Origin: Candidatus Sericytochromatia bacterium
Lineage (GTDB): Bacteria > Cyanobacteriota > Sericytochromatia > S15B-MN24 > UBA4093
Assembly (NCBI GenBank): GCA_036676985.1
Contig: JAKFBU010000047.1
Coordinates: 1-64,000 of the forward strand
Direction: 5' to 3'
DNA length: 64,000 nucleotides
Part shown: piece after piece, positions 1 to 64,000 of the stretch
How the letters are laid out: the number at the start of each line of letters is the position of its first letter
Position numbering within the stretch: the stretch's first letter is position 1
The notes under the pieces: generated by a model
Databases searched by the model: none
Told to the model about the DNA's origin: nothing
The model's input: the letters and a program-made list of their open reading frames with translations, nothing else
Made by a program: the position numbers and the translations under genes

Positions 1-27
1 ACCACAAGATCGCGCTGCCCAAGGCGC

Positions 28-630
28 CTAGCCTCGTGACCGTCTAGCCACCGCCTCCGCGTACGCCGCGGGGTCGTTCAAATCCAACCAGGGAGCGTCG
101 AGGTCCAACGGGATCTCGACGCTTTCGGCATGGTGGCGCCGGACGATGGAGCGCAGCCCTTCGGGCTCCAGGGCCACAGCTCTGAGTTCAGGCAGCAGCG
201 TCCCGGACAGCAACACGGGATGTCCCCGGCGCCCGTCGCGTACCGGGACGGCCAGGCTGGTTTCCGGGCCGAGGGCTTGAATCAGCGGGTCGAGGACGCG
301 CGGATCGAGCGGCTGATCGGTACCGATGACGAGGATGGCCTGTGGCAGGCCTTCGATCGCCCGGAACCCCGCCTGCAGGGACGACGAGCGTCCCTCGGCG
401 TAGTCGGGGTTCACAACGAGCCGGGTGTTCGGGGGGACGGCGATGGCTTCTCGGATGCGGTCGGCCTCGTGTCCCAGCACCACGACGACCTGACCGAAGC
501 CCGCGAGCACGTCGAGTTGATGTTCCAGGAGGGGCTTGCCGCCCCAGTCTAGCAAGGCCTTGGGCGATCCCATGCGGCTCGAGAGGCCCGCGGCCGTGAT
601 GACGGCCGCTAGCTGCGGGTAGCTAGTCAC
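28..630 (-). CDS. mocA: MocA/MobA-like molybdenum cofactor nucleotidyltransferase (NTP_transf_3)
   Basis: AAGLSSRMGSPKALL N-terminal motif, GHPVL motif; last gene of the Xdh cluster. Confidence 0.85.
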   Translation of the reverse strand: MTSYPQLAAVITAAGLSSRMGSPKALLDWGGKPLLEHQLDVLAGFGQVVVVLGHEADRIREAIAVPPNTRLVVNPDYAEGRSSSLQAGFRAIEGLPQAILVIGTDQPLDPRVLDPLIQALGPETSLAVPVRDGRRGHPVLLSGTLLPELRAVALEPEGLRSIVRRHHAESVEIPLDLDAPWLDLNDPAAYAEAVARRSRG

Positions 631-1462
631 GGTCCATGGCGATCGCCCTGAGCACCGGATCCTCCTGGGCGAAGTTCAGCGCCTGGCCGGTCTTGCCGTG
701 CCGCACCATCTGGATCTCGGCCATGATGGACAGCGCGATGGCGGCAGGGCTCTTGCCGCCCAGGTCCAGGCCAACGGGCGATCGCAGCCGGGGCAACAGC
801 CCCGTCAGGTCCCGGCCCTCGGCCTTCAGGTTCTTGAGGATCTGCACGGTCTTTCGCTTGGAGGCCACGAGCCCCACGTACCGGCACGGCAGGTCGATGG
901 CCGCCCGCAGGGCCTGGGTGTCCTGGTCCCGCGTGGCCACGATCATGAAGCTGTTCTCGGTCCACTCGAGCTGCTGGAAGCCCTCTGCGGGCTGGGCGAT
1001 GATCCGCCGGGCCTCGGGGTAGTTGGCCTCGCTCGCCCACTCGGGTCGATCGTCCAGCACCGTCACATGGTAGTCCAGGTTCCGGGCGAGCTTCGCCACC
1101 TCGATGTTCACGTGGCCCCCGCCGACCAGCACCAGCTGGAGCTTGGGCTGGAACACCTCGACGAACACCTCGGCCGAACCGCCGCACATCATGCCGATGC
1201 CATGGGCGTGCTTCTCGGTCAGGTGCCACTTGAACTTGCGGTGTTTGCCATCGCGAAGGGCTTCGGCCGCCTCGTGGATGGCCAGGTGCTCGATGTCGCC
1301 GCCGCCGATGGTGCCGGCGAGGAGGACCCCGCCGGCTCCGACGATCATCTTGGCTCCGACCTCGTTGGGAATGGAGCCCGAGGATCCCACGATGGTCGCG
1401 ACCGCGACCGGGACATCAGCGCGTAGGTACGACGCCAGCTTCTCCAGAATGTCGAGCGACAT
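623..1462 (-). CDS. xdhC: XdhC/CoxF family xanthine dehydrogenase accessory protein
   Basis: GTIGGG, GMMCGG and RSPVGLDLGGKSPAAIALSIMAEI motifs. Confidence 0.92.
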   Translation of the reverse strand: MSLDILEKLASYLRADVPVAVATIVGSSGSIPNEVGAKMIVGAGGVLLAGTIGGGDIEHLAIHEAAEALRDGKHRKFKWHLTEKHAHGIGMMCGGSAEVFVEVFQPKLQLVLVGGGHVNIEVAKLARNLDYHVTVLDDRPEWASEANYPEARRIIAQPAEGFQQLEWTENSFMIVATRDQDTQALRAAIDLPCRYVGLVASKRKTVQILKNLKAEGRDLTGLLPRLRSPVGLDLGGKSPAAIALSIMAEIQMVRHGKTGQALNFAQEDPVLRAIAMDRD

Positions 1463-3728
1463 GGGGCTTGGCCTCCTGGATGGCGCGCCAGACGCGCTCG
1501 GGGGTGGCGGGCAGCTCGGTCACGCGGCAGCCGATGGCGTCCGCGATGGCCGCGAGAATGGCGGGCGGCGTACCGATGAGGGGCGGCTCGCCGACGCCGT
1601 GGGCCCCGTAGGGACCACCCGGGTCGAAGTGCTCGAGGATCACGGCCTCGATGGGCGGCACGTCCACCATGGTCGGTAGGATGTAGTCCGTGAAGTTCGG
1701 GTTCATCATCTTGCCGTCCCGGCGCACGACCTCTTCCATCAGGGCCATGCCCAGCCCCTGCACGACGCCGCCCTCGATCTGGCCGGTGACGAGCTGGGGG
1801 TTGATGGCCTTGCCCACGTCGTGCACGGCCACGATCTTCTGGACATGCACCTCGCCCGTCTCGACGTCCACCAGGACCTCGGCGGCATGGCTGCCGAACA
1901 GGTAGGTGATGAACGCCCGCGGCGAGAGGCCGCTCGGATCGCCCTCCATCGTTGGAGGCTGGAACAGGCTCTCGGCCTCGAGCGAGTAGCCGCGGCGGCG
2001 GCCCTCGGCCAGCACGTCCTTGAGGCTCACCCGCTGCATGGGGTCGTCGGCGTGGAGGATGTAGCCGTCCACGAACCGCAGCTCATCCGGGTGGATGGGC
2101 AGGAGCGTGGCTGCGATGTCCATGAGCTGGTGCCGCAGCTCGAAGGAGGCGAGCTTGACGGCGTTGCCCGTGAAGTAGGTCTGCCGCGTGGCGGAGCTCG
2201 AGCCCGCCTCGGGCGTGCGGTGGGTGTCCGCGCTCACGACCCGCACGGTGGTGGCGTCGACGCCCAGGTCGTGGGCCGCGATCTGCGCCATGGCCGTCGT
2301 CAGGCCCTGGCCCACCTCGACCGCGCCGGTGTAGAGCTCCAGCACGTCGTCCTCGGCGAAGCGCACCCGCGCCCGCGAGGTGTCGGGGAAGCCATCGCCG
2401 TAGCCCAGGCCGAAGCAGAAGGAGCTCACACCATAGCCGCGCTTGAGGTGCGGCTTGGGGCTCGAGTAGTCGCGCTTTTCCCAGCCGATGCGCTCCTGGG
2501 CCGCCTCGAGGCACTCGACGGTCGAGGAGACGTTCAGGATCTGGCCGGTGGTCAGGCCTTCGCCCGCCCGCAGGAGGTTCTTGCGGCGCAACTCCACCCG
2601 GTCCATGCCGAGCTTGTCGGCCAGCAGGTCCAGGGCGCCCTCGTAGGCGATCGCCATCTGGCACGCGCCGAAACCGCGCATGGCGCCGGTGGGGTTGTGG
2701 TTGGTGAACACGCCCACCACGTCGACCAGAACGTTCGGCACCCGGTAGGGGCCCGTGGCGTGGCTCGCCGCCTTGCGCAGGACCGCGATGCCCGTCGAGG
2801 CGTAGGCTCCCTCGTCCGCGAGCACCTTGACCTTGGCGCCGGTAATGGTGCCGTCCTGCTTGGCGCCCAGCGTGAACTGGATGCGGATCGGGTGGCGCTT
2901 GTGGCGCGCGATCATCGACTCGGCGCGATCGTAGTCCAGGCGGACCCGCTTGCCGAGCTTGAGGGCGGCCAGGCCCAAGTAGATCTGGATGCCGATGTCC
3001 TCGCGACCGCCGAAGGCCCCGCCCGTCGCGGGCTGGATCACCCGGAGCCGCTCCTTGGGCAGGCCGAGGGCGAGCGCGATGAGGCGCGCCTCCTCGTGGA
3101 CCCACTGGCCCGAGGCATGGATGACGAGCGTGTCGCCGTCCATCTCGGCCATGCCGGCCTCCACGTCCAAGAAGGCGTGGTCGACGGTCTGCGTGAGGAA
3201 CGTGCCCTCGACCACCACGTCCGACTCGGCGAGGGCCACCTCGGCGTTGCCTTTGACGATGGGCTTGCGGCCCAAGAGGTTGCCTTCCGGATGGATCCGG
3301 GGCGCGTCGGGTGCGAGTGCCGCGTCGATATCGTAGACGCCGGGCAGGACCTTGTAGTCGACCTTGATGAGCTTGCAGGCCTGCTCGGCCAGGTGGTGGT
3401 CCTCGGCCACCACGACGGCCACGGCGTCGCCCGTGTAGCGCACGAAGCGGGTGGCGAGCACCTCCTGGTCGCGGCGGATGAGGCCGTGCTTGTTGGTGCC
3501 GGGCACGTCCTTGTGGGTGTAGACGGCCACCACTCCCGGCAGGGCCTCGGCCGCCGAGGTGTCGAGGCTCAGAATCTCGGCGTGCGGATGGGCGCTGCGC
3601 AGGACCTTGACCACGAGCGCGTCCTTGCCGGCGAGGTCCCCGCCGTACTTGGTCTCGCCCGTGACCTTGCCGCGGGCGTCGTTGCGGCGGATGCTCTTGC
3701 CGACCGCCCCTTGAATGTTCTCCGACAT
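1416..3728 (-). CDS. Xanthine dehydrogenase-family molybdopterin-binding large subunit
   Basis: GGAFGGRE, AMRGFG, GQIEGGVVQGLG and GVGEPP motifs; 770 aa. Confidence 0.93.
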   Translation of the reverse strand: MSENIQGAVGKSIRRNDARGKVTGETKYGGDLAGKDALVVKVLRSAHPHAEILSLDTSAAEALPGVVAVYTHKDVPGTNKHGLIRRDQEVLATRFVRYTGDAVAVVVAEDHHLAEQACKLIKVDYKVLPGVYDIDAALAPDAPRIHPEGNLLGRKPIVKGNAEVALAESDVVVEGTFLTQTVDHAFLDVEAGMAEMDGDTLVIHASGQWVHEEARLIALALGLPKERLRVIQPATGGAFGGREDIGIQIYLGLAALKLGKRVRLDYDRAESMIARHKRHPIRIQFTLGAKQDGTITGAKVKVLADEGAYASTGIAVLRKAASHATGPYRVPNVLVDVVGVFTNHNPTGAMRGFGACQMAIAYEGALDLLADKLGMDRVELRRKNLLRAGEGLTTGQILNVSSTVECLEAAQERIGWEKRDYSSPKPHLKRGYGVSSFCFGLGYGDGFPDTSRARVRFAEDDVLELYTGAVEVGQGLTTAMAQIAAHDLGVDATTVRVVSADTHRTPEAGSSSATRQTYFTGNAVKLASFELRHQLMDIAATLLPIHPDELRFVDGYILHADDPMQRVSLKDVLAEGRRRGYSLEAESLFQPPTMEGDPSGLSPRAFITYLFGSHAAEVLVDVETGEVHVQKIVAVHDVGKAINPQLVTGQIEGGVVQGLGMALMEEVVRRDGKMMNPNFTDYILPTMVDVPPIEAVILEHFDPGGPYGAHGVGEPPLIGTPPAILAAIADAIGCRVTELPATPERVWRAIQEAKPHVARHSGEAGVVPTR

Positions 3729-4237
3729 TAGGCCAGTTCCTCTCTAGCCGCCTGAATCACGGCGTCGATGACCTTCATGTAACCGGTGCAGCGGCAGATG
3801 TTGCCCTCCATGCCGCGGCGAATCTCGTCGTCGGTGGGTACGTGGTCGCACTTCTCGATGAACGCCTTGGCCGCGATGAGCAGGCCCGGCGTGCAGTAGC
3901 CGCACTGCACGGCCCCGCACTCGAGGAAGGCTTCCTGCACGGTGGCGAGCTCGTCGCCCTTGGCGAGGCCCTCGACCGTCACGACCTCATGGCCCGCGGC
4001 CTGCGGGGCGAGGATGAGGCACGAGTTCTGAGGCACGCCGTCGATGAGCACCGTGCACGAGCCGCACTCGCCCTCGAGGCAGGCGCCCTTGGTGCCCGTG
4101 TGGCCGAGGTTCATGCGCAGGACGTCGAGCAGGGTGTCCGTCGGGCGGCACTGGGTCTCGACGGGCTTGCCGTTCAGGGTGAAGCCGAGCTGCCAGGCGG
4201 CACCGGTCTGGGCGTTGGAATCAGGATGCGTGAGCAT
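3728..4237 (-). CDS. Xdh-family 2x[2Fe-2S] small subunit (CoxS-like)
   Basis: CLEGECGSCTV, QCGYCTPG and GNICRCTGY motifs. Confidence 0.95.
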   Translation of the reverse strand: MLTHPDSNAQTGAAWQLGFTLNGKPVETQCRPTDTLLDVLRMNLGHTGTKGACLEGECGSCTVLIDGVPQNSCLILAPQAAGHEVVTVEGLAKGDELATVQEAFLECGAVQCGYCTPGLLIAAKAFIEKCDHVPTDDEIRRGMEGNICRCTGYMKVIDAVIQAAREELA

Positions 4238-5048
4238 GGGTGCCTCCGGCGGTCAGTTCGCTGAGCAGACGCGCGACGAGCACGCCCGAGACGTCCCGGC
4301 GATAGTCGGCGCCGGCGCGGTGGTCGGTAATCGGGTTGACCTCCTCGCGGGCGAGGCGGCCGGCCTCCTCGATGGTCGAGGGGCGGAGGCCTTCGGCCTT
4401 GAGGAAAGCCTCGGTCTTGAGCAGGCGCAAGGGAGTGGGGGCCACCGAGCCCAGGGCGATGCGGGGCGCGCCGTCCTGGCCGATGGCCACGGCGCACATG
4501 ACGATCGAGATGGCCACCGAGTTGCGCTTGCCGATCTTATAGAAGGCGCTCGCGGCCGGGTGGTCGAACCGCACGGCCGAGATGAGCTCGTCGGGCGCAA
4601 TCACCGTCTTGCCGACGCCCAGGAAGAACTCCTGCAGGGGCACGGTGCGCGAGCCGCGCAACGAGACGAGCTCCACCTCGGCTTCGAGGGCCAGGAGGCC
4701 GACCGACACGTCGCCCGCAGGGCTCGCGGTTCCGAGTTGTCCGCCGATGGTGCCCCGGTTGCGGATCTGGGGGCCGCCCACCTGGCGCGCGGAGTTCGCG
4801 AGGGCCGCCACCTCGCAGGTCTCGACCATGGCGTGCGTGCAGCCTGCGCCCAGGGTCATGGAGCGCCCGTCATTGTGGACGTAGCACAGCTCGTTGAGGC
4901 GGCTGAGGTCGATGACCTCGTCGAGGGTGACCCGGCCCTTCTGCATGCCGACCACCAGGTCGGTGCCGCCGGCGAGGAAACGGGCCGAGGGGCCCAGCTT
5001 GGCTTTCAGTTCCAGCGCTTCTTGCAGCGTGGATGGTTGGTAAAACAT
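4221..5048 (-). CDS. Xdh-family FAD-binding medium subunit (CoxM-like)
   Basis: AGGTDL and QIRNRGTIGG motifs; start trimmed to ATG 5048 (MFYQP). Confidence 0.92.
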   Translation of the reverse strand: MFYQPSTLQEALELKAKLGPSARFLAGGTDLVVGMQKGRVTLDEVIDLSRLNELCYVHNDGRSMTLGAGCTHAMVETCEVAALANSARQVGGPQIRNRGTIGGQLGTASPAGDVSVGLLALEAEVELVSLRGSRTVPLQEFFLGVGKTVIAPDELISAVRFDHPAASAFYKIGKRNSVAISIVMCAVAIGQDGAPRIALGSVAPTPLRLLKTEAFLKAEGLRPSTIEEAGRLAREEVNPITDHRAGADYRRDVSGVLVARLLSELTAGGTHAHAS

Positions 5049-5258
5049 CGTCGGTTTACCCCTTGCAAAAGTCGAATATGACGAGCGCTTAACATGGGTA
5101 TCAGCCATTCTTGTTCCACAAACCCCGTGTCGTCAATCCTCCAAACGACCCGAGGGCGGTTAGGTCGCTCGGAACGCAAGTCTGCGGCCGGGCGGGCGAA
5201 AACTGGGTATAGGAGCTTAGCGCACGCACGTTTCAGGCTGCTCCAGAAAGGCCCTTGC

Positions 5259-6677
5259 ATGCCTCGCATCGATGACCAGAAGAGCCCGCTCGCGGTCTCG
5301 CCGAAGTCGCCGACCGGTCCCACGGGGCCCGTTCCCGCGCCGGCTCCGGCCGAGTCCCGGCAGCCGGGCCTGGCGCAAGACGCCAAGACGATTCGCACGC
5401 GCGAGCGCACGCGGGAAATAGGGCTCTCGGATCTAGTCAAGAAGGCCAAGGAGGCCGAAGGCGGGTCGCAGCCCCCGACGCCCGCGCCGACCCCTGCGGC
5501 CGTCGCGTCGCCCCCGGCCCCCAAGCAGGAAAAGAAGGGCTTCTTCGCAGGGCTCTGGGACAGCGTGTCGAGTGCCGCCAAGTCGGCCTGGTCGTCCGTG
5601 TCCTCGTGGGCCTCGAACCTGTGGGAAAAGGTGTCGGGCAAGGCCAAGGAAGTCGGCCTGGAGGCACTGGAGACGGCCGGCGAGAAGGCCATGGGCGTCT
5701 CGTTCGAGGACTTCAAGACCCGTGACGTCGTGGACGACCCCACCGACGTCAACGGCTACCGCAAGCGCGAGCAGGATCAGGCCGTCGACGAGACCAAGCG
5801 GAACGCCGCGGCGGAGGAAGGCGCGATCGCCCGCCTCTCGCCCGAAGACAAGGCCAAGTACCAGGCGGTGCTCGAGGTGGTCGACGGCGAGCCCATGGCG
5901 CGGCGGCAGATGCAGGCCATGCTGCTCGCGGGCAAGCTTCCCGGCGACAAGGTCCTCGTCGGCAACGGCACGCTCCTCGACGAGCTGAACAAGCTGACAT
6001 CCCAGCCCCTGGCGGAAGACATCGACCGCAAGGCCCTGGTCTCGCAGGTCATCGGCGAGGTCGAGAACCCGGTCCGCATCGCCCAGCAGAGCCAGAACAC
6101 CTGCGGGGCGACCACGGCCCAGATCCTGCTCGCCCGAAAGCATCCCGCCGAGTACGTCCGGCTCTTGGGCGGCCTCGCCTCCCCGGAGGGCAAGGTCGAG
6201 ACGGCCGGCGACGACACGCTCAATCGCCACAAGGACTGGAACTTCTCCGGAGACGGAGGGCGCAGCGTGCCGAGCCGCCTCTTCCAGCCCGCCGTGATGC
6301 AGCTCTCGAAGGTCGTCTCGTTCCTTCAGTACGACAACACCAAGGATGCCACCACGATCGCCGACCGCCCGATTCACCCGGGTATGTTTGGCTGGCAGGC
6401 CGCGCGGGTCCACTCGTCCCTGCAGGGATCGGGCTATGACAACGACTCGTTCATGGTCTGGAACCGCGACGAGAAGTGGAACGAGGTGAAGGGGGCCCTA
6501 TCCGACGGAAAGGGCCCGGTTCCCATCTCCATGACCTGGGAGGGATCGGCGCACTACGTCCAGATCGACAAGGTCGAGGACGGCAAAGTCCACTACACCA
6601 ACCCCTGGGGGCAGCGCGAGACCATGGCCGAAGACGAATTCAAGTCCCACGTGCTGCAGGCTCAGATCCCGGACTAG
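5259..6677 (+). CDS. Hypothetical protein: disordered Pro-rich N-terminus plus papain-like (C39/C2-like) cysteine peptidase domain
   Basis: QQSQNTCGATT (Gln/Cys), SAHYVQI (His), YTNPWG (Asn); probable start ATG 5259. Confidence 0.65.
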   Translation: MPRIDDQKSPLAVSPKSPTGPTGPVPAPAPAESRQPGLAQDAKTIRTRERTREIGLSDLVKKAKEAEGGSQPPTPAPTPAAVASPPAPKQEKKGFFAGLWDSVSSAAKSAWSSVSSWASNLWEKVSGKAKEVGLEALETAGEKAMGVSFEDFKTRDVVDDPTDVNGYRKREQDQAVDETKRNAAAEEGAIARLSPEDKAKYQAVLEVVDGEPMARRQMQAMLLAGKLPGDKVLVGNGTLLDELNKLTSQPLAEDIDRKALVSQVIGEVENPVRIAQQSQNTCGATTAQILLARKHPAEYVRLLGGLASPEGKVETAGDDTLNRHKDWNFSGDGGRSVPSRLFQPAVMQLSKVVSFLQYDNTKDATTIADRPIHPGMFGWQAARVHSSLQGSGYDNDSFMVWNRDEKWNEVKGALSDGKGPVPISMTWEGSAHYVQIDKVEDGKVHYTNPWGQRETMAEDEFKSHVLQAQIPD

Positions 6678-7288
6678 CGCCCGATCAACGTTAGAAAGCG
6701 ACCGACCCGCGACGTGTAGTCCGCGTAGGCGGCTCCATGGACCGTGCGCAAAAAGGCCTCCTCGAGACGGACGAGCACCGTGAGCTGCGAGACCGCGAGG
6801 ACCAGAAGCACGAGGGTCAAGGCATCGCCCAGGAGCAGGAAGACGCCGATGGCCGCGAGCATGATCGACAGGTAGATCGGGTTGCGGCTGACGGCGAAGA
6901 TGCCCGAGGTCACCAGTGGCGGGGTATCGGCATGATCGACCCCGAAGCGCCAGGACGCGCCCATCTGAGCCTGGGCGAGCCAGGCGACGAGGAGGCCGAG
7001 GAGGGTCAGGCCGACGCCGGCCGCCCAGACGACGGGCTGAGCGAGCATCGCGAACCGGGGTAGCAGGATAAAGGCCGCGGGCCAGAAGACCTTGAGGCCG
7101 ATGATGGCGCCGTAGCCGACCAGGGCGAGCCCCAGCCAGAGCTGCACGCAGCCCATGGGCGTTTCGGGCGACTCCAGGTGGACGGGGTTGCGCCCGGTCC
7201 GGCGCCAGATGAGCGCCGTGCGCAACAGCACGGGCCCCGTCGCGAAGACCACCGAGAACCCGAGCAAGTAGAGATCCCACCCCGACAT
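6674..7288 (-). CDS. Isoprenylcysteine carboxyl methyltransferase/PEMT family membrane protein
   Basis: LVTSGIFAVSRNPIY and EEAFL...YADYTSRVGRF motifs; several TM segments. Confidence 0.85.
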   Translation of the reverse strand: MSGWDLYLLGFSVVFATGPVLLRTALIWRRTGRNPVHLESPETPMGCVQLWLGLALVGYGAIIGLKVFWPAAFILLPRFAMLAQPVVWAAGVGLTLLGLLVAWLAQAQMGASWRFGVDHADTPPLVTSGIFAVSRNPIYLSIMLAAIGVFLLLGDALTLVLLVLAVSQLTVLVRLEEAFLRTVHGAAYADYTSRVGRFLTLIGR

Positions 7289-7394
7289 CCGGCGTATTCC
7301 TCCAGGCCATACGTGCACCTGACTGCTATGGTGCCAGGAAATGCAGGCAACCGCTATAATCTCGTTGCCCGACCCGCTCGTTCCAGGAGGTCCC

Positions 7395-7862
7395 ATGCGG
7401 CGCATCATCCCCGCGCTTTCCGTCCTGTCGCTCTTGGCTGCCTCGCTGCCGGCCCAGGCCCAGCAGCCTATCTTCGTCATGCGCACGACCAACGTGCCGG
7501 TCGAGCTCAAGGACCCGTTCACGGCCTACTCGATCGGCCTGGTTCCCTTCTACTCCATCGGGGCGGCGAACTACGTGGGGACCACGCGGCTCAAGTGGGA
7601 TCCCGATCCCGGCCTCAAATTCTCGGCCGTGACCCAGACGTTGCTGGACGTGGCCCTGCTCGCGGCAGGTATCTACCTCTACCAGCGCAGCACGACCGAG
7701 CCCACGACCTCCGCCACCTTCCTCTCGGGCGGAGTCGGGGCCCTGGCGGCCATCCCGCTCACACATCTCTGGTTCCACGCTCCGTTCTGGGGTCAGCAGG
7801 CGGTGGAGTTCAACCGCAAGCGCCTGGAACAGGAAGGCTTTTCCACCAAGGAGCCCAATTAA
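7395..7862 (+). CDS. Hypothetical exported/membrane protein
   Basis: AGGAGG SD, signal peptide ending AQA, two hydrophobic segments. Confidence 0.7.
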   Translation: MRRIIPALSVLSLLAASLPAQAQQPIFVMRTTNVPVELKDPFTAYSIGLVPFYSIGAANYVGTTRLKWDPDPGLKFSAVTQTLLDVALLAAGIYLYQRSTTEPTTSATFLSGGVGALAAIPLTHLWFHAPFWGQQAVEFNRKRLEQEGFSTKEPN

Positions 7863-7948
7863 CTTCTCCGTTTTGGACCAAACCCCTTGCCCATGCGAAC
7901 ACCATAATCGGAGCCGTCAGAGTGTCCGCTTTCAAGGAGGGGATTGCC

Positions 7949-8161
7949 TTGCTGACGCGAGAAGATCGCATGAAGATGGCCATGGAGTTGACGCGCCTGG
8001 TCTGGGATCTCAAGAACTCCGAGTTTTCGGGCGAGCGCTCCGACATGATCCTGGACGTCTTCGAGACCTGCTACCGCAAGATGGAGGGCCTCGGGTTCGC
8101 TGTCACGGACGAAGCGCCCATGATCAGCGTCATCGAGGAGCCGGTCGTCCCCGCGGATTAA
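7949..8161 (+). CDS. Small hypothetical protein (70 aa, MLTREDRMKMAMEL...)
   Basis: AAGGAGG SD before TTG, host-like codon usage, followed by a hairpin. Confidence 0.7.
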   Translation: MLTREDRMKMAMELTRLVWDLKNSEFSGERSDMILDVFETCYRKMEGLGFAVTDEAPMISVIEEPVVPAD

Positions 8162-8180
8162 CGGGCGAGCCGGAGACGCG

Positions 8181-8209
8181 AAGGTCCCTGGTCACGCCAG
8201 GGACCCTTT
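8181..8209. terminator. Probable bidirectional terminator
   Basis: ggtccctgg-tcacg-ccagggacc hairpin between convergent small ORFs. Confidence 0.6.
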
Positions 8210-8237
8210 GTCATGCGGACATGCGGGCGCCGTCGGT

Positions 8238-8348
8238 TTAGTTGACTTCCTGCCCGGTCACCTGAAGGGTCAAGAGGTAGATGGTGACCATGCAGAGGAC
8301 TCCGAACTGCGCCATCATCGTCGGGGTCACGAATTCTACGCTGAACAT
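8238..8348 (-). CDS. 36-aa single-TM small protein MFSVEFVTPTMMAQFGVLCMVTIYLLTLQVTGQEVN (absent from ORF track)
   Basis: AGGAGG SD 6 nt before ATG, GC3-rich codons, hydrophobic core. Confidence 0.6.
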   Translation of the reverse strand: MFSVEFVTPTMMAQFGVLCMVTIYLLTLQVTGQEVN

Positions 8349-8508
8349 CGCACACCTCCTTTTGATGATCGATGTTGCCCGTCTCTATGCTTCTATTATG
8401 GGTCGCCATCGTTCGCTCCCTGCATGGGCTTCATTGCGGATTTATTAGGTCTTGCATGAGATTTCGCGAAAACCGAGTGCCCGTGTGACTTTGCGCACAT
8501 TTTGCTCC

Positions 8509-10836
8509 CTACGAGGCGGCGTTTCGGACGGTGCGAACGTGCCACTCGTCTCCATCGCTCGAGAAGCTGACGGCCCCGTCTCGATCCGTCCGGTAGATGG
8601 GCCCGAAGGCCCTCAGGCGAGTAAGGGTAGCGGCGGAAGGGTGGCGAAACAGGTTGCGCTCGCCCACCGAGATGACCGAGACGCCGGGTCGAACCGCCTG
8701 CAGAAACTCGGGCACCGAGCCGAAGCGGGAGCCATGGTGGGAGACCTTCAGGACGTCGGCCCGGAGGCGATCGCCCGCCTCCAGGGCCAGCCGTCGCTCC
8801 GCCTCCTGCTCCAGGTCCCCGGCCAGCAGGATCGACGTACGTCCGTACCGGAGCTTCACGACCACCGAGTTGTTGTTGCAGTCCGAGTGCGTTCCGTGCC
8901 AGGGGTGCACGGGCGGCCCGAGGACCTCCAGCCAGACATCGGCCTCCAACCGGGTCGAGGTTCCGGCTTTCACGGACTCGAACGGGATGCGCCGCTCGAG
9001 CAGTGAGCAGAGGAAGGCCCCGTAGAGCGCCCCGTCCTCCGCCTGCCCACCTTCCCAGACGCCGTCGACGGGCATCCCTTTCAAGAGGCTTGTGGCCCCG
9101 CCGAGGTGGTCCGCGTGCGCATGGGTGACGACCAGTCCATGGAGCCGCCGGACCCCTTGCCGCCGCAAGAAGGGGAGGATGACGCGCTCCCCGGCATCGC
9201 CCCCATCCCATGCCGGCCCGCAGTCGATGAGGTACCAGCGTCCACCGGGTGTCTTGAGGACGATGCCGTCGCCTTGCCCCACGCTGAGGACGTGCACCTC
9301 GAGGTCCGGGCGCGGAGCGCGCACGAAGGGCAGGAGGGCGGCGATCGCGAGGATCCCCGCCGCCCGCCATAGGGCCGCACGCCTTACCCACCAGAGCATC
9401 AACCCCAGGCATCCATACATGGCCACGCACTGCCAGCCCTCGAGGGGAGCGAGGTGATGGCTCGCGCCGGGCAGGCGGTTGAGGAGGTCCACGCTGCCCG
9501 TCATGGCGCAAAGCAGCCAGTCCAGCGGCCAGAAAAAGGGGGTCACGCCGACGCCTAGGCCGATCGGGCCCAGGACGAGGGCCAGTACGAGCAGCCCCGC
9601 CCCGGCGATGGTCAGGACCTCGATGGCGAGCATGGCCCCCAGGTTGGCGACCAGGGTCCAGGCGGAGAGCTGCCCGAAGGTCATGAGCTGCAGGGGCGTG
9701 ACCCACAGCGCGGCCGCCAGCGTGCTCGCGATCGTTCGGGCCCAGGTCTCGGGCATGCCCGTAAACCGCTCGGCGAGGATGGGCGTGGTGTGCTGGAGGG
9801 CGAAGGTCGCGAGCACGCTGAACTGGAAGCCCAGGTCGAGGAGCCAGGGCGGATGGTAGACGAGCATGCCCCAGGCCGCGAGCAGGAGGGGCACGAGCGA
9901 TCGCCCGTGCCGTCGTGCCCCCCAGAAGAGGAGCGACAGGCTCGCCATGACGATGGCACGCAGGACGGACGGTGGCAGGCCCGTCATGAGGCCGTAGAAG
10001 GCGATCGCCCCCACGCAGAGCGGGATCGCGAGCCGGCGTCTCAGTCCGAGCGCCAGGCACAGCCCTTGCAGGGCCTCCACGATGATGAGGATCTGGGCCC
10101 CCGAGACCGCGAGCAGGTGCCCCAGCCCCAGGGTGCGAAAGGACTCCGCTGTCTCCTCATCGATCGGCGAGGCGCCACTGCCGAGCAAGAGGCTCCCGAG
10201 CAGGCTCGCGCGATCCGCGGGCAGGTGATGGGAGAGCACGGCCATGCAGCGATCCTTGAGGGCGATCGCCGTCCCCAGGAGCGACCATGACGCTGCCTCC
10301 ACGACCTGGAGGCGCCTGGCCGACAAGGTGGCGTAGATCCCGTCGCGCGCCAGATAGTCCCGGTAGGAGAACTCGCCGGGGTTCATGGCGGGGCTCGGCC
10401 GATTCAGGCTGCCTTCCAGGTGAACGAGGCTGCCATAGCGCGGTCGTTCCGGCCCCTGGTAGCGGGCCATGACGCGTCCGGCCACCGGCTCGCGCCAGGG
10501 AGCCACCAGCGAGCGGACCTCGACCTCGAATCGCCAGCCTCTTGGCGATGGAAGCGGGTCGCTCGCGATGCGGCCGGCGATGACGGCCCAGCGCCTGGGT
10601 GCGAGGCGCGCGATGTCGTCAGGAAGCTCGTGCGGCGTCCGCCAGTGCGCCCAGGCAGCCGACAGCACGCAGCTCGCGAGCCCGAGGCAGGCGAGGCGCC
10701 AGGGCCGGCGAACGTGACCTCGGAGCGTTCCCAGCAAGAGCCCGGCCACCCCGAAGCCGAGGACGAACGGGGAGAGGGGAACGGGCAGCAGGAGGCCGAG
10801 GACCCAGGTCCCGACGAGCCACGGCAGGAGGGGCAC
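8509..10836 (-). CDS. comEC: ComEC/Rec2 DNA uptake channel with metallo-beta-lactamase domain
   Basis: HLLAVSG, GFQFS, SVGQGD, THAHADHLGG and KVSHHGS motifs. Confidence 0.95.
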   Translation of the reverse strand: MPLLPWLVGTWVLGLLLPVPLSPFVLGFGVAGLLLGTLRGHVRRPWRLACLGLASCVLSAAWAHWRTPHELPDDIARLAPRRWAVIAGRIASDPLPSPRGWRFEVEVRSLVAPWREPVAGRVMARYQGPERPRYGSLVHLEGSLNRPSPAMNPGEFSYRDYLARDGIYATLSARRLQVVEAASWSLLGTAIALKDRCMAVLSHHLPADRASLLGSLLLGSGASPIDEETAESFRTLGLGHLLAVSGAQILIIVEALQGLCLALGLRRRLAIPLCVGAIAFYGLMTGLPPSVLRAIVMASLSLLFWGARRHGRSLVPLLLAAWGMLVYHPPWLLDLGFQFSVLATFALQHTTPILAERFTGMPETWARTIASTLAAALWVTPLQLMTFGQLSAWTLVANLGAMLAIEVLTIAGAGLLVLALVLGPIGLGVGVTPFFWPLDWLLCAMTGSVDLLNRLPGASHHLAPLEGWQCVAMYGCLGLMLWWVRRAALWRAAGILAIAALLPFVRAPRPDLEVHVLSVGQGDGIVLKTPGGRWYLIDCGPAWDGGDAGERVILPFLRRQGVRRLHGLVVTHAHADHLGGATSLLKGMPVDGVWEGGQAEDGALYGAFLCSLLERRIPFESVKAGTSTRLEADVWLEVLGPPVHPWHGTHSDCNNNSVVVKLRYGRTSILLAGDLEQEAERRLALEAGDRLRADVLKVSHHGSRFGSVPEFLQAVRPGVSVISVGERNLFRHPSAATLTRLRAFGPIYRTDRDGAVSFSSDGDEWHVRTVRNAAS

Positions 10837-10837
10837 G

Positions 10838-11371
10838 TCACAGCCTCAGGAGCGGTTTGAGACGGCGCAGGCGGGCCTCGCCGATGCCCGCGACCTCGCG
10901 CAGCTCATCGAGGCTCCGGAAGCGGCCCTGCCGCGCCCGGTAGGCGACGATGTCCCCGGCGATGGACGGCCCGATGCCCGGCAAGGCGTCGAGCTGGGCG
11001 GCGGTGGCGGCGTTCAGGCTCAGGGGACCAGAGGCGGTGGCGACCGTGGCCTTGCGAGCTCGTGTCGTGCGGCGGGCCCTTGGAGCCGAGGACTGCGCGG
11101 GGGCCGGCGGCGCGATCCGGGGCACGACCAGGGAGTCCCCGTCGTTGAGTGCACTCGCCAGCGAGAGGCCGTCGAGCTGCGCTCCGGGCAGGATGCCGCC
11201 TGCCGCCTGGATGGCGTCCGCCCGGCGAGCCCCCGGATAGAGCCGGTAAATGCCAGGATGCTTCACCAGACCCTGCACGTGGACCCGGATGGCGCCCTCG
11301 AGGACGACCGTCTGACCCAAGGCGGGAAGCGCGAATGTCCACAAGAGCAGCCACGACAAGAGGACACGCAT
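10838..11371 (-). CDS. comEA: ComEA DNA-binding protein (SLBB + helix-hairpin-helix)
   Basis: VHVQGLVKHPGIY, LNAATAAQLDALPGIGP and VAGIG motifs. Confidence 0.92.
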   Translation of the reverse strand: MRVLLSWLLLWTFALPALGQTVVLEGAIRVHVQGLVKHPGIYRLYPGARRADAIQAAGGILPGAQLDGLSLASALNDGDSLVVPRIAPPAPAQSSAPRARRTTRARKATVATASGPLSLNAATAAQLDALPGIGPSIAGDIVAYRARQGRFRSLDELREVAGIGEARLRRLKPLLRL

Positions 11372-11391
11372 CGATCCACCTCCTGTAGTTC

Positions 11392-11411
11392 AATGACGAT
11401 TATTCGTTATT
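11392..11411. promoter_or_regulatory. Imperfect palindrome upstream of comEA (possible operator)
   Basis: AATGACGA-ttat-TCGTTATT in an AT-rich island, overlapping a minus-strand TATAAT. Confidence 0.35.
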
Positions 11412-11517
11412 ATATCAAACATGCGGACAGGCGGTCGTCGTCCCTTGGCAGGCGGGCAGACATGGTAGAATCGAGAATCTTCCGGATAAGACTGTCTTAA
11501 GAGTAAGGAGAGCCGTC

Positions 11518-11976
11518 ATGGCCGAATCTCTCAGCCTTCGTCGTCAAGTCATCATCAAAGCCATCGTCACCGACAACTTCAAGCAGCAGGCATCGGCCGA
11601 GCTCCAGGCGGCGCTGCAGAACCTCGACATGAACCTCCAGCAGCTGGAGTTCCAGGGCAAGCGCGCGATCGCCGACCTCGAGAAGAAGAGCATCTCCCCC
11701 GCTGGCCCCATGGTCCAGGCCCAGATCGATCAGCTTAAGCAGCAGATCGATGGCGAGCGCAGCCAGCTCATGGCCGCCAAGAACGACATGCTCCAGAAGC
11801 TCAACATGATCGGCCAGCTCGAGGTCAACTCCGAGTTCGTCCAGGCCCAGGTCGACAACTTCGTGGACGTGGCCGTCGGCGACAACCTGTACCTCAAGCT
11901 CTCCTCGCCCGAGGTCATCGTCAAGGACGGCATCGTGGTCGAGATCCGCACCCCGCAGATGGTCGGTCAGGCCTGA
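11518..11976 (+). CDS. ylqD: YlqD family protein
   Basis: Coiled-coil body, C-terminal VGDNL...EVIVKDGIVVEIR; directly upstream of rimM. Confidence 0.85.
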   Translation: MAESLSLRRQVIIKAIVTDNFKQQASAELQAALQNLDMNLQQLEFQGKRAIADLEKKSISPAGPMVQAQIDQLKQQIDGERSQLMAAKNDMLQKLNMIGQLEVNSEFVQAQVDNFVDVAVGDNLYLKLSSPEVIVKDGIVVEIRTPQMVGQA

Positions 11977-12506
11977 TGACCGACGCCGCCGAACGCTACG
12001 TCTCGGTCGGCCGGATCCTCAAGCCCCACGGCGTCCGCGGTGAGGTCAAGGTCGAGCCATTGACCGACGACCCCGAGCGCTTCAAGCGCCTCGACCGCGT
12101 CTTCTGCCTCAAGCCCAATGGCGAGCGCGTCCCCTTGCATGTCGAGGGGGCGCGTTCCGCCGGACCCGAGACCGTACTCGTCAAGTTTCGCGAGTACCAG
12201 GCCCCCGAGCCCGCCAACCTTCTTCGAAACTGCCTGATCCAGATCCCCCGGAGCGAGGCCCCCGCCTTGCCGGAGGGGAAGGTCTACTATGCCGACGTGA
12301 TCGGCATGACGGCCCGCCACGCGGATTCCGCCGAGACCATCGGGACCATCACCGCCATCGTCACGGCGGGCAACGAGCTCTTCGAAATCAAGACGCCCGG
12401 CGGCGAGGAACTGCTCGTGCCCTGGGTGGACGAGTTCGTCACCCGGATCGACAAGTCGGCCCGCGAGGTCTGGATCCGGCCGGTGCCGGGTCTCTTGGAG
12501 CCCTAG
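11976..12506 (+). CDS. rimM: 16S rRNA processing protein RimM
   Basis: VGRILKPHGVRGEVKV motif, PRC barrel, position before trmD. Confidence 0.95.
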   Translation: MTDAAERYVSVGRILKPHGVRGEVKVEPLTDDPERFKRLDRVFCLKPNGERVPLHVEGARSAGPETVLVKFREYQAPEPANLLRNCLIQIPRSEAPALPEGKVYYADVIGMTARHADSAETIGTITAIVTAGNELFEIKTPGGEELLVPWVDEFVTRIDKSAREVWIRPVPGLLEP

Positions 12507-12509
12507 CGC

Positions 12510-13262
12510 GTGCGGATCGACATCCTGACCTTGTTTCCCGGCATGTTCACCGGGCCCATGACCGAGAGCATGATCAAGCGCGCGCAGGAGGCCGGGCACC
12601 TCGAGCTCGGCATCCATGACATGCGCGAGCATGCCACCGACAAGCATCGCATGGCGGATGACCGTCCCTTCGGGGGCGGCGCCGGCATGGTGATCAAGCC
12701 GGAACTCGTCTTTTCGGCGGTGGAGGCGCTGCCGCGCACGCCCGAGACCCGGGTGCTGCTCATGTGCCCCCAGGGCAAGCGCTTCGAGCAGTCGGACGCC
12801 AACGCCCTTGCCCTGGAGAGCCACCTCATCTTCCTGTGCGGCCACTACGAAGGCTTCGACGAGCGGGTGCGCGAGCACCTGGTCACCGACGAGTATTCCA
12901 TCGGGGACTACGTCCTGACCAACGGGGAGCTGCCCGCCATGGTCATGATCGACGCCTTGGCGCGGCTCATCCCGGGCGTGGTCGGCAAAGAGGAGTCCAC
13001 CCGGGAGGATTCCTTCTACACGGGCCTATTGGACTACCCCCACTACACCCGTCCGGTCGACTACCGAGGGTGGGTGGTGCCCGAGATCCTGCGCTCGGGC
13101 AACCATGGCGCCATCCAGCGCTGGCGGCGCGATCAGGCCCTGCTGCGGACCTTCGAGCGCCGGCCGGATCTGCTCGACAAGGCGCCCCTCGACAAGAAGG
13201 ACCTCAAGTTCCTGCGTGAGGAATGCGGCTGGGTGCCCCCTTCGGACCTTCCCCCTGGTTAG
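12510..13262 (+). CDS. trmD: tRNA (guanine37-N1)-methyltransferase
   Basis: [23 protein letters not shown] and [11 protein letters not shown] motifs. Confidence 0.97.
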
Positions 13263-13325
13263 CGCCCCACATGGGCCGGGTACGATAATAGCGACCCAGG
13301 CCCCAACCATTTCGCGAGGTGCACC

Positions 13326-13751
13326 TTGTCCAAGCTGAACCGCATCCTGACCAACTTCGTCGTAACCGAGGAAGGGATCTCCGCGATCCAGCGCCTGCTG
13401 GCCGATCTGGTCAAGGACGTGGACGCCGATGCGGCCATGCTCGTCGAGAAGAGCGGTCAGATGATCGCCACCGACGGGGACGTGCAGGGGCTCGACACGC
13501 AGGCGATCGCGAGCCTCGTGAGCGGTGCTTTCGCCTCCACCCGCGCGGTGGCTCGCCTCATCGGCGAGAGCGAGTTCACGGCCATGTTCCAGCAGGGCGA
13601 TACGGCGTCCATCTTCATGTACGCCCTGGGTACCAACGACATCCTGGTCGTCATCTTCAACGACGTGAGCAAGACGGGCCTGGTCAAGGTCCAGGCTCAG
13701 CAGACGGCGCTCGCGCTGTCCGAGCAGCTCATGCAGATGCAGAACCAGTAA
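13326..13751 (+). CDS. Roadblock/LC7 domain protein (MglB-like)
   Basis: Roadblock pattern; ARLIGESEF..MFQQG and GLVKV segments resemble MglB. Confidence 0.8.
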   Translation: MSKLNRILTNFVVTEEGISAIQRLLADLVKDVDADAAMLVEKSGQMIATDGDVQGLDTQAIASLVSGAFASTRAVARLIGESEFTAMFQQGDTASIFMYALGTNDILVVIFNDVSKTGLVKVQAQQTALALSEQLMQMQNQ

Positions 13752-13895
13752 CCTCTCTCGACAGCCCGCTTCTCCCGCCGCTCCGCACCATCCGGCCGTT
13801 GCCGCCTGGTGTGCGGGTCACTGTCTCTTGACCGGCGGTGCTATACTATGGCCATCACTGCTCGGTTTGCAGCTTGATGGAAGGCGGGAAGTGCC

Positions 13896-14771
13896 TTGCA
13901 GCACACGTTGCGCCCGGTGACGACGCCGGCAATCGCTCCATGGACCATCGGTAAGCGCTCCTTCGACTGGGGGACGCGCACCTTCGTCATGGGCATCCTC
14001 AACGTCACGCCCGACTCCTTCTCGGACGGCGGCGCTCACGACCAGTTCGAGCGGGCGATCGCCCACGCCGAGCGCCTCCTCGCAGAGGGCGCCGACATCC
14101 TGGACATCGGCGGGGAAACCACCCGCCCCGGCTCCGAGGGCGTGTCCCTCGAGCTCGAGCTCGCGCGGGTGCTGCCCGTGGTCCGGCACCTGGCGGCCCA
14201 CACTGACGCCGTGCTCTCCATCGACACCAGCAAGCCCGAGGTCGCCGAGGCCGCTCTTGCGGCCGGCGCCCACCTCATCAACGACGTCACGGGGCTCGGA
14301 TCGCCCGAGATGCTGCGCGTGCTCGAACAGGCCGGCGCGCCGGCGGTCGCCATGCACATGCAGGGCACGCCCGCGACCATGCAGGTCGATCCCCGCTACG
14401 ACGACGTGGTCCGCGAGGTGCGAGCCGCGCTCGCGCAGGCCCTTGAGACGGCCCGCGCGGCGGGGGTCGCGCGCGTGATGGTGGACCCGGGCATCGGCTT
14501 CGGCAAGACCCAGGAACACAACCTCGAGCTGATGCGCCACCTCGCGGAGTTCCGGGCCCTCGGGGCCCCGCTGCTCGTGGGCACCTCGCGCAAGGGCTTC
14601 ATCGGCAAGATCCTGGACCTGCCCGTCGACGAGCGGGTCGAGGGTACCATGGCCACCGTGTCGCTCGCCGTCGCGCAGGGGGCGGACGTGGTGCGGGTGC
14701 ACGACGTCAAGGAAGCCGTGCGGACGGTACGCGTGGCGGACGCCGTCGTGCGCGGAGGGCGCCATGGATAA
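13896..14771 (+). CDS. folP: Dihydropteroate synthase
   Basis: MGILNVTPDSFSDGG, DPGIGFGK, SRKGF and VRVHDV motifs. Confidence 0.97.
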   Translation: MQHTLRPVTTPAIAPWTIGKRSFDWGTRTFVMGILNVTPDSFSDGGAHDQFERAIAHAERLLAEGADILDIGGETTRPGSEGVSLELELARVLPVVRHLAAHTDAVLSIDTSKPEVAEAALAAGAHLINDVTGLGSPEMLRVLEQAGAPAVAMHMQGTPATMQVDPRYDDVVREVRAALAQALETARAAGVARVMVDPGIGFGKTQEHNLELMRHLAEFRALGAPLLVGTSRKGFIGKILDLPVDERVEGTMATVSLAVAQGADVVRVHDVKEAVRTVRVADAVVRGGRHG

Positions 14772-15123
14772 GGTGCGGGTAAGCGGCCTGGAGGTCTACG
14801 GCCACCACGGGGTGTTCCCCGAGGAGCGCCAGCTCGGCCAGGTGCTCGTCATCGACCTGGAGGTGGGCTGCGACCTGCGCCCGGCGGGCACCACCGACGA
14901 CATCGCGCAGTCCATCAGCTACGTGGACCTGGTCGGCATCGCGCGCGACGTGGTCCAGCACACGGATTTCCAGTTGCTCGAGGCGATCGCCGAGACGATC
15001 GCCCAGCGGGTGCTCGCCATGGAGCGGGCCCAAACCGTCGTCGTGCGGGTCGAAAAGCCGCGCGCTCCCATTCCGAACCTCACGGGGACGGTCTCCATCG
15101 AGATCGCTCGACAGAAAGGATGA
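14764..15123 (+). CDS. folB: Dihydroneopterin aldolase
   Basis: YGHHGVFPEERQLGQ and LLEAIAE motifs. Confidence 0.95.
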   Translation: MDKVRVSGLEVYGHHGVFPEERQLGQVLVIDLEVGCDLRPAGTTDDIAQSISYVDLVGIARDVVQHTDFQLLEAIAETIAQRVLAMERAQTVVVRVEKPRAPIPNLTGTVSIEIARQKG

Positions 15124-15127
15124 AGAC

Positions 15128-15625
15128 ATGACCACGGTCTACCTAGGGCTCGGGTCCAACGTCGGCGACCGAGTCGACTACATCAGGCGGGCGCTCGACC
15201 TGCTGGAGAAGCACCCCCTCATCCACGTGACGAAGGTGTCCTCGTTCTACGAGACCGAGCCCCTCGAGTATCCCGACCAGGGCTGGTTCGTGAACGCCGC
15301 GGCCGAGATCGACACGGACCTCGCGCCCATGGCCCTCCTGGACGCCCTTCAGGGCATCGAGAAGCAGCTCCAGCGCCAGCGGACCATCCGTTGGGGCCCG
15401 CGCACCATCGACCTGGACGTGCTCCTGTTCGGCGAACAGCTGGTGGCCGAGGCGCGGCTCCAGATCCCGCATATCCGCATGCAGGATCGGGCGTTCGTGC
15501 TGGAGCCCCTGGCGGAGATCGCGCCCGAGGTGACGCACCCCGTCATCGGCAGCACCATCTCGGAGCTGCGGGAGAGCGTGTCGAACCCGACGGAGGTTCG
15601 GAAGCTCGAGCTGCAGGAAAGCTAA
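15128..15625 (+). CDS. folK: 2-amino-4-hydroxy-6-hydroxymethyldihydropteridine diphosphokinase
   Basis: YLGLGSNVGD and RWGPRTIDLDVL motifs. Confidence 0.97.
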   Translation: MTTVYLGLGSNVGDRVDYIRRALDLLEKHPLIHVTKVSSFYETEPLEYPDQGWFVNAAAEIDTDLAPMALLDALQGIEKQLQRQRTIRWGPRTIDLDVLLFGEQLVAEARLQIPHIRMQDRAFVLEPLAEIAPEVTHPVIGSTISELRESVSNPTEVRKLELQES

Positions 15626-15639
15626 GGCGACCATGCAAC

Positions 15640-15666
15640 AGGCCCCGGCACTGCCGGGGCCTTTGT
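15640..15666 (+). terminator. Rho-independent terminator after folK
   Basis: aggccccggc-act-gccggggcct followed by T-rich tail. Confidence 0.75.
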
Positions 15667-15676
15667 GTTGAGTGGG

Positions 15677-16069
15677 CTACGCGAGGGCTTGGTGGCTCGT
15701 CGTGGCGTCCGGGAGGAAGGTCCGCACCGTGGCAAGGAGGTCCCGGCGGGTGAAGGGCTTGGAGAGGTAGCCGTCGCACCCGGCCGAGAGGGCCTCGCGG
15801 CGATCGCTCTCGAAGGCCAAGGCCGTCAGGGCGATGATGGGGATGCGGCTGGTCCGGGCGTCGTTCTTCAGCAGCTTGGTGGCCTCGTGACCGTTGAGCA
15901 CCGGCATCAGGACGTCCATCAGGATGAGGTCCGGCAGCTCCTGCTGGGCCTTTTCGACCGCGTCCTGCCCGTTCTCCGCGAACGTGAGGGCGAAGCCCTG
16001 GCTCAGGAGCATCAGCTCCACGATCTTCCGCGAGTTCGGATCGTCATCGACCACAAGGATACGCTTCAT
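15677..16069 (-). CDS. Single-domain response regulator (DivK/CheY-like)
   Basis: ILVVDD, DLILMD, ALTA and KPF receiver motifs. Confidence 0.92.
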   Translation of the reverse strand: MKRILVVDDDPNSRKIVELMLLSQGFALTFAENGQDAVEKAQQELPDLILMDVLMPVLNGHEATKLLKNDARTSRIPIIALTALAFESDRREALSAGCDGYLSKPFTRRDLLATVRTFLPDATTSHQALA

Positions 16070-16189
16070 GGTCCTGTCCCTTTCTCCTTCCGAACACACG
16101 GCCAGTAGGACGCTCGACGCCTTGTTCACAGCTCAACCTGCTCGATCTCGGTCTGCTCGTTTTAACCCTAACTTGAACCGTTACGTTGA

Positions 16190-16218
16190 AGTATAAGAAT
16201 TATGAACATTCCTGTCAA
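16190..16218 (-). promoter_or_regulatory. Near-consensus sigma70 promoter for the response regulator
   Basis: TTGACA-N17-TATACT on the minus strand. Confidence 0.7.
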
Positions 16219-16444
16219 TAAATTCGCAAACTTTTGTACCGAGCGTAAACGGCCCAACTTGTTGACTTAGCGGTGAGATCACTTGGCAACATAGCGTCTC
16301 ATCGCGCAATCAGCCTCGCGCACGTCCTCCGAACAAGCGAAGAGCCTGCTATCACTTCTGTACCCCGAGTGATACAAAACGTAACATTGTTCTGTCCAGA
16401 ATTGTGAACCTTCGTGTCGCGATCCGGTCGGTCCGCAAGCCGAA

Positions 16445-16473
16445 CGAGCCCCCCGGCGGATGCGAGGGGCTCG
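16445..16473 (-). terminator. Hairpin after fmt
   Basis: cgagcccc...ggggctcg stem. Confidence 0.5.
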
Positions 16474-16520
16474 CTGAGGGCCGTTCGGAGCCGGCTTGGC
16501 GAGGTCGGGTTAATGGGGGT

Positions 16521-17483
16521 TTAGGCTTCGCCGAGGCGGGTGCCCACCTGGAGGATGCGCAGGCCGCGGGCAGCTTCGGCGGCGGCCTGGGGCTTCTTGC
16601 CTGGGATCTGCACCTGGCTCACGAGGAGCGTGCCGGTGCCGCAGGCCACCTCCCAGCCCGCATCGGAGAGGCCGATAACGGTTCCGGGGGCGGCGTCGCC
16701 TGGGGAGCGATCGCCGACGGTCGCCGCGAGGATCTTCATGACCTGCCCCGCGAGGGTCGTGGTGGTGCCGGGCCACGGGTAGAGGCCGCGCACCCGGTCA
16801 TGGAGCGTCTCGGCGCTCTGCGACCAGTCGAGGGTCGCCATCTCCTTCTTGAGCATGGGCGCGTAGCTGGCCGCAGCGTCATCCTGCCGCTCGGGCACGA
16901 GCTCGCCCGCAAACCAGGGCGGCAAGGTGCGCACGAGCAGATCGGCCCCGATCTCCGAGAGCCGGCGGCTGAGCACGTCGGCCGTCTCCTCGGGACCGAT
17001 GGGGGTGGTCGCCTTGAGCAACATGGGGCCTGTGTCGAGGCCCTTCTCCATGAGCATGGTCGTCACGCCCGTCTCTGCGTCCCCGTTGAGGATGGACCAC
17101 TGGATGGGGGCCGCCCCCCGGTACCGCGGCAGCAGGGAGGCATGCACGTTGAGGCACTGGTAGCGCGGCAGGTTCAGGATCTCTTCGGGCAGGATCTGCC
17201 CGTAGGCCACCACGACGATGCAGTCGGGCGCGAGCGATCGCAGGGTCTCCAGCGCCTCGGCGTCACCGCGCAGGCGCTGCGGCTGGTACACCGGCAGGCC
17301 CGCCTCGAGGGCGGCCTGCTTGACCGGGGGCATGGCGATCTCCTTGCCCCGGCCCACCGGCCGATCCGGCTGGGTGAAGACCGCCTTGACCGGGTAGCCC
17401 GCGGCGATGAGGGCCTTGAGCGTGGGGACGGCGAACTCGGGGGTGCCCATGAAGACGATGGAGGGCTGCGTGGCTGGGGTCAT
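16521..17483 (-). CDS. fmt: Methionyl-tRNA formyltransferase
   Basis: IVFMGTPEFA, TQPDRP and NVHASLLPRYRGAAPIQ motifs. Confidence 0.97.
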   Translation of the reverse strand: MTPATQPSIVFMGTPEFAVPTLKALIAAGYPVKAVFTQPDRPVGRGKEIAMPPVKQAALEAGLPVYQPQRLRGDAEALETLRSLAPDCIVVVAYGQILPEEILNLPRYQCLNVHASLLPRYRGAAPIQWSILNGDAETGVTTMLMEKGLDTGPMLLKATTPIGPEETADVLSRRLSEIGADLLVRTLPPWFAGELVPERQDDAAASYAPMLKKEMATLDWSQSAETLHDRVRGLYPWPGTTTTLAGQVMKILAATVGDRSPGDAAPGTVIGLSDAGWEVACGTGTLLVSQVQIPGKKPQAAAEAARGLRILQVGTRLGEA

Positions 17484-17535
17484 GGCGTTCTCCTTTGGGA
17501 CCATGCTACCCGGGAGCGGGCCAGGCCACAAGGAA

Positions 17536-17565
17536 AGGGCCCTCCGCCCGAGACGGAAGGCCCTT
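17536..17565 (-). terminator. Hairpin/terminator after the small ORF pair
   Basis: aagggccctccg...cggaagggccctt inverted repeat. Confidence 0.6.
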
Positions 17566-17579
17566 GTCGAAGGGGATGT

Positions 17580-17774
17580 TTACTTGCGGGCGAGGCCCTT
17601 GATGAGGGTCCGCACGATGGCCATCGGGTTGGGATCCTGGGGATCCGCCTCCGTCAGGGCGTCCTTGGCGGGGCTGTTGACGAAGCGGCGGTCCAGGATG
17701 TCGTCGATCTGGCGCGAGAGGTCGGCGGTGCCGCTGCGGACAAACGTTTCGCGGTTATAAGTCGTGTTCATCAC
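17580..17774 (-). CDS. Small hypothetical protein (64 aa)
   Basis: Host-like codon usage; overlaps the stop codon of the upstream ORF. Confidence 0.6.
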   Translation of the reverse strand: MMNTTYNRETFVRSGTADLSRQIDDILDRRFVNSPAKDALTEADPQDPNPMAIVRTLIKGLARK

Positions 17775-17983
17775 TTTGCTGCAAGCTCCATGGTCTCGTT
17801 ATGCTGCTCGTCCCGGGCCACTTCCACGTGCCGCTTGTACTCCACGAGGGCTCCGCGGCGGTAGGTGTCGCGCTCGGCGGCGATGGCGTTCTCGATTTTG
17901 GTCACGTACTGGCTTAGGCTCAAGGGGTTCCTCGATTCGGGGCAACGCTTCCTGAGGTGAGTATAGGCTCCCTTAAGCGGCAA
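17771..17983 (-). CDS. Small hypothetical helical protein (up to 70 aa)
   Basis: AAGGAGG SD before TTG 17983; coupled to the downstream ORF; start uncertain. Confidence 0.55.
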   Translation of the reverse strand: MPLKGAYTHLRKRCPESRNPLSLSQYVTKIENAIAAERDTYRRGALVEYKRHVEVARDEQHNETMELAAK

Positions 17984-18051
17984 CTTGCCTCCTTTTCACA
18001 TTAGTTTAACAACCAGTGGCGCCCAGCGGGCCGCATGGGTATCATGGAGGG

Positions 18052-18633
18052 GTGAGTACATGGCTGTTTGACCTGATCGCGCCCGTCTACGAGCGCCTCG
18101 CGCATCCCCTCGTGGTGGGGAGCCCCGCCCACGTCCTCGAGCTCTTGCAGCTGCAGGGGACCGAGAAGATCCTGGACGTCGGAGCGGGCACAGGGGCCTT
18201 GGCTCGCCTCATCGTCGAGCGGAAGCGCTGCGAGGTGACGGTCCTGGACGCCTCCCAGCGCATGCTGGACCAGATCCCGCACCACCCTCGCATCCACAAG
18301 GTCCACGGGCCCGCCAACAGCCTTCCTTTCCATGCCGAGTCCTTTGATCTCGTCGTGTGTACGACGGCCTTTCACTGGCTCACGCCCCACCAGGCGACCC
18401 TGTCGGCCATGCGCCGGGTCCTCAAGCCGGGTGGGCGCCTGTACCTGCAGGACTTCGACAAGGCAGGCCTCATGGGGCCCTTGCTCACCCGCAGCGAAGA
18501 GCTCTTCAAGCAGGGCGCCGAGTATCTGAGCCGCCAAGAGCTCGAACCCCTGCTCAAGGAGCAGGGGTTCGAGGGACGCTTCGTCCTGTTCAACTTGTTC
18601 CAGTACGCCTATATCGGGGCGAAAGCCCTCTAG
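18052..18633 (+). CDS. Class I SAM-dependent methyltransferase (UbiE/Methyltransf_11-like)
   Basis: ILDVGAGTG, SFDLV and RVLKPGG motifs. Confidence 0.88.
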   Translation: MSTWLFDLIAPVYERLAHPLVVGSPAHVLELLQLQGTEKILDVGAGTGALARLIVERKRCEVTVLDASQRMLDQIPHHPRIHKVHGPANSLPFHAESFDLVVCTTAFHWLTPHQATLSAMRRVLKPGGRLYLQDFDKAGLMGPLLTRSEELFKQGAEYLSRQELEPLLKEQGFEGRFVLFNLFQYAYIGAKAL

Positions 18634-18710
18634 AGCGCCTGACGAAACTGTTCCTACAAGCCGCCGGTAGGCGGCCACTGGCTTCACATGCCTGGTTTTG
18701 TCAGGTGCTC

Positions 18711-19244
18711 TTAGCCGAACCGGCGCTTGTAGCCGCGGGCGTAGCCCGCGTAGCCGAGGGCCGTGGCCTCGATGCCCTTCCTCTGCTGATCGTTGACTTC
18801 CTTGATGACCTTGGCGGGCACGCCGAGCACCAGGCTGTTGGGCGGGACCACCATGTTTTCGGGCACCAGGGCGCCCGCGCCCACGATGGAGCCCTTGCCG
18901 ATGACGGCCCCGTTGAGCACCGTGGCCCGCATGCCGATGAGGCAGTCGTCCTCGACGGTCGCGCCGTGCACGATGGCGCCGTGGCCGAGGCTGACGCGAT
19001 CGCCCAGGATGCAGGGGTGCGTGGAGCCGACGTGCAGGATGCAGCCGTCCTGCACGTTGCTCTGCTTGCCGATGCGGATGGGGGCGATGTCGCCCCGCAC
19101 GACGCATCCGAACCAGATGCTCGCCTCGTCGCCGAGCGTCACGTCCCCGACCACGATGGCGTTGGGGGCGATCCAGGCCGAGGGGGCTACTTTCAGGTCG
19201 TCGCGGAGCTCGAAGTTGAGCGCCAGTTCAAGATCTTCGGTCAT
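18711..19244 (-). CDS. Gamma carbonic anhydrase family protein
   Basis: Hexapeptide repeats, NVQDGCILH and GHGAIVHG. Confidence 0.92.
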   Translation of the reverse strand: MTEDLELALNFELRDDLKVAPSAWIAPNAIVVGDVTLGDEASIWFGCVVRGDIAPIRIGKQSNVQDGCILHVGSTHPCILGDRVSLGHGAIVHGATVEDDCLIGMRATVLNGAVIGKGSIVGAGALVPENMVVPPNSLVLGVPAKVIKEVNDQQRKGIEATALGYAGYARGYKRRFG

Positions 19245-19253
19245 GCCCCGATC

Positions 19254-19964
19254 TTACAGGTCGAAGGTGTTGTTCGGCAACTGCGGATTGAGCGCGAGCG
19301 TGGGGATCGAGGCGCGGAAGACGACCTCGTTGCCCGCAAAGCCCTCGACGTTGCAAGGCATGTGGCTCTGCTTGTCCACGGCGACGACCATCTTGGTGAG
19401 GCCGGGCAGCATGTGGTCCGAGCCGGCGCCCTCCAGGAGGTCGGCCGTGCGACCGTTGAAGGTGGCCGTGCCCGCATGGCGGATGGTGGCCTTGGGGTCG
19501 AGGAGGCCGCCGACCACCGAGGTGATGCTCGTCTGGTCGATGCGGAAGCCGCGCAGCGAGAGGACCTGCGGGTCGTCATAGGCGAGCGTCTTCTTGATGA
19601 AGGCGACCTTGACGGTGATCTTCTTGTCGCCGAGGTAGACGAGCTTGGCGCCGCGCTTCATGGCCGAGTCGGCCTCCGTGACGTTGGCGCGCAGCTTCTC
19701 GGGGCGGGACCAGTAGAACTCGGCCTTGCTCTGGGAGACCTCGCTGCCCTGCTTCTCCCAGAAGGCGACCACGCCCGAGAGCGTGTTGGTGCCGGTCCAG
19801 GTCTTACGCACCTGGGCGACGACGGCTTCCGCCTGGGGATCGGCCTTGGCGCGGACCTGGCTCGCGGGGCCCCGGCCGATCATCTGGGGGGCGAGGCCGC
19901 AGCCGGCGGCCGACAGGGCGAATCCGAGGGCCAGAAGCGTGATGATATGGCGATGGGCGCGCAT
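19254..19964 (-). CDS. Lipoprotein with LolA-like fold
   Basis: Lipobox AAGC; FYWSRPEKLR beta-rich pattern; C-terminal LNPQLPNNTF. Confidence 0.65.
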   Translation of the reverse strand: MRAHRHIITLLALGFALSAAGCGLAPQMIGRGPASQVRAKADPQAEAVVAQVRKTWTGTNTLSGVVAFWEKQGSEVSQSKAEFYWSRPEKLRANVTEADSAMKRGAKLVYLGDKKITVKVAFIKKTLAYDDPQVLSLRGFRIDQTSITSVVGGLLDPKATIRHAGTATFNGRTADLLEGAGSDHMLPGLTKMVVAVDKQSHMPCNVEGFAGNEVVFRASIPTLALNPQLPNNTFDL

Positions 19965-20000
19965 GGAGCCTCCTTCGGAGCAGTGACCAACAGACGCCTG

Positions 20001-20029
20001 ATTTTAATACGTTCTTAAACTGATGTAAA
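20001..20029 (-). promoter_or_regulatory. sigma70-like promoter
   Basis: TTTACA-N17-TAAAAT upstream of the lipoprotein gene. Confidence 0.55.
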
Positions 20030-20135
20030 CCTCCTGGGGAGATCCTCCAACGAACTCCTCCGGCCGGAGCACGACGAAATGCCCAAGGCGCGGGTATAAT
20101 ACCGCAACCGATCGGTTGGGAAGGGGGGCTGCGCC

Positions 20136-21071
20136 TTGGGAACACGTCCAGAATTCGTCCGGCAGGCCATGCCCAAGACCCCGTTGCCCAGCCTCGCGTG
20201 GGAGGAGCTGGCGCCCCGTGGCGTTCACTCCATCTACGACCCGTTCATGGGGACGGGTAACAGCCTCTATGCCTTCAAGCGCTACGGCGTGAAGGTGATC
20301 GGCAGCGACCTGCTCGAGAGCACCTGGTGCTCGGCACGGGCCCTCAACGAGAACAACACCGTTCGGCTGAGCGACGAGGCGATCGCGAGCTTCGGCGCGG
20401 CCGAGGTCCCCAACCTGTCGACCTTCACCCGCTTCGCGAGCTGGGTCGAGCGCGGCTTCTTCACCGAGAGCCAGGCCGCGTGGCTCGGCTACTGGCGCGA
20501 GCGCTTCGAGGCCCTGGAGGGCTACTCTCGGGGCCTCGCGGTGGTCGCCATGGGCTGGATGATCGACAACTGGCTCAAGCCGCTGGAGCAGCCGGGCGCT
20601 ACATGCGCTGGTCCGACGGCCCTCACCCTCTTCCTCAAGCGCGCCAATCAGTGGGTCTGGGACAACGGCCAGGTCAACGAAATGCTGCGCGGCAACCCGG
20701 TGGACCTCGCCGAGAGCGTGCAGGCCGACGCCTGCTACCTCTACCTCGAGCCGCCCATGGTCTCGGTCGATCTTCGCACCTGGCTGACGGAGGCATGGGT
20801 TCAGGGGCGTCCCGAGGCGGATCTCGCCGACTTCTACCAGGACAATCCCTTCTTCGCGCCCCTGGAGGACTACCGGGTGCGCGTGACGAACCTGTTCGAG
20901 CGCCTGGAGCACATCCGGGTCTGGGCCATCCAGTACCGCACCGAGGAGCTGGACCTCCTGTGGGGCGATCATCCGAGCTGGCTCTCGGGCCGCGACCTGG
21001 TGGCCCAGCAGCACCTCGGCATGGGACCGGACGCTTCGGGCGAGATGCTGTGCGTCGCCCTGCGGCCCTAG
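20136..21071 (+). CDS. DNA adenine methyltransferase-like protein (D12/Dam class) with atypical motif IV
   Basis: Motif I YDPFMGTG, motif II VIGSDL; motif IV reads LYLEPPM instead of YLDPPY. Confidence 0.6.
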   Translation: MGTRPEFVRQAMPKTPLPSLAWEELAPRGVHSIYDPFMGTGNSLYAFKRYGVKVIGSDLLESTWCSARALNENNTVRLSDEAIASFGAAEVPNLSTFTRFASWVERGFFTESQAAWLGYWRERFEALEGYSRGLAVVAMGWMIDNWLKPLEQPGATCAGPTALTLFLKRANQWVWDNGQVNEMLRGNPVDLAESVQADACYLYLEPPMVSVDLRTWLTEAWVQGRPEADLADFYQDNPFFAPLEDYRVRVTNLFERLEHIRVWAIQYRTEELDLLWGDHPSWLSGRDLVAQQHLGMGPDASGEMLCVALRP

Positions 21072-21144
21072 CTTAACTTCAGGCCATGGCTCGGTAAAGG
21101 GCCTCTTAATCCATTAATTGTCCGTTAAAAATCGAAAGCTCGTG

Positions 21145-21170
21145 TTAAGGGGCTGCCATAACTCCGATAA
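21145..21170 (+). promoter_or_regulatory. Possible sigma28 (FliA)-like promoter
   Basis: TTAA...TCCGATAA resembles TAAA-N15-GCCGATAA, but spacing is 1-2 nt short. Confidence 0.35.
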
Positions 21171-21225
21171 CAAGCTGTCGAGCAGGGCATAATACCGACA
21201 GCAGCGTACGGATCGGAGGTCCACC

Positions 21226-23049
21226 ATGGCTGACAACATCAACCTTTCGGGCAACCGCGCGAGCACGGGCCGTCTCGGCTCCCTCTCGCAGACGGGTCGG
21301 CTCGACCCCGCCGCCCTCAATCAGGCGGCGCCTCCGGCCGAGGGCATCGTCAAGAAGGCCAAGACCGACACGTTGCGCCTCAGCGACGCCGCCGGGGCCG
21401 CGAGCCCCGTGGACGCCGCGGGCGTCCGCGACCTGGCCGAGAAGGTCGGGGCGGTGCAGAACGAGCAGAAGCAGGTCGCCGAGCTGCAGGCGCGCATCAC
21501 CTCGCTGGTGCCGGGCGGCGTCAAGTTCGAGACCACCGACGGCGCCAGCTGGTCGTCGACCGAGCTCAAGAATCTCCAGGAGGTCGTCGAGGGCATGTCC
21601 CCGAGCGATCGCCAGGCCCTCTCGGGCATGAACTTCGTCCGCGCCGGCAAGGTGGACCTCGCCGAGGGGGCGGACGCCTCTGCCAACAAGCATCTGGGCG
21701 AGGGCTTCGCTGACGAGGGAGCCGCCGCCGTCGCCAAGACCCAGGGCGAGAGCAAGGGCATCATGGGCCGCCTGGGCGAGTTCGCCCGCCACTCGGCCGA
21801 GGTGCTAGAGGGCATCCCCGTCCTGCGCTACATCGGTCGGGCCCTCAAGAGCCTCTTCGGCCAGCAGGCCCCCGAGCGCGCCATCGTGTTCGGCAACTCG
21901 GGCTCGCTCATCTCCAAGCAGATCTGGGCCCATGAGATCGGCCACCAGGTCCAGATGGTCAACCGCGGCTGGAACCCCGAGAAGATCGCGGAGTTCGCCA
22001 AGCTCTCCGGCTGGACCGAGACCTACGGCGGCAAGCAGTACGGCGCGGACGGCGTGGACAACCGCACCGGCGGGCGCCTGCTCTTCGACGAGCAGGTCCT
22101 CAAGTCCGCCCGGACGGACAACTTCGTCTCCAAGTACGCCATGACTAACCCCACCGAGGACTTCGCGGAGAGCTACCAGGCCTTCCTGAGCGACCCCAAG
22201 AAGCTCATGGAGCTTGCTCCCGAGAAGTTCCTGTTCATCAACGCCCAGTCGCAGAAGTACAGCGCGAGCGAGGTCAAGGGCTACGCCCAGCAGGTTGGCC
22301 AGGATCTCGACGCGGTGGCCACCGAGCTGACGCTCAAGAGCGGCCTCAAGCAGGAGACGTTGAACGCCGTCCTGATGGTCAACGGTGTGTCGCCCGACAA
22401 GGGTGCGCTCATCTCCGAGGCGGCCTCCAACCTGTCGTCGGGCGATGCCCTCAGCCAGGCGTGGGCCAAGATCGCGACCGACGCCAAGGATCCCCAGGCC
22501 GCCGCGCGCCTCGTCTCGGATCCGGCGGGAGCCCTGGGCGAGGTCTGGGGCAAGCTGAGCCGCGAGGAGCAGGCGCTCGTATCGGATCCGAAGTTCCTCC
22601 AGGCCCGGGTCGACGAGTTGCAGGCGGGCTTCGCGAGCTACCGCTCGTCGGCGGACGCCGCCCAGACCGAGCTCTATCGCAAGGGGATCTCGAGCCTGAT
22701 GGACCGCCTGATGAACGATCCGGCCAGCCGCCAGTCGGCCGCCCAGGCGCTGCAGGGTCTCACCCTGCCCGCCGAGGTGGTGGAGGCCTTCACGAGCAAC
22801 CCCGGAGCCTTCGCCAAGCTCGGCGCCGAGCTCGGCGCCCTCCTGGACAATGCCTCGGCCGAGGAAAAGCAGCGCTACGGGCAGAACCTCAAGAAGGCCC
22901 TGCCGCAGCTGGGTCCCGAGCACTTCTCGGCCCTGGCCATGGCGCTCAACAACAAGCAGGATGAGGCCTTGGCCGCCAAGATGATTCGTCAGGGCTTCGA
23001 GACCGGGTCGGTGGTCTACCAGGGCGGTGGCGATCCCCCGGGCATCTAA
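21226..23049 (+). CDS. Putative zinc metallopeptidase-domain protein with helical C-terminal repeats
   Basis: WAHEIGHQ (HEXXH) plus FVSKYAMTNPTEDFAES third-ligand motif; GGAGG SD. Confidence 0.7.
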   Translation: MADNINLSGNRASTGRLGSLSQTGRLDPAALNQAAPPAEGIVKKAKTDTLRLSDAAGAASPVDAAGVRDLAEKVGAVQNEQKQVAELQARITSLVPGGVKFETTDGASWSSTELKNLQEVVEGMSPSDRQALSGMNFVRAGKVDLAEGADASANKHLGEGFADEGAAAVAKTQGESKGIMGRLGEFARHSAEVLEGIPVLRYIGRALKSLFGQQAPERAIVFGNSGSLISKQIWAHEIGHQVQMVNRGWNPEKIAEFAKLSGWTETYGGKQYGADGVDNRTGGRLLFDEQVLKSARTDNFVSKYAMTNPTEDFAESYQAFLSDPKKLMELAPEKFLFINAQSQKYSASEVKGYAQQVGQDLDAVATELTLKSGLKQETLNAVLMVNGVSPDKGALISEAASNLSSGDALSQAWAKIATDAKDPQAAARLVSDPAGALGEVWGKLSREEQALVSDPKFLQARVDELQAGFASYRSSADAAQTELYRKGISSLMDRLMNDPASRQSAAQALQGLTLPAEVVEAFTSNPGAFAKLGAELGALLDNASAEEKQRYGQNLKKALPQLGPEHFSALAMALNNKQDEALAAKMIRQGFETGSVVYQGGGDPPGI

Positions 23050-23058
23050 GGAGCAACG

Positions 23059-24018
23059 GTGGCCACGACCCGCGACGTCTTCGACCTCCTACACCAGTAC
23101 CTGGGAGCCCAGATCGGTGCCGGCACGCTGCACGAGCTGCAGCGTGCCGTCCTTGCGAAAAGCCGTGCGGCCTTCGACCGCGACGGACACTGGCCCATCG
23201 TGGACTTTCCCCTCGCGATCCATCGGCAGCTGAACGGCGACCCACGGTCGGGGACGGCGATCGCCGCCGCATGCCTGCTCTTCTACTCGTTCGCCGACGT
23301 CATCGACGACGCCCAGGACCACGACCTCACGCCGGATCCCTGGGAACGCTGGGGCTGGGAGCAGGCCGTCAACACGGGGACGTCCCTCCTTTTCCTCTGC
23401 CTGCAGTCCTTGCACGACCTCTTGCCCCCGGACAAGGTGGGCCCCGTCTCCGAGATCTTCGTGCGGGCGGGTTTCGCCATGACGGCGGGGCAGCACGTGG
23501 ACCTCATCGGGCAGGGGGGCGAGATCCCGGGCGTCTCGGAGTACCTCCAGATGATCGAGGGCAAGAGCGGGGCCTCGTTCGGGGCCTACGCGGCGGCCAC
23601 CGCCGCCCTGAACGGCCTGCCCTCGGCGCGCGTCAAGGACTTCGCGGAGATGGGGCGCGCGCTCGGCGGGCTCTTCCAGATGCTCAACGACACCTACGAG
23701 CTCTGGGACTCCCGCTACAGCCCGGACTACGCCAACGGCCGCCTGTCGTTGCCCATCGTGCTCGCCCACGAGCAGTTGCAGGGCGTCCTGCGCGAGGCGT
23801 TCCTCGCCCTTTTGAGCGAGCCGCCCTCACTCGAGCTGCAGTACGACTTGGTCATGCTCATGGAGCGGGGCGGGATCAAGGAGTATGCAACGCTGCGAAT
23901 CGAGGTATACAGGAAGCGGGCCCAGGCCCTCGCTCAGCAGCTCGGTGTTGCGGGCGATCCCTATTTGAAGCGGTTGTTGGAGATCCCGGCGTTCCCAGAG
24001 ACCCCGATCGCCATCTAG
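23059..24018 (+). CDS. ComQ-like isoprenyl transferase (polyprenyl synthetase fold)
   Basis: FARM DVIDDAQDHD without the following RR, GQHVDL, KSG, degenerate second motif QMLNDTYE. Confidence 0.75.
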   Translation: MATTRDVFDLLHQYLGAQIGAGTLHELQRAVLAKSRAAFDRDGHWPIVDFPLAIHRQLNGDPRSGTAIAAACLLFYSFADVIDDAQDHDLTPDPWERWGWEQAVNTGTSLLFLCLQSLHDLLPPDKVGPVSEIFVRAGFAMTAGQHVDLIGQGGEIPGVSEYLQMIEGKSGASFGAYAAATAALNGLPSARVKDFAEMGRALGGLFQMLNDTYELWDSRYSPDYANGRLSLPIVLAHEQLQGVLREAFLALLSEPPSLELQYDLVMLMERGGIKEYATLRIEVYRKRAQALAQQLGVAGDPYLKRLLEIPAFPETPIAI

Positions 24019-24041
24019 CCCGACAGGAGAGAATCACGGCG

Positions 24042-26576
24042 ATGCCCAAGTCCAACCGGCCCCTCACCTGGGCCTTCAATGCCCTCATCGTGGCGTGCCT
24101 CGCGGTCTGGATCGTGGCGGTCGCAGGCTCCTTCAAGCTCCTAAACCAGCCGTTCCCGGGCTTCCGGGTCGAGACCACGCTCACCATCTCGGCCCTGGGC
24201 GATCCGACGTGGACCGGGGCAACCGCCAAGGTCCAGCAGTTCGATCGCTTGCTCGAGGTGGACGGACAGGAGCTCCGGGTGGCCGACGACCTGACGCGTC
24301 ACGTGCGCTCGGTGCCGGTGGGCACTCCGCTCGCCTACGAGGCGGTGCGCGCCGGCAAGCCCGTGTCCTTCACGGTCCCGACCCAGACCTTCACGCTCGG
24401 CGACTGGGTGCGCAGCTTCCTGCCCCTCTTCCTGGTGGCCTTGCTGCACCTGCTGGTGGGGGCGATCGCCTTCTGGATGAAGCCCGGCAGCGTCTCGTCG
24501 CGGGTCCACCTGCTCATGAACGCGGCGACGGGCCTCTTGTGCGCGCTCATCAACGACTACGACGCGGGCCACCAACTCTCGCGCCTTTACCTCGCCTCCA
24601 TGCCCCTGATGGGTAGCGCCTACCTGCACCTGGGCCTGGTCTTCCCGGACTCGCCGCACTGGCTCAAGAAGCGCCCCTGGCTGCATGGCCTTCCCTACCT
24701 GCCGGTCTTGCTCCTGGTGCCCGTGTGGGAGGCCGTCTACCGCCCGGTCGGGTTCGCGGCCAACCGCGAGAGTTTCGACCTGCACATGAGCTTCCAGGAT
24801 CTGGGGGTGCTCTGGATCATGGTGGGCCTGTTGGCCCTCATCCTGAGCATCGTGGTGCGCGCCGTGCGCACCAAGGCGGCCCTGGCCAAGCAGCAGATCA
24901 AGGTGGCGCTCTTCGGGGCGGCCTTGGCCTACCTGCCCGGCGCCATCCTCTGGATCGTGCCGTACCTGGCCAACGTTAACTCGCTGGACAGCTCCGGCAT
25001 CCTGGTCAACCTCTCCTTCGCGTGCTTCGTCTTCTTCCCGCTGTCGATCGCCTATGCCATCGTCCGGCACAAGATGTTCGACATCGACCTGGTCATCAAG
25101 CGCACGGTCGTCTACGCGACGGTGGTCGCCGCCCTGACGGGCGTCTACTTCCTCACCATCGCGGGCGTGACCTGGACCGTCGAGCGGCTGTTCGGCACCT
25201 CCGGCAGCACGGCCGGCAACATGCTCGCCACGGCCATCGTCGCCCTCGCCTTCGTGCCCGTCCGCAACCGCACCCAGTTCGTCATCGACCGGCTCTTCTA
25301 CCGAAACCGCTACGACTTCCGGAGCGTACTCAGCGGCTACACCCGCTACACCAAGGAGAACCCGGAGCTCGAGGCGGTGGTGGACCAGTACGTGCAGGTC
25401 GTCACCGAGACCATGCACCCGCGCCACATGTCGATCATGGTGCGCGATCCCAAGACCATGGCCCTGCACGTCTACAAGACGTCTGGCCTCTCGGTCTTCC
25501 CCGAGGAATTCGCCATCCCCTCCGACAGCCCGGAAGTGGCCGAGCTCTTCCAGTCCCGCAAGACGGGCATGCGCCCCTCCAAGGCCACCACGCGCCAGCT
25601 CTCGCACATGGACGCGTTGGGCATCGCCTTCTGCGTGCCGCTCGAGATCAAGGGCGAGATCCTGGGGATGATCAACATCGGGCAAAAGCTCTCGGAGCTC
25701 GACTACACGGCCGAGGACCAGCAGCTGCTCATCAACATGGGCCAGCAGCTCGCGAGCGTCATCCGCATCAACGAGATGACCAAGGCCGAGGTCAACCGGG
25801 CCCGGCTCGACGCCGAGCTCGAGACCGCCCGCCACATCCAGGCCTCCTTGTTGCCGACCGCGGCCCCGGCGCCTCTGGGCCTCGAGGTGATGGGCTCCTC
25901 GGAGTCCGCCTACGAGTTCGGCGGCGACTACTACGACCTGGTCACCCTGCACGACGGGCAGCTGCGCGTGGTGGTGGGCGACGTGGCGGGCAAGGGCGTG
26001 CAGGCGGCCATGGTCATGGCCATGGCCAAGAGCTGCTTCTTCAACCAGGTGCGCACCAACCCGGACCTGCCCACGGTCATGCATGCCATCAACACCATGA
26101 TCGTCGAGACCATCGACGACAAGAAGCACCGCAAGACGTCCCTCATCTACGCGGCCATCGACCCCGACCAGAAGACCCTGCGCTACACCTGCGCCGGCCA
26201 CCAGCCGCCGCACTACTACAGCGCGGCGACCGGCCGGGTCGAGGAGCTGCCCATCCCGGGTTCCTTCCCCTTCGGCGCCTCCAAGCTCGCCAAGTACCAG
26301 GAGGTGACGGTCCCGCTGCAGACGGGTGATGTGCTCGTCTTCTACACCGACGGCATCACGGAGGCCGAGAACCCGGATCACGAGATGTTCTACCGCATCG
26401 ACGAGGGCCCGGACGGCGCCGAGATCGTGCACGACCAGCTCCGGACCGTGCTCGAAGCGAGCCACGCCGAGAGCGCCCATGACATCCATCGGCGCATCCT
26501 GCGCGCCGTCAGCGCGTGGGTGGACGGAGGTCCGCAGGCGGACGACATCACGCTGGTGGTCGTGAAAGTCCTTTAG
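24042..26576 (+). CDS. Membrane sensor phosphatase: TM-PDZ-multi-TM-GAF-SpoIIE (PP2C)
   Basis: FDRLLEVDG (PDZ), about 8 hydrophobic helices, GAF-like segment, GGDYYD, GDVAGKG, FYTDGITEA, DDITLVV. Confidence 0.88.
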   Translation: MPKSNRPLTWAFNALIVACLAVWIVAVAGSFKLLNQPFPGFRVETTLTISALGDPTWTGATAKVQQFDRLLEVDGQELRVADDLTRHVRSVPVGTPLAYEAVRAGKPVSFTVPTQTFTLGDWVRSFLPLFLVALLHLLVGAIAFWMKPGSVSSRVHLLMNAATGLLCALINDYDAGHQLSRLYLASMPLMGSAYLHLGLVFPDSPHWLKKRPWLHGLPYLPVLLLVPVWEAVYRPVGFAANRESFDLHMSFQDLGVLWIMVGLLALILSIVVRAVRTKAALAKQQIKVALFGAALAYLPGAILWIVPYLANVNSLDSSGILVNLSFACFVFFPLSIAYAIVRHKMFDIDLVIKRTVVYATVVAALTGVYFLTIAGVTWTVERLFGTSGSTAGNMLATAIVALAFVPVRNRTQFVIDRLFYRNRYDFRSVLSGYTRYTKENPELEAVVDQYVQVVTETMHPRHMSIMVRDPKTMALHVYKTSGLSVFPEEFAIPSDSPEVAELFQSRKTGMRPSKATTRQLSHMDALGIAFCVPLEIKGEILGMINIGQKLSELDYTAEDQQLLINMGQQLASVIRINEMTKAEVNRARLDAELETARHIQASLLPTAAPAPLGLEVMGSSESAYEFGGDYYDLVTLHDGQLRVVVGDVAGKGVQAAMVMAMAKSCFFNQVRTNPDLPTVMHAINTMIVETIDDKKHRKTSLIYAAIDPDQKTLRYTCAGHQPPHYYSAATGRVEELPIPGSFPFGASKLAKYQEVTVPLQTGDVLVFYTDGITEAENPDHEMFYRIDEGPDGAEIVHDQLRTVLEASHAESAHDIHRRILRAVSAWVDGGPQADDITLVVVKVL

Positions 26577-26588
26577 CCCCGAGACAAG

Positions 26589-26620
26589 GCGAGCCCCCGA
26601 CCGAAAGGTCGGGGGCTCGC
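26589..26620. terminator. Perfect 14-bp hairpin with GAAA loop between convergent genes
   Basis: gcgagcccccgacc-gaaa-ggtcgggggctcgc. Confidence 0.8.
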
Positions 26621-26633
26621 AGCTCGACGGTCG

Positions 26634-26936
26634 TCACTTGTTGGTCCGACGCTTGCCTTCCTCGATCAACTCCTTGACCTTTTGTCCGCCCTTGTGTCCA
26701 ATTTCGGAGTAGAACTCGGGACCATATTTTTCCTTGGTCACATTCCCTCCGATCTCGCCACCCTTGTGGCCGATCTCGGAGTAGAACTCGGGACCGTACT
26801 TCTCTTTGACCGTCTCGCCACCCTTGTGGCCGATTTCGGAGTAGAACTCGGCACCGTATTCATCCCTGACCTTCTCACCGCCGAGATGTCCCGCTTCCCG
26901 GACGGTCATGTCGCCTTTAACTTTACGTTCAGGCAT
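26634..26936 (-). CDS. KGG-repeat general stress protein (Em/GsiB/YciG-like)
   Basis: MTVREAGHLGG followed by three YG(A/P)EFYSEIGHKGG repeats. Confidence 0.88.
   Translation of the reverse strand: MPERKVKGDMTVREAGHLGGEKVRDEYGAEFYSEIGHKGGETVKEKYGPEFYSEIGHKGGEIGGNVTKEKYGPEFYSEIGHKGGQKVKELIEEGKRRTNK
26690..26860 (-). repeat. Coding tandem repeat (3 copies, 60-72 nt period) in the KGG protein
   Basis: cccttgtg..c.at.tcggagtagaactcgg at 26690, 26761 and 26821. Confidence 0.8.
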
Positions 26937-27205
26937 TTCGGTCCTCCCTTCGGCTATCGGAGCTTGAGTGTAAAGTTTTGTAACCTCAGGATACGCTCCC
27001 GCCGGGAGGTGTCAAGTCACGGTCGGAAGCGCACCTCCCAGATCCCAGCCCATGAAGCTGCTGCCACCTGAGGCGGCTTGACGATCTCCTGGACCGTCAG
27101 CCGCACCGGCTTCCGAGTGTCACGGCGCTTCGACGGACCGCAACGAGCCCGAACCCCCCGTTTCCCTTTCCCATCCGCTACTCGAAAGCAATTGAGGGGA
27201 GGATG

Positions 27206-28921
27206 CTACGGCTTCGGAAGGGTGAACCAGAAGGTGGCGCCCTTTCCCAGTTCGCTCCTGACGCCGATGGTCCCGCCATGGGCTTCCACCAGGGTCTTGC
27301 AGAGGCTGAGGCCAAGGCCCGTTCCGCCTTTGCGCGAGCCGGCTTCCAGCTGGCCAAAGGGCTTGAAGAGTTTCGGAAGATCCTCCTGGGCGATTCCGGG
27401 GCCGGAGTCTGTCACCTCGAAGCGGTAGGACTCCTCTGTGCGGAGGACCCGTAGGGTGATGTCGCCCGCCGGGGGGGTGAACTTGATGGCGTTGCTCAGA
27501 AAGTTGCCAATGACCTGCTCGATGCGCTGGGCATCCACCCGCAGGACCAGCGGCTCATCCGGAAGGGAGAGACTCAGGTCCAGGTTCGCCTCCTCGAGCT
27601 GGAGGCGGAAGCTGTCGGTGATCTCTTGGATCACGGGCACGAGGTCGGTTTCCTGGAGCTTGACCTGGAAAGTGCCCGCCTCGATGCGCGCGAACTCCAG
27701 CAGATCGTCCACCAAACGCTTCATTCGCAAGGTCCCATTTTGGATCTGCCGGACGAACCCCGCCTGCATCGACGTTAGCTCCCCGCCCACCAAGTCTTCC
27801 AGCAACTCCGTATTGCCGATGATCGAGGTCAGGGGGGTTCGGAGCTCGTGCGAGAGGGAATTGATGAAGCTCCTCCTCAGGCGCGCGAGCTCCTTTTCCT
27901 TCTCGAGCTCAATGCCCTGGTGGATGATCACCTCTTCGGCGAGCTGCCGCTCCAGCTCCGCCTCGATGCGCCTTGCCACGGTTCTGAGGATAATCTCGAT
28001 GTTGTCGATCATGGTCATGGGGGCCACGTGCGCCACCGCGACGATCCCCAGGGGGGACCCATCGGTCCGGAAGAGCGGCATCCCCGCATAGCTCTCCAGG
28101 CCGAGCTCCCTCACGAAGGGATCCCGGGGAAAGGACTCTTTCAGGTTACGCGGGTAGGCGAGGAACTTGTTGCCGTATATGAGCTCACATGGGGTCCCCT
28201 CCATGCTGTAGCTGAAGTCTTCCTGCACCTTTCCTGGTCTCAGCCAGGTAACGGCGCGGATGACCCCCGGCTCGGCGGTCTTCACCTCGATGAGAACGTG
28301 AGACACGCCAAGCGCCGTGGAAAGGTACTGGGCAATCGCGTTGAAGAAGGTCCTGCCAGTGGCGGAGGAGAAGCCCTGGGTCAGCTCGTTCAGGGCGTTT
28401 TCGAGCCGCTTGTGCTCCGTGATATCCCGGCCAATGCCGATGAGCCCACGAAGATCCCCATCTCGGGCGAAGTAGGGGAACCGGATGGTCTGGATGATGC
28501 GAGTCGAGCCGTCGCTGGGGAAGGCCTCCTCGAATATGCCAGATTGCCGGCTGGTGAGGACGGCCTGATCGGCCTCATATAGGGCAGCAGCGAGCTCTGG
28601 CGAGACGAAGTCTGCGTCACGCTTGCCCAAGATCGCCTCGCGCGTCAGCCCGAGGGCCTTGGCGCCGGCAGGGTTGATCAGCTCATAGCGGCCCTGGAGG
28701 TCCTTGATGAAGATGACGTCGGGCGCGCCCTCGACGAGCGCCTGGAACTCGGCCGTGGCCTCGAGCAGGGCGTGCAGGGGATTCGTTCCCCCGTAAGGTC
28801 CCGCGAAAAGTTCCTTGAGGGTTCCTTCGAGCGCTTCAGGCTCGGTCACTCCGAAGGCCCTGCTCAGGGTTCGAAACTGATTGACGGCCATCTTGGTGAC
28901 ATCGAGGAAGTCTTGGCTCAT
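27206..28921 (-). CDS. PAS-GAF sensor histidine kinase
   Basis: PAS (IFIKDLQGRY), GAF, SHELRTPLT, NAIKF and GGTGLGL motifs. Confidence 0.93.
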   Translation of the reverse strand: MSQDFLDVTKMAVNQFRTLSRAFGVTEPEALEGTLKELFAGPYGGTNPLHALLEATAEFQALVEGAPDVIFIKDLQGRYELINPAGAKALGLTREAILGKRDADFVSPELAAALYEADQAVLTSRQSGIFEEAFPSDGSTRIIQTIRFPYFARDGDLRGLIGIGRDITEHKRLENALNELTQGFSSATGRTFFNAIAQYLSTALGVSHVLIEVKTAEPGVIRAVTWLRPGKVQEDFSYSMEGTPCELIYGNKFLAYPRNLKESFPRDPFVRELGLESYAGMPLFRTDGSPLGIVAVAHVAPMTMIDNIEIILRTVARRIEAELERQLAEEVIIHQGIELEKEKELARLRRSFINSLSHELRTPLTSIIGNTELLEDLVGGELTSMQAGFVRQIQNGTLRMKRLVDDLLEFARIEAGTFQVKLQETDLVPVIQEITDSFRLQLEEANLDLSLSLPDEPLVLRVDAQRIEQVIGNFLSNAIKFTPPAGDITLRVLRTEESYRFEVTDSGPGIAQEDLPKLFKPFGQLEAGSRKGGTGLGLSLCKTLVEAHGGTIGVRSELGKGATFWFTLPKP

Positions 28922-29119
28922 CTGCGCTACCTCAACGGCGAATTGTTTCTCCGTTGAGATGGCGTGTCAATGGCCTCACGCCGCCTGCGGCGTCGGCGCA
29001 TGGCAGGGCGTGACGCGTCACGCAAGCCAGCCAGAAACTCAGCCCTTTCTCACCTCCCGATTGGGCAAGGGCCTGGAATGGATTTTAGACGGCGAGCGCT
29101 GGAATTGCTCGGCAGGCTC

Positions 29120-29764
29120 CTAGTGGACGGAGCGGATGACGCCCACGACGCGTCCCTGGACCGTGACGGAGTCCACGTAGATCGGATCCATGGCGGAATT
29201 GGCGGGCTGCAGGCGGATCCGGCCGGATTCGCGGTAGAGCCGCTTGAGGGTCGCCTCGCCGTTGTCGAGCAGGGCGACCACGATCTCGCCGTCGCGGGCG
29301 GTGGCCTGCGGCTTCACGATGACCATGTCGCCCGGCATGATGTGGTCCTCGATCATGCTCTCGCCCTTGACCTCCAGGACGTAGTTGTTGCCGGTCGCCC
29401 ACATGCCGGCAAGATCCAGGGTCTCGGTGCCGTCCCCGATGGCCTCGATGGGGCGGCCCGCCGCGATGCGCCCCAGGATGGGCAGCCTGGGGGCCTCTTC
29501 GGGAAAGGGGATGGGGGCCGGAGCTGGGGCTGCGGCCGCGGGCGTGCCCTCGAGGAGCTGGATGGCGCGGTTCTTGCCCTTTTCCCAGCGGATCAGCCCC
29601 CGCTCGGCCAGGCCCGTGAGGTGGTAGTGGATGGTCGAGGTGGAATGCACGCCCAGCGCCTCGACGATCTCGCGGATCGACGGCACGTAGCCCCGCTCGG
29701 CGATCGCTCGCCGCAGGTAATCGAGCACTTCTTGTTGGCGCCTCGGCAGCTTCGTGTCGACCAT
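29120..29764 (-). CDS. lexA: SOS repressor LexA
   Basis: PSIREI HTH, GRIAAGRP cleavage site, GESM (Ser) and ATLKR (Lys). Confidence 0.96.
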   Translation of the reverse strand: MVDTKLPRRQQEVLDYLRRAIAERGYVPSIREIVEALGVHSTSTIHYHLTGLAERGLIRWEKGKNRAIQLLEGTPAAAAPAPAPIPFPEEAPRLPILGRIAAGRPIEAIGDGTETLDLAGMWATGNNYVLEVKGESMIEDHIMPGDMVIVKPQATARDGEIVVALLDNGEATLKRLYRESGRIRLQPANSAMDPIYVDSVTVQGRVVGVIRSVH

Positions 29765-29786
29765 CGGAGCACTCCTCGCAAAAATT

Positions 29787-29800
29787 GAAACAAAGGTTCG
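29787..29800 (-). promoter_or_regulatory. LexA (Gram-positive/Cheo-type) SOS box
   Basis: CGAACCTTTGTTTC on the minus strand, resembling CGAAC-N4-GTTYC, just downstream of the -10. Confidence 0.7.
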
Positions 29801-29810
29801 AACCCGTCCC

Positions 29811-29840
29811 ATTCTAGGGAACGGCGCCGCCTCTTGTCTA
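29811..29840 (-). promoter_or_regulatory. lexA sigma70-like promoter
   Basis: TAGACA-N18-TAGAAT. Confidence 0.55.
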
Positions 29841-30004
29841 GGGGGTAAGCACGCGTTCGGGCCGTCCCGCGGCCTCGTGGCCCGCGGCGGGCGTCAAGGA
29901 GCGAGCAGCCGCTGCGGGCCCGCCAGGCCGCGGAAGGCCCGCGTTCCGTAACGGTTGTCTCCCCCCTTGTCACTTTTCGCAAAAATCGTTTAGACTTGGG
30001 GCTG

Positions 30005-30031
30005 TTAGCACTCCCGCTTGGTGACTGCTAA
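30005..30031 (+). promoter_or_regulatory. CIRCE element (HrcA operator)
   Basis: TTAGCACTC-N9-GACTGCTAA upstream of groES. Confidence 0.92.
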
Positions 30032-30056
30032 TCCCCTTGCAACATCACCCTTTTAG

Positions 30057-32069
<2,013 letters not shown>

Positions 32070-32089
32070 TCGGCGTCAGCCGATCCATC

Positions 32090-32118
32090 AAGGGCGGGGG
32101 CTTCGGCCCCCGCCTTTT
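32090..32118 (+). terminator. Rho-independent terminator after groEL
   Basis: ggcgggggc-ttcg-gcccccgcc followed by tttt. Confidence 0.9.
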
Positions 32119-32248
32119 CGTGTGCCCGTCACCGCGGCGCAACACCGGCGCAACCCATGCTGCCTAGGATGGCGACCGAGGGGCGTGTCCGGACGATTAC
32201 CGGCCAAGCACGTGGGTATAAAAGAGCGAGTTCACCCCTTGGAGGCGC

Positions 32249-32977
32249 ATGAACGAACCGTTTAACGCCGTCGGATCCGCTCCCCCGCCGCGCCCGCGCG
32301 GCGCGGGGCTCGACGCGCTCGTCGGGGCCGTGCTCGGTCCCAACGAGGACCTGATCCTGCCGCTGTTCGTGCCCTACACCCCGCGGGTGAACCTCCTGCC
32401 CAAGCCCAAGCCTCCCTCGTGGTGGCTGCTCGGCGGAGCGGGGCTCGCCGTGACGGCCGTCGTGCTGGTGGCGACCATGGTAAGCCTGGGGTGGCTCAGC
32501 CAGCAAACGGCCTTCGAAACCCAGGAGGTCAAGCGCCTCACCACCGAGCGGCGGGCCGAAGAGGCCCGTTACAAGACCTTGCAGGCTCAAGTCGAGGTCG
32601 TCGACGCCCAGAAGGGCGCCTACGAGTTCGTCGCCAAGGGCGCGCCCCGCTGGTCCGAGGTGCTCGATCAGCTGCGCAACCTCATGCCCGAGGGCGTGCG
32701 ATTCGACAAGATCGAGGCTGCCCACGACGGGCTCATCCTCATCAACGGCAAGGCCGAGAACCTGCGGGCCGTCGGCCAGTTCATGCTCAACCTGCGCGGC
32801 TCCGGCACGTTCTACGAGCCCCGGCTCGGCATGGGCGATCGCACCATCGAGAACGGGCAGTCGCTCGTGAAGTACGACCTCCAGGTGCGCTTCGCCCACC
32901 CGGAGTGGCTGTCGAACCCCGAGTTCGCCAACGCCACGCCCTCGTCGTCCGCGGCGAGCGAGAGCCCGACGCCGTGA
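32249..32977 (+). CDS. pilN: PilN-like type IV pilus alignment protein
   Basis: VNLLP motif, TM, coiled coil, WSEVLDQLRNLMPEGV. Confidence 0.8.
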   Translation: MNEPFNAVGSAPPPRPRGAGLDALVGAVLGPNEDLILPLFVPYTPRVNLLPKPKPPSWWLLGGAGLAVTAVVLVATMVSLGWLSQQTAFETQEVKRLTTERRAEEARYKTLQAQVEVVDAQKGAYEFVAKGAPRWSEVLDQLRNLMPEGVRFDKIEAAHDGLILINGKAENLRAVGQFMLNLRGSGTFYEPRLGMGDRTIENGQSLVKYDLQVRFAHPEWLSNPEFANATPSSSAASESPTP

Positions 32978-33993
32978 GCGTGCCGCTGTCCCGCCGCCAG
33001 CGCTACCGGCTGACCGTCGCCGCGACGGTCGCCACGATCGCCCTCTCCGCTCTGGTCCTCGTGCAGCCGCAGATCGCCGAGTACCAGTCGAAGCGCTCGG
33101 AGCTCGACCGGGCGCGCGCGGCCCTGCCCGCCGAGCGGGTCTTCTCTCCGAGCTATCCGGCCCTCGCGGCCAAGCTCGAGCTTCTCAAGACCGAGCTTGC
33201 CGCCATGCGGCGCTCCTTCCCGGTGGCCGAGAACGTCTCGGCGCTCCTCCTGGAGCTCGAGACTCTGGCCTCGGATCAGGTGGCCATCAGCCACTTCTAC
33301 CCGACCCGGCTCGCGCCCTTGAAGCTGCCGCAGAAGCAGGAGAAGTCCGGCATCTCGGTCTCGGAGCAGCAGATCGAGCTGGACGCGGACGGGCCCTTCC
33401 CGGCCCTGCACCGCCTCCTGGCGAAGTTCGAGGAGAACGCCTATCCCCTGGGCGTTCACTCCCTCTCCATGGAGCGGGCCTCCAGGGCCGAGGCCATCCG
33501 GGCGGGCGGCCCGCTCACGGCTCCTAGTGCAGTCGAGCCCCTGACGCTCAAGATCAAGATGTCCGCCTACCTGCTGGACAAGCCCTTGCCGGACATACCG
33601 CTCTTCGCGGACGGACTGGTCCAGCAGATGGCGAGCGCTCAGACGACCACGGGTGTGGCGGATCCCTTCGTGGACCTCGTGCCCGACCTGCCGCCCTTGG
33701 CGGCCACGCCGTCGGTGCCCGTCGCCGTCGTTCCCCGCACTGCGGAGCCTCCGGCCATTCCCGCGCTTCCGGTTCAAAGGCCGCGTCCGGCCCTCGATGG
33801 CTGGCGCCTGGAGGGCATCCTCTACGGGCCTGGCGACATGGCCATCGTCCGCAAGGAAGGCAAGCCCTCCATGACCGTTCGTGTCGGCGACGAGCTGGAC
33901 GGCTGGCGTATCACCCAGATCAAGCCGGACACGGTCCTGCTCGCCAAGGGTTCGCACCGGGAGCGCCTCTCTTTGCCCGAAGGGTTGCTGTAG
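32974..33993 (+). CDS. PilO-like protein with C-terminal PilP/GspC-like domain
   Basis: GTGA overlap with pilN, TM, coiled coil, DPF motif, WRLEGIL...VRVGDELDGWRITQI. Confidence 0.65.
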   Translation: MSVPLSRRQRYRLTVAATVATIALSALVLVQPQIAEYQSKRSELDRARAALPAERVFSPSYPALAAKLELLKTELAAMRRSFPVAENVSALLLELETLASDQVAISHFYPTRLAPLKLPQKQEKSGISVSEQQIELDADGPFPALHRLLAKFEENAYPLGVHSLSMERASRAEAIRAGGPLTAPSAVEPLTLKIKMSAYLLDKPLPDIPLFADGLVQQMASAQTTTGVADPFVDLVPDLPPLAATPSVPVAVVPRTAEPPAIPALPVQRPRPALDGWRLEGILYGPGDMAIVRKEGKPSMTVRVGDELDGWRITQIKPDTVLLAKGSHRERLSLPEGLL

Positions 33994-34035
33994 GCCCGAG
34001 CGCCACGGCGCCCGGCAGCCGAAAGGAGGCCCAGG

Positions 34036-34443
34036 ATGACAAGTGGACAGCAAGGGTTCACGCTGATCGAGGTCGTGGTCGCCGCCGTCATCCTCATGAT
34101 CGTCGCCGTCAGCTCTTTTTCGGCCTTCACCAACAGCAGCCGGGTCGTGCGCACCAGCGAGGCCCTGTCGGGGGTAACGAGCATCGAGCGGGTGGCCCAG
34201 AGCTACCTGCGCAACCTGGACTTCGGCATCCTCAGCAACGCCACCGAGAGCACGGTGGCCACGGGCATCAAGGCCCAGCTCACGGCGGCGGACTGGAGCC
34301 GGCTCGGGGCGACGGGCAGCGTCACCGTCACGCGCTTGACCGTCGAAGAGCGCCTCGTCACCGTGGAGCTCAGCGTCGGCTACGGCGCGAGCGGCGTGGC
34401 GACAAGCTCGCTGCGCATCGCGCGGCGGGGGGTGAACCCATGA
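34036..34443 (+). CDS. Type IV minor pilin (PilV-like)
   Basis: Prepilin site QGFTLIEVVV. Confidence 0.85.
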   Translation: MTSGQQGFTLIEVVVAAVILMIVAVSSFSAFTNSSRVVRTSEALSGVTSIERVAQSYLRNLDFGILSNATESTVATGIKAQLTAADWSRLGATGSVTVTRLTVEERLVTVELSVGYGASGVATSSLRIARRGVNP

Positions 34444-35018
34444 GCCACCGCAAACACCAGGGCTTCACGCTGGTCGAGGTCCTCATGTCCACGGCCGTCT
34501 TCTCGATTATCGCGGCGGCGCTCGTGGGGCTGTACGCCCTCGGCACCCGCTCGGCGGATCGTAGCGCGAGCCACGTCAAGAGCCTCTCGGGCGGTCAGCA
34601 CGCCCTTTCCATGCTGGAAAAGGACGTGCTCGAGGCTTGCCGGATCACGACCGTCGGGGGCTACGCCGCTTCGCCCTCGGCGCTCGCCATGCTGCAGCCC
34701 CGCTTCGACGCGGACGGGCTGCTGGTCGCCTCGGACGACGTGGTCGTCTATTACTTCTCGGGCGATCGCCTCCTGCGCGACGTCCTGCCCGGCAGCGGCA
34801 GCGCCGTGCCGGCGGTGACCGGCCAGGTCATCCTCGATCGGGCGACGGCGAGCCCCGTCTTCGAGTACCTGCGGGACCAGGGGACGTCGCTGGTGGCCGT
34901 GTCCCAGGTGAGCCAGGCCGAGGTCGTGCGGGTGCATTTGCAACTCTCGGGCAGCGCCGCCTCGGACCAGGACGTGCAGTACTTCCGCGGGGAGTACCGC
35001 ATGCGCAACATGCGCTAG
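34440..35018 (+). CDS. Type IV minor pilin (PilW-like)
   Basis: Prepilin site QGFTLVEVLM. Confidence 0.85.
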   Translation: MSHRKHQGFTLVEVLMSTAVFSIIAAALVGLYALGTRSADRSASHVKSLSGGQHALSMLEKDVLEACRITTVGGYAASPSALAMLQPRFDADGLLVASDDVVVYYFSGDRLLRDVLPGSGSAVPAVTGQVILDRATASPVFEYLRDQGTSLVAVSQVSQAEVVRVHLQLSGSAASDQDVQYFRGEYRMRNMR

Positions 35019-35026
35019 GAGGCCCC

Positions 35027-36199
35027 ATGAGGAACCAAGAACGAGGCATGGCGCTGTTCACGGCTCTCATCCTGAGCACGGTGCTGGTGCTCCTGGTCTC
35101 CTTGAGCGTTCGCTACGCCGTGACCTCCTCCAAGACCATGCAGAGCGACCGGGCGCGCGCTCAGGCCCTGAACGTGGCCGAGGGCGGCGTCGAGTGGGCC
35201 GTCTCGGAGTTCGACCCCACGGCGCTTGCGAGCCTGGCCACTAGCAGCAGCTTCGGCTCGGGAGACTACACGCTGACGTCCCGTGCCTTGCCCAACAACC
35301 GCTACGCCATCCGCGCGGAGGCCTGGATCCCGTCGTCCGCGAGCGCGCAAGCGCATCGCACCATCGAGGTGGTGCTCGCCACCGCGAGCAACCCCCTGGG
35401 CAACTACGCCATGGCCACGGACGGCAACCTGAGCCTCAACGGCTCGGTGACCTTCAACTCGTCGCCCACGGCAGGCCAGGGGAACATCCACTCCAACCAC
35501 GACGTGGACATCAACGGCGGCTCGGCCACCATCCAGGGCAACGTCTCGGCGACCAGCCAGGTGGATCCCTCGAGCTATCCCGGCGTCACGGGCGGGGTGA
35601 CGAGCCAGGCGCCCGAGGTCGAGATCTCGAGCTACACCTCGACCCAGATCCAGGACTTCGCGACCGACGCCAAGGCGATCGCCACCAAGGACATTACGAG
35701 TGCCCTGGGGGGCGTGCTTTCGGGCTACTACCAGAGCTACGCGGGCTACGACATCCAGGACTCGGCCAACACGACGGGCGGCACCCTGAGCATCAGCGGC
35801 GGTACGGTCACCATCAGCGGGACCGTCTTCATCGAGGGCAACCTCTCGATCAGCGGTAACGCGCGGGTGGAGGGCGACGGCCTCATCGTCGTCACCCAGC
35901 GCATCTCCATCAGCGGCAACCCCTACGTGGAGGGCTCCACGGCCTCGAAGCTCGGCATCGTCACGCTGTCCAGCCGCGCGCCGGCCATCGACCTGGGCGG
36001 GGCGAACAACATCCGGGGCATGATGTATGCGCCCAACGGCAACGTCGAGGTGCACGGCAACGTGAACGTGACGGGCGCCATGATCGCCCGGGGCGTGGGT
36101 ATCGTGCAGGGCAGCGTCACCATGACCCGGGACACGACGCAGAACGTGGACATCCTGGGGATCCCGTACTGGCGGACGGAGTCGTACCGGGAGCTTTAG
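35027..36199 (+). CDS. PilX-like minor pilin with beta-helical C-terminal domain
   Basis: ERGMALFTAL (no E5), QALNVAEGG; Gly/Asn/Ser/Thr-rich solenoid; GMMYAPNG. Confidence 0.8.
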   Translation: MRNQERGMALFTALILSTVLVLLVSLSVRYAVTSSKTMQSDRARAQALNVAEGGVEWAVSEFDPTALASLATSSSFGSGDYTLTSRALPNNRYAIRAEAWIPSSASAQAHRTIEVVLATASNPLGNYAMATDGNLSLNGSVTFNSSPTAGQGNIHSNHDVDINGGSATIQGNVSATSQVDPSSYPGVTGGVTSQAPEVEISSYTSTQIQDFATDAKAIATKDITSALGGVLSGYYQSYAGYDIQDSANTTGGTLSISGGTVTISGTVFIEGNLSISGNARVEGDGLIVVTQRISISGNPYVEGSTASKLGIVTLSSRAPAIDLGGANNIRGMMYAPNGNVEVHGNVNVTGAMIARGVGIVQGSVTMTRDTTQNVDILGIPYWRTESYREL

Positions 36200-36233
36200 C
36201 TCGCCGTACGCCAGTGATGACCTTAAAAGTCGT

Positions 36234-36268
36234 CTCCGTCACCCCCGCTTTCGCGAGGGTGACGGGAG
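36234..36268. terminator. Hairpin between convergent operons
   Basis: ctccgtcaccc...gggtgacgggag. Confidence 0.55.
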
Positions 36269-36271
36269 CGG

Positions 36272-36844
36272 TCATGCGTGGTGCTGACTGACTGGCGGAG
36301 CCAGACGCTGATACAGGTGCTCGTCGCACCACTCGCCATCGATGAAGGCGGCCCGGCGCAGCGTCCCCACCCGCTCGAAGCCCGCTGATTCATACAGGCG
36401 GATGGCCGGCTCGTTGAAGGTCCGGACCTTGAGCTGCACGTTCCAGAGACCAGCCGCGGCAGCCGCCTGTAGGGCCGCTTCCAGCATGGCCTTGCCCAGT
36501 CCCTGGCCGTGATGCTCCCTGAGCAATCCCATCCCGAGCACGCCCACGTGACTCGCGCAGGGATAGGGCTCCGCGGTGATGCCCAGCAGCCCCGCCATGC
36601 GGCCACCCACGCCGACGACCATCAGGAAGCTGCGGGGATGCTCGAGGAAGCGGCGGAGAATCAGGGCCTCGTCGTCGGCCGTCATCCGCTCGAAGTGCTC
36701 GGGACCGTTCATGAGGAACCGGTACGATTCCCGGGCCTGCTGACGCAGGAAGTCCAGCACCTCCTCGGCCTCGTCCACCTCGGGGCTGCGCAGGACATAG
36801 GCCAACCCCGCGCGGGTCGTGCCCTCCTGGGGGACGAGCCTCAT
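36272..36844 (-). CDS. GNAT family N-acetyltransferase
   Basis: HHGQGLGKAML and NEPAIRLYESAGF motifs; start overlaps the pilB stop. Confidence 0.88.
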   Translation of the reverse strand: MRLVPQEGTTRAGLAYVLRSPEVDEAEEVLDFLRQQARESYRFLMNGPEHFERMTADDEALILRRFLEHPRSFLMVVGVGGRMAGLLGITAEPYPCASHVGVLGMGLLREHHGQGLGKAMLEAALQAAAAAGLWNVQLKVRTFNEPAIRLYESAGFERVGTLRRAAFIDGEWCDEHLYQRLAPPVSQHHA

Positions 36845-38943
36845 ATCAGGCTGTCCTCGAAGAAGCAGAACGGACAGCGTACCCACGGGCTCTCGAGCTC
36901 CGCGAGGCAGGACTTGCAGATGCGCTTGGAGAGCTGGAGCTGCTCGGCGCACTTGGGGCAGACCGTCCACTCGGGCTTGACCGCCGTCTGGCACGACGGA
37001 CAGCAGGGGTTGAGGACGTATTTGCAGTAGGGACAGGTGCTGAACGAGTCCTCGACGGCGTTGCGGCAGCGCGGGCAGCTCTGCTCGTTGGAGCCCGAGT
37101 CCGAGTAGATGACGCGGACGAACTCCTCGAAGGTGATGACCCCGTCCCGCACCAGCTCGATGGCGTGGTTGCGGATGGGGATCATGCCGTTCTTCACGGC
37201 GCTGGTGCGGATGATGCTCGACGGATGGCCCTTGACGATGAGCTCGCGGGTCTCCTGGTCGACCATGAAGACCTCGTACACCGCCCGCCGGCCCTGGTGG
37301 CCCGAGCCGTGGCAGGTCTCGCAGCCCTTGCCGCGGTACAAGGGCGTGTCCTCGGGCAGGCCCACCTGGGCCAGGATCTCGGGGTCCGCCCGGTAGGCCT
37401 CGCGGCACTCGGGGCAGATCTTGCGAACGAGGCGCTGGGCGATCGCCCCCAGCATCGCCGAGCCGATGAGGTACGGCTCGATGCCCATCTCGACCAGGCG
37501 CGTGATGGCGCCGGTGGCGTCGTTGGTGTGGAGGCTCGTCAGCACCAGGTGGCCCGTCAGCGCCGCCTCGGTCGCGATCTTGGCCGTCTCGTGGTCGCGG
37601 GTCTCGCCGATGAGCACGATGTCCGGGTCCTGGCGCAGGACGGCCCGCAGCACCCGGGCGAAGGTCAGGTCGATGCCCGTGTTGACCTGCACCTGCGTCG
37701 CGTGCTCGAAGTTGTACTCGATGGGGTCCTCGATGGTGATGATGTTCTTGGTCTTGCTCTGCAGGTGCCCGAGGGCCGAGTAGAGCGTGGTCGTCTTGCC
37801 GGAGCCCGTCGGGCCCGTGACGAAGAAGATGCCCTGCGGGCTCTTGATGATCTGCTCGAAGTCCTTGAGTTGACCCTCGAGGAACCCCAGCTCGCCGATG
37901 CCCTTGATGCCCGCGTTGCGGTTGAGGACGCGGATGACGACCTTCTCCCCGAACTGGCTCGGCATGGTCGAGACGCGCAGATCGACCGTGTTTTCGTTGA
38001 TCTTGACCCGGATCTTGCCGTCCTGGGGCAGCCGCTTCTCGGAGACGTCCAGGTCGCACATGATCTTGAGGCGGGCGATCGCCGCGCTCTGCTGGTGCTT
38101 GGGCACCTGCATGGCGTCGTCCAGGAGGCCGTCCTTGCGGTAGCGCACGAGCAGGGCGCGCTCCTTGGGCTCGATGTGGATATCCGAGACCAGGGTCTTG
38201 ATGGCGCGCCCCAGGATGTCGTTGACCAGCCGCACGATGGGGGCCGCGTTCGGGTCGTCGGCCGTGATGTCCTCGATCTCGGGCCCCTGCGCCACGACGG
38301 CCGCCTCGCTCTCCGGCGCGGGAGCGGCCACGGTGCGCATGAGGACGCTCGGATCGAGCTTCCAGAAGGCGACGTAGGCCTCTTCGGTGGTGGGCACCGC
38401 CGTGGTGCGCAGGCCCGTGATCAAGCGGACGTCGTCCAGGGCCTGGAGGTCGTTGGGGTGCGGAGTGGCGACGATCAGCCGGTCGTGGATGCGCGCCACG
38501 GGGATCATCTGGTACTTCTCGCCGGTGGCGGCCGGCAACAGCTCCAGGAAGACGGGATTCACCTCGGAGCGCTCGAGCCGCGAGTAGTCCCGCCCGACGA
38601 GCGTCTCGACGGCCTCTCGGACCTGGGTCAGGGTCATGTGCCCCTGGCGCATGAGTGTGGCCGCGAGGCTCTGCTGGGTCTCGCCCGGCGCGCGGATGGC
38701 CTCCTCGACATGGTCCGGGTGCACCAGCCCCAGATCCGCCATGATCGCGCCTTCGGCCAGCCGCAGCTGGTAGGCGACGATGTCCCGAGTGGCCTCGGGC
38801 CGGATGGCCTTGGCAGTCACCAGGAGCTGGGCGAGGTGCGCCTCGTCCGAGTTCGCGGCAAGGGCCGTCGCGGCTTGCTGCGGAGAGAGGCGGTTGGTCT
38901 CGACCAATAGCTGCGCGAGATAGTCGTTCTGGGCGGCTAGCAT
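36841..38943 (-). CDS. pilB: PilB/GspE family assembly ATPase with C-terminal zinc ribbons
   Basis: RLPQDG, GPTGSGKTTT, LRQDPD, TGHLVLTSLH; six C-terminal CxxC motifs. Confidence 0.9.
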   Translation of the reverse strand: MLAAQNDYLAQLLVETNRLSPQQAATALAANSDEAHLAQLLVTAKAIRPEATRDIVAYQLRLAEGAIMADLGLVHPDHVEEAIRAPGETQQSLAATLMRQGHMTLTQVREAVETLVGRDYSRLERSEVNPVFLELLPAATGEKYQMIPVARIHDRLIVATPHPNDLQALDDVRLITGLRTTAVPTTEEAYVAFWKLDPSVLMRTVAAPAPESEAAVVAQGPEIEDITADDPNAAPIVRLVNDILGRAIKTLVSDIHIEPKERALLVRYRKDGLLDDAMQVPKHQQSAAIARLKIMCDLDVSEKRLPQDGKIRVKINENTVDLRVSTMPSQFGEKVVIRVLNRNAGIKGIGELGFLEGQLKDFEQIIKSPQGIFFVTGPTGSGKTTTLYSALGHLQSKTKNIITIEDPIEYNFEHATQVQVNTGIDLTFARVLRAVLRQDPDIVLIGETRDHETAKIATEAALTGHLVLTSLHTNDATGAITRLVEMGIEPYLIGSAMLGAIAQRLVRKICPECREAYRADPEILAQVGLPEDTPLYRGKGCETCHGSGHQGRRAVYEVFMVDQETRELIVKGHPSSIIRTSAVKNGMIPIRNHAIELVRDGVITFEEFVRVIYSDSGSNEQSCPRCRNAVEDSFSTCPYCKYVLNPCCPSCQTAVKPEWTVCPKCAEQLQLSKRICKSCLAELESPWVRCPFCFFEDSLI

Positions 38944-39086
38944 GATTGCATGCTACCACGCTGCGAGGCGCTTCTCACGCGCCGCCCGGGCCCATGTGCC
39001 ATGAGAGGGTCGGTCCGCGCTTGAGTTGGAGGTGGATGGGGCTAAACTGCCCATGTTCGGACCCGCGCGCGAAAGGAGTTGCGGCC

Positions 39087-39686
39087 ATGGCAGAGGCGAA
39101 GAAACCCGACCTGTCGGTTCAGTGGCAGGAGGACTTGAAGGGCAAGAAGGTGGCCGTGCTCGTGGCGGACGGCTTCGAGCAGTCCGAGTTCGACGGCCCG
39201 GTGCAGACGCTCAGGGACGCGGGGGCCGTCGTCGAGGTGCTGGCCGAGGACGAGCGGCATCTCCAGGGTATCAAGGGCGTCCACCACTTCGAGCCCGCGG
39301 CCGGCACCAAGGGAGACCGGCTCCTCACCGACGTGCGGCCCGAGGACTACGACCTGCTCTTCGTGCCGGGCGGCCTCGCGAGCCCCGACCACATGCGCAT
39401 GTCCGAGCCGCACGTCGCGTTCGTGCGCTCCTTCATGCAGGCCCGGAAGCCGACGGCCTTCATTTGCCACGGTCCCTGGCTGCTGGCGGAATCCGGCATG
39501 GCCGCGGGACGGACCGTCACCTCCTGGCCCGCGATCCGCGGGGATCTCGAGCGGGCCGGGGCCAAGTGGCGCGACGAAGCGGTGGTCGTGGACGATTTCC
39601 TCGTCACCAGCCGCAAGCCCGACGACGTGCCCGCCTTCTCGCGAGCCCTCGTCGAGCAGTTGGCGAAGACGCCGGCGACTAGGTGA
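39087..39686 (+). CDS. PfpI/DJ-1 family protein (type 1 glutamine amidotransferase-like)
   Basis: DGFEQSE, PGG, ICHGPW and TSRKPDD motifs. Confidence 0.92.
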   Translation: MAEAKKPDLSVQWQEDLKGKKVAVLVADGFEQSEFDGPVQTLRDAGAVVEVLAEDERHLQGIKGVHHFEPAAGTKGDRLLTDVRPEDYDLLFVPGGLASPDHMRMSEPHVAFVRSFMQARKPTAFICHGPWLLAESGMAAGRTVTSWPAIRGDLERAGAKWRDEAVVVDDFLVTSRKPDDVPAFSRALVEQLAKTPATR

Positions 39687-40131
39687 ACGAGAGGCGCAGG
39701 TACAAGGAGCGCATGTCGGAGTCCAGGTCGTAGACCATCTGGCTGAAGCGCTCGCACAGGAAGCGGTAGAACTGGACGGCGAACTGCGGGTTGCCGTCCA
39801 GATACGCCTGCATGGCGTCCTTCTCGAGGACGATGGCCTCCACGTCGCCGTAGGCCCGGGCAGTGGCCGAGCGGCGCCCGTCGCCGAACAGGCAGCGCTC
39901 GCCGAGCAGGGCTCCGTCCTCCAGGATGGCCAGGCGCAGGTTGTTGTCGGCCGTGGTCTGCTTCAGGATCTCCACCGGCCCGTGCACTAGGACGTACATG
40001 TGAGTGCCGAGCTCGCGATCGCGGAAGATCTCCTCGTTGCGCGCGAAGGATCGGCGCGTGCCGAGGGCGAGAAAGTCCTTCCAGGCCTGGGGATCGATGG
40101 TATCGGGGCAACCGACGAGTTCGACGGACAC
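39679..40131 (-). CDS. Cyclic nucleotide-binding domain protein
   Basis: LGE..LFGDGRRSATARA motif; no HTH. Confidence 0.85.
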   Translation of the reverse strand: MSVELVGCPDTIDPQAWKDFLALGTRRSFARNEEIFRDRELGTHMYVLVHGPVEILKQTTADNNLRLAILEDGALLGERCLFGDGRRSATARAYGDVEAIVLEKDAMQAYLDGNPQFAVQFYRFLCERFSQMVYDLDSDMRSLYLRLSFT

Positions 40132-40332
40132 GAGGCGGCTCCTTGTGCGAACGGGGGGCACTCATGACCAACTTACCCCCGGTCGTCGAGGACGTATCGG
40201 AGCGCCGCTCGGCTGTGGTCGGCGCCGCGGTTCGGGGCTAGGATGGGCTCCGTGAGGAGGTGCGCCATGCCACGCCGCGATCCCGAGTTTCATGGAGAGG
40301 AGCCGAGCGGTCTCCAGGAGCGGCGTGGGGAC

Positions 40333-40932
40333 GTGGCCACCGACCAGCGGCGGGCGGCGCTGCGGGACCTCGCGCTCACCTGCGGCGCCGAGCTGCTCGG
40401 CGCGGGGGCCACCCGGATCGTCCCCGGCGAGGGCAACCCATATGCGCACGTCGTCCTGGTGGGAGAGGCCCCGGGCGAGCAGGAGGACCGTCAGGGACGC
40501 CCCTTCGTCGGGCGCTCGGGACAGCTCCTGGATCGCCTGCTTGCCGAGGCAGGTCTGGACCGCTCGGACGTGTGGATCACCAACACGGTCAAGGCGCGGC
40601 CCGTCCTGTTCGAGGGCAACAAGAAGCGCAACCGCGCCCCCAAGGTCTCCGAGGTGAAGGCCTGGAGCTCCTGCCTGCACGAGGAGCTCCGCATGATCCG
40701 GCCGCGGGCGCTGGTGGGGCTCGGGGCGGTGGCCGGCCAGGCGCTCGTCGGCAAGGACTTCAAGATCACGCGCCAGCGCGGCGAGTGGTTCAAGGACCTG
40801 GTCCTCGGCACCGACGTGCTCGTCACCTGGCACCCGTCCTACCTCTTGCGCCAGCAGGGCGACGACTATGACCGCCTGATCGCGCAGACCCGCGACGACC
40901 TGAGGGCAGCCGCGGATCGCTTGCGTCGCTAG
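40333..40932 (+). CDS. Uracil-DNA glycosylase, family 4/UdgX-like
   Basis: GEAPGEQED, PFVGRSG and HPSYLLR motifs; start uncertain. Confidence 0.88.
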   Translation: MATDQRRAALRDLALTCGAELLGAGATRIVPGEGNPYAHVVLVGEAPGEQEDRQGRPFVGRSGQLLDRLLAEAGLDRSDVWITNTVKARPVLFEGNKKRNRAPKVSEVKAWSSCLHEELRMIRPRALVGLGAVAGQALVGKDFKITRQRGEWFKDLVLGTDVLVTWHPSYLLRQQGDDYDRLIAQTRDDLRAAADRLRR

Positions 40933-40933
40933 G

Positions 40934-42373
40934 TTACTCCCGGAGCCGGCCGGCCTCGTAGGCGCCGACATCCATGGCCTGTGGCACCGAGGCGTTGGGG
41001 TCGCCGATCCCCTGGTAGACGTCGAAGACCCGACCGTTGAGCACCAGGGCGTCGCTGCCGTAGCGCCAGGGGTCGCCGACGCCGCGGCTGGTGTGGTTCA
41101 CCACCCGGTGGGCGTCGTAGCCATGGGCCCGCAGGATGCCGATGACCAGGGTCATCGCCTCGTAGTGCTGGGCGCGATCGTCGACCTGGAAGGGCGCCGG
41201 GAAGTTCTGCTTGACCCATGTGGCCGTGCTCTTGATGGCGGCCGAGACGCTGCTCTTGTCCACGGGAACCGAGGCGTACTCGGGCTTCACGGGCACCGTC
41301 TGCAAGGACGGCAGTGCGGTGCCGGGCAGCTGGGGCGCGGGGCCGGGAGCCGGTGCGCCCGGGACGGGCACGTTGGGAACCGGCGTGCCCACGCCCTCCG
41401 AGCCCCACCACCAGGCCGGGTTGGACGCGCCGGACCGAGCGATGACGTCCACCCACTCGGCACCGATCTCGGTCACGACGTGGATCTTGTCGCCCTGAAC
41501 GCCGAGGATCTGCAAACCGGCCGCTTCGAGCTGGGGACGGATGCCCTGCAGGAGGGCCTCGGCCGAGGCCTTGTCATGGACGCCGGCGAGCGAGACGTGC
41601 TGGACCGTCCGGGCGAACAAATACTTGGGCGTGCGGTGGTTGGGGTTGCTAAGCTTGTTGAAGTCGAAGCCCTCGAGCGGCGCGGTGGGACCGGCCGAAA
41701 CGGGCATCTGAGCGGGGGGCCCGTAGGCCACCGGCGCGGGCATCTGCATCGGGGCGGCGGTCATGGCGGCCTGACGCTGGCGGTACTCGTCGCTCTCCAT
41801 GAAGATCCGCACCAGGTCCTGACGGTTCACGCCGCTGCGCAGGCCGTTGAGGTGCGCATGGAAGCCTCCCGCGTCGGGCTCGCGGCCGAGCAGCCGGCGA
41901 TAGAGGTCGGCGACGAAGGCCTCGTCCGGCATCTGGTTGCGATCGGGCATCGGGAAGTTGACCGGGGGCGCCGTCATCGGGGCCTGAGCCTGAGGCTGGC
42001 CCTTGGGACGCTTGAAGAGGCCGACGATGCCCGCGATGAGGGCGCCGAGGCCCGCCATGCCCTGCGCCGAGGGCTGCGCTTGGGGGGCGTTGGGCTGCTG
42101 CTGGGGGTAGTAGCTGTAGCCCGGGTACTGGGGCACGCCGTAAGCCTGCGGCTGCGTATAGCCGTAGGCCTGCTGCTGGGGATAGGCATAGGGCTGCTGC
42201 GCATAGGGCGCCGGGATCGCGCGCTGGTAGTAGTCCTGGGTGTAGACCGGTGCCTGGGGGTAGGAAGGCGCCTGAGGATAAGCGGGGGCCTGGGGGTAGG
42301 CCGGTGCCTGAGGATAGCCCGCCTGGTAAGCGGGGGTGATGGGGGACTGGATGGGGTAGACGGGGTAGCTCAT
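40934..42373 (-). CDS. Pro/Gln/Tyr-rich protein with DUF4214-like domain
   Basis: FVADLYRRLLGREPDAGG...FMESDEY; low-complexity N-terminus. Confidence 0.75.
   Translation of the reverse strand: MSYPVYPIQSPITPAYQAGYPQAPAYPQAPAYPQAPSYPQAPVYTQDYYQRAIPAPYAQQPYAYPQQQAYGYTQPQAYGVPQYPGYSYYPQQQPNAPQAQPSAQGMAGLGALIAGIVGLFKRPKGQPQAQAPMTAPPVNFPMPDRNQMPDEAFVADLYRRLLGREPDAGGFHAHLNGLRSGVNRQDLVRIFMESDEYRQRQAAMTAAPMQMPAPVAYGPPAQMPVSAGPTAPLEGFDFNKLSNPNHRTPKYLFARTVQHVSLAGVHDKASAEALLQGIRPQLEAAGLQILGVQGDKIHVVTEIGAEWVDVIARSGASNPAWWWGSEGVGTPVPNVPVPGAPAPGPAPQLPGTALPSLQTVPVKPEYASVPVDKSSVSAAIKSTATWVKQNFPAPFQVDDRAQHYEAMTLVIGILRAHGYDAHRVVNHTSRGVGDPWRYGSDALVLNGRVFDVYQGIGDPNASVPQAMDVGAYEAGRLRE
42245..42317 (-). repeat. 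Coding YPQAP(A/S/V) hexapeptide repeat, 4 copies
   Basis: YPQAPAYPQAPAYPQAPSYPQAPV. Confidence 0.75.
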
Positions 42374-42502
42374 CGCGGGCTCCTTTCAGAAATCATATGA
42401 AAAAATTGACATATGTTTGCTTTGATAGAGGGATTGTCGAAGCCTTGACGCCCGCGCTGACGTTAAGCTTGACCCAAGGTTCCTTGAAGGCGGCATAACC
42501 AA

Positions 42503-42531
42503 CCCCCCGGGACGTGCGTCCCGGGGGCTTT
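42503..42531. terminator. Hairpin after cobB
   Basis: cccccgggac-gtgc-gtcccggggg. Confidence 0.65.
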
Positions 42532-42547
42532 CAAAGGGGGCTCAGGC

Positions 42548-43276
42548 TCAGAGCGATGTGGAGAGGGCCGTGAGCGTCTCCTTGATCGAGGTGTAGAGGC
42601 AGAGATCCGCCACGTCGCTGAGGGGCGTCCGTTCCCGGTTGAGGATGACGAGCCGGGAGCCCGAGGCCTTGGCGATCTGCGGCAAGATATTTGCAGGCGA
42701 GACCAGGAGCGAGGATCCCAGCACGATGAACAGGGTGGAGCGTCGCGCGGCGTCCTGAGCCTGGTCCAGGTCCCAGGTTGGCAACGCCTCGCCGAAAAGG
42801 ACGACCGTGGGCCGCATCTTGCCGCCGCAGCGGGTGCAAGTAGGGCCGTCGGGCTCCAGGAATCGCTCGGCGTCCTCCTCGTGACGGCACGTCCCGCAGC
42901 GGATGCGTCGCAGGTTGCCGTGCAGCTGGTAGACCTCGGGGCTCCCGGCCAGCTGGTGGAAGCCGTCCACGTTCTGGGTGATGAGCGCATGGACCAGCCC
43001 CTGTTGCTGCCACCGAGCGATCAGCTGGTGACCCTCGTGGGGCTCGTAGGGCTTCAGCCCCTCGATGCGCCAGCGGTAGAAGTCGACGAACTCGTCGTAG
43101 GCATGCTCGAGGGCCCAGGTGGACGCGAGCTCCTCGAAGCGACGATTCTGCCGCCAGAGGCCGCCCTGCGAGCGGAAGTCCGGAAGGCCTGATTCCGTCG
43201 ACATGCCCGCCCCGGTGAACACCGTCGTGAAGCGGGAGTTCTTGATCCATGAGGCCAGGCGCTCGAGGTCGGTCAT
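42548..43276 (-). CDS. cobB: NAD-dependent protein deacylase (sirtuin)
   Basis: TGAGMSTESGLPDFRS, TQNVDGFH, LHG and two CxxC motifs. Confidence 0.93.
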   Translation of the reverse strand: MTDLERLASWIKNSRFTTVFTGAGMSTESGLPDFRSQGGLWRQNRRFEELASTWALEHAYDEFVDFYRWRIEGLKPYEPHEGHQLIARWQQQGLVHALITQNVDGFHQLAGSPEVYQLHGNLRRIRCGTCRHEEDAERFLEPDGPTCTRCGGKMRPTVVLFGEALPTWDLDQAQDAARRSTLFIVLGSSLLVSPANILPQIAKASGSRLVILNRERTPLSDVADLCLYTSIKETLTALSTSL

Positions 43277-43547
43277 GTCGCATCTCCTCATCATTGACCC
43301 CGCGGCATCCCCGTCGGGTTGCCCCCATTATGCGAGCATGCGCCGTCGATGGCGAAGCGCGGCGCTGCGATCACCAGCCAGCGCCCCACAGCCGAGCGGC
43401 ATCCGTTGCAAAACCCCGCTCCTCCTCCTATCCTGCCCATGGCAGTCCCAGGTCTGGCCTGGTCACCCCATGGACTTGTTCCTTCCTCGTACAACTCCTG
43501 CCCACTGGGCCTTCGGGACAGACGTCCGTAGGAGGAGGGCAACCGGC

Positions 43548-44546
43548 ATGGCACGTCCGCTCAAGGATCAGGTCGTCGTGATCACGGGGGCCTCGACGGG
43601 CATCGGGCGCGAGGTGGCCCGCGAGTTCGCCGCAAAGGGGGCGCGCGTGGTCCTGGCCGCCCGCAACGCACGAGCCCTCGAGTCGCTGGCCGAGGAGATC
43701 CGGGCGAAGGGCGGACGAGCGCTTCCGATCCCGACGGACGTGACGGACTTTGCTGCCGTCGAGCGCCTGGCCGCCGCTGCCGTCGAGCATTTCGGACGCC
43801 TGGACACGTGGGTGAACAATGCCGCCGTGTCGTATTACGCCACTTTCGAGCAGGCCACGCTCGACGAGATGCGGCGCCAGGTCGAGGTCAACTTCTGGGG
43901 CAACGTGCACGGCTTCAAGGCGGCACTGCCACTCATGAAAGCGACCGGTGGGGTCTGGATTTCGGTCGCCTCGGCCCTCTCCGACTTCGCCATCCCCTTG
44001 CAGGGGACCTACTGCGCCGTAAAGCACGCCCTGCGGGCGTTGACCGAGTCCGTCCGCATCGAGTTCAAGCATGCCGGAGTGCCCATCGACGTCGTGCTCA
44101 TCAAGCCGCCTTCCGTCGATACGCCCTTCTTCGAGCACGCGCTCACCCGGACCGGGTATCTGCCCAAGCCCGTGGCACCCGTCTACGACCCGGCCGTGAT
44201 CGCCAAGCGCATCCTCATGGCCGCCGAGCGCCCGCAGCGGGAGGTCATGATCGGCGGAGCGGCGCAGTTTTTCTCCCTCGTCCACCGATACGCCCCGCGC
44301 CTCTTCGAATGGCACCAGGCCCGATTCGGTTTCCAGGGCCAGATGACCGAGCGCCCCAAGTCCGCTGACGGGCTGAGCAACTTCTACGCCCCGCTCGACG
44401 AGCCGGGCGCGGTTCGCCAGCAGGGCAACGCCTGGAAGGCGAGCTGGGTGATGTGGCTCGAAGAGCATCCGAAAACGGCAACCCTCGCGGGCTCGGCCTT
44501 GCTCGCCGCGACGGCCGTCGGTTGGCAGCGCGCCAGGCGCCGTTAA
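43548..44546 (+). CDS. SDR family oxidoreductase
   Basis: ITGASTGIG, VNNA and YCAVK motifs. Confidence 0.93.
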   Translation: MARPLKDQVVVITGASTGIGREVAREFAAKGARVVLAARNARALESLAEEIRAKGGRALPIPTDVTDFAAVERLAAAAVEHFGRLDTWVNNAAVSYYATFEQATLDEMRRQVEVNFWGNVHGFKAALPLMKATGGVWISVASALSDFAIPLQGTYCAVKHALRALTESVRIEFKHAGVPIDVVLIKPPSVDTPFFEHALTRTGYLPKPVAPVYDPAVIAKRILMAAERPQREVMIGGAAQFFSLVHRYAPRLFEWHQARFGFQGQMTERPKSADGLSNFYAPLDEPGAVRQQGNAWKASWVMWLEEHPKTATLAGSALLAATAVGWQRARRR

Positions 44547-44702
44547 GCCAGGCCGAACGACCAGAGCGATCGCAATCGGATCACGATCTTCCGCGAAGCC
44601 TCATGGCCTTTACGGCTACACGGCCGCCGCTCTCCACTCCCGGCTGAGGTACAAGCCGGCCGTCGCCAGGCGGCCGATGCCGCCGCCCGCCGGTCCCGGA
44701 TG

Positions 44703-45284
44703 CTAGACCTGCGCGGCCTCTTCGCTCGACTGGGCGCTCACCTTGGCGGCCATGTAGTACTGCGGCTGGAAGAGGTGCACGAACTGCATGAGCAGCCCGG
44801 GGTCTACCCGCCCGTGTTCGGCCGCCTTGACGATCTTCTGCTGCAGGGCCTCGGGAAAGGTGCGGATGACGATGGCCGTCATCTGGGCGCAAGTCACCTC
44901 GTGGGCGCCGTTGCGGATGCTGAGCTCGTACCACTGGAAGCGGCCCTGCCGCTTGGTCTGCCGGGCCGTGATCTCGAGGAGCTCGTCGATGCCGACCGCG
45001 CGCTCGTAGTCGGCCGCGAGCCGCGTGACCATCAGGAGCTCACCGGTCAAGAGGTAGCCCAGGAGCAGCACGGCGTCTTCCATGAGGCGGCTGAAGCCGG
45101 ACAGGGGCATCAGGCCCAGGCCGCTGAGGTCCTGGCGATCGCTCGGAACCTTGAAGGTGAGGGACTTGGCCTCGGGGTCGAGACCGTCGGCCTCGAGGGG
45201 ATCGCCCTGCAAGAGGTACTGGAACAGGGAGCTGTTGCGGGCCACTTGCAGGCGTTCGCGCTGGGCTGGGGAAAGGTGCGGCAT
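44703..45284 (-). CDS. Hotdog-fold/thioesterase-like protein
   Basis: LMEDAV...LAADYERAV..ELLEITAR pattern. Confidence 0.55.
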   Translation of the reverse strand: MPHLSPAQRERLQVARNSSLFQYLLQGDPLEADGLDPEAKSLTFKVPSDRQDLSGLGLMPLSGFSRLMEDAVLLLGYLLTGELLMVTRLAADYERAVGIDELLEITARQTKRQGRFQWYELSIRNGAHEVTCAQMTAIVIRTFPEALQQKIVKAAEHGRVDPGLLMQFVHLFQPQYYMAAKVSAQSSEEAAQV

Positions 45285-45600
45285 TCGTCCTCCCTGGCGC
45301 CGCTGTCCGGGCGCTAACCAGAGGATCATTATACCGCCGGAGCCACGTGCAGGCGAGCGGGCCGCCCGTCGGACGTCTCTGCTGATCCGGCCGCGAGCGT
45401 CGGCTCCGGCTGCCGCGCGGAGGGCGTCGGAGGGCTTTAAATGGATATTTAATGGAGATTTAAAGCGGACTAAAACCATGTGACGCCCGTCACGTCGATA
45501 TGTTAGTATGACCTCAACCAAAAAATTCATCTGGCTGCAACAAATCTGTGGACGGATGGAAACCATGTAACGTCGCCGTTACGATCGAATGGAGGTACTA

Positions 45601-45717
45601 ATGTTCAAAGACGAGCTATTAGTGGCCGAGGCGTCCCCGCTGTTCACCATGGCCCATGAGTCCATGGAGGCGAGCACTTGGGACGACGTGCCCATCTTCG
45701 ACGATCCCCTCTACTAG
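45601..45717 (+). CDS. 38-aa acidic small protein MFKDELLVAEASPLFTMAHESMEASTWDDVPIFDDPLY (absent from ORF track)
   Basis: GGAGG SD 5 nt upstream, AT-rich upstream region, terminator-like hairpin downstream. Confidence 0.55.
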   Translation: MFKDELLVAEASPLFTMAHESMEASTWDDVPIFDDPLY

Positions 45718-45762
45718 TCGTTTCGTTCCCTCGCAGCCGCCGGCTCGGGAGCGGATCTTGAC

Positions 45763-45787
45763 AGGCCTGGAGCATTCCAGGCCTTTT
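45763..45787 (+). terminator. Terminator after the small ORF
   Basis: aggcctgga-gcat-tccaggcct followed by ttt. Confidence 0.65.
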
Positions 45788-45929
45788 CGCATGCCACCGA
45801 GGATGTCTGAAACGTATCAAAGCGTTGGCTCGGTGGGTCAGGCGTCCCTGCCTGACGCCCTTGTAGGGCCACTCGGGGACAGGCGCGGAGGCCTGTCCCA
45901 CTGGTTCCATGGACTTTCCGCACACCCTC

Positions 45930-48014
45930 TCAGGGCGTCAGCGGCAGTTCGAAGCGGAAGGTGCTCCCCGCGCCCAGCCGGCTGCGCACCTCGAGGGTGC
46001 CTCCATGCGCCGCGACGATGTTCTTGCAAATGGCGAGGCCCAGGCCCGCTCCCTGCACCTTGCGGGTGGAGCCCATATCGAGCTGCTTGAAGGGTTGAAA
46101 GACGCGGGGGAGATCGGCTTCGGCGATGCCCGGGCCGTCGTCCCGGACCTCCGTGACCAGACGATCGCCCTCGATCCAGGCGCCGAGGCGAATGTGGCCC
46201 CCTTCCGACACGAACTTGATGGCGTTGTCCAGGAGGTTCATGAGCACCTGCGAGATGCGCGCCGGGTCCAGGGTGACGAGCCGATCGATCGTAACGTCCT
46301 GCTTCACCGTCAGGCCCTTGTCCCGGGCGAGGGGCTCGAGGGTGGAGACGATCTCCTCGATGATGGGCGGGTAGTCGGTCTCGTAGGGATCGACCTGGAA
46401 CTTGCCCGCCCGCATGCGGCCAACGTCCAGGAGGTTGTTGATGAGCCCGAGCATCCGGTCCGCCCCGCCCAGGATGCGCTTGAGATAGTCCTGCTGCGCC
46501 TGATCGAGCGTTCCGGCGAGCTCATGATCCAGGAGGCTGCCAAAGCCCGTGATGCAGTTGAGCGGAGTTCGCAACTCATGGCTGATCACGGCCAGGAACT
46601 CGTCCTTGTAGCGGTCCGTCTCCTGCAGCTCGTGAGTGGTGGCCTCGAGCTCGCGGGCATGCCGTGCCAGCTCGATCTCCGCGCGCCGGATGGCCGAGAT
46701 GTCGCGGTAGCTCCAGAGGCGGCCCACCGCCACCTCCCCGAGACGCTGGGGGCGCGAGATGCGCTCGAAGATCCGTCCGTCCTTGAGTTCGAGCAAGTCG
46801 CAGCTTTCGGCCTCCGGCTCGGCGTAGAGCTCGCGCACGCGCGCCATGAAGGCGTCGGGATCGACCAGCTGGTCGGTCATGCATGGCACCGTCGAGCGTG
46901 GGGCGCGCATGTGGGCCTCGGAGAGGCCCCACATGTCCAGGAACCGCTGGTTGTACGTGCGGATCGAGCCGTCGGTCCCGATGACGAGCACGCCGTCGGC
47001 GCTCGCCTCGAGGGTCGCCCGCAACAGCGAGAGCGACAAGTCCACCTCGGCGTGCAAGAGCTTGTTGCTCAGGCCCTCGCGCAGTCGCTCCGAGATGTCC
47101 TGGAACAGCCGCTGCTCGAGGGGCGACCAGCGACGCGGCACCTCGCATTGGTGGATGCCGAGGACCCAGGGCTTGCCGATCCGGGGGTGGATGGCCGTGA
47201 GCATCTGGGCCTGGAGCGACAGGGCCTGGCGAAGGGGCTCCAGATCCGCAGGAAAGGGGGTGTCCGGTCCGTAGACGACCGGCCCCTCGGAACTGATCAC
47301 CGCCTCCATGATGTGGCGGGTGCCGCCTTCGAGGGGGAGCTCGACGTCGGATCCGCCCATGCCCGGATAGGCGGGACGGGTGCGCTCGAAGGGGACGGTA
47401 AACGTCTTGCTTGTGGGGTCGCAGGGGTGGATGAGCCAGGCGCGGTCGGCCCCGAACACGTCGAGCAGGAGATCTAGGATGTCGTTGATGCTGGCGTCCA
47501 GGTCGCAGGGCTGCTCGAGGATCTTGACGACCTGGGTCAGGTGCGCGGCGGCCTCGAGCTCCGCTCGGAGGCGCGCCTCCGTCTCCTTGAAGCGGGTGAT
47601 GTCCCGGACGATCGCTATCACCAGGTCGGTGGAGACGTCGTTCCCCGGCAAGGGGACGAGCCGCACGAGGTAGAAGTCGGTGCCGTATGGACCGGTGCAC
47701 TCGAAATCGGGACGCACCTCGGTCGGATGGTCGAAGGCGGCCTGCAGGTGCTGCTCCCACACGGCGGCGAAAAGGCCGTCGACCGGTAACTCTCCGAGTC
47801 GCTGGCCCACGATCTGCTCGGAGGCCATGCCGAACACGGTCGCCCCTGCCGGGTTGACGTAGGCGTGCCGCAGGGTCCGGTCGAACCAGCAGACCCAGTC
47901 CGACGAGTAGGCGGCCATCGCCATGACCTGGGCGTCTGGCTGCGGCATGACCTGGTCACGGGAGGGGGTGGGGTTTGGAGTCATTGCGGCTTCTGGCGTC
48001 GGGGGGACCGTCAT
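45930..48014 (-). CDS. PAS-GAF-PAS sensor histidine kinase
   Basis: SHELRTPLN, NLLDNAIKF and GAGLGL motifs. Confidence 0.93.
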   Translation of the reverse strand: MTVPPTPEAAMTPNPTPSRDQVMPQPDAQVMAMAAYSSDWVCWFDRTLRHAYVNPAGATVFGMASEQIVGQRLGELPVDGLFAAVWEQHLQAAFDHPTEVRPDFECTGPYGTDFYLVRLVPLPGNDVSTDLVIAIVRDITRFKETEARLRAELEAAAHLTQVVKILEQPCDLDASINDILDLLLDVFGADRAWLIHPCDPTSKTFTVPFERTRPAYPGMGGSDVELPLEGGTRHIMEAVISSEGPVVYGPDTPFPADLEPLRQALSLQAQMLTAIHPRIGKPWVLGIHQCEVPRRWSPLEQRLFQDISERLREGLSNKLLHAEVDLSLSLLRATLEASADGVLVIGTDGSIRTYNQRFLDMWGLSEAHMRAPRSTVPCMTDQLVDPDAFMARVRELYAEPEAESCDLLELKDGRIFERISRPQRLGEVAVGRLWSYRDISAIRRAEIELARHARELEATTHELQETDRYKDEFLAVISHELRTPLNCITGFGSLLDHELAGTLDQAQQDYLKRILGGADRMLGLINNLLDVGRMRAGKFQVDPYETDYPPIIEEIVSTLEPLARDKGLTVKQDVTIDRLVTLDPARISQVLMNLLDNAIKFVSEGGHIRLGAWIEGDRLVTEVRDDGPGIAEADLPRVFQPFKQLDMGSTRKVQGAGLGLAICKNIVAAHGGTLEVRSRLGAGSTFRFELPLTP

Positions 48015-48190
48015 CCCCTCAGAATGCCATGGGGACGATGACTTCGCCACCCCGCGGGAACCACGGCGCCCAGCCGCCCGTCCCGGTCCCCATGGCGGTC
48101 GGTGCGGCCGCGGTCTTGTCGTGGACGCTCGCGTGGGGGCGGGATATAATGGATCCTGCGGTCTTGCGCTCGTTGAGAGGATTTGCCCCT

Positions 48191-48409
48191 ATGATCACCC
48201 CCACCACCGTCGCCGTCGTCGCCATCGGCGCGCTCGTCATCTTTGGCCCCAAGAAGCTGCCCGAGCTGGCGCGTGCCCTGGGCAAGAGCCTGTCCGAGTT
48301 CAAGGCGGGCGCCGACGAGGCCCGCGAGACCTTCTCGCGCGAGCTCAACCAGACGAACGCCCCCAGCGCCCCGGCCGCCGAGCCCAAGAACGATCAGCCG
48401 AGCGCCTAG
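48191..48409 (+). CDS. tatA: Twin-arginine translocase TatA/TatE subunit
   Basis: TM followed by FGPKKLPELARALGKSLSEFK. Confidence 0.93.
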   Translation: MITPTTVAVVAIGALVIFGPKKLPELARALGKSLSEFKAGADEARETFSRELNQTNAPSAPAAEPKNDQPSA

Positions 48410-48436
48410 CGCGTCGAGACCTAGAGTAGAGGAACC

Positions 48437-50443
48437 GTGCAGCCGCACCCCTTCAAGATCAAGGCCGCCTACCAACCCGCGGGCGACCAGCCCAAGGCCA
48501 TCCGACAGATCGTCGACGGCCTCCAGCGGGGCATGGACGCCCAGACTCTGTTGGGCGCGACCGGCACCGGCAAGACCTACACCATGGCCCAGGTGATCCA
48601 GGCGGTGCAGCGGCCGACGCTCGTCATCGCCCACAACAAGACGCTCGCCGCCCAGCTCTGCAACGAGCTCCGCGAGTTCTTCCCGGAAAACCGGGTCGAG
48701 TACTTCATCTCGTACTACGACTACTACCAGCCCGAGGCCTACATCCCCTCGACGGACACCTACATCGAGAAGACCTCGAGCATCAACGACGAGATCGACA
48801 AGCTGCGCCACTCGGCCACCCGATCGCTGCTCGAGCGTCGCGACACCATCGTCGTCGCGTCGGTGTCCTGCATTTACGGCCTGGGTTCGCCCCAGGAGTA
48901 CCTCAAGGGTACACTCCACCTCGCCCAGGGCCAGGAGGTCTCGCGCGACGACCTGCTGCGGCACCTGGTGGGCGTGCAGTACGAGCGCAACGACGTGGAG
49001 CTGATGCGCGGCCGCTTCCGGGTGCGCGGCGACACGCTCGAGATCGTGCCCGCCTGGGAGGAGAACGTCTTCCGGATCGAGCTCTTCGGCGACGAGATCG
49101 ACCGCATCACCGAGATCGACCCGGTCACCGGCGAGATCCTGGGCATCCGCGACGAGCTCGCCATCTACCCGGCCAAGCACTTCGTCACCTCCGACGAGCG
49201 CATGCAGGAGATCATCCGGGGCATCGAGCAGGAGCTCGAGTGGCGCCTGCCCCAGCTGCGCGACCAGAACAAGCTCCTCGAGGCCCAGCGTCTGGAGCAG
49301 CGTACCAACTACGACCTGGAGATGATCCGCGAGATCGGCTACTGCTCGGGCGTCGAGAACTACTCGCGCCACTTCACGGGGCGCGCGCCCGGCGAGCCGC
49401 CCCCGACCCTGCTGGATTACTTCCCCGAGGACTTCCTCGTCGTCATCGACGAGAGCCACGTGACCATCCCGCAGGTCCAGGGCATGTACCAGGGCGATCG
49501 CGCCCGCAAGGAGACGCTCGTCGAGCACGGCTTCCGCCTGCCGTCGGCCATGGACAACCGGCCCCTCAAGATCGCCGAGTTCTGGCAGCACGTGGGCCAG
49601 AAGGTGTTCGTGTCCGCCACGCCCGGCGACTACGAGCTCAAGGTCTCCGAGCAGGTGGTCGAGCAGATCATCCGCCCCACGGGGCTGGTCGACCCCGAGA
49701 TCTTCGTTCGTCCCATCGAGGGCCAGATCGACGACCTGGTGGGCGAGATCCGCGAGCGCGTCGAGCGCGAGGAGCGCACGCTCGTCATGACCCTCACCAA
49801 GAAGATGGCCGAGGACCTGACGGAGTACCTGCAAGAGATCGGCATCCGGGTGAAATACCTTCACTCGGACATCAAGAGCCTCGAGCGCATCGAGATCCTG
49901 CGCGACCTGCGCATGGGCGGCTTCGACGTGCTGGTCGGCGTCAACTTGCTCCGCGAGGGCATCGACCTGCCAGAGGTCTCGCTCATCACCATCCTCGACG
50001 CCGACAAGGAAGGCTTCCTGCGGGCCCATCGCTCGCTCATCCAGATGATCGGCCGCGCGGCGCGTCACCCGCGGGGCCAGGTCATCATGTACGCCGACAA
50101 GTTCACGGACTCCATGACCAAGGCCCTGGACGAGACGGAGCGGCGCCGCTCCATGCAGCTCGCCTACAACGTCGAGCACGGCATCACGCCCAAGGCCATC
50201 ATCAAGAGCACCCGCAACGCCATCCTCGAGAGCCTGACCGGCGAGAAGCTGGCGGCGCCGTTGCCCATGCCGACGGCGGCCTCGCCGGACGACGTGCCCA
50301 AGCTCCTCAAGGAGCTCGAGACCCAGATGAAGGCCGCAGCCGCCATCCTCGACTTCGAGACCGCAGCCCTGCTGCGCGATCGCATCCAGGCCCTGCGCCT
50401 CCAGCAAGAGAAAGCCCGCAAGGACATGAAGCTGCATGGCTGA
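48437..50443 (+). CDS. uvrB: Excinuclease ABC subunit B
   Basis: [27 protein letters not shown] and C-terminal UVR domain. Confidence 0.98.
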
Positions 50444-53249
50444 TCTGCGCACGCACCGCGAGCTCACCGAGCGGGGAGAGGCGGCCGTCGTCTCGGCCCT
50501 GCTCGCCCTCGGGGCCGACTACATCATCCTCCCGCACCTGCTCTTGCCCGGCATGCTCGGTCCGCGCAACCCCGACGACCTGGACGTGGTCGTGCTGGGG
50601 CCGCGCGGCGTGGCGCTGGTCGAGTACCGCCATTGGCACGGCCATCTGACGCTTGCCCCCTCCGGCGAGCCGTGGGTGTTGCGCTTCGCCGCGGGCGGCG
50701 AGGAGGCGCGTCCCAACCCCGCGGACACGCTCGTCACCAAGTCGGAGGCGCTGCGCGACCACCTGCAGGCCCAGGGCCTCGCGCCCACGCTCATGGTCCG
50801 GGCCGTGGTCGTGCCGGACCGCACCCAGCTCGAGGGCACGGCCGACGTCCCCGTCATCCCGCGCTCCGAGCTCTCCCGCTGGATCACCGATGCCCTGCAC
50901 GGCGAGGGCACGCCCTGGACCGCGCAGGCGGCGGATCTGCTGCGGCCGCCCACGCCGCCGCGCATGGTCAACCAGTACCGCCTGACCTCGCTGCTGGGAC
51001 GATCGGTGGAGCGCACCACCTACCTGGCCTACGACACCCTCAAGGCGCGCGTCGTCTCCCTGCGCGAGCTGCCCTACGATCCCTTCCAACGTCCCGAGGA
51101 GCTGGAGCGGACCCGCCTCGAGCTCCTGCGCGAGGCCAAGCTCACCATGGAGCTGCAGCACCCGGCCATCGAGCGCATCGAGCAGATCATCCCCCAGGAC
51201 GACTGCTACTACGTGGTGGGCGAGTGGCTCGAGGCCGCCATGAACCTGCGCGAGGTGCTCGGCCAGGGCCCCATGAACGTCGAGACGGCGCTCGACATGG
51301 CGATCGCCTGCGCCGACGCCCTCAGCTACGCCCACGGCAAGGGCGTCGTGCACCGCAACGTGCGCCCCGAGAACATCCTCTTGGCGGGCCGCGTCGTCAA
51401 GCTCACCAACTTCAAGCTCGCCAAGAAGGCCGATCTCGCCACCCGGTCCAGCTTCGACCTGCGCGCCATGGCCCAGGAGAACCCCTACGCGGCCCCCGAG
51501 TTCCGCCTGGGCGCGGAGGGCCACCACCGGGTGGACGCACGGGCGGACATCTACGCGCTGGGAGCCGTCCTGTACGAGGCCCTGACGGGTACGCCCCCCT
51601 TGCATCTGGACGAAAAGTACTGGACCGCACCCTCGGGGACCAACCCCGCGGTCAAGCTCGCCCTCGACGAGGTGGTCCAGCAGGCGCTGCGCTTCGATCC
51701 GGCCCAGCGGTTCTCGACCATGAGCGCCTTCCGCGAGCGGCTCCTGGCCATCCGGGAAGGACGGACCGGCGATCAGGCCGGCATGCGGTACTGCGATCGC
51801 CGCCTGGTGAAGCGCACCCGCAACAGCCTCCTCTACCGGGCCACGGACACGGAGCGGGGCCGCGAGGTCGCCCTCAAGAAGATCCTGCTCGATCCCATGC
51901 TCTCGCCCGACGCGCGCATGGCGTCGGTGCAGCGCCTCTTGCGCGAGGCCCCCATCGCCTCTTCCCTGGTTCACCCGCGCATCGTCACGGTCCTCGACAC
52001 CTTCGTCGAGGACGAGGACCCCTTCGTGGTCATGGAGTGGCTGGACGGCCACGACCTGCGCGAGCACCTGGACGGCAAGCGGCCGGCGCTCGGCGTGGAC
52101 GACGCCCTCGACGTGGTGCGTCACGTGGGCGAGGCCCTGGTCTACGCTCACGGCCAGGGGATCGTGCACCGGGACATCAAGCCCGAAAACCTGTTAATTG
52201 ACGGCACGCGCGTGACGGTCCTGGACTTCGGCCTCGCGACGGTCGCGGGCGAGGAGTCGGACGACGCGGCCCGGCCCGGCGGGACCGTGCGCTACATGGC
52301 GCCCGAGGTGCTGCAGGGGGCGATCGCCGATCCGCGGTCGGACGTCTACAGCCTGGCCGTGGTGCTATACGAGCTCTTGACCAACCGCTATCCCTACGGG
52401 GCGGACGCCATCATGGGGCGCTTCTCGGAGGTGGCGGAGGGCGTGGCCCCGCCGAGCCACCTGAACTTGGCGGTGACGCCCGCCCTGGACACGCCCATCC
52501 TCAAGGCGCTGGCGGTGGATCCCGAGGAGCGGCAGCCCACCATGGAGGCCTTCCTATCGGAGCTCGCGGCGGCCGAGGACGAGGGCGAGCCCGCGGGCTT
52601 CCTGCCGGCGGGGGACGTCCCCTGGAAGACCCTTTCGTTGGTCGCCATCGGGGCCATGCTGATCGGCGGGGTGGCCATCGGCATGTACCTGAGCGGGCCC
52701 GGCGTGCTCTTCAGCAAGCGGAGCCAGGGCGCCGTGGCGTCCCAGTCGGTGGCGGTGGCCCCGGTGGCGACGGAGAGCCTGGCGCCGCTGGTGGAGGCGA
52801 CCCTCGCGCCGGAGCCCACGCCCTATCCGACGCCCACGCCCACGGAGGTACCGGCGGCGATGGTGACCTGGGCGAGCTCGCCCGTGACCATCGCGGAGGT
52901 CACCATGCAGGTCGAGCGGGTGGAGCCCATCCAGGCGACGTCCGAGACGCTCGTCACGCTCAAGATCAAGAACCTGAGCGCGTCGCCCCTGACGCTCTTC
53001 AACGGGGGCAATGCGGGCGATCAGCTGAGCATCACGGACGACCTGAGCGGCGACTACACCTCGACGGTGGACTGGAGCACGGTCTCGCCCGAGCTCATCC
53101 TGGTGGACGCGGGCCGGACGGTGGAGGGGACGTTCCGGCTCTCGCGGGCCATCGACCAGGCGGCGAACCAGGTGCAGGTCCTCGTCCGGGAAGAGGGCGG
53201 CCAGGGGCGCGAGTTCCTGTTGCGGGCTTATCGGATGGAGATCCGGTAG
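50436..53249 (+). CDS. NERD-like domain + two Ser/Thr kinase domains + TM + extracytoplasmic domain
   Basis: NERD-like GE...[18 protein letters not shown]; kinase 1 [11 protein letters not shown]; kinase 2 [21 protein letters not shown]; one TM. Confidence 0.88.
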
Positions 53250-53304
53250 CCTCCACGCCTCAGTAGGACCGCCTCCTCCTGTGCATGGCGAGTGCACGAG
53301 CCGC

Positions 53305-53847
53305 TTACAGCAGCGGCTGCACCGCCTTCCACAAGGTCATGCGGTCCACGCTGCCCGGAAACACCCGCACGATCCGGCCCTGGCGATCGACCAGGAACGA
53401 GGTCGGCGTCCCCTCGAGGCCGCCGTACCGCTTCACCACCTCCGGGTTGCCGAGCGCGAGCGCGTAGCGCACCTTCAGCTGCTCGGCGAGGCGCTCGACG
53501 CTCTTGCGGTCGTCCCGGTGCAGGGAGATGCCGATGATCTCGAACCCCCGGGGCTGGAGACGCTCGTAGAGGACGTTGAAGTCCGGGATCTCGTCGCGGC
53601 AGTGCTGGCAGCTCGCCTCGTAGAAATTGATGAGCACGACCTTGCCCCGATAGGACGACAGCCGGATGCGCTCCCGGCCCAGGTAGTCGGGCAGGGAGAA
53701 GGCCGGAGCATGCTCGGGAGCCACGGGGCGCCGCACCGCATGCGCGGGAGCCACCCTGGCCTGGTCCTGGTAGCCCTGATAGGCGAGCCCGCCGATGACG
53801 GCCGCCAAGGCGACGACCTCCACGATGCGACGCGTCGCTGCCTTCAC
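53305..53847 (-). CDS. TlpA/ResA family thiol-disulfide oxidoreductase
   Basis: N-terminal TM, GKVVLINFYEASCQHC, cis-Pro motif TPTSFLVD. Confidence 0.9.
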   Translation of the reverse strand: MKAATRRIVEVVALAAVIGGLAYQGYQDQARVAPAHAVRRPVAPEHAPAFSLPDYLGRERIRLSSYRGKVVLINFYEASCQHCRDEIPDFNVLYERLQPRGFEIIGISLHRDDRKSVERLAEQLKVRYALALGNPEVVKRYGGLEGTPTSFLVDRQGRIVRVFPGSVDRMTLWKAVQPLL

Positions 53848-53979
53848 GGGGATCTCCTTTCGCTCGGATGAGCCCTGAAGGCTATCAAAGCAGACGGCGC
53901 GCGCGCGGACACCGGCGGATCCCACGAATTCCGCCTGGCCGCTGAGCAAGCAGCCGAGGGATCTCGGAGAGCCGCTTGG

Positions 53980-54519
53980 CTACAGCAAGGGGGCGATCGC
54001 TTCCTTGAGCGTCTTGTCGTCGACGGCCCCTCGGAAGGTCCGCACCACCCGCCCCTCGCGATTCACCAAAAAGGACATGGGGACCGCGTCGATCCCGCCG
54101 TAGCGCTCGGCCACCTCGTCGTTGCCGATGACCAGGGGGAAGAGCACCCGGTGCTCGCGGGCGATCGCCGAGACCTGCCGGGCGCCGTCCAGGAGCCCCG
54201 ACTGGTCCAGGGAGATGCCGACGATCTCCAGGCCCTTGGGCTTCAGCTCGCGGTAGACCCGGTTGAAGGCGCCCATCTCATGCTGGCAGTGCGGGCAGAT
54301 CGTCTCGTAGAAGTTGACGAGCACGACCTGTCCCTTGAGGGCCGACAGCCGGATGTTGCGCCCGCCCTGGTAGATCGGCAGGTCGAAGTCGGGCGCGGTG
54401 CGAAGCTGCTGCTGGGCGGACATGGGTGCGATCGCCTGGCGAGCCTGATAGCTCTGATAGCCACCGAAGGCGAGACCCACGACCGCCAGGCCGAGGAGCC
54501 AGCGCGCGGACGATTTCAT
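53980..54519 (-). CDS. TlpA/ResA family thiol-disulfide oxidoreductase (paralog)
   Basis: N-terminal TM, GQVVLVNFYETICPHC, VPMSFLVN. Confidence 0.9.
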   Translation of the reverse strand: MKSSARWLLGLAVVGLAFGGYQSYQARQAIAPMSAQQQLRTAPDFDLPIYQGGRNIRLSALKGQVVLVNFYETICPHCQHEMGAFNRVYRELKPKGLEIVGISLDQSGLLDGARQVSAIAREHRVLFPLVIGNDEVAERYGGIDAVPMSFLVNREGRVVRTFRGAVDDKTLKEAIAPLL

Positions 54520-54595
54520 CGCGAGCCTCCTTTCAAGCCCCTCGAGGGCGACCGCTGGCGGCGGCCCTCGAAGGACACGTGCTCATCGCTGGGCG

Positions 54596-55030
54596 TCAGC
54601 GCCACCACTGCGAGCGAATGCAGCGGTTTCGAATGCGCCGGCAGAGCTGATAGGTGCCGTAGCCGCCGTAGGAGATGCGGTTGTTGATGCAGCGCCGGAA
54701 GACGCGCTGGCAGCGGGCGAAGATCCCGTAGCCGAAGCCGCCGTACCAACCGCCACCCCCGCCCCAGGAGCCCTGCTGCACCTGCAGCCCACCGATGCGC
54801 TGGGTCTGAGCCGGGGTTGCGGACGGGGTTGCCGGCTGCGCGTCGCTGCCGGAGTCCAGCTGACGGATCAGGGCGTCGAGCGACGCGTCATCGGCTCCTT
54901 CCGTATCGTCCTGCTGGACCTGGTACGTGACGGAGGGCGCGCGGGGCTGGGTGAGAACCGGGGTCGACGGGGCGCAGGACGTCAGCAGCAGCACGCTGCC
55001 GATCGCCATCAGGGAAACTCGTCTGAGCAT
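54596..55030 (-). CDS. Lipoprotein-signal precursor with VQQ motifs and Arg-rich CX6C-X15-CX6C C-terminus
   Basis: GGAGG SD, lipobox LTSC, YQVQQ and LQVQQ, core CQRVFRRC...CRRIRNRC. Confidence 0.75.
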   Translation of the reverse strand: MLRRVSLMAIGSVLLLTSCAPSTPVLTQPRAPSVTYQVQQDDTEGADDASLDALIRQLDSGSDAQPATPSATPAQTQRIGGLQVQQGSWGGGGGWYGGFGYGIFARCQRVFRRCINNRISYGGYGTYQLCRRIRNRCIRSQWWR

Positions 55031-55287
55031 GTCCACCTCCTCGAGCGGAAGGCCCGGATGCCGGCTGCCCGAGAACGCTCGCTCGAGCCGCTCCCGGCGT
55101 GGCCTTCCGCCCATGGGGGTGTTTATAGCGGAGCGCGGACGCGGATGCAGTGGAGGATCTGACCAGCTTCCATAAAGAAGTTTTCCGTTCGCGCCATCGC
55201 CTCGTCGCTCGGCTAATTGGCCGTCCGCCCCCCGGAAGGGCCCATTGGAGCCGATCGGCTCGGGTCGCGCGGCCGCTCGAGTGAGGG

Positions 55288-56196
55288 TTAGCCGAACAGC
55301 GTCCGGGCGTTGCCGGAAAGCAACGCCGCGCGGGCCGTCGCGTCGAGCGAAAGGCCTGCGAGCGCCTTGAGTTCCCGGTCCCATGCGTAGGGCAGGTTCG
55401 GAAAGTCTGAGCCGTACAACATGCGGTGCCCCCACTGCCGCATGAGGGCGTCATCTGGACGCTGCGGGAAGTAGTCGGCGAGCATCATCGTGGTGTCGAG
55501 CCAGAGCAGCTCGAACTCCTCGAGCAGGGCCGCATAGGCCTCGATCTCGTCCGCTCCGAGGTGCGGCACGACGACCATCAGATCCGGGTGCCGCTCGAGC
55601 ACGGAGCGCATGGCCCGCACCGAGAGCAGGCCCCGGGCATCGAAGCCGTACGCGGGCGAGGCGGGCTCGCGGCCCGCGTGGATGACGACGGGGCGCCCGG
55701 CCTCGGCGCACAGGCGGTAGATGGGGTCGAGCCGCGGATCGTCCGGCGCGAGCCGCTGGACGTGGCAATGCAGCTTGATGCCGCGCAGTCCCAGCGGGCC
55801 GAGCGCCTCCTTGACGATGGCCTCGGCGTCCGGCTCGCCGGGCAAGACCGTGCCGAGCGCCCAGACTTCCGGGTGTGCCGCGGCTACCTCTGCCGCATAG
55901 CGGTTGAGGCTGCGGGCCATGTCCGGCACGTGGGCGTAGTGGAGGCCGACGATGCGCTTGACGCCCCGTTCCAACAGGAAGCGGACGGTCTCTTCGGCGT
56001 AGAGCCGGTAGCGGATGGGCCAGGCATGGGCCTCGAACCACCGCCAGATGGCCTCGTAGACCCGCGGAGGAAACAGGTGGACGTGCGCGTCGATGACCTC
56101 GAGGTCGTCTGGCAGCCGGTCGCCCTCGGCGTCATCGAGCGCGGGAAGCGGGAAGGTCCCCTTCTTCCACAGGCTCTCGATGAGGCCCTCACACAT
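55288..56196 (-). CDS. Amidohydrolase_2 family protein
   Basis: IDAHVH, GIKLH, VIHAG, PHLG and YGSDFP motifs. Confidence 0.9.
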   Translation of the reverse strand: MCEGLIESLWKKGTFPLPALDDAEGDRLPDDLEVIDAHVHLFPPRVYEAIWRWFEAHAWPIRYRLYAEETVRFLLERGVKRIVGLHYAHVPDMARSLNRYAAEVAAAHPEVWALGTVLPGEPDAEAIVKEALGPLGLRGIKLHCHVQRLAPDDPRLDPIYRLCAEAGRPVVIHAGREPASPAYGFDARGLLSVRAMRSVLERHPDLMVVVPHLGADEIEAYAALLEEFELLWLDTTMMLADYFPQRPDDALMRQWGHRMLYGSDFPNLPYAWDRELKALAGLSLDATARAALLSGNARTLFG

Positions 56197-57388
56197 CGGA
56201 CGGCGAGACCCCCTGGTCCATGGCGGCCTCTTGGGCTTCCGAGCCGCCGGCGCTGGGAGGACGCGGGCCGAAGTACTGGTACAGGTCGCAGCGGATGTTG
56301 CCGTTGTAGAGCTTGCGCTTCTTGTGGGCCACCCGGTCGAAGAGGCGCTCGAAGTCGGGATGCGGCGTGATGACGAAGAAGGACCAGGTCTCGAGCGGCT
56401 TGAACACGCGGCCCATGTCCCGGTACAGCTGATCGACCTCGGGCTTCTCGCCCAGGCGCTCGCCGTAGGGCGGGTTGGTGATGACGTAGCCGTACTTCTT
56501 CTTGGTCGAGAAGTCCTGGACGGCCTTCTTCTCGAAGTTGATGACGTCCTCGAGCCCCGCGAGCTTGGCGTGGTAGCGCGCGGTGGAGAGCACCTCGGCC
56601 GAGGAGTCGGAGCCGTAGATCCCGCGGATGGCCGCGTCCCGGCGCATGAGGTCCTCGGCCTCCTGTTTGGCGTCCGTCCAGACGTGCCCGGGGATGACGC
56701 CCCAGTTCGTGGCGTCGAAGTCCCGGAACATGCCGGGGGCGATGTTCCGGGCGATGAGGCCCGCCTCGATGGGAATGGTTCCCGAGCCGCACAGGGGATC
56801 GACGAGGGTCCGGTCCGGATGCCACCGGCTGATGAGCACGAGGGCGGCCGCGAGCGTCTCGCGCAGAGGAGCTGGCGCCGTGAGCTTGCGATAGCCGCGC
56901 TTGTGCAGGCCGATGCCCGTGGTGTCGATCGTGAGGGTCGCCACGTCCTTGCGCAGGTCGATGAGGATCCCGAACCGGGAGCCCGACTCCTCGAAGCGCT
57001 CGCGCTTGTAGCGCCGCTTCATGGCCTCGATGATCGCCTTCTTGACGACACCCTGGGCGGCAGGGACGCTCGAGAGCTGGGACTGGTTGCTCTTGCCCTC
57101 CACGTGGATGAAGGCGTCCTCGGGCAGGATCTCCTCCCAGGGCAGGGCCTTGGTCTGATCGAACAGCTCATCGAAGGTGCGGGCCGGGAACTCTCCCAGC
57201 TTGAGGAGCACGCGCTCGGCTGTGCGTAGCCAGGTGTTGGCGCGCGCGACGGCGCTCCAGTCCCCCTGGAAGGTGATCCGGCCGTTCTCGACCTTTGGGT
57301 CCTGGTAGCCCAGCGAGCGGATCTCGTGGGCGGCGAGGGCCTCGAGGCCCATGGCGGTGGTGGCGACGAGTGTCAGGGCTTTAGTCAT
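56189..57388 (-). CDS. THUMP-domain class I RNA methyltransferase (RlmL/YpsC-like)
   Basis: LHKRGYR, APLRETLAAA, DPLCGSGT and TNPPYGERL motifs. Confidence 0.92.
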   Translation of the reverse strand: MTKALTLVATTAMGLEALAAHEIRSLGYQDPKVENGRITFQGDWSAVARANTWLRTAERVLLKLGEFPARTFDELFDQTKALPWEEILPEDAFIHVEGKSNQSQLSSVPAAQGVVKKAIIEAMKRRYKRERFEESGSRFGILIDLRKDVATLTIDTTGIGLHKRGYRKLTAPAPLRETLAAALVLISRWHPDRTLVDPLCGSGTIPIEAGLIARNIAPGMFRDFDATNWGVIPGHVWTDAKQEAEDLMRRDAAIRGIYGSDSSAEVLSTARYHAKLAGLEDVINFEKKAVQDFSTKKKYGYVITNPPYGERLGEKPEVDQLYRDMGRVFKPLETWSFFVITPHPDFERLFDRVAHKKRKLYNGNIRCDLYQYFGPRPPSAGGSEAQEAAMDQGVSPSDV

Positions 57389-57411
57389 CCCGCCATGATA
57401 GCAGAGGTGCG

Positions 57412-58023
57412 CTAGTCGCGGCTGACCGGGTACCGGATGATGGTCTTCAGCTTCTCGGGGGCCGAGCGCCTCGCATCCCCCAGGTAGATCTCGTGGTGCT
57501 TGCCCGCCATTCGCATGCCTTCGGCCGCGATGAAGGCGTGGAGCCGTTCGACGGTCGGGACCTCCGTGGCGTAGGGGCCGATGTGCATGATCTGGGCGGC
57601 CTGGCCTTCGTGCAGCCGTTCGAGCCGCAGCGCCTCGCGCGCGGGCAGCTCCTTGCCCTTGCGCTCCAACTCGGCGAGCACGGTGGCGAGGTCTTCCGGG
57701 GTGACCTCGTCCGGCACGGCGATCATGGCCGTCCAGCACCAGGCCTCTCGGTCCAGGTAGTCGAAGGAGGTGTTGTCGCCCATCCACCACAGCCCTTCGA
57801 GCGGCATCACCGTATAATCGTGTCCCCGCTTCTTGAGCAGGAACTTCAGGCCGTAGGCGACCGGAAAGAGGGTGCCCATGGCGGCCGCGAACCGCGGGCC
57901 GCCCGGATCTCCTTGCCCGTCGATCATGAGGTAGTCGAGATCCGGGACGCTCACGAGGGAAGGGGCCTGGGCGGGCGCGGTGTAGGCGCTACGGTGGGTC
58001 TTCTTGAGGTCGACGGGCGGCAT
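57412..58023 (-). CDS. GyrI-like small-molecule-binding protein
   Basis: YLMIDGQGDP, PLEGLWW, HIGPY and HHEIYLGD motifs. Confidence 0.88.
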   Translation of the reverse strand: MPPVDLKKTHRSAYTAPAQAPSLVSVPDLDYLMIDGQGDPGGPRFAAAMGTLFPVAYGLKFLLKKRGHDYTVMPLEGLWWMGDNTSFDYLDREAWCWTAMIAVPDEVTPEDLATVLAELERKGKELPAREALRLERLHEGQAAQIMHIGPYATEVPTVERLHAFIAAEGMRMAGKHHEIYLGDARRSAPEKLKTIIRYPVSRD

Positions 58024-58031
58024 CGGGCTCC

Positions 58032-58625
58032 TTAGGCGGGCGAAACGGGGTAGCGAATCAGCAGCTCCAGTGGACACCGGTTCGAGCGGCGGGGGTCCGA
58101 GAGGTAGATCTCGTGCCGCAGGCCCGAGAGGTTCAGGCCGTGCTCGTGGGCAAAGTGGAGCAGGCGCTCGTAGGTGGGGCCTTCGGGCACGGTGGGACCG
58201 CGCTGCAGCACCTGGACCGCCTGACCCTCATTTACCCGGCCGAAGCGCATTTCATGGAAGGAGGGCAGCACCTGCTCCAGCTCGTCCAGCGTCTCCAGGG
58301 CCATTTCGAGGTGATTGAGGGTGGCGTCGTCCGGTAGGGACACCATCAGGGTCCAGGTGCCCTGCTCGTGATGCGCGCCGTCCTGCCGCCAGAGGCATTC
58401 GATGGGAACGGGGCGCGGGCTGTAGTCGGGGTCCATGAGCAGCCAGAGGGTGGCGGAAAGCGGTTCCAGGGTCTGCCAGGCGGCGTCGAACTCCGCGCTG
58501 GTGCTGGGATCGCCCTTGCCGTCGATCATCAGGTAACTGGTGGCGGGCACGTCGACGAGGATCGGGTTCAAGGCGGCTGGCTCCAGCAACGGGGGGGTGA
58601 TCGGTTTCGGGAGGAGCATCGGCAC
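58032..58625 (-). CDS. GyrI-like protein (diverged tandem paralog)
   Basis: YLMIDGKGDP, PIECLW, HEIYLSDPRR and LIRYPV motifs. Confidence 0.8.
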   Translation of the reverse strand: MPMLLPKPITPPLLEPAALNPILVDVPATSYLMIDGKGDPSTSAEFDAAWQTLEPLSATLWLLMDPDYSPRPVPIECLWRQDGAHHEQGTWTLMVSLPDDATLNHLEMALETLDELEQVLPSFHEMRFGRVNEGQAVQVLQRGPTVPEGPTYERLLHFAHEHGLNLSGLRHEIYLSDPRRSNRCPLELLIRYPVSPA

Positions 58626-58739
58626 CGGGGGCCTCCTTTCGAGCGGACCTCTCTAGGTTACATCTCGTAATGAACCCATGCATCCGTATGAACCCGAGGG
58701 TGCTGGCGCAGGTTGGCCCGGGGCGCTACAATCAGCTGC

Positions 58740-59378
58740 ATGACACAGCGAAAAGGCTTGATGATCGTCGTCGAGGGCATCGACGGCATGGGCAAATCCA
58801 CGCAGCTCGCGGCTCTGGAGTCCTTCCTGACGTCCGCGGGCTACCGCGTGCGCCGCACCAAGGAGCCCACCGACAGCGCGTACGGGCGCGAGATCCGGCG
58901 CATCGCCCAGGAGGGTCGCGCGGGTGTGACGCTCGAGGACGAGCTGAACCTCTTCCTGAAGGACCGGGAGCTCGATGTCCGGGAGAACATCCTGCCGGCC
59001 CTGGAGGCGGGCGAGGTGGTGCTCATCGATCGCTACTTCTACTCGAACATCGCCTATCAGGGGGCGCTCGGGCTGGACCCGGCCCACATTCGCCGGGCCA
59101 ACGCGCAGTTTCCGGTCCCCGACCTCGTCATCCTGATGGACGCCCCGCCCACCGTCGGCATCGGGCGCATCCGGGGCGGCCGCGGGGAGGCCAACAACCA
59201 GGGCTACGAGCAAGAGGACTTCCTGGAAAAGGTCCGGGCCCTCTTCCACGCGATGCCGGATCCCAACATCGTCCGCGTCGACGCCACCCGCGACCTCGCG
59301 ACGGTCACGCGCGACGTGCGCGACTTGGTGGCGAGTCGCCTTGTCGGCAAGCAGCTCACGAAGGAGTCAGTTGTCTAA
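58740..59378 (+). CDS. tmk: Thymidylate kinase
   Basis: EGIDGMGKSTQ, TKEP and DRYFYSNIAYQG motifs. Confidence 0.95.
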   Translation: MTQRKGLMIVVEGIDGMGKSTQLAALESFLTSAGYRVRRTKEPTDSAYGREIRRIAQEGRAGVTLEDELNLFLKDRELDVRENILPALEAGEVVLIDRYFYSNIAYQGALGLDPAHIRRANAQFPVPDLVILMDAPPTVGIGRIRGGRGEANNQGYEQEDFLEKVRALFHAMPDPNIVRVDATRDLATVTRDVRDLVASRLVGKQLTKESVV

Positions 59379-59437
59379 CGGCCTGGTTTGAGCCGGTATT
59401 GCGTTGCGTTGATGACAATTTCAACGTGTTGATGACG

Positions 59438-59465
59438 GCGGCCTCCCCGGGCTCGGGGAGGCCGC
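59438..59465. terminator. Hairpin between tmk and the Cys-peptide genes
   Basis: gcggcctccccg-ggct-cggggaggccgc. Confidence 0.7.
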
Positions 59466-59472
59466 TGCTCTG

Positions 59473-59796
59473 TTAGTCCGCCTCGTCGCCACCGCCACCA
59501 CCACGATAGAAGTATCCCGTGCCCAGCGCGTTGATGCACGTGGTCCGGCGCGCCCGGCAAACCCGTCGGGCGGTCCGGTAGCCCAGGCTGTAGCGCAGGG
59601 TCCCCATGCAGTTCCAGTAACGGGCGCGGCAAATCTGGACTCCGGTGCCGCCCTCGTACTGCTGGACGGCTCGTGACCCGACGGACGACGTCTCCGGGGC
59701 CGTCGGGCCGGTGGCCGCGACGTTGGGGCCACAGCCCGAGAGGGCCGTCATGGCGACCAACCCGATGCCGAGCATGAGTTTGCGAGTGCCGTTCAT
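59473..59796 (-). CDS. Lipoprotein-signal precursor with VQQ motif and CX6C-X16-CX6C core
   Basis: Lipobox LSGC, RAVQQYEGGTG, CRARYWNC...CRARRTTC. Confidence 0.8.
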   Translation of the reverse strand: MNGTRKLMLGIGLVAMTALSGCGPNVAATGPTAPETSSVGSRAVQQYEGGTGVQICRARYWNCMGTLRYSLGYRTARRVCRARRTTCINALGTGYFYRGGGGGDEAD

Positions 59797-59819
59797 GCGT
59801 CACCCCCTCATTTGCAGGA

Positions 59820-59847
59820 CGACGATCGGCCGCGAGGCCGATCGTCG
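59820..59847. other. Perfect intergenic stem-loop between the tandem peptide genes
   Basis: cgacgatcggcc-gcga-ggccgatcgtcg. Confidence 0.7.
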
Positions 59848-59854
59848 ATTGCCG

Positions 59855-60145
59855 CTAGCGCGAGCGGTAGAAGAAGCCCTCGCCGAGGGCGTTGATACAG
59901 GTGGACCGCCGCTGAGCGCAGACGCCGAGCGCCTGATCGCCCAGGCTCGGAACGAGCTGGACGAGGCAGTTACGGTAGCGGGTCTGGCAGATCTCCGTGC
60001 CGGTTCCGCCCTCGTACTGCTGGACCTGGAAGCCGCTCGTATTCGCCGTGACCTGGGTCGGCTGGCTGGAAGTGACCGTCGCGGGGCCGCACCCCAGCAG
60101 TCCGACCGTCGCCAGCAGACCAAAACCCAACATATGCCGTGTCAT
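59855..60145 (-). CDS. Lipoprotein-signal precursor with VQQ motif and CX6C-X15-CX6C core (paralog)
   Basis: AAGGAGG SD, lipobox LLGC, FQVQQYEGGTG, CQTRYRNC...CAQRRSTC. Confidence 0.8.
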   Translation of the reverse strand: MTRHMLGFGLLATVGLLGCGPATVTSSQPTQVTANTSGFQVQQYEGGTGTEICQTRYRNCLVQLVPSLGDQALGVCAQRRSTCINALGEGFFYRSR

Positions 60146-60342
60146 GCATCTTCCTCCTTCCGGCTAGGTGAATGAAGATGACAGGTACAGGTCTGCCGCG
60201 CACCTCAAGAGCAGGCGGCAGGTGACACGATCGTTTTTTCAGTGCCGGAATGATGAAGATTTTTCAGGTCATCTTCAAGAGGCAGGCGGCCCTTCGCGCG
60301 TCGTGGGGCTGGGAGCGCCGGCGCTCCCAGGTGGACATCGCG

Positions 60343-62154
60343 CTAGGTTCGGACGGAGGCAGGGGCGAACTGCTCGCGGTAGAGCTGCTCGTAGAGCCCG
60401 CCCCGTGCCAGCAGCTCGGAGTGCGTGCCGCGGTCTACGATGCGGCCGTCCTGCATCACGAGGATGAGGTCCGCATGCAGGATGGTCGAGAGGCGATGCG
60501 CGATGGCGAGCGTCGTCCGGCCCTGCATGACCGTGTTGAGGGCCTGCTGGATGAGCGTCTCGGAGTGGGAGTCCAGGCTCGAGGTGGCCTCGTCCAGGAT
60601 GAGCACCCGCGGCGACTTGAGGATGACGCGCGCGAGTGCCAGGCGCTGCTTCTCGCCGCCTGACATGCGGTAGCCCCGCTCGCCCACCACCGAGTCGTAG
60701 CCCTCGGGCAGGCTCGCGATGAGGTCGTGGATGTTGGCCGCACGACAGGCCGCCTCGAGCTCCTCCTGCGTGGCGTCGGGCTTGGCGTAGAGCAGATTCT
60801 CGCGGATGGTCGTGTGGAACAAAAAGGGCTCCTGCGTGACCACGCCGATCTGGGCCTCCAGGCTCTCGAGCGTGACGTCCCGGACGTCGAGCCCATCCAG
60901 GAGGACCCGCCCCTCGTCCGGATCGTAGAAGCGGGGAATCAGGTAGCTGAGGCTCGTCTTGCCCGCCCCCGAGGGCCCCACGACCGCGACCAGCGAGCCC
61001 GGGGCCGCCGTGAAGTCGATGTCCGTAAGGAGCGTCCGATCCTCGCGGTAGCGGAAGCTCACATGCTCGAAGCGCAGCTCGCCCTCGACGCGCGAGAGGG
61101 TCCGGGCGCCCGGACGGTCCTGGATCGCCGGCACCAGGTCCAAGACGGTGAAGATCCGCTCGAAGACGGCGAGGGCCGACATGACCTCCACGTGCACGTT
61201 GGCGAGCGCCGAGACGGGCGAGTAGAGGCGGCCCAGGTAGGCGACGAAGGCCACCAGCGTGCCCACCGTGAGGGCACCGCTCACGATGAGGTGGCCGCCG
61301 TACCAGTAGATGATGGCGGGGCCCAGGGCCGAGAACAGGCCGAGCGCCAGCGTGAACCAACGCCACAAGAGGGACCGCCGGATCTGGATGTCGCGCAGCT
61401 CCAGGCTCAGGCCGCTGTAGCGATCGCGCTCCCGCTTGCGGTTGCCGAACACCCGGCGCATCAGGAAGCCGTTGATGCTCATGGCGTCCTGCACGTAGGA
61501 GGTGAGGTCCGCCTTCTTCTCCTGGGACTGGGTGACGATCTTCTGGCGCAGGCGCCCCACCCACCGGGCGGGCAGGATGAAGAGCGGGAGGATGGCGATG
61601 GCCAAGAGCGCCAGGCGCCACTCGAGCATGAAGACGATGACCAGCGTCGAGAGGACCGTCAGGACGTTGTTGGAGATGGCGAGCACCGTGTCCGAGAACA
61701 CGTCCTGCAGGTCGTTGACGTCGTTGTTGAGCCGGCTGGTGATCTCGCCCGGCCGGGTGGCCGTGAAGTAGGCCATGGTCTGCTGCTGCAGCTTGGCGAA
61801 GAGCTGGAGCCGGATGTCGAGCATGATGCCCTGGCTGACGAGCTCGTCCAGGTAGGTCTCGAGCACGCCCAAGAGGCCCACCACCAGCGGCACCACGATC
61901 ATGCCGACGGCGAGCCAGTTGAGGAGCGCCTGGTTGCCGTGGGGCAGGGCGTCGTCGATGAGGGCGCGCAGCAGGAGGGGCGGGATGAGCCCCAGGACGG
62001 CCGTGATGGCGATGACGAGCAGGGTCCACGCCGCGCGGCCCCAGTAAGGCTTGAAGTAGGCGACGATGCGCCGCAGGTGCTCGCGGGAAAGGGTGGCGCG
62101 CTCCGCCTCGGCGCCGAGGCGCCAGGCTCCCCAGTGACTGCTGCCTCCGAGCAT
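60343..62154 (-). CDS. ABC exporter, fused permease/ATPase (MsbA/MdlB-like)
   Basis: GPSGAGKT, MSGGEKQR, ILDEATSSLD, AHRLST; multi-TM N-terminal domain; no C39 domain. Confidence 0.95.
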   Translation of the reverse strand: MLGGSSHWGAWRLGAEAERATLSREHLRRIVAYFKPYWGRAAWTLLVIAITAVLGLIPPLLLRALIDDALPHGNQALLNWLAVGMIVVPLVVGLLGVLETYLDELVSQGIMLDIRLQLFAKLQQQTMAYFTATRPGEITSRLNNDVNDLQDVFSDTVLAISNNVLTVLSTLVIVFMLEWRLALLAIAILPLFILPARWVGRLRQKIVTQSQEKKADLTSYVQDAMSINGFLMRRVFGNRKRERDRYSGLSLELRDIQIRRSLLWRWFTLALGLFSALGPAIIYWYGGHLIVSGALTVGTLVAFVAYLGRLYSPVSALANVHVEVMSALAVFERIFTVLDLVPAIQDRPGARTLSRVEGELRFEHVSFRYREDRTLLTDIDFTAAPGSLVAVVGPSGAGKTSLSYLIPRFYDPDEGRVLLDGLDVRDVTLESLEAQIGVVTQEPFLFHTTIRENLLYAKPDATQEELEAACRAANIHDLIASLPEGYDSVVGERGYRMSGGEKQRLALARVILKSPRVLILDEATSSLDSHSETLIQQALNTVMQGRTTLAIAHRLSTILHADLILVMQDGRIVDRGTHSELLARGGLYEQLYREQFAPASVRT

Positions 62155-62240
62155 GGCCGACCGACTTTCTAGGGCAACGAATGCCGGGATCCAACCTCGC
62201 ACGCTCCAACGCGGATGTCAACGCGCGGTATACTACCGGT

Positions 62241-62774
62241 ATGCTGCTAGGAATCTTGGGGGCGCTTGCGATCGCCCTGTTCATCTACGTCGGATTGGCC
62301 GCCATGCGCGATCCCGAGGCGGGGCTCGGCGAAAACGCCGCCCTGCCCGCCCTCATCGCCCCGCGGCCCCACCTGCTCGACGCCCTCCAGGCGGAGGTCT
62401 TCGCGGTGCTCGAAGAGCCCCTGCGCCGGCTCGGCCTGGTGGTCTTCCCCAAGGTGCGCATGGAGACGGCCTTTACGCCGGGGCGCCTCGCGCACACGGG
62501 GTGGCACCGCATGAAAAACGCGCCGATCGACTTTCTGGTCGTTCGGCGCGAGGGCTTCGAGCCCGTCGGGCTCATCCTCCTCGAGACGGCCCAAAAGGCC
62601 GACTACCTCGAAGAGGAGAACCGTCAAATGAAGGAGAGCGCGATTGCCGAATCCGGAATCCCGCTCTTGAAGCTGTCTTTGGACCCGGACAAGCCCCTCG
62701 GCGAGGCCGCCGAGGACATGCTTGACTGGGTGCGCCAGGTGGTCCTCGGCGCATCCGACCGGACCCGGCCGTAA
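62241..62774 (+). CDS. DUF2726-like membrane-anchored protein
   Basis: N-terminal TM, VFPKVRM, IDFLV and GIPLLK pattern. Confidence 0.7.
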   Translation: MLLGILGALAIALFIYVGLAAMRDPEAGLGENAALPALIAPRPHLLDALQAEVFAVLEEPLRRLGLVVFPKVRMETAFTPGRLAHTGWHRMKNAPIDFLVVRREGFEPVGLILLETAQKADYLEEENRQMKESAIAESGIPLLKLSLDPDKPLGEAAEDMLDWVRQVVLGASDRTRP

Positions 62775-62793
62775 GGGCGGGCCGGCGGGGATC

Positions 62794-63222
62794 CTACTCC
62801 GAAGGCAGCAGGACCCAGGTCGACTTGTTGTAGTCGAAGAACACCATCGAGCGACGGAGCTTCTTGCCGAACTGGTCGTACGGCAGGTAGGGCTCGGCGT
62901 CCTTGATGTCGCCTTCCTGGGTGGTGGTGCCCACGCAGTACTTCTGGCCGTTGACCTCGAAGATGGTCATGACCATGGTCCGCTTGGTGTCCTCGACGTA
63001 CCACAGCTTGTTGTCGGCGACCTCGTACCGCGCGTTGGGGTTTTGCGCGCGGATCTCCGCGGTCCAGGCCTCGGCGAGCGTGTCATCCCACGAGAAGACA
63101 TCGTGGCCGCAGTAGCGGTCCTCGCCCAGCAACTTGGTGACGACGAAAACGCGGGCTTGCCCCTCGGCGTCGGTCTCTTTGACCAGCATGCCGGGTTGGA
63201 GCTCTTGACGATTCAGGTTCAA
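62794..63222 (-). CDS. Hypothetical protein
   Basis: AAGGAGG SD before TTG; GC3-rich coding frame. Confidence 0.7.
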   Translation of the reverse strand: MNLNRQELQPGMLVKETDAEGQARVFVVTKLLGEDRYCGHDVFSWDDTLAEAWTAEIRAQNPNARYEVADNKLWYVEDTKRTMVMTIFEVNGQKYCVGTTTQEGDIKDAEPYLPYDQFGKKLRRSMVFFDYNKSTWVLLPSE

Positions 63223-63438
63223 ATAGCCTCCTTATGCGATTGAAAAAGAACCTTGGGCTATGGGGATCCATTCTATCAAGATCCGGGAGCGTCACAATCG
63301 GACGGACCACTAACAAATTGAGGCAGATCGTCTATGTCTTGGCCAGCGTTTGGGCGTTTTCATGTCGATAGAATGGCTCCACAACTCTATTATAGACCCT
63401 TTTGAGGGCGAACTTGCGAGCAAACCCTCGCCCGGGCG

Positions 63439-63463
63439 GGAACTTGCGGAACCAAGCGCCGTC
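63439..63463 (+). promoter_or_regulatory. Possible ECF sigma promoter
   Basis: GGAAC-N16-CGTC upstream of the M3 peptidase gene. Confidence 0.4.
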
Positions 63464-63507
63464 CGGGTACTCTTATAGCCCACACTTCCGTCGGAAAGGA
63501 TCGTGCC

Positions 63508-64000
63508 ATGGCCAGTCCACACGCTGCTGTGACCCCGTCGCTGCCCCTTGACGGCTCGACCGTCCAGTCGGCCTACGAGCGCCTCGCCGCCCAGCTTCCG
63601 GACCTCCGGGGGCAGGCCGCCTGGGAGGCCTTCCTGGCCGAGTGGAACCGCCTGAAGGAGCGCATCTCGGGCGAGCGCGCCCGGCGCGACTTCAAGGAGG
63701 CCCAGGACACCCGCGACGCGGTGGCGGAAGAAGCCAACCGGCAGATGCGCGAGGACGTCCTGCCCGTGGCCGAGGCCTACGACGCCCGGATCCGGGCGGC
63801 GCTCCTGGCGGCCCCCGAGCGCCCCGAGCTGGAGGCGCGCTACGGCCGGCTGCTCTTCGCGGTCTTCGCCAACGAGCAGGCGGCCTTCGCCGAGCCCAAC
63901 ATTCCCCTCAACGTCGAGGCCGGCGAGCTCACGGCCCGCTACGAGCGCATCCTGGGCGGGGCGGCCATCCCCGTCGACGGCGAGCCCCTGACGCTCACGC
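63508..64000 (+). CDS. M3 family oligoendopeptidase (5' partial; runs off the window; absent from ORF track)
   Basis: Open frame MASPHAAV...QDTRD...NIPLNVEAGELTARYERILGGAAIPVDGEPLTL, typical PepF-like N-terminus; GAAAGGA SD. Confidence 0.75.
   Translation, partial: MASPHAAVTPSLPLDGSTVQSAYERLAAQLPDLRGQAAWEAFLAEWNRLKERISGERARRDFKEAQDTRDAVAEEANRQMREDVLPVAEAYDARIRAALLAAPERPELEARYGRLLFAVFANEQAAFAEPNIPLNVEAGELTARYERILGGAAIPVDGEPLTLT

What the first reader, a model, noticed from the sequence alone, without database searches (positions are those of the whole stretch)
21226..26576. Candidate new ComQ/ComP-like prenyl-peptide signalling operon with a PP2C phosphatase output
Seen: three co-oriented genes separated by 9 and 23 nt, each with an SD, closed by a perfect hairpin at 26589. 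The middle protein has FARM DVIDDAQDHDLTPDPW, lacks the RR loop of chain-elongating prenyl synthases, and has a degenerate second motif (QMLNDTYE) and a C-terminal GGIKEYATLRIEVYRKRA helix. Known: these features match Bacillus ComQ, the Trp-prenyltransferase of the ComX pheromone, and many ComP receptors have TM + extracellular PDZ + many TMs. Seen: the downstream gene has that PDZ/multi-TM input but ends in GAF + SpoIIE phosphatase, and no ComA or small ComX ORF lies between the genes. Inference: a quorum-sensing-like system outside Firmicutes in which a prenylated peptide is read by a partner-switching phosphatase.
Basis: partly seen in the sequence, partly recalled or inferred. Interest (0 to 1): 0.85.

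Follow-up and report, generated by a model that had tools for sequence, protein, structure and literature searches.

The report
Hypervariable prenyl-enzyme and sensor-phosphatase signalling operon
A three-gene operon of non-photosynthetic cyanobacteria (Sericytochromatia) links a protease-like protein, an unusual prenyl-transferase-like enzyme and a membrane sensor phosphatase, and the enzyme and the sensor half vary together between close relatives much as the strain-specific pheromone systems of Bacillus do.

Summary
Three co-oriented genes lie 9 and 23 nt apart, each with a Shine-Dalgarno sequence, and a 14-bp hairpin follows them.

- **A (607 aa):** a zincin-like protein with HExxH and EDFAES motifs.
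- **B (319 aa):** has the isoprenyl-diphosphate-synthase fold. It keeps the first Asp-rich motif but lacks the GGKR and RRG loops and the second Asp-rich motif, which reads NDTYE. It is therefore unlikely to elongate chains.
- **C (844 aa):** TM, PDZ-like domain, about 9 more TM segments, GAF, then a SpoIIE-type PP2C phosphatase.

The triad is syntenic across an order of Candidatus Sericytochromatia.

Two new results:
1. A second operon type (STAS, RsbW-like kinase, B-like, A-like pseudo-protease, soluble PP2C) also ties the A/B pair to partner-switching phosphatases.
2. In the membrane type, B, residues 1 to about 330 of C, and the last residues of A form a hypervariable cassette (45-57% identity) between conserved flanks (85-95%). 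This resembles comQXP or agr specificity groups.

Against a strict ComQ reading: there is no ComX-like ORF, no conserved Trp in A's tail, and no membrane domain in the second operon type.

My best reading, at about 45%, is that B makes or matures a lineage-specific prenylated ligand that C's sensor reads. The ligand itself is unknown.

The parts
21226..23049 (+). Gene A, 607 aa. Residues 1-63 are disordered, about 64-350 form a zincin-like domain and 350-600 are all-helical. The protein is soluble (maximum 19-residue hydropathy 0.86).
   Evidence: Peptidase_Mx and Mx1, E about 5e-4, below the cut-off; invariant E237, H240, D312-E315; pLDDT 76.7; weak Foldseek matches, E 0.05 or worse, to 4l7a and M34-type zincins
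21931..21945 (+). HEIGH (A residues 236-240), the zinc-binding HExxH motif
22156..22173 (+). EDFAES (A residues 311-316), the presumed third zinc ligand (gluzincin type)
   Evidence: The role of the Glu is recalled from M34/Mx-type zincins.
22519..22791 (+). Two helical repeats resembling the NHLP leader (A residues 432-459 and 497-522)
   Evidence: NF038399 NHLP-clan model, E 0.0024, 17.9 bits against a cut-off of 40, 2 stretches. This is a weak hit.
23017..23046 (+). C-terminal tail of A, YQGGGDPPGI. The YQGGG[DE]PP part is conserved and the last two residues are hypervariable. The tail lies at the 5' edge of the variable cassette.
23059..24018 (+). Gene B, 319 aa, IPPS fold, hypervariable between close relatives
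   Evidence: PF00348, E 7.6e-18; pLDDT 96.8
23305..23319 (+). FARM DDAQD (B residues 83-87). D80, D83 and D87 are invariant in 80 sequences.
23686..23700 (+). Pseudo-SARM NDTYE (B residues 210-214). Only D211 is invariant; the first position is N, S, T or G in relatives.
24042..26576 (+). Gene C, 844 aa, a membrane sensor phosphatase
24042..25031 (+). Hypervariable half of C (residues 1 to about 330): TM1, the PDZ-like extracytoplasmic domain (30-120) and the following TM helices
25365..25763 (+). GAF domain (C residues 442-574), conserved
25953..26570 (+). SpoIIE/PP2C domain (C residues 638-843) with GDVAGKG, TDG and DD motifs, conserved
   Evidence: The catalytic meaning of the motifs is recalled.
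26589..26620 (.). 14-bp GC-rich hairpin between the convergent genes C and the KGG-repeat gene

Best explanation
This is a signalling module specific to Sericytochromatia.

**Components**
- B is a cytoplasmic enzyme of the isoprenyl-diphosphate-synthase superfamily. It still binds a prenyl diphosphate through its first Asp-rich motif but cannot condense IPP. It therefore transfers the prenyl group to some other acceptor.
- C is a membrane receptor: a PDZ-like domain outside the cell and about ten TM helices. Through a GAF domain it controls a SpoIIE-type PP2C phosphatase.
- By family knowledge, the substrate of that phosphatase is a phosphorylated STAS anti-anti-sigma protein of a partner-switching circuit.
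- A is a zincin-like protein that always accompanies B.

**Proposed mechanism**
B, the outer and TM half of C, and the last residues of A change together between close relatives, while everything around them stays conserved. I therefore propose that B makes or matures a lineage-specific prenylated ligand that C's sensor half recognises. This would be a producer/receptor specificity pair of the comQXP or agr kind, wired to a phosphatase instead of a kinase.

**Shown:** domain content, loss of the IPP-binding motifs, synteny, the second operon type, and the hypervariable cassette.

**Inferred:** catalysis, the ligand (A's C-terminal tail or a small isoprenoid), export, and the phosphatase substrate.
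For: **B is not a chain-elongating enzyme**
- PF00348 E 7.6e-18. The model has pLDDT 96.8. GGPP synthases and Ord1 are its top folds, with TM 0.72-0.80.
- RRGK is deleted and SARM reads NDTYE.
- The genome's two canonical synthases keep GGKRLRP or GKSIRP, RRG and DDLLD.
- D80, D83, D87, Q145, D148 and D211 are invariant in 80 family sequences despite the high divergence.

**Synteny**
- A-B-C occurs in 11 of 20 loci fetched around B-like genes.
- It occurs in 9 of 14 loci from species-representative genomes, many on the same contigs as the first set.
- It occurs in 4 of the 14 metagenome loci I examined, out of 79 returned.

**Second operon type**
- STAS, RsbW-like kinase, B-like, A-like, soluble PP2C is complete in 3 genomes and cut by contig ends in 2.

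**Hypervariable cassette**
- In 10 of 11 within-genus pairs, B is 45-57% identical, PDZ 51-65% and TM 63-68%. In the same pairs A is 83-93% (73-89% in win-L016), GAF 89-95% and PP2C 85-94%.
- The boundaries are sharp: the start of B and about residue 330 of C.
- In six of the seven pairs computed, dN is 0.35-0.55 in the cassette against 0.04-0.12 in the flanks, and dS is 0.7-2.2 against 0.38-0.57.
- The one pair with similar B (L023-L025, 71%) also has a similar PDZ (90%) and TM region (89%) and an identical A tail.
- B+C_N trees put L023 with L025 at 100/100 support.
- Among pairs with A at least 80% identical, the same last two residues of A go with B at 89, 72 and 71% (3 pairs). Different last residues go with B at 49-59% (6 pairs).

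**Controls**
- The canonical synthase is 85% identical between G000 and G001, 74-75% to g4 and 63-65% to g2. B is 57%, 48-51% and 30-31%.
- The type-2 operon shows no cassette: B2 is 77% while its neighbours are 71-82%.

**Literature**
- comQXP is highly polymorphic, with a variable ComP N-terminus and a conserved cytoplasmic part (PMC4008528, passages).
Against: - No ComX-like ORF exists.
- A's tail has no conserved Trp, Cys or Tyr. The Y of this clade is W, M, V or I elsewhere.
- A and B have no signal peptide or TM segment, and no exporter gene lies nearby.
- Type-2 operons keep B-like and A-like genes with a phosphatase that lacks any membrane part, so the pair can work inside the cell.
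- One locus (L058) has A and C without B.
- A paralogous histidine kinase with the same sensor type also has a fairly fast-evolving sensor. Its 40-residue windows are 58-82% identical over the sensor and 62-92% over most of the kinase part for G000-G001, so part of C's N-terminal variability is a property of the sensor class.
- The link between A's tail and the B type may simply reflect physical linkage, since the two are 9 nt apart.
- Pairing A and B proteins by equal contig length is an inference.
- AU tests do not reject genus monophyly for B or C_N (p 0.066-0.24). The conflict of the flanks with an L023+L025 clade is borderline (p 0.050), and that group was named after the tree had been seen.
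Confidence: 0.45

Rival explanations
1. **Intracellular accessory model.** A and B are cytoplasmic partners of the phosphatase. This would resemble RsbQ with RsbP, or RsbT with RsbU, in Bacillus (recalled). B would bind an isoprenoid, or make a cofactor sensed by the GAF domain, and A would act as scaffold or regulator. No signal leaves the cell. The PDZ/TM part of C would be a separate input.
For: - Type-2 operons contain B-like and A-like genes with a soluble PP2C, STAS and an RsbW-like kinase.
- In type 2 the A-like protein has lost HExxH ('SELAA') and EDFAES ('ADLGES'), so proteolysis is not essential to the partnership.
- A and B have no export signals.
- The same PDZ/TM sensor module is found on kinases, cyclases and GGDEF proteins of other phyla, so it is a general input module.
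Against: - It does not explain why a cytoplasmic enzyme and the extracytoplasmic/TM half of C diverge together within sharp common boundaries, while the GAF domain, its supposed contact, stays 89-95% identical.
- Type 2 shows no such cassette.
Confidence: 0.3
2. **Arms race or relaxed constraint.** The variable cassette does not reflect signal specificity. The exposed sensor half might be a target of phages or bacteriocins, or simply evolve fast, and B might be a weakly constrained gene that rides along in the same recombination block.
For: - A paralogous kinase with the same sensor type is only 68-72% identical within genera.
- dN/dS in the cassette stays below 1, at about 0.2-0.5.
- dS is raised too, as expected for old or imported alleles.
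Against: - B keeps all diphosphate- and metal-binding residues invariant across 80 sequences, so it is under purifying selection for function.
- The boundaries of the block coincide with the start of B and with one place in C in three genera.
- The pair with similar B also has a similar sensor.
Confidence: 0.13
3. **Strict ComQ/ComX/ComP homologue.** B is a member of the ComQ family that prenylates a Trp near the C-terminus of a small precursor peptide, and the pheromone is read by C as ComP reads ComX.
For: - FARM plus an 'ND' pseudo-SARM, as described for ComQ and StheQ.
- Multi-TM receptor encoded directly downstream.
- Polymorphism pattern like comQXP.
Against: - There is no small ORF between or overlapping the genes in 11 loci.
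- No Trp is conserved in A's tail.
- The first pseudo-SARM residue is S, G or T in most relatives, although N215 is reported to be important in StheQ.
- The output is not HisKA_3/ComA.
- No NCBIfam or PDB hit points to ComQ.
Confidence: 0.07
4. **Ordinary isoprenoid metabolism.** B is a chain-elongating synthase or a terpene synthase that merely lies next to a sensor gene.
For: - Automatic names such as 'geranylgeranyl pyrophosphate synthase'.
- The best solved relative by sequence is a GGPP synthase.
Against: - GGKR, RRG and SARM are missing.
- The genome already has two canonical synthases.
- Linkage to A-like and PP2C genes is conserved in two operon architectures.
- Divergence is extreme compared with the canonical paralogue.
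Confidence: 0.05

Closest known systems
ComQXPA quorum sensing of Bacillus (ComQ prenyltransferase, ComX, ComP, ComA)
   Same: - An IPPS-fold enzyme with FARM but without a true SARM is encoded directly upstream of a receptor with about 10 TM segments.
- The enzyme and the receptor's membrane half are highly polymorphic, while the cytoplasmic half is conserved (PMC4008528, passages).
   Different: - No ComX gene and no conserved Trp.
- The output is a GAF-PP2C phosphatase, not a HisKA_3 kinase with ComA.
- An extra conserved zincin-like gene lies upstream.
- The phylum is Cyanobacteriota (class Sericytochromatia).
- Family membership of B is not shown.
StheQ/StheX of Sphaerobacter thermophilus and PalQ/PalX of Paenibacillus alvei (IPPS-superfamily peptide Trp prenyltransferases)
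   Same: - Non-Bacillus enzymes of the same superfamily with FARM and a pseudo-SARM.
- PalX carries an NHLP leader (figure legend), and A has two weak NHLP-like repeats.
   Different: Those systems have a short precursor with Trp at or next to the C-terminus. Here the only candidate peptide is the tail of a 607-aa protein, and it has no conserved Trp.
[quoted passage not shown]
   Same: It is the second-best solved relative by sequence (E 1.1e-8) and among the best folds (TM 0.74-0.79). It is an IPPS-fold enzyme that prenylates an aromatic acceptor instead of IPP.
   Different: About 20% identity. Ord1 keeps 'DD' at the SARM position in the alignment. It acts on a small molecule, and no sensor linkage is known to me.
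RsbU/RsbP/SpoIIE-type partner-switching phosphatases with accessory input proteins
   Same: A SpoIIE/PP2C domain with an N-terminal input. In the sister operon it lies beside STAS and RsbW-like genes. Accessory proteins control the phosphatase (recalled: RsbT with RsbU, RsbQ with RsbP).
   Different: The accessory pair here is an IPPS-like enzyme plus a zincin-like protein. My two literature searches did not turn up this pairing.
agr locus of staphylococci (recalled)
   Same: A hypervariable block covers the maturation enzyme, the peptide and the receptor's membrane half, between conserved flanks.
   Different: The protein families are unrelated, and no separate peptide gene exists here.

Membership tests
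ComQ family (tryptophan prenyltransferase of ComX-type peptides) | All-alpha IPPS fold (PF00348) | tested here: met
   E 7.6e-18; pLDDT 96.8; GGPP synthases and Ord1 as top folds
ComQ family (tryptophan prenyltransferase of ComX-type peptides) | FARM DDxxD kept | tested here: met
   DDAQD at residues 83-87. D83 and D87 are invariant in 80 sequences.
ComQ family (tryptophan prenyltransferase of ComX-type peptides) | SARM replaced by pseudo-SARM NDxxx (definition from preprint 10.64898/2026.08.29.745113, Introduction) | tested here: inconclusive
   The window protein has NDTYE. In relatives the first residue is S, G, T or N and only the Asp is invariant.
ComQ family (tryptophan prenyltransferase of ComX-type peptides) | Adjacent small precursor gene with Trp within the last 5-10 residues (PMC4008528) | tested here: not met
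   The gaps are 9 and 23 nt. No conserved alternative-frame ORF was found in 11 loci.
ComQ family (tryptophan prenyltransferase of ComX-type peptides) | Groups with ComQ, StheQ or PalQ rather than with chain-elongating synthases in a phylogeny or HMM | not testable with these tools
   No ComQ, StheQ or PalQ sequence could be obtained. NCBIfam gives only far sub-threshold synthase models. PDB gives GGPP synthase at 49.6 bits and Ord1 at 38 bits.
ComQ family (tryptophan prenyltransferase of ComX-type peptides) | Prenylates Trp of a peptide | not testable with these tools
   Needs an enzyme assay.
Chain-elongating trans-isoprenyl diphosphate synthases (IspA, GGPPS, HepT type) | Second Asp-rich motif DDxxD | tested here: not met
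   NDTYE lies opposite DDVLD of 1wy0. The own-genome canonical paralogues have DDLLD.
Chain-elongating trans-isoprenyl diphosphate synthases (IspA, GGPPS, HepT type) | RRG(K) loop after FARM and N-terminal GGKRxRP motif (IPP binding; role recalled) | tested here: not met
   A 4-residue gap lies at RRGK. The Pfam match starts only at profile position 40. Both motifs are present in the two canonical paralogues and absent from all 21 B-like sequences aligned.
SpoIIE/RsbU-type PP2C partner-switching phosphatase (gene C) | PF07228 domain over threshold with the metal-binding Asp motifs | tested here: met
   149 bits against a cut-off of 25. GDVAGKG, TDG and DD are present (their meaning is recalled). 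Rv1364c is the best solved relative.
SpoIIE/RsbU-type PP2C partner-switching phosphatase (gene C) | Cognate STAS and anti-sigma kinase genes | tested here: inconclusive
   None lies in the operon. The genome has 8 STAS matches and 5 strong RsbW-like matches elsewhere. In type-2 operons they are adjacent.
Peptidase_Mx / M34-like gluzincins (gene A) | HExxH plus a downstream Glu ligand, conserved in the family | tested here: met
   E237, H240 and D312-E315 are invariant and H236 is at least 90% conserved in 38 sequences.
Peptidase_Mx / M34-like gluzincins (gene A) | Profile score over the curated cut-off, or clear fold match | tested here: not met
   20 bits against 25.6 and 27. The best Foldseek E is 0.05, for 4l7a. 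17 of the 49 homologues listed carry a precomputed PF15887 hit.
Producer/receptor specificity cassette (comQXP or agr type) | Maturation enzyme and receptor membrane half hypervariable between conserved flanks | tested here: met
   controls
Producer/receptor specificity cassette (comQXP or agr type) | A signal-precursor gene inside the cassette | tested here: inconclusive
   There is no separate gene. Only the last 2-5 residues of A vary with the B type.
Producer/receptor specificity cassette (comQXP or agr type) | Cross-group signalling specificity | not testable with these tools
   Needs experiments.

The most novel reading that the evidence does not exclude
The signal is the C-terminal tail of protein A itself. 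On this reading the 607-aa zincin is a self-processing, enzyme-fused precursor, as borosin precursors are (recalled).
- B prenylates its tail, YQGGG[DE]PP plus two variable residues.
- A's own protease domain cuts the tail off.
- The extracytoplasmic PDZ-like domain of C, a fold that typically binds C-terminal peptides, reads the lipopeptide.

This would be a pherotype-forming quorum-sensing system in non-photosynthetic cyanobacteria, with a phosphatase and partner switch as its output.
Probability: 0.15. Interest if true: 0.9.

Novelty: new variant of a known kind. Interest (0 to 1): 0.72.

Why it matters
- Cell-cell signalling in Sericytochromatia, the non-photosynthetic sister lineages of cyanobacteria, is unknown to me and did not turn up in my literature search.
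- A prenyl-transferring enzyme that co-diversifies with a membrane receptor would be the third kind of strain-specific producer/receptor cassette, after comQXP and agr. It would be the first one feeding a PP2C partner-switching phosphatase.
- The finding also gives a first functional handle on a large uncharacterised branch of the isoprenyl-diphosphate-synthase superfamily. That branch has at least 1351 cluster representatives at E up to 1e-30 and is routinely mis-named GGPP synthase.
- The system offers natural allele series for testing how specificity evolves.

Tried and rejected
- **Complex prediction of A with B:** no verdict (score 0.00 against a mark of 0.32). This is neither for nor against binding.
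- **The search for related loci with the broad alignment A1:** I repeated it with the narrower alignment A2.
- **tblastn of a wider-family member against plasmids:** no match, so I obtained no annotated context for the wider family.
- **ESM Atlas:** only generic 'polyprenyl synthetase' clusters.
- **Cluster names:** only automatic 'GGPP synthase' labels.
- **Earlier findings of the scan:** nothing.
- **Promoter and terminator scan:** nothing found. The hairpin has no T-run.
- **Control search:** used an antisense ORF of L001 by mistake and is void. One search replaces it.
- **Small upstream ORFs next to the B-like genes of family f6:** they look like off-frame noise, and those loci gave no informative context.
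- **AU tests for transfer of cassettes between genera:** did not reject genus monophyly, so I make no claim of inter-genus transfer.
could not be done, because no ComQ, StheQ or PalQ sequence is reachable with the tools.
- **Supplementary figures with ComQ/StheQ alignments:** could not be read.

Full report
**1. The observation**

The window has 62-70% G+C. Three genes lie on the + strand: A at 21226-23049 (607 aa), B at 23059-24018 (319 aa) and C at 24042-26576 (844 aa). The gaps are 9 and 23 nt, and an SD-like purine run precedes each start.

A 14-bp GC stem with a GAAA loop follows at 26589-26620. Its energy is -40.1 kcal/mol, z -5.9, and 0 of 200 shuffles fold as well. It has no T-run and sits between C and a convergent KGG-repeat gene. 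The consensus scan found no promoter-like or terminator-like site.

**2. The three proteins**

*B.*
- It matches PF00348 (65 bits, E 7.6e-18) from profile position 40 onward. In NCBIfam it matches only far sub-threshold synthase models.
- Against solved structures the best sequence relative is the Pyrococcus GGPP synthase 1wy0 (49.6 bits). Next comes 9v4g-9v4j (38 bits). The StheQ preprint identifies 9V4J as the indole prenyltransferase Ord1.
- The 1wy0 alignment shows a 4-residue gap where the synthase has RRGK, and NDTYE opposite DDVLD.
- The genome holds two canonical synthases with GGKRLRP or GKSIRP, RRG and DDLLD. B is therefore a third, aberrant member.
- An AlphaFold model built on 80 sequences has pLDDT 96.8. 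It matches GGPP synthases and Ord1 about equally, with TM 0.72-0.80. The fold does not separate the functions.
- Across 80 family members D80, D83, D87, G144, Q145, D148, G171, D211 and D223 are invariant, and K169 and Q207 nearly so. The residues that hold the diphosphate and metal in this superfamily are thus kept, while those for IPP are gone.

*A.*
- It has HEIGH at 236-240 and EDFAES at 311-316. These are invariant or nearly so in 38 homologues.
- Pfam hits to Peptidase_Mx and Mx1 are sub-threshold. Weak Foldseek matches (E 0.05 or worse) go to the Mx structure 4l7a and to M34-type zincins, including the Pro-Pro endopeptidase PPEP-1.
- The model has pLDDT 76.7. Residues 1-63 are disordered and residues 350-600 form an all-helical domain.
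- The helical part gives a weak hit to an NHLP-clan model: E 0.0024, 17.9 bits against a cut-off of 40, in two stretches. The PalQ paper shows that the substrate PalX of that IPPS-superfamily Trp prenyltransferase has an NHLP leader (figure legend). This is a lead only.
- A and B have no hydrophobic segment.

*C.*
- Its order is TM1 (11-29), an extracytoplasmic stretch (30-120), about nine more hydrophobic segments up to 407, GAF (442-574) and SpoIIE (638-843).
- On this protein the PDZ call rests on weak NCBIfam hits to the PDZ parts of RseP, DegP and HhoA (E 0.009-0.08). Many homologues carry precomputed PDZ_2 or PDZ_6 hits.
- The same TM-PDZ-multiTM module is fused in other bacteria to HisKA or HisKA_3 kinases, class-3 adenylate cyclases and a GGDEF domain. 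It is a general input module.
- Part of the TM-GAF region resembles PrsK.

**3. Taxon and distribution**

Record titles of related contigs name Candidatus Sericytochromatia.
- B-like genes were found in 29 of 41 related genomes at E up to 1e-20.
- In a phylum sample at E up to 1e-25 they were found in 38 of 47 genomes of the class, against 1 of 154 others.
- A homologues (49 clusters) are all from such metagenome-assembled genomes.
- A profile of the B family finds 1351 cluster representatives at E up to 1e-30 in the 1.84-billion library. The best 150 share D[DN]xxDxEL...W and [SGN]DxxD motifs. B thus belongs to a large uncharacterised branch. Where members are named at all, the labels are automatic 'GGPP synthase'.

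**4. Synteny**

Around B-like genes of 20 genomes, A-B-C in this order was present in 11 of 20 loci. Of the remaining 9:
- three are cut by contig ends;
- six, all of one more distant family (f6), have B-like alone in uninformative contexts.

Of 14 loci from species representatives, 9 hold the triad, 3 hold a second operon type and 2 are short contigs. Many of these are the same contigs as the first set.

Of 79 metagenome loci I examined the first 14:
- the triad is in L057, L059, L061 and, with only a weak B2-query match and none with B, L065;
- L058 has A and C with 100 nt between them and no B;
- L062 is the contig of L052, which has three tandem A-like genes before B and C.

Genus g7 scored 0 of 4 for B. 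It nevertheless has A and C with a gap between them. In L147 that gap gives a weak B-like match (E 4.6e-10); in L146 it gives none. In genus g3 neither A (0 of 2) nor B (0 of 3) was found.

**5. A second operon type**

In five genomes a B paralogue sits in the order STAS, RsbW-like kinase (HATPase_c_2), B-like, a 983-aa protein, then a soluble 509-aa PP2C. The operon is complete in L043, L045 and L049, and cut in L032 and L051.

The 983-aa protein is a homologue of A in which HExxH reads SELAA and EDFAES reads ADLGES. Two genomes (G011, G017) have both operon types.

So the A/B pair is a conserved companion of SpoIIE-type phosphatases, and the output is partner switching. The window's own genome has 6-7 SpoIIE, 5 strong RsbW-like and 8 STAS matches elsewhere, but none beside C.

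**6. The hypervariable cassette**

Identities (%) for representative within-genus pairs:

| Pair | A zincin | A C-terminal half | B | PDZ | TM | GAF | PP2C |
|---|---|---|---|---|---|---|---|
| win-L016 | 89 | 74 | 57 | 56 | 67 | 90 | 89 |
| L017-L018 | 90 | 83 | 49 | 55 | 65 | 95 | 91 |
| L021-L059 | 93 | 89 | 47 | 51 | 67 | 95 | 91 |
| L023-L025 (exception) | 85 | 86 | 71 | 90 | 89 | 88 | 86 |

- The other pairs of the five-member g2-like group resemble L021-L059. L023 and L025 also share an identical A tail.
- Sliding windows place the boundaries at the first codons of B and at about residue 330 of C in all three genera.
- In six of the seven pairs computed, Nei-Gojobori estimates give dN 0.04-0.12 and dS 0.38-0.57 in the flanks. 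In the cassette they give dN 0.35-0.55 and dS 0.7-2.2. The cassette alleles are therefore older or imported as well as less constrained. dN/dS stays below 1.
- Trees of A and of C(331-844) recover the genera with short tips. Trees of B and of C(1-330) have tips 5-10 times longer and no supported genus clades, although AU tests do not reject them (p 0.066-0.24).
- The combined cassette tree joins L023 and L025 at 100/100. The flanks disfavour that clade only at the borderline (p 0.050), and the group was chosen after the tree had been seen.

*A's tail.* In the window's clade it is YQGGG[DE]PP followed by two variable residues: GI, GV, FA, FG, IA, AC, FP, CI, MM or NT. I paired A and B proteins by equal contig length, which is an inference. 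Nine such pairs have A at least 80% identical:
- the 3 with the same last two residues have B at 89, 72 and 71%;
- the 6 with different ones have B at 49-59%.

*Controls.*
- The canonical synthase of the same genomes is 85% (G001), 74-75% (g4) and 63-65% (g2) identical. B is 57%, 48-51% and 30-31%.
- The type-2 operon shows no cassette in a same-genus pair: STAS 82, RsbW 77, B2 77, A2 71, PP2C 76.
- A paralogous histidine kinase with the same sensor type is 68-72% identical overall, with only a mild contrast between sensor and kinase parts. Some of C's N-terminal variability is therefore a trait of the sensor class.

**7. Interpretation**

A cytoplasmic enzyme and the outer/TM half of the receptor encoded next to it diverge together within common, sharp boundaries. 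Meanwhile B's catalytic residues, the GAF and PP2C domains, and A stay conserved. The comQXP locus shows the same picture: polymorphic ComQ, ComX and ComP N-terminus with a conserved cytoplasmic ComP (PMC4008528, passages). By my recollection, the agr locus does too.

The most economical reading is a producer/receptor specificity pair. B makes or matures a lineage-specific prenylated ligand, and C's sensor half reads it and sets the phosphatase.

What the ligand is remains open.
- The tail of A is the only peptide element that varies with B. A PDZ-like domain would fit a C-terminal peptide.
- Against this, the tail has no conserved prenyl-acceptor residue, A has no export signal, and linkage alone could explain the correlation.
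- A small isoprenoid is the alternative.

The type-2 operons show that the A/B pair can also serve a soluble phosphatase. This keeps a purely intracellular role (rival 1) alive.

**8. Comparison with the known, and novelty**

The system works like comQXP in layout and in polymorphism. It fails the family's defining tests for a ComX-type precursor and a ComP/ComA output, and B's membership in the ComQ family could not be tested.

ComQ-like prenylation outside Firmicutes is already reported for Chloroflexi. I read the abstract, Introduction, the first part of the Results and the Discussion of preprint 10.64898/2026.08.29.745113.

Two full-text searches were run.
- The first combined partner switching, SpoIIE, 'polyprenyl synthetase' and anti-sigma factor antagonist. 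It listed 12 of 49 papers, and none of those 12 contains 'polyprenyl synthetase'.
- The second combined Sericytochromatia, PP2C, prenyltransferase, quorum sensing and partner switching. It listed 12 of 362 papers, and none of those 12 mentions Sericytochromatia.

Supplementary alignments of ComQ and StheQ could not be read and may bear on the membership question.

I rate the finding as a new variant of a known kind of system, with a bolder reading (an enzyme-fused precursor read by a PDZ sensor) at about 15%.

Noticed in passing
L043:8096-14496 (also L045, L049; cut in L032, L051): A five-gene operon: STAS, RsbW-like kinase, B-like IPPS protein, a 983-aa A-like protein with degenerate HExxH and EDFAES, and a soluble SpoIIE phosphatase. 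Two genomes carry both this and the triad.
   Followed up: yes
L052:2670-11431 (same contig as L062): Three tandem A-like genes precede the B-like and C-like genes in one genome. This is an amplification of the zincin-like partner.
   Followed up: partly
L058:6501-10931: A is followed by C after about 100 nt with no B gene. This is the only B-less dyad seen.
   Followed up: partly
window 26634-26936 (-): A 100-aa KGG/LEA_5-repeat stress protein converges on C. It is 79-94% identical and at the same place in several related loci (L016, L021, L023, L058, L059, L061).
   Followed up: no
window 20136-21071 (+): A 311-aa protein with a weak, sub-threshold D12-class adenine methyltransferase hit lies directly upstream of A. 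It is conserved there in family f1 (49-87% identity).
   Followed up: no
window 27206-28921 (-): A PAS-GAF-HisKA-HATPase histidine kinase lies downstream on the opposite strand. It is not conserved at this position in most related loci.
   Followed up: no
proteins P0087-P0234: B belongs to a large uncharacterised branch of PF00348 (1351 cluster representatives at E up to 1e-30). It has the motifs D[DN]xxDxEL...W and [SGN]DxxD in place of FARM-RRG and SARM. Where members are named, the labels are automatic GGPP synthase names.
   Followed up: partly
L148:6708-9667: In the only non-Sericytochromatia cyanobacterium with a B-like gene (pseudo-SARM NDMES), the neighbouring gene encodes a 604-aa protein. 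Its N-terminal region looks to me like a DUF4157-type zincin marker; this is recalled and was not tested.
   Followed up: no
G000:C30:10394-12781 (L150) and G001:C346 (L149): A paralogous histidine kinase carries the same TM-PDZ-multiTM sensor module as C. It is 68% identical between the two genomes of the genus.
   Followed up: partly
window 29120-29812 (-) and 30037-32069 (+): LexA-like repressor and groES-groEL. These are ordinary housekeeping genes.
   Followed up: no

Follow-up and report, generated by a model that had tools for sequence, protein, structure and literature searches.

What are the small four-cysteine lipoproteins of Candidatus Sericytochromatia, what becomes of their cysteines and what is the short QQ motif that precedes them for? 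Candidatus Sericytochromatia are non-photosynthetic relatives of the cyanobacteria. To our knowledge, they are known from assembled genomes only. The 64,000-nucleotide stretch analyzed here (the window) carries three such genes, called A, B and C. The explanation favored here, to which we assign a probability of about one half, is that they encode lineage-restricted lipoproteins that are exported and end in a hairpin oxidatively folded by neighboring oxidoreductases, with the QQ motif acting as a separate signal.

Three genes with a common layout

All features of the window described below lie on the reverse strand. Gene A (54596..55030) encodes a protein of 144 residues with its lipobox cysteine at position 19 and four further cysteines at 107, 114, 130 and 137. 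The lipoprotein signal is followed by a proline/threonine-rich linker, a first YQVQQ motif (residues 36–40; 54911..54925) that opens an acidic spacer, an acidic helix, a second linker, a hairpin-proximal LQVQQ motif (residues 82–86; 54773..54787), a Gly/Tyr-rich run and the twin-CX6C hairpin, delimited from the sequence as Cys107 to Cys137 (54620..54712). Gene B (59473..59796) encodes 107 residues, with lipobox Cys22, RAVQQ at 42–46 and cysteines at 56, 63, 80 and 87; P0008 is its orthologue. Gene C (59855..60145) encodes 96 residues, with lipobox Cys19, FQVQQ at 39–43 and cysteines at 53, 60, 76 and 83; its orthologues are P0004 and P0005. The cysteines are spaced CX6C-X15-CX6C in A and C, with X16 in B, and the last one is followed by isoleucine in each protein.

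This shared arrangement of lipobox, linker, (V/A)QQ, CX6C-X15/16-CX6C and isoleucine had been described in a sequence-only reading of the window, and every detail of it is borne out. So are the acidic spacer between the two QQ motifs of A, and the composition of A past its last QQ, with 11 arginines, no lysine, no acidic residue and a net charge of +11. Orthologues of each type are present in other genomes and metagenomes. A, B and C are thus real genes for small membrane-anchored proteins with conserved orthologues.

The lipoboxes end in LTSC (A), LSGC (B) and LLGC (C), the lipobox cysteine is nearly invariant in the family alignments (A4–A6), and the genome encodes Lgt (one match) and LspA (two matches). 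As predicted from these signals, the proteins would be exported by Sec and processed at the lipobox cysteine by Lgt and LspA, and the linker would tether them to a membrane. An MsbA-like ABC exporter (60343..62202) lies upstream of C and B. It matches only ABC_membrane and ABC_tran in Pfam, aligns with peptidase-bearing NCBIfam exporters from profile positions 140–164 onward only, and has no C39 peptidase domain according to Pfam and NCBIfam. It is a mere neighbor of C and B.

A family restricted to one lineage

Sequence identity between B and C is about 50%. A matches C by BLASTP with E = 9e-5, and the A-type profile aligns with the B/C-type profile at an hhalign probability of 95.4% (E = 1.6e-8). 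Judged from these alignments, the likeness of the three is homology rather than chance. The count of three copies given by the sequence-only reading was too low, as the same genome holds at least four more: copy D on another contig (C37:5645-6001) and, in tandem on contig C18, E1 at 14466-14816 and E3 at 15360-15704, with a copy broken by an in-frame stop between them. About 35 sequences of the family are known in total. Eight matches at E ≤ 0.001 came from a profile search run exhaustively over 1.84 billion representatives, and 20 from an indexed search with family alignment A5. Genome searches located real members in five of the 47 genomes of the class (G000, G001, G007, G008 and G009), all from one family (f1). 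Among members that can be placed, the hairpin proteins have so far been found solely in this one family of Candidatus Sericytochromatia.

The four cysteines are invariant in all 16 aligned members, each pair is spaced by six residues in all 16, and so is the hairpin-proximal QQ invariant (16/16). Within the A-type alignment of 13 sequences (A and 12 orthologues), there are 40 invariant columns, the first QQ (39–40) is present in all 13, and the acidic helix carries a conserved EG..DASLDA.IR.LD. No Pfam or NCBIfam model matches the family at E ≤ 1 beyond signal-peptide noise, and a comparison of the family profile with all PDB chain sequences at E ≤ 10 returned only 2yp6, by its lipoprotein signal. 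The statement that no described family fits thus holds for the sequence families of Pfam, NCBIfam and the PDB, but not for the cysteine framework, which has already been described in glycocins.

The predicted hairpin

The AlphaFold2 model of C places helices at residues 49–68 and 71–87, with a core pLDDT of 84–87. That of A has helices at 46–60, 102–121 and 124–142 in the same layout, at lower confidence (pLDDT 61–73). Outside the hairpin, confidence is low, with mean pLDDT values of 62 and 50. The two-helix hairpin with four cysteines in register that had been expected from the spacing is thus seen in both models, and in C the cysteines are symmetric about the turn (53 + 83 = 60 + 76). The C-terminal module is accordingly modeled as an antiparallel two-helix hairpin with the two CX6C pairs face to face, probably pinned by two disulfide bonds. 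These would be nested and interhelical, joining the first cysteine to the fourth and the second to the third. Across the family, the loop between the pairs ranges from 15 to 21 residues. The top Foldseek row is a periplasmic metal sensor hairpin with a non-significant E of 2.8, and further rows include luffin P1, acrorhagin I and neurotoxin B-IV, all non-significant as well (E = 5–6).

A defensin-like combination of anionic pro-piece and cationic core had also been suggested. This description suits the A type, where the conserved acidic helix accompanies cores charged +7 to +12, but not the others: the B, C and D types have no acidic piece, and their cores carry +1 to +8 (+1 to +7 in the B/C type), several of them just +1 to +3. 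The cationic, aromatic-rich hairpin would most likely have its role at the cell envelope or in the extracellular space.

The thioredoxin-fold neighbors

A membrane-anchored, TlpA/ResA-like thioredoxin-fold protein with a CPHC site is encoded 76 bp downstream of A (53980..54519; Pfam AhpC-TSA 81 bits, Redoxin 64.7 bits), followed by a second paralogue with CQHC (53305..53949), the start codon of which is uncertain. Both have a CxxC site and Pfam scores of 81–84 bits against a cut-off of 26. ResA is their top-scoring NCBIfam model, but its 83.4 bits fall far short of the cut-off of 170; the other models score lower, and the curated cut-offs of ResA, TlpA, StoA and DsbE are all missed. A subtype-specific profile scores the CPHC neighbor at 274 bits and the CQHC neighbor at 289 bits, while CPPC paralogues reach no more than 197 bits.

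The ten genomes of family f1 contain 18 TlpA-like genes, 13 with CPPC and five with CPHC or CQHC. In G000, G007 and G009, four of the five CxHC genes follow a twin-CX6C gene in first or second place downstream, and the genes flanking the pair differ between genera; a twin-CX6C gene is found at none of the 13 CPPC loci. When the CxHC-type profile was run against the 47 genomes of the class, the five CxHC genes scored 274–303 bits and all else at most 197, the best matches at the other 23 loci being CPPC (20), CQPC (1), CEPC (1) and one site that was not read. The subtype is confined to four of the 47 genomes, each of which has the hairpin family. G008 has a CPHC gene with no hairpin gene beside it; a 190-bp gap lies where G009 has the hairpin gene, and the sole family member of G008 sits elsewhere in the genome. 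Copies B, C, D and E1–E3 adjoin no thioredoxin-fold gene. A is the copy at the ancestral position, directly upstream of the CPHC/CQHC genes. The co-occurrence of CxHC and hairpin genes covers two genera of one family and so counts as one or two independent events.

CxHC sites, with histidine before the second cysteine, are oxidizing in DsbA and PDI. The CPHC/CQHC sites would be of this type, unlike the TlpA/ResA-like housekeeping paralogues, which have CPPC. Because of the gene linkage, the co-occurrence and the active-site chemistry, the membrane-anchored proteins downstream of the ancestral copy are proposed to introduce or proof-read the hairpin disulfides. A search of the genome for DsbB, VKOR and Thioredoxin_4 gave no match, and no candidate re-oxidizing partner was found. 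With neither DsbB nor VKOR matched, the CxHC subtype, in which a TlpA/ResA scaffold bears a DsbA-like active site, becomes a candidate maker of periplasmic disulfides.

A modular motif and its lysine-free cargo

The distance from QQ to the first cysteine varies from 5 to 42 residues across the family, and in other lipoproteins of the same genome [YF]x[VI]QQ stands ahead of C-terminal parts unrelated to the hairpin; the motif therefore behaves as an autonomous modular element, outside the fold. One such lipoprotein (C67:14584-14922) and its counterpart in G009 have a twin CX3C behind the same motif. Scans of this one genome were made on all six-frame open reading frames rather than called genes, so that the counts include spurious frames; [YFW]x[VIAT]QQ occurs within 130 residues of the cysteine in 13 of 1131 lipobox candidates, versus 1.0 expected. 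Nine of the 13 have no lysine in the 53–180 residues after the motif (922 residues in total, with about 29 lysines expected), and the remaining four have 4–20. Thirty family members have three lysines in 3209 mature residues, whereas lysine makes up 3.1% of ordinary window proteins, and by reading of the sequences all three precede the last QQ. The cargo is often Gly/Tyr/Arg-rich, low-complexity sequence.

The motif is thus a separate signal, common to the hairpin proteins and other lipoproteins of the lineage, and marks the point at which an Arg-rich, lysine-free cargo begins. The leading guess is that it serves as the recognition site for a second maturation step, either cleavage to release the cargo or a covalent linkage made through glutamine. 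That this is an undescribed lipoprotein maturation step, with the twin-CX6C hairpins and their own CxHC oxidase as one cargo type, is an idea we put forward tentatively and consider doubtful. If true, it would mean that a diderm bacterium makes glycocin-like stapled hairpins by a lipoprotein route rather than a leader-peptide route. The short motif and the strict avoidance of lysine in otherwise unrelated lipoproteins do hint at a novel processing or anchoring step.

Competing explanations

The sequence-only reading saw the proteins as precursors cut at VQQ to release disulfide-bonded antimicrobial or signaling peptides. These would be cationic, disulfide-stapled hairpins of the glycocin or defensin type, made through the Sec-lipoprotein route. 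The cysteine framework is that of sublancin and glycocin F in the excerpted text of PMC5974097, and a dedicated thioredoxin-fold gene is close by, as in the glycocin clusters described in part of PMC6405829. The invariant, modular QQ, doubled in A to bracket the acidic spacer, the distinct lysine-free and net-positive part behind it, the many divergent paralogues with their partly broken tandem group, and the position of C and B behind an ABC exporter would all suit such precursors. However, the exporter has no C39 part, the N-terminus is a lipoprotein signal rather than a double-glycine leader, a glycosyltransferase is absent from the 55 open reading frames of the window scanned against Pfam, neither an immunity gene nor a partner protease was found, and both the restriction of the anionic spacer to the A type and the weak charge of several cores fit poorly. 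This explanation is considered unlikely. Should the hairpins be released in active form, compact disulfide-stabilized peptides would become available from a new source.

It is more improbable still that the cysteines, rather than forming structural disulfides, serve as metal ligands that hold, for instance, two Cu(I), or Zn, between the helices, or as electron carriers, and that the TlpA-like neighbors keep them reduced. TlpA/ResA-like proteins are classically reductants, which also speaks against an oxidizing role of the neighbors, and TlpA keeps copper-site proteins reduced. A CcdA/DsbD-type electron importer is encoded in the genome, the conserved arginine beside the cysteines might favor reactive thiolates, and the top Foldseek row, though non-significant, is a metal sensor. 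Against this stand the CPHC/CQHC site in place of the housekeeping CPPC, the variable loop, the lack of conserved His, Met or Asp ligands around the cysteines in the family alignments, the lack of metal-handling genes nearby (window reading frames, Pfam) and the disulfides that the same framework forms in the glycocins of the excerpts cited above. A long shot is that QQ is an acyl-donor site at which a transamidase joins glutamine to an amine of a wall or envelope component, making a covalent membrane-to-wall tether or a matrix building block; the cargo would then be free of lysine because self-cross-linking is thereby avoided. The invariance of QQ, the missing lysines of nine proteins with unrelated cargo types, the position of the few remaining ones before the motif and the low-complexity cargo are consistent with this. 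However, there is no enzyme candidate, transglutaminase-core proteins being present in all ten genomes of the family with or without the motif class, lysine avoidance has other possible causes, and we know of no bacterial system that uses such a glutamine acyl donor. Oxidative folding by the neighboring CxHC proteins, with QQ as a separate signal, remains the preferred explanation.

Comparison with known systems

Plant α-hairpinins and animal helical-hairpin toxins are likewise disulfide-stapled helical hairpins, but the resemblance is one of shape only, and cysteine spacing and origin differ. The twin CX3C/CX9C (CHCH) proteins of the mitochondrial intermembrane space are helix-turn-helix hairpins with two disulfides and are clients of a dedicated oxidase (PMC12114033). 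They differ in being eukaryotic, in their spacing of 3 or 9 rather than 6 and in having no signal peptide or lipid anchor, and their oxidase, MIA40/CHCHD4, does not have a thioredoxin fold. The neighboring genes share a membrane anchor and an AhpC-TSA/Redoxin thioredoxin fold with TlpA, ResA and DsbE (CcmG), but have CPHC or CQHC instead of CPPC and score far under the respective cut-offs; they form a separate subtype.

A further parallel is with the glycocins, in which, according to excerpts of PMC5974097 and PMC12457901, two short helices with CX6C...CX6C are joined by two nested disulfides: Cys7–36 and Cys14–29 in sublancin 168, and Cys5–28 and Cys12–21 in glycocin F (PMC5974097, in part). 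Glycocin clusters also carry their own thiol-disulfide oxidoreductases (PMC6405829, in part). The CX6C-Xn-CX6C pattern recurs in the sequences of the present family and the helical hairpin in its models; no sequence similarity to glycocins was detected with Pfam, NCBIfam or PDB sequences. The characterized glycocins in these excerpts come from Gram-positive bacteria, such as Bacillus and Lactobacillus, and rely on a C39 peptidase-ABC transporter that removes the leader, a glycosyltransferase and an immunity gene. In contrast, the family described here has a lipoprotein signal, a QQ motif and a much longer tether, near an ABC exporter devoid of a peptidase domain and with no glycosyltransferase among the 55 reading frames. 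It thus represents a new sequence family of predicted stapled helical hairpins that combines the glycocin cysteine framework with a different export route.

The twin-CX6C lipoproteins and their modelled fold

Three minus-strand genes, A (54596–55030, 144 residues), B (59473–59796, 107 residues) and C (59855–60145, 96 residues), encode what we take, with moderate confidence, to be exported, lipid-anchored small proteins whose hairpin is pinned by two disulfides, formed with the aid of thioredoxin-fold proteins carrying a CPHC or CQHC (CxHC) active site. The shared layout described in the sequence-only reading is borne out by the three ORFs. Each signal peptide is closed by a lipobox cysteine (Cys19 in A, Cys22 in B and Cys19 in C), followed by a linker rich in Pro, Thr, Ser and Ala, a (V/A)QQ motif, a Gly-rich stretch and the pattern CX6C-X15/16-CX6C, with an Ile directly after it. 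The motif is present twice in A, where the acidic spacer separating the two copies is found as described, and the part beyond its last QQ has the 11 Arg and the lack of acidic residues noted earlier, and is free of Lys too. B shares about 50% identity with C, A matches C with E = 9e-5, and hhalign aligns the A-type profile with the B/C-type profile at a probability of 95.4% (E = 1.6e-8). By these matches, the resemblance among the three proteins is homology.

AlphaFold2 models C, from nine aligned sequences, as two helices (residues 49–68 and 71–87, pLDDT 84–87) behind a disordered linker. The same hairpin is modelled for A (helices 102–121 and 124–142, pLDDT 61–73), and the conserved acidic segment forms a further helix of its own, for which AlphaFold2 gives no confident packing on the hairpin (pTM 0.28). 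The cysteines of C are symmetric around the turn (53 + 83 = 60 + 76), and therefore the first Cys would face the fourth, and the second the third, in an antiparallel hairpin. Of the disulfide-stapled helical hairpin proposed earlier, the two-helix part is thus recovered by modelling, and the disulfide connectivity is what we infer from the cysteine positions. Structure searches with this model gave no specific match: Foldseek of the C model against the PDB returned no row with E ≤ 0.001 (best E = 2.8), VIA-align against 48,161 chains reached a best Z of 5.3, all matches being generic helical hairpins, and a search of the ESM Atlas gave a top score of 0.84, under the level taken as a lead.

The sequencing runs listed as containing the sequence are DNA runs from soil and groundwater, with no RNA run among them, and four of them yielded strain variants of A and of the CPHC gene downstream. 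Among the best-supported differences (nine in each gene, with 53 further rows besides), those in A all fall within residues 21–66, in the linker and spacer, and three are synonymous; six of the nine in the CPHC gene are synonymous. One soil run has an in-frame 6-base insertion within the Gly run of A, at 54755. A promoter and terminator scan gave nothing informative.

How far the family extends

Against Pfam and NCBIfam, these proteins give nothing beyond signal-peptide noise, in keeping with the sequence-only reading, which recognised no described family for them. Run against every PDB chain sequence, the profile gave no relevant match, and literature searches on CX6C, glycocins, disulfide lipoproteins, helical hairpins and Sericytochromatia lipoproteins yielded no description of a twin-CX6C lipoprotein family. 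The family has a very narrow distribution. When 1.84 billion representative proteins were searched exhaustively by HMM, eight matched at E ≤ 0.001, and indexed searching from a wider alignment gave 20, including at least 12 further A orthologues and three proteins of the type of the paralogue D. Of the 47 class genomes searched, five have true members (the source genome G000, G001, G007, G008 and G009), and all five are in a single family, f1. Across the phylum, 5 of 401 sampled genomes have a match, the sole match outside f1 spans only the signal and linker, and no other sampled genome has a true member. A profile match in G084 is weak (E = 0.0087), and a metagenome scan gave one locus, L012, without a recognisable member.

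The earlier count of three copies was too low for the source genome. D, on contig C37 (5645–6001), came to light in a genome-wide pattern scan, and a broader profile then revealed three copies in tandem on contig C18 (14466–15704; L050:1498–2736), where two intact genes flank a copy with an in-frame stop, possibly a pseudogene or an assembly error. The C18 copies have the lipobox and twin CX6C without [YF]xVQQ. D has YSVQQH and CX6C-X21-CX6C, and adjoins a DAO/GCV_T-type dehydrogenase gene with no thioredoxin-fold gene near (L031). An unplaced metagenome protein, P0013, is a strongly acidic lipoprotein of 315 residues with five tandem twin-CX6C modules, which suggests that the hairpin module also occurs beyond this lineage, differently charged.

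The QQ motif and lysine avoidance

The QQ motif is modular. All 16 aligned members keep QQ unchanged, and 5 to 42 residues, with insertions of low complexity, separate it from the first hairpin cysteine. In a six-frame genome scan, 13 of 1131 lipobox candidates have [YFW]x[VIAT]QQ within 130 residues of the lipobox Cys, where the background rate predicts 1.0. A, C and D are among these carriers, and so are three tandem lipoproteins of contig C67, whose Arg-rich helical tail lacks Cys, a protein with twin CX3C, one rich in Arg and Tyr, and one rich in Trp and Gly. Relatives in G003 and G009 have the same head on RGG-rich or Gly/Tyr-rich tails, or on twin CX3C. A degenerate DNA pattern for YxVQQ[YH] gave five matches in G000 against none for the reversed control, and 0–3 in the other genomes of the 47 searched. 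Six matches outside G000 were inspected; the one in G009 and both in G003 are lipoproteins of this class, and both in G130 and the one in G001 are ordinary proteins.

The tandem C67 genes (809–2623, L053) encode TY(E/Q)VQQY followed by lysine-free, Arg-rich helical tails, and their relatives are equally rare, with 5 proteins in 5.8 billion. A separate lipoprotein of the same contig (14584–14922) has AYQTQQ and then twin CX3C.

Lysine is almost absent from these proteins. The 3209 mature residues of thirty family members include 3 Lys and 382 Arg, where about 100 Lys would be expected from the 3.1% (420/13,358 residues) of ordinary window proteins; since the sequences are related, no probability is attached to the counts. 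All three lysines precede the last QQ when the sequences are read through. Arg alone gives each of the 30 cores its net positive charge, from +1 to +12. Among the 13 motif-bearing candidates, nine have no Lys after the motif, in stretches of 53–180 residues that sum to 922 and would be expected to contain about 29; the remaining four have 4–20 and appear to be ordinary proteins that match the motif by chance. The lysine-free rule also holds across mutually unrelated tails.

Thioredoxin-fold neighbours

A gene for a membrane-anchored thioredoxin-fold protein (Pfam AhpC-TSA/Redoxin) with a CPHC active site (53980–54519, minus strand) lies 76 bp downstream of A, followed by a CQHC paralogue (53305–53949, minus strand). 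In G009 and G007 the only family member of the genome lies 42 bp and 70 bp, respectively, upstream of an orthologous gene; the other flanks differ, with aldehyde dehydrogenase and aminotransferase genes in those genomes and amidohydrolase and kinase genes in the window. The 18 TlpA-like genes of ten f1 genomes comprise 13 with a WCPPC active site and five with CPHC or CQHC. Four of these five are the first or second gene downstream of a twin-CX6C gene, and none of the 13 CPPC loci has one, a linkage that represents two genera, not many independent events. When 47 genomes of the class were searched with a CxHC-type profile, the five CxHC genes scored 274–303 bits and all else at most 197, and the best matches at the other 23 loci have CPPC (20), CQPC (1), CEPC (1) or an unread site (1). 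The CxHC subtype is thus confined to genomes having the hairpin family.

Two genomes are exceptions to the linkage. G008 keeps the CPHC gene, with a 190-bp gap in place of the hairpin gene of G009, and has its one family member elsewhere; in G001 the A orthologue abuts a contig end. The G008 gap, between aldehyde dehydrogenase and CPHC genes on contig C137 (L025:2040–2231), contains a terminator-like hairpin.

Oxidising thioredoxin folds, DsbA (CPHC) and PDI (CGHC) among them, are marked by a His ahead of the second active-site Cys. The CxHC proteins may help to staple the hairpin with two disulfides. A complex prediction of the CPHC domain with the C hairpin (score 0.02, mark 0.32) speaks neither for nor against this. 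A search of G000 for DsbB (PF02600), VKOR (PF07884) and Thioredoxin_4 (PF13462) gave no match; the genome has a CcdA/DsbD_TM-type protein and two DSBA-family matches. Two LspA matches are on contig C26.

Among other genes of the window, one that converges on the thioredoxin-fold genes (50436–53249, plus strand) encodes a protein of 937 residues, in which an N-terminal NERD nuclease-related domain is combined with two protein kinase domains. Two adjacent proteins with GyrI-like small-molecule-binding domains (57412–58625, minus strand) lie between RNA methyltransferase and thymidylate kinase genes, and type IV pilus-like genes (32249–38943) encode PilN, a protein with a prepilin-type N-methylation motif, a DUF7305 protein and a T2SSE ATPase with an MshEN domain.

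Possible roles of the QQ motif

We propose that the QQ motif marks the boundary between tether and cargo and is recognised by some factor. Nothing observed conflicts with cleavage at this site, the proposal of the sequence-only reading, and the modular motif and lysine-free cargo lend it some support. Covalent attachment through Gln would fit equally well, as would a purely sorting role. Of the candidate enzymes for QQ, glutaminyl cyclase (PF05096) was found in none of ten family genomes, and the transglutaminase core (PF01841) is in all ten and so does not discriminate. Antimicrobial activity of the hairpins is only a possibility.

Comparison with known systems

Glycocins have CX6C on each side with nested bonds, Cys7–36 and Cys14–29 in sublancin 168, and Cys5–28 and Cys12–21 in glycocin F (PMC5974097; PMC12457901), and their clusters encode thiol-disulfide oxidoreductases as well (PMC6405829). 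The CX6C framework of A, B and C is the same. Membership among the glycocins fails on the other defining features: none of the 55 window ORFs scanned encodes a glycosyltransferase, the MsbA-like ABC exporter encoded upstream of C has no peptidase domain, and the N-terminus is a lipoprotein signal rather than a leader peptide. In logic, the nearest analogue is the mitochondrial twin CX3C/CX9C proteins, in which a hairpin client is paired with a dedicated oxidase (PMC12114033); in spacing and origin they are unrelated to A, B and C.
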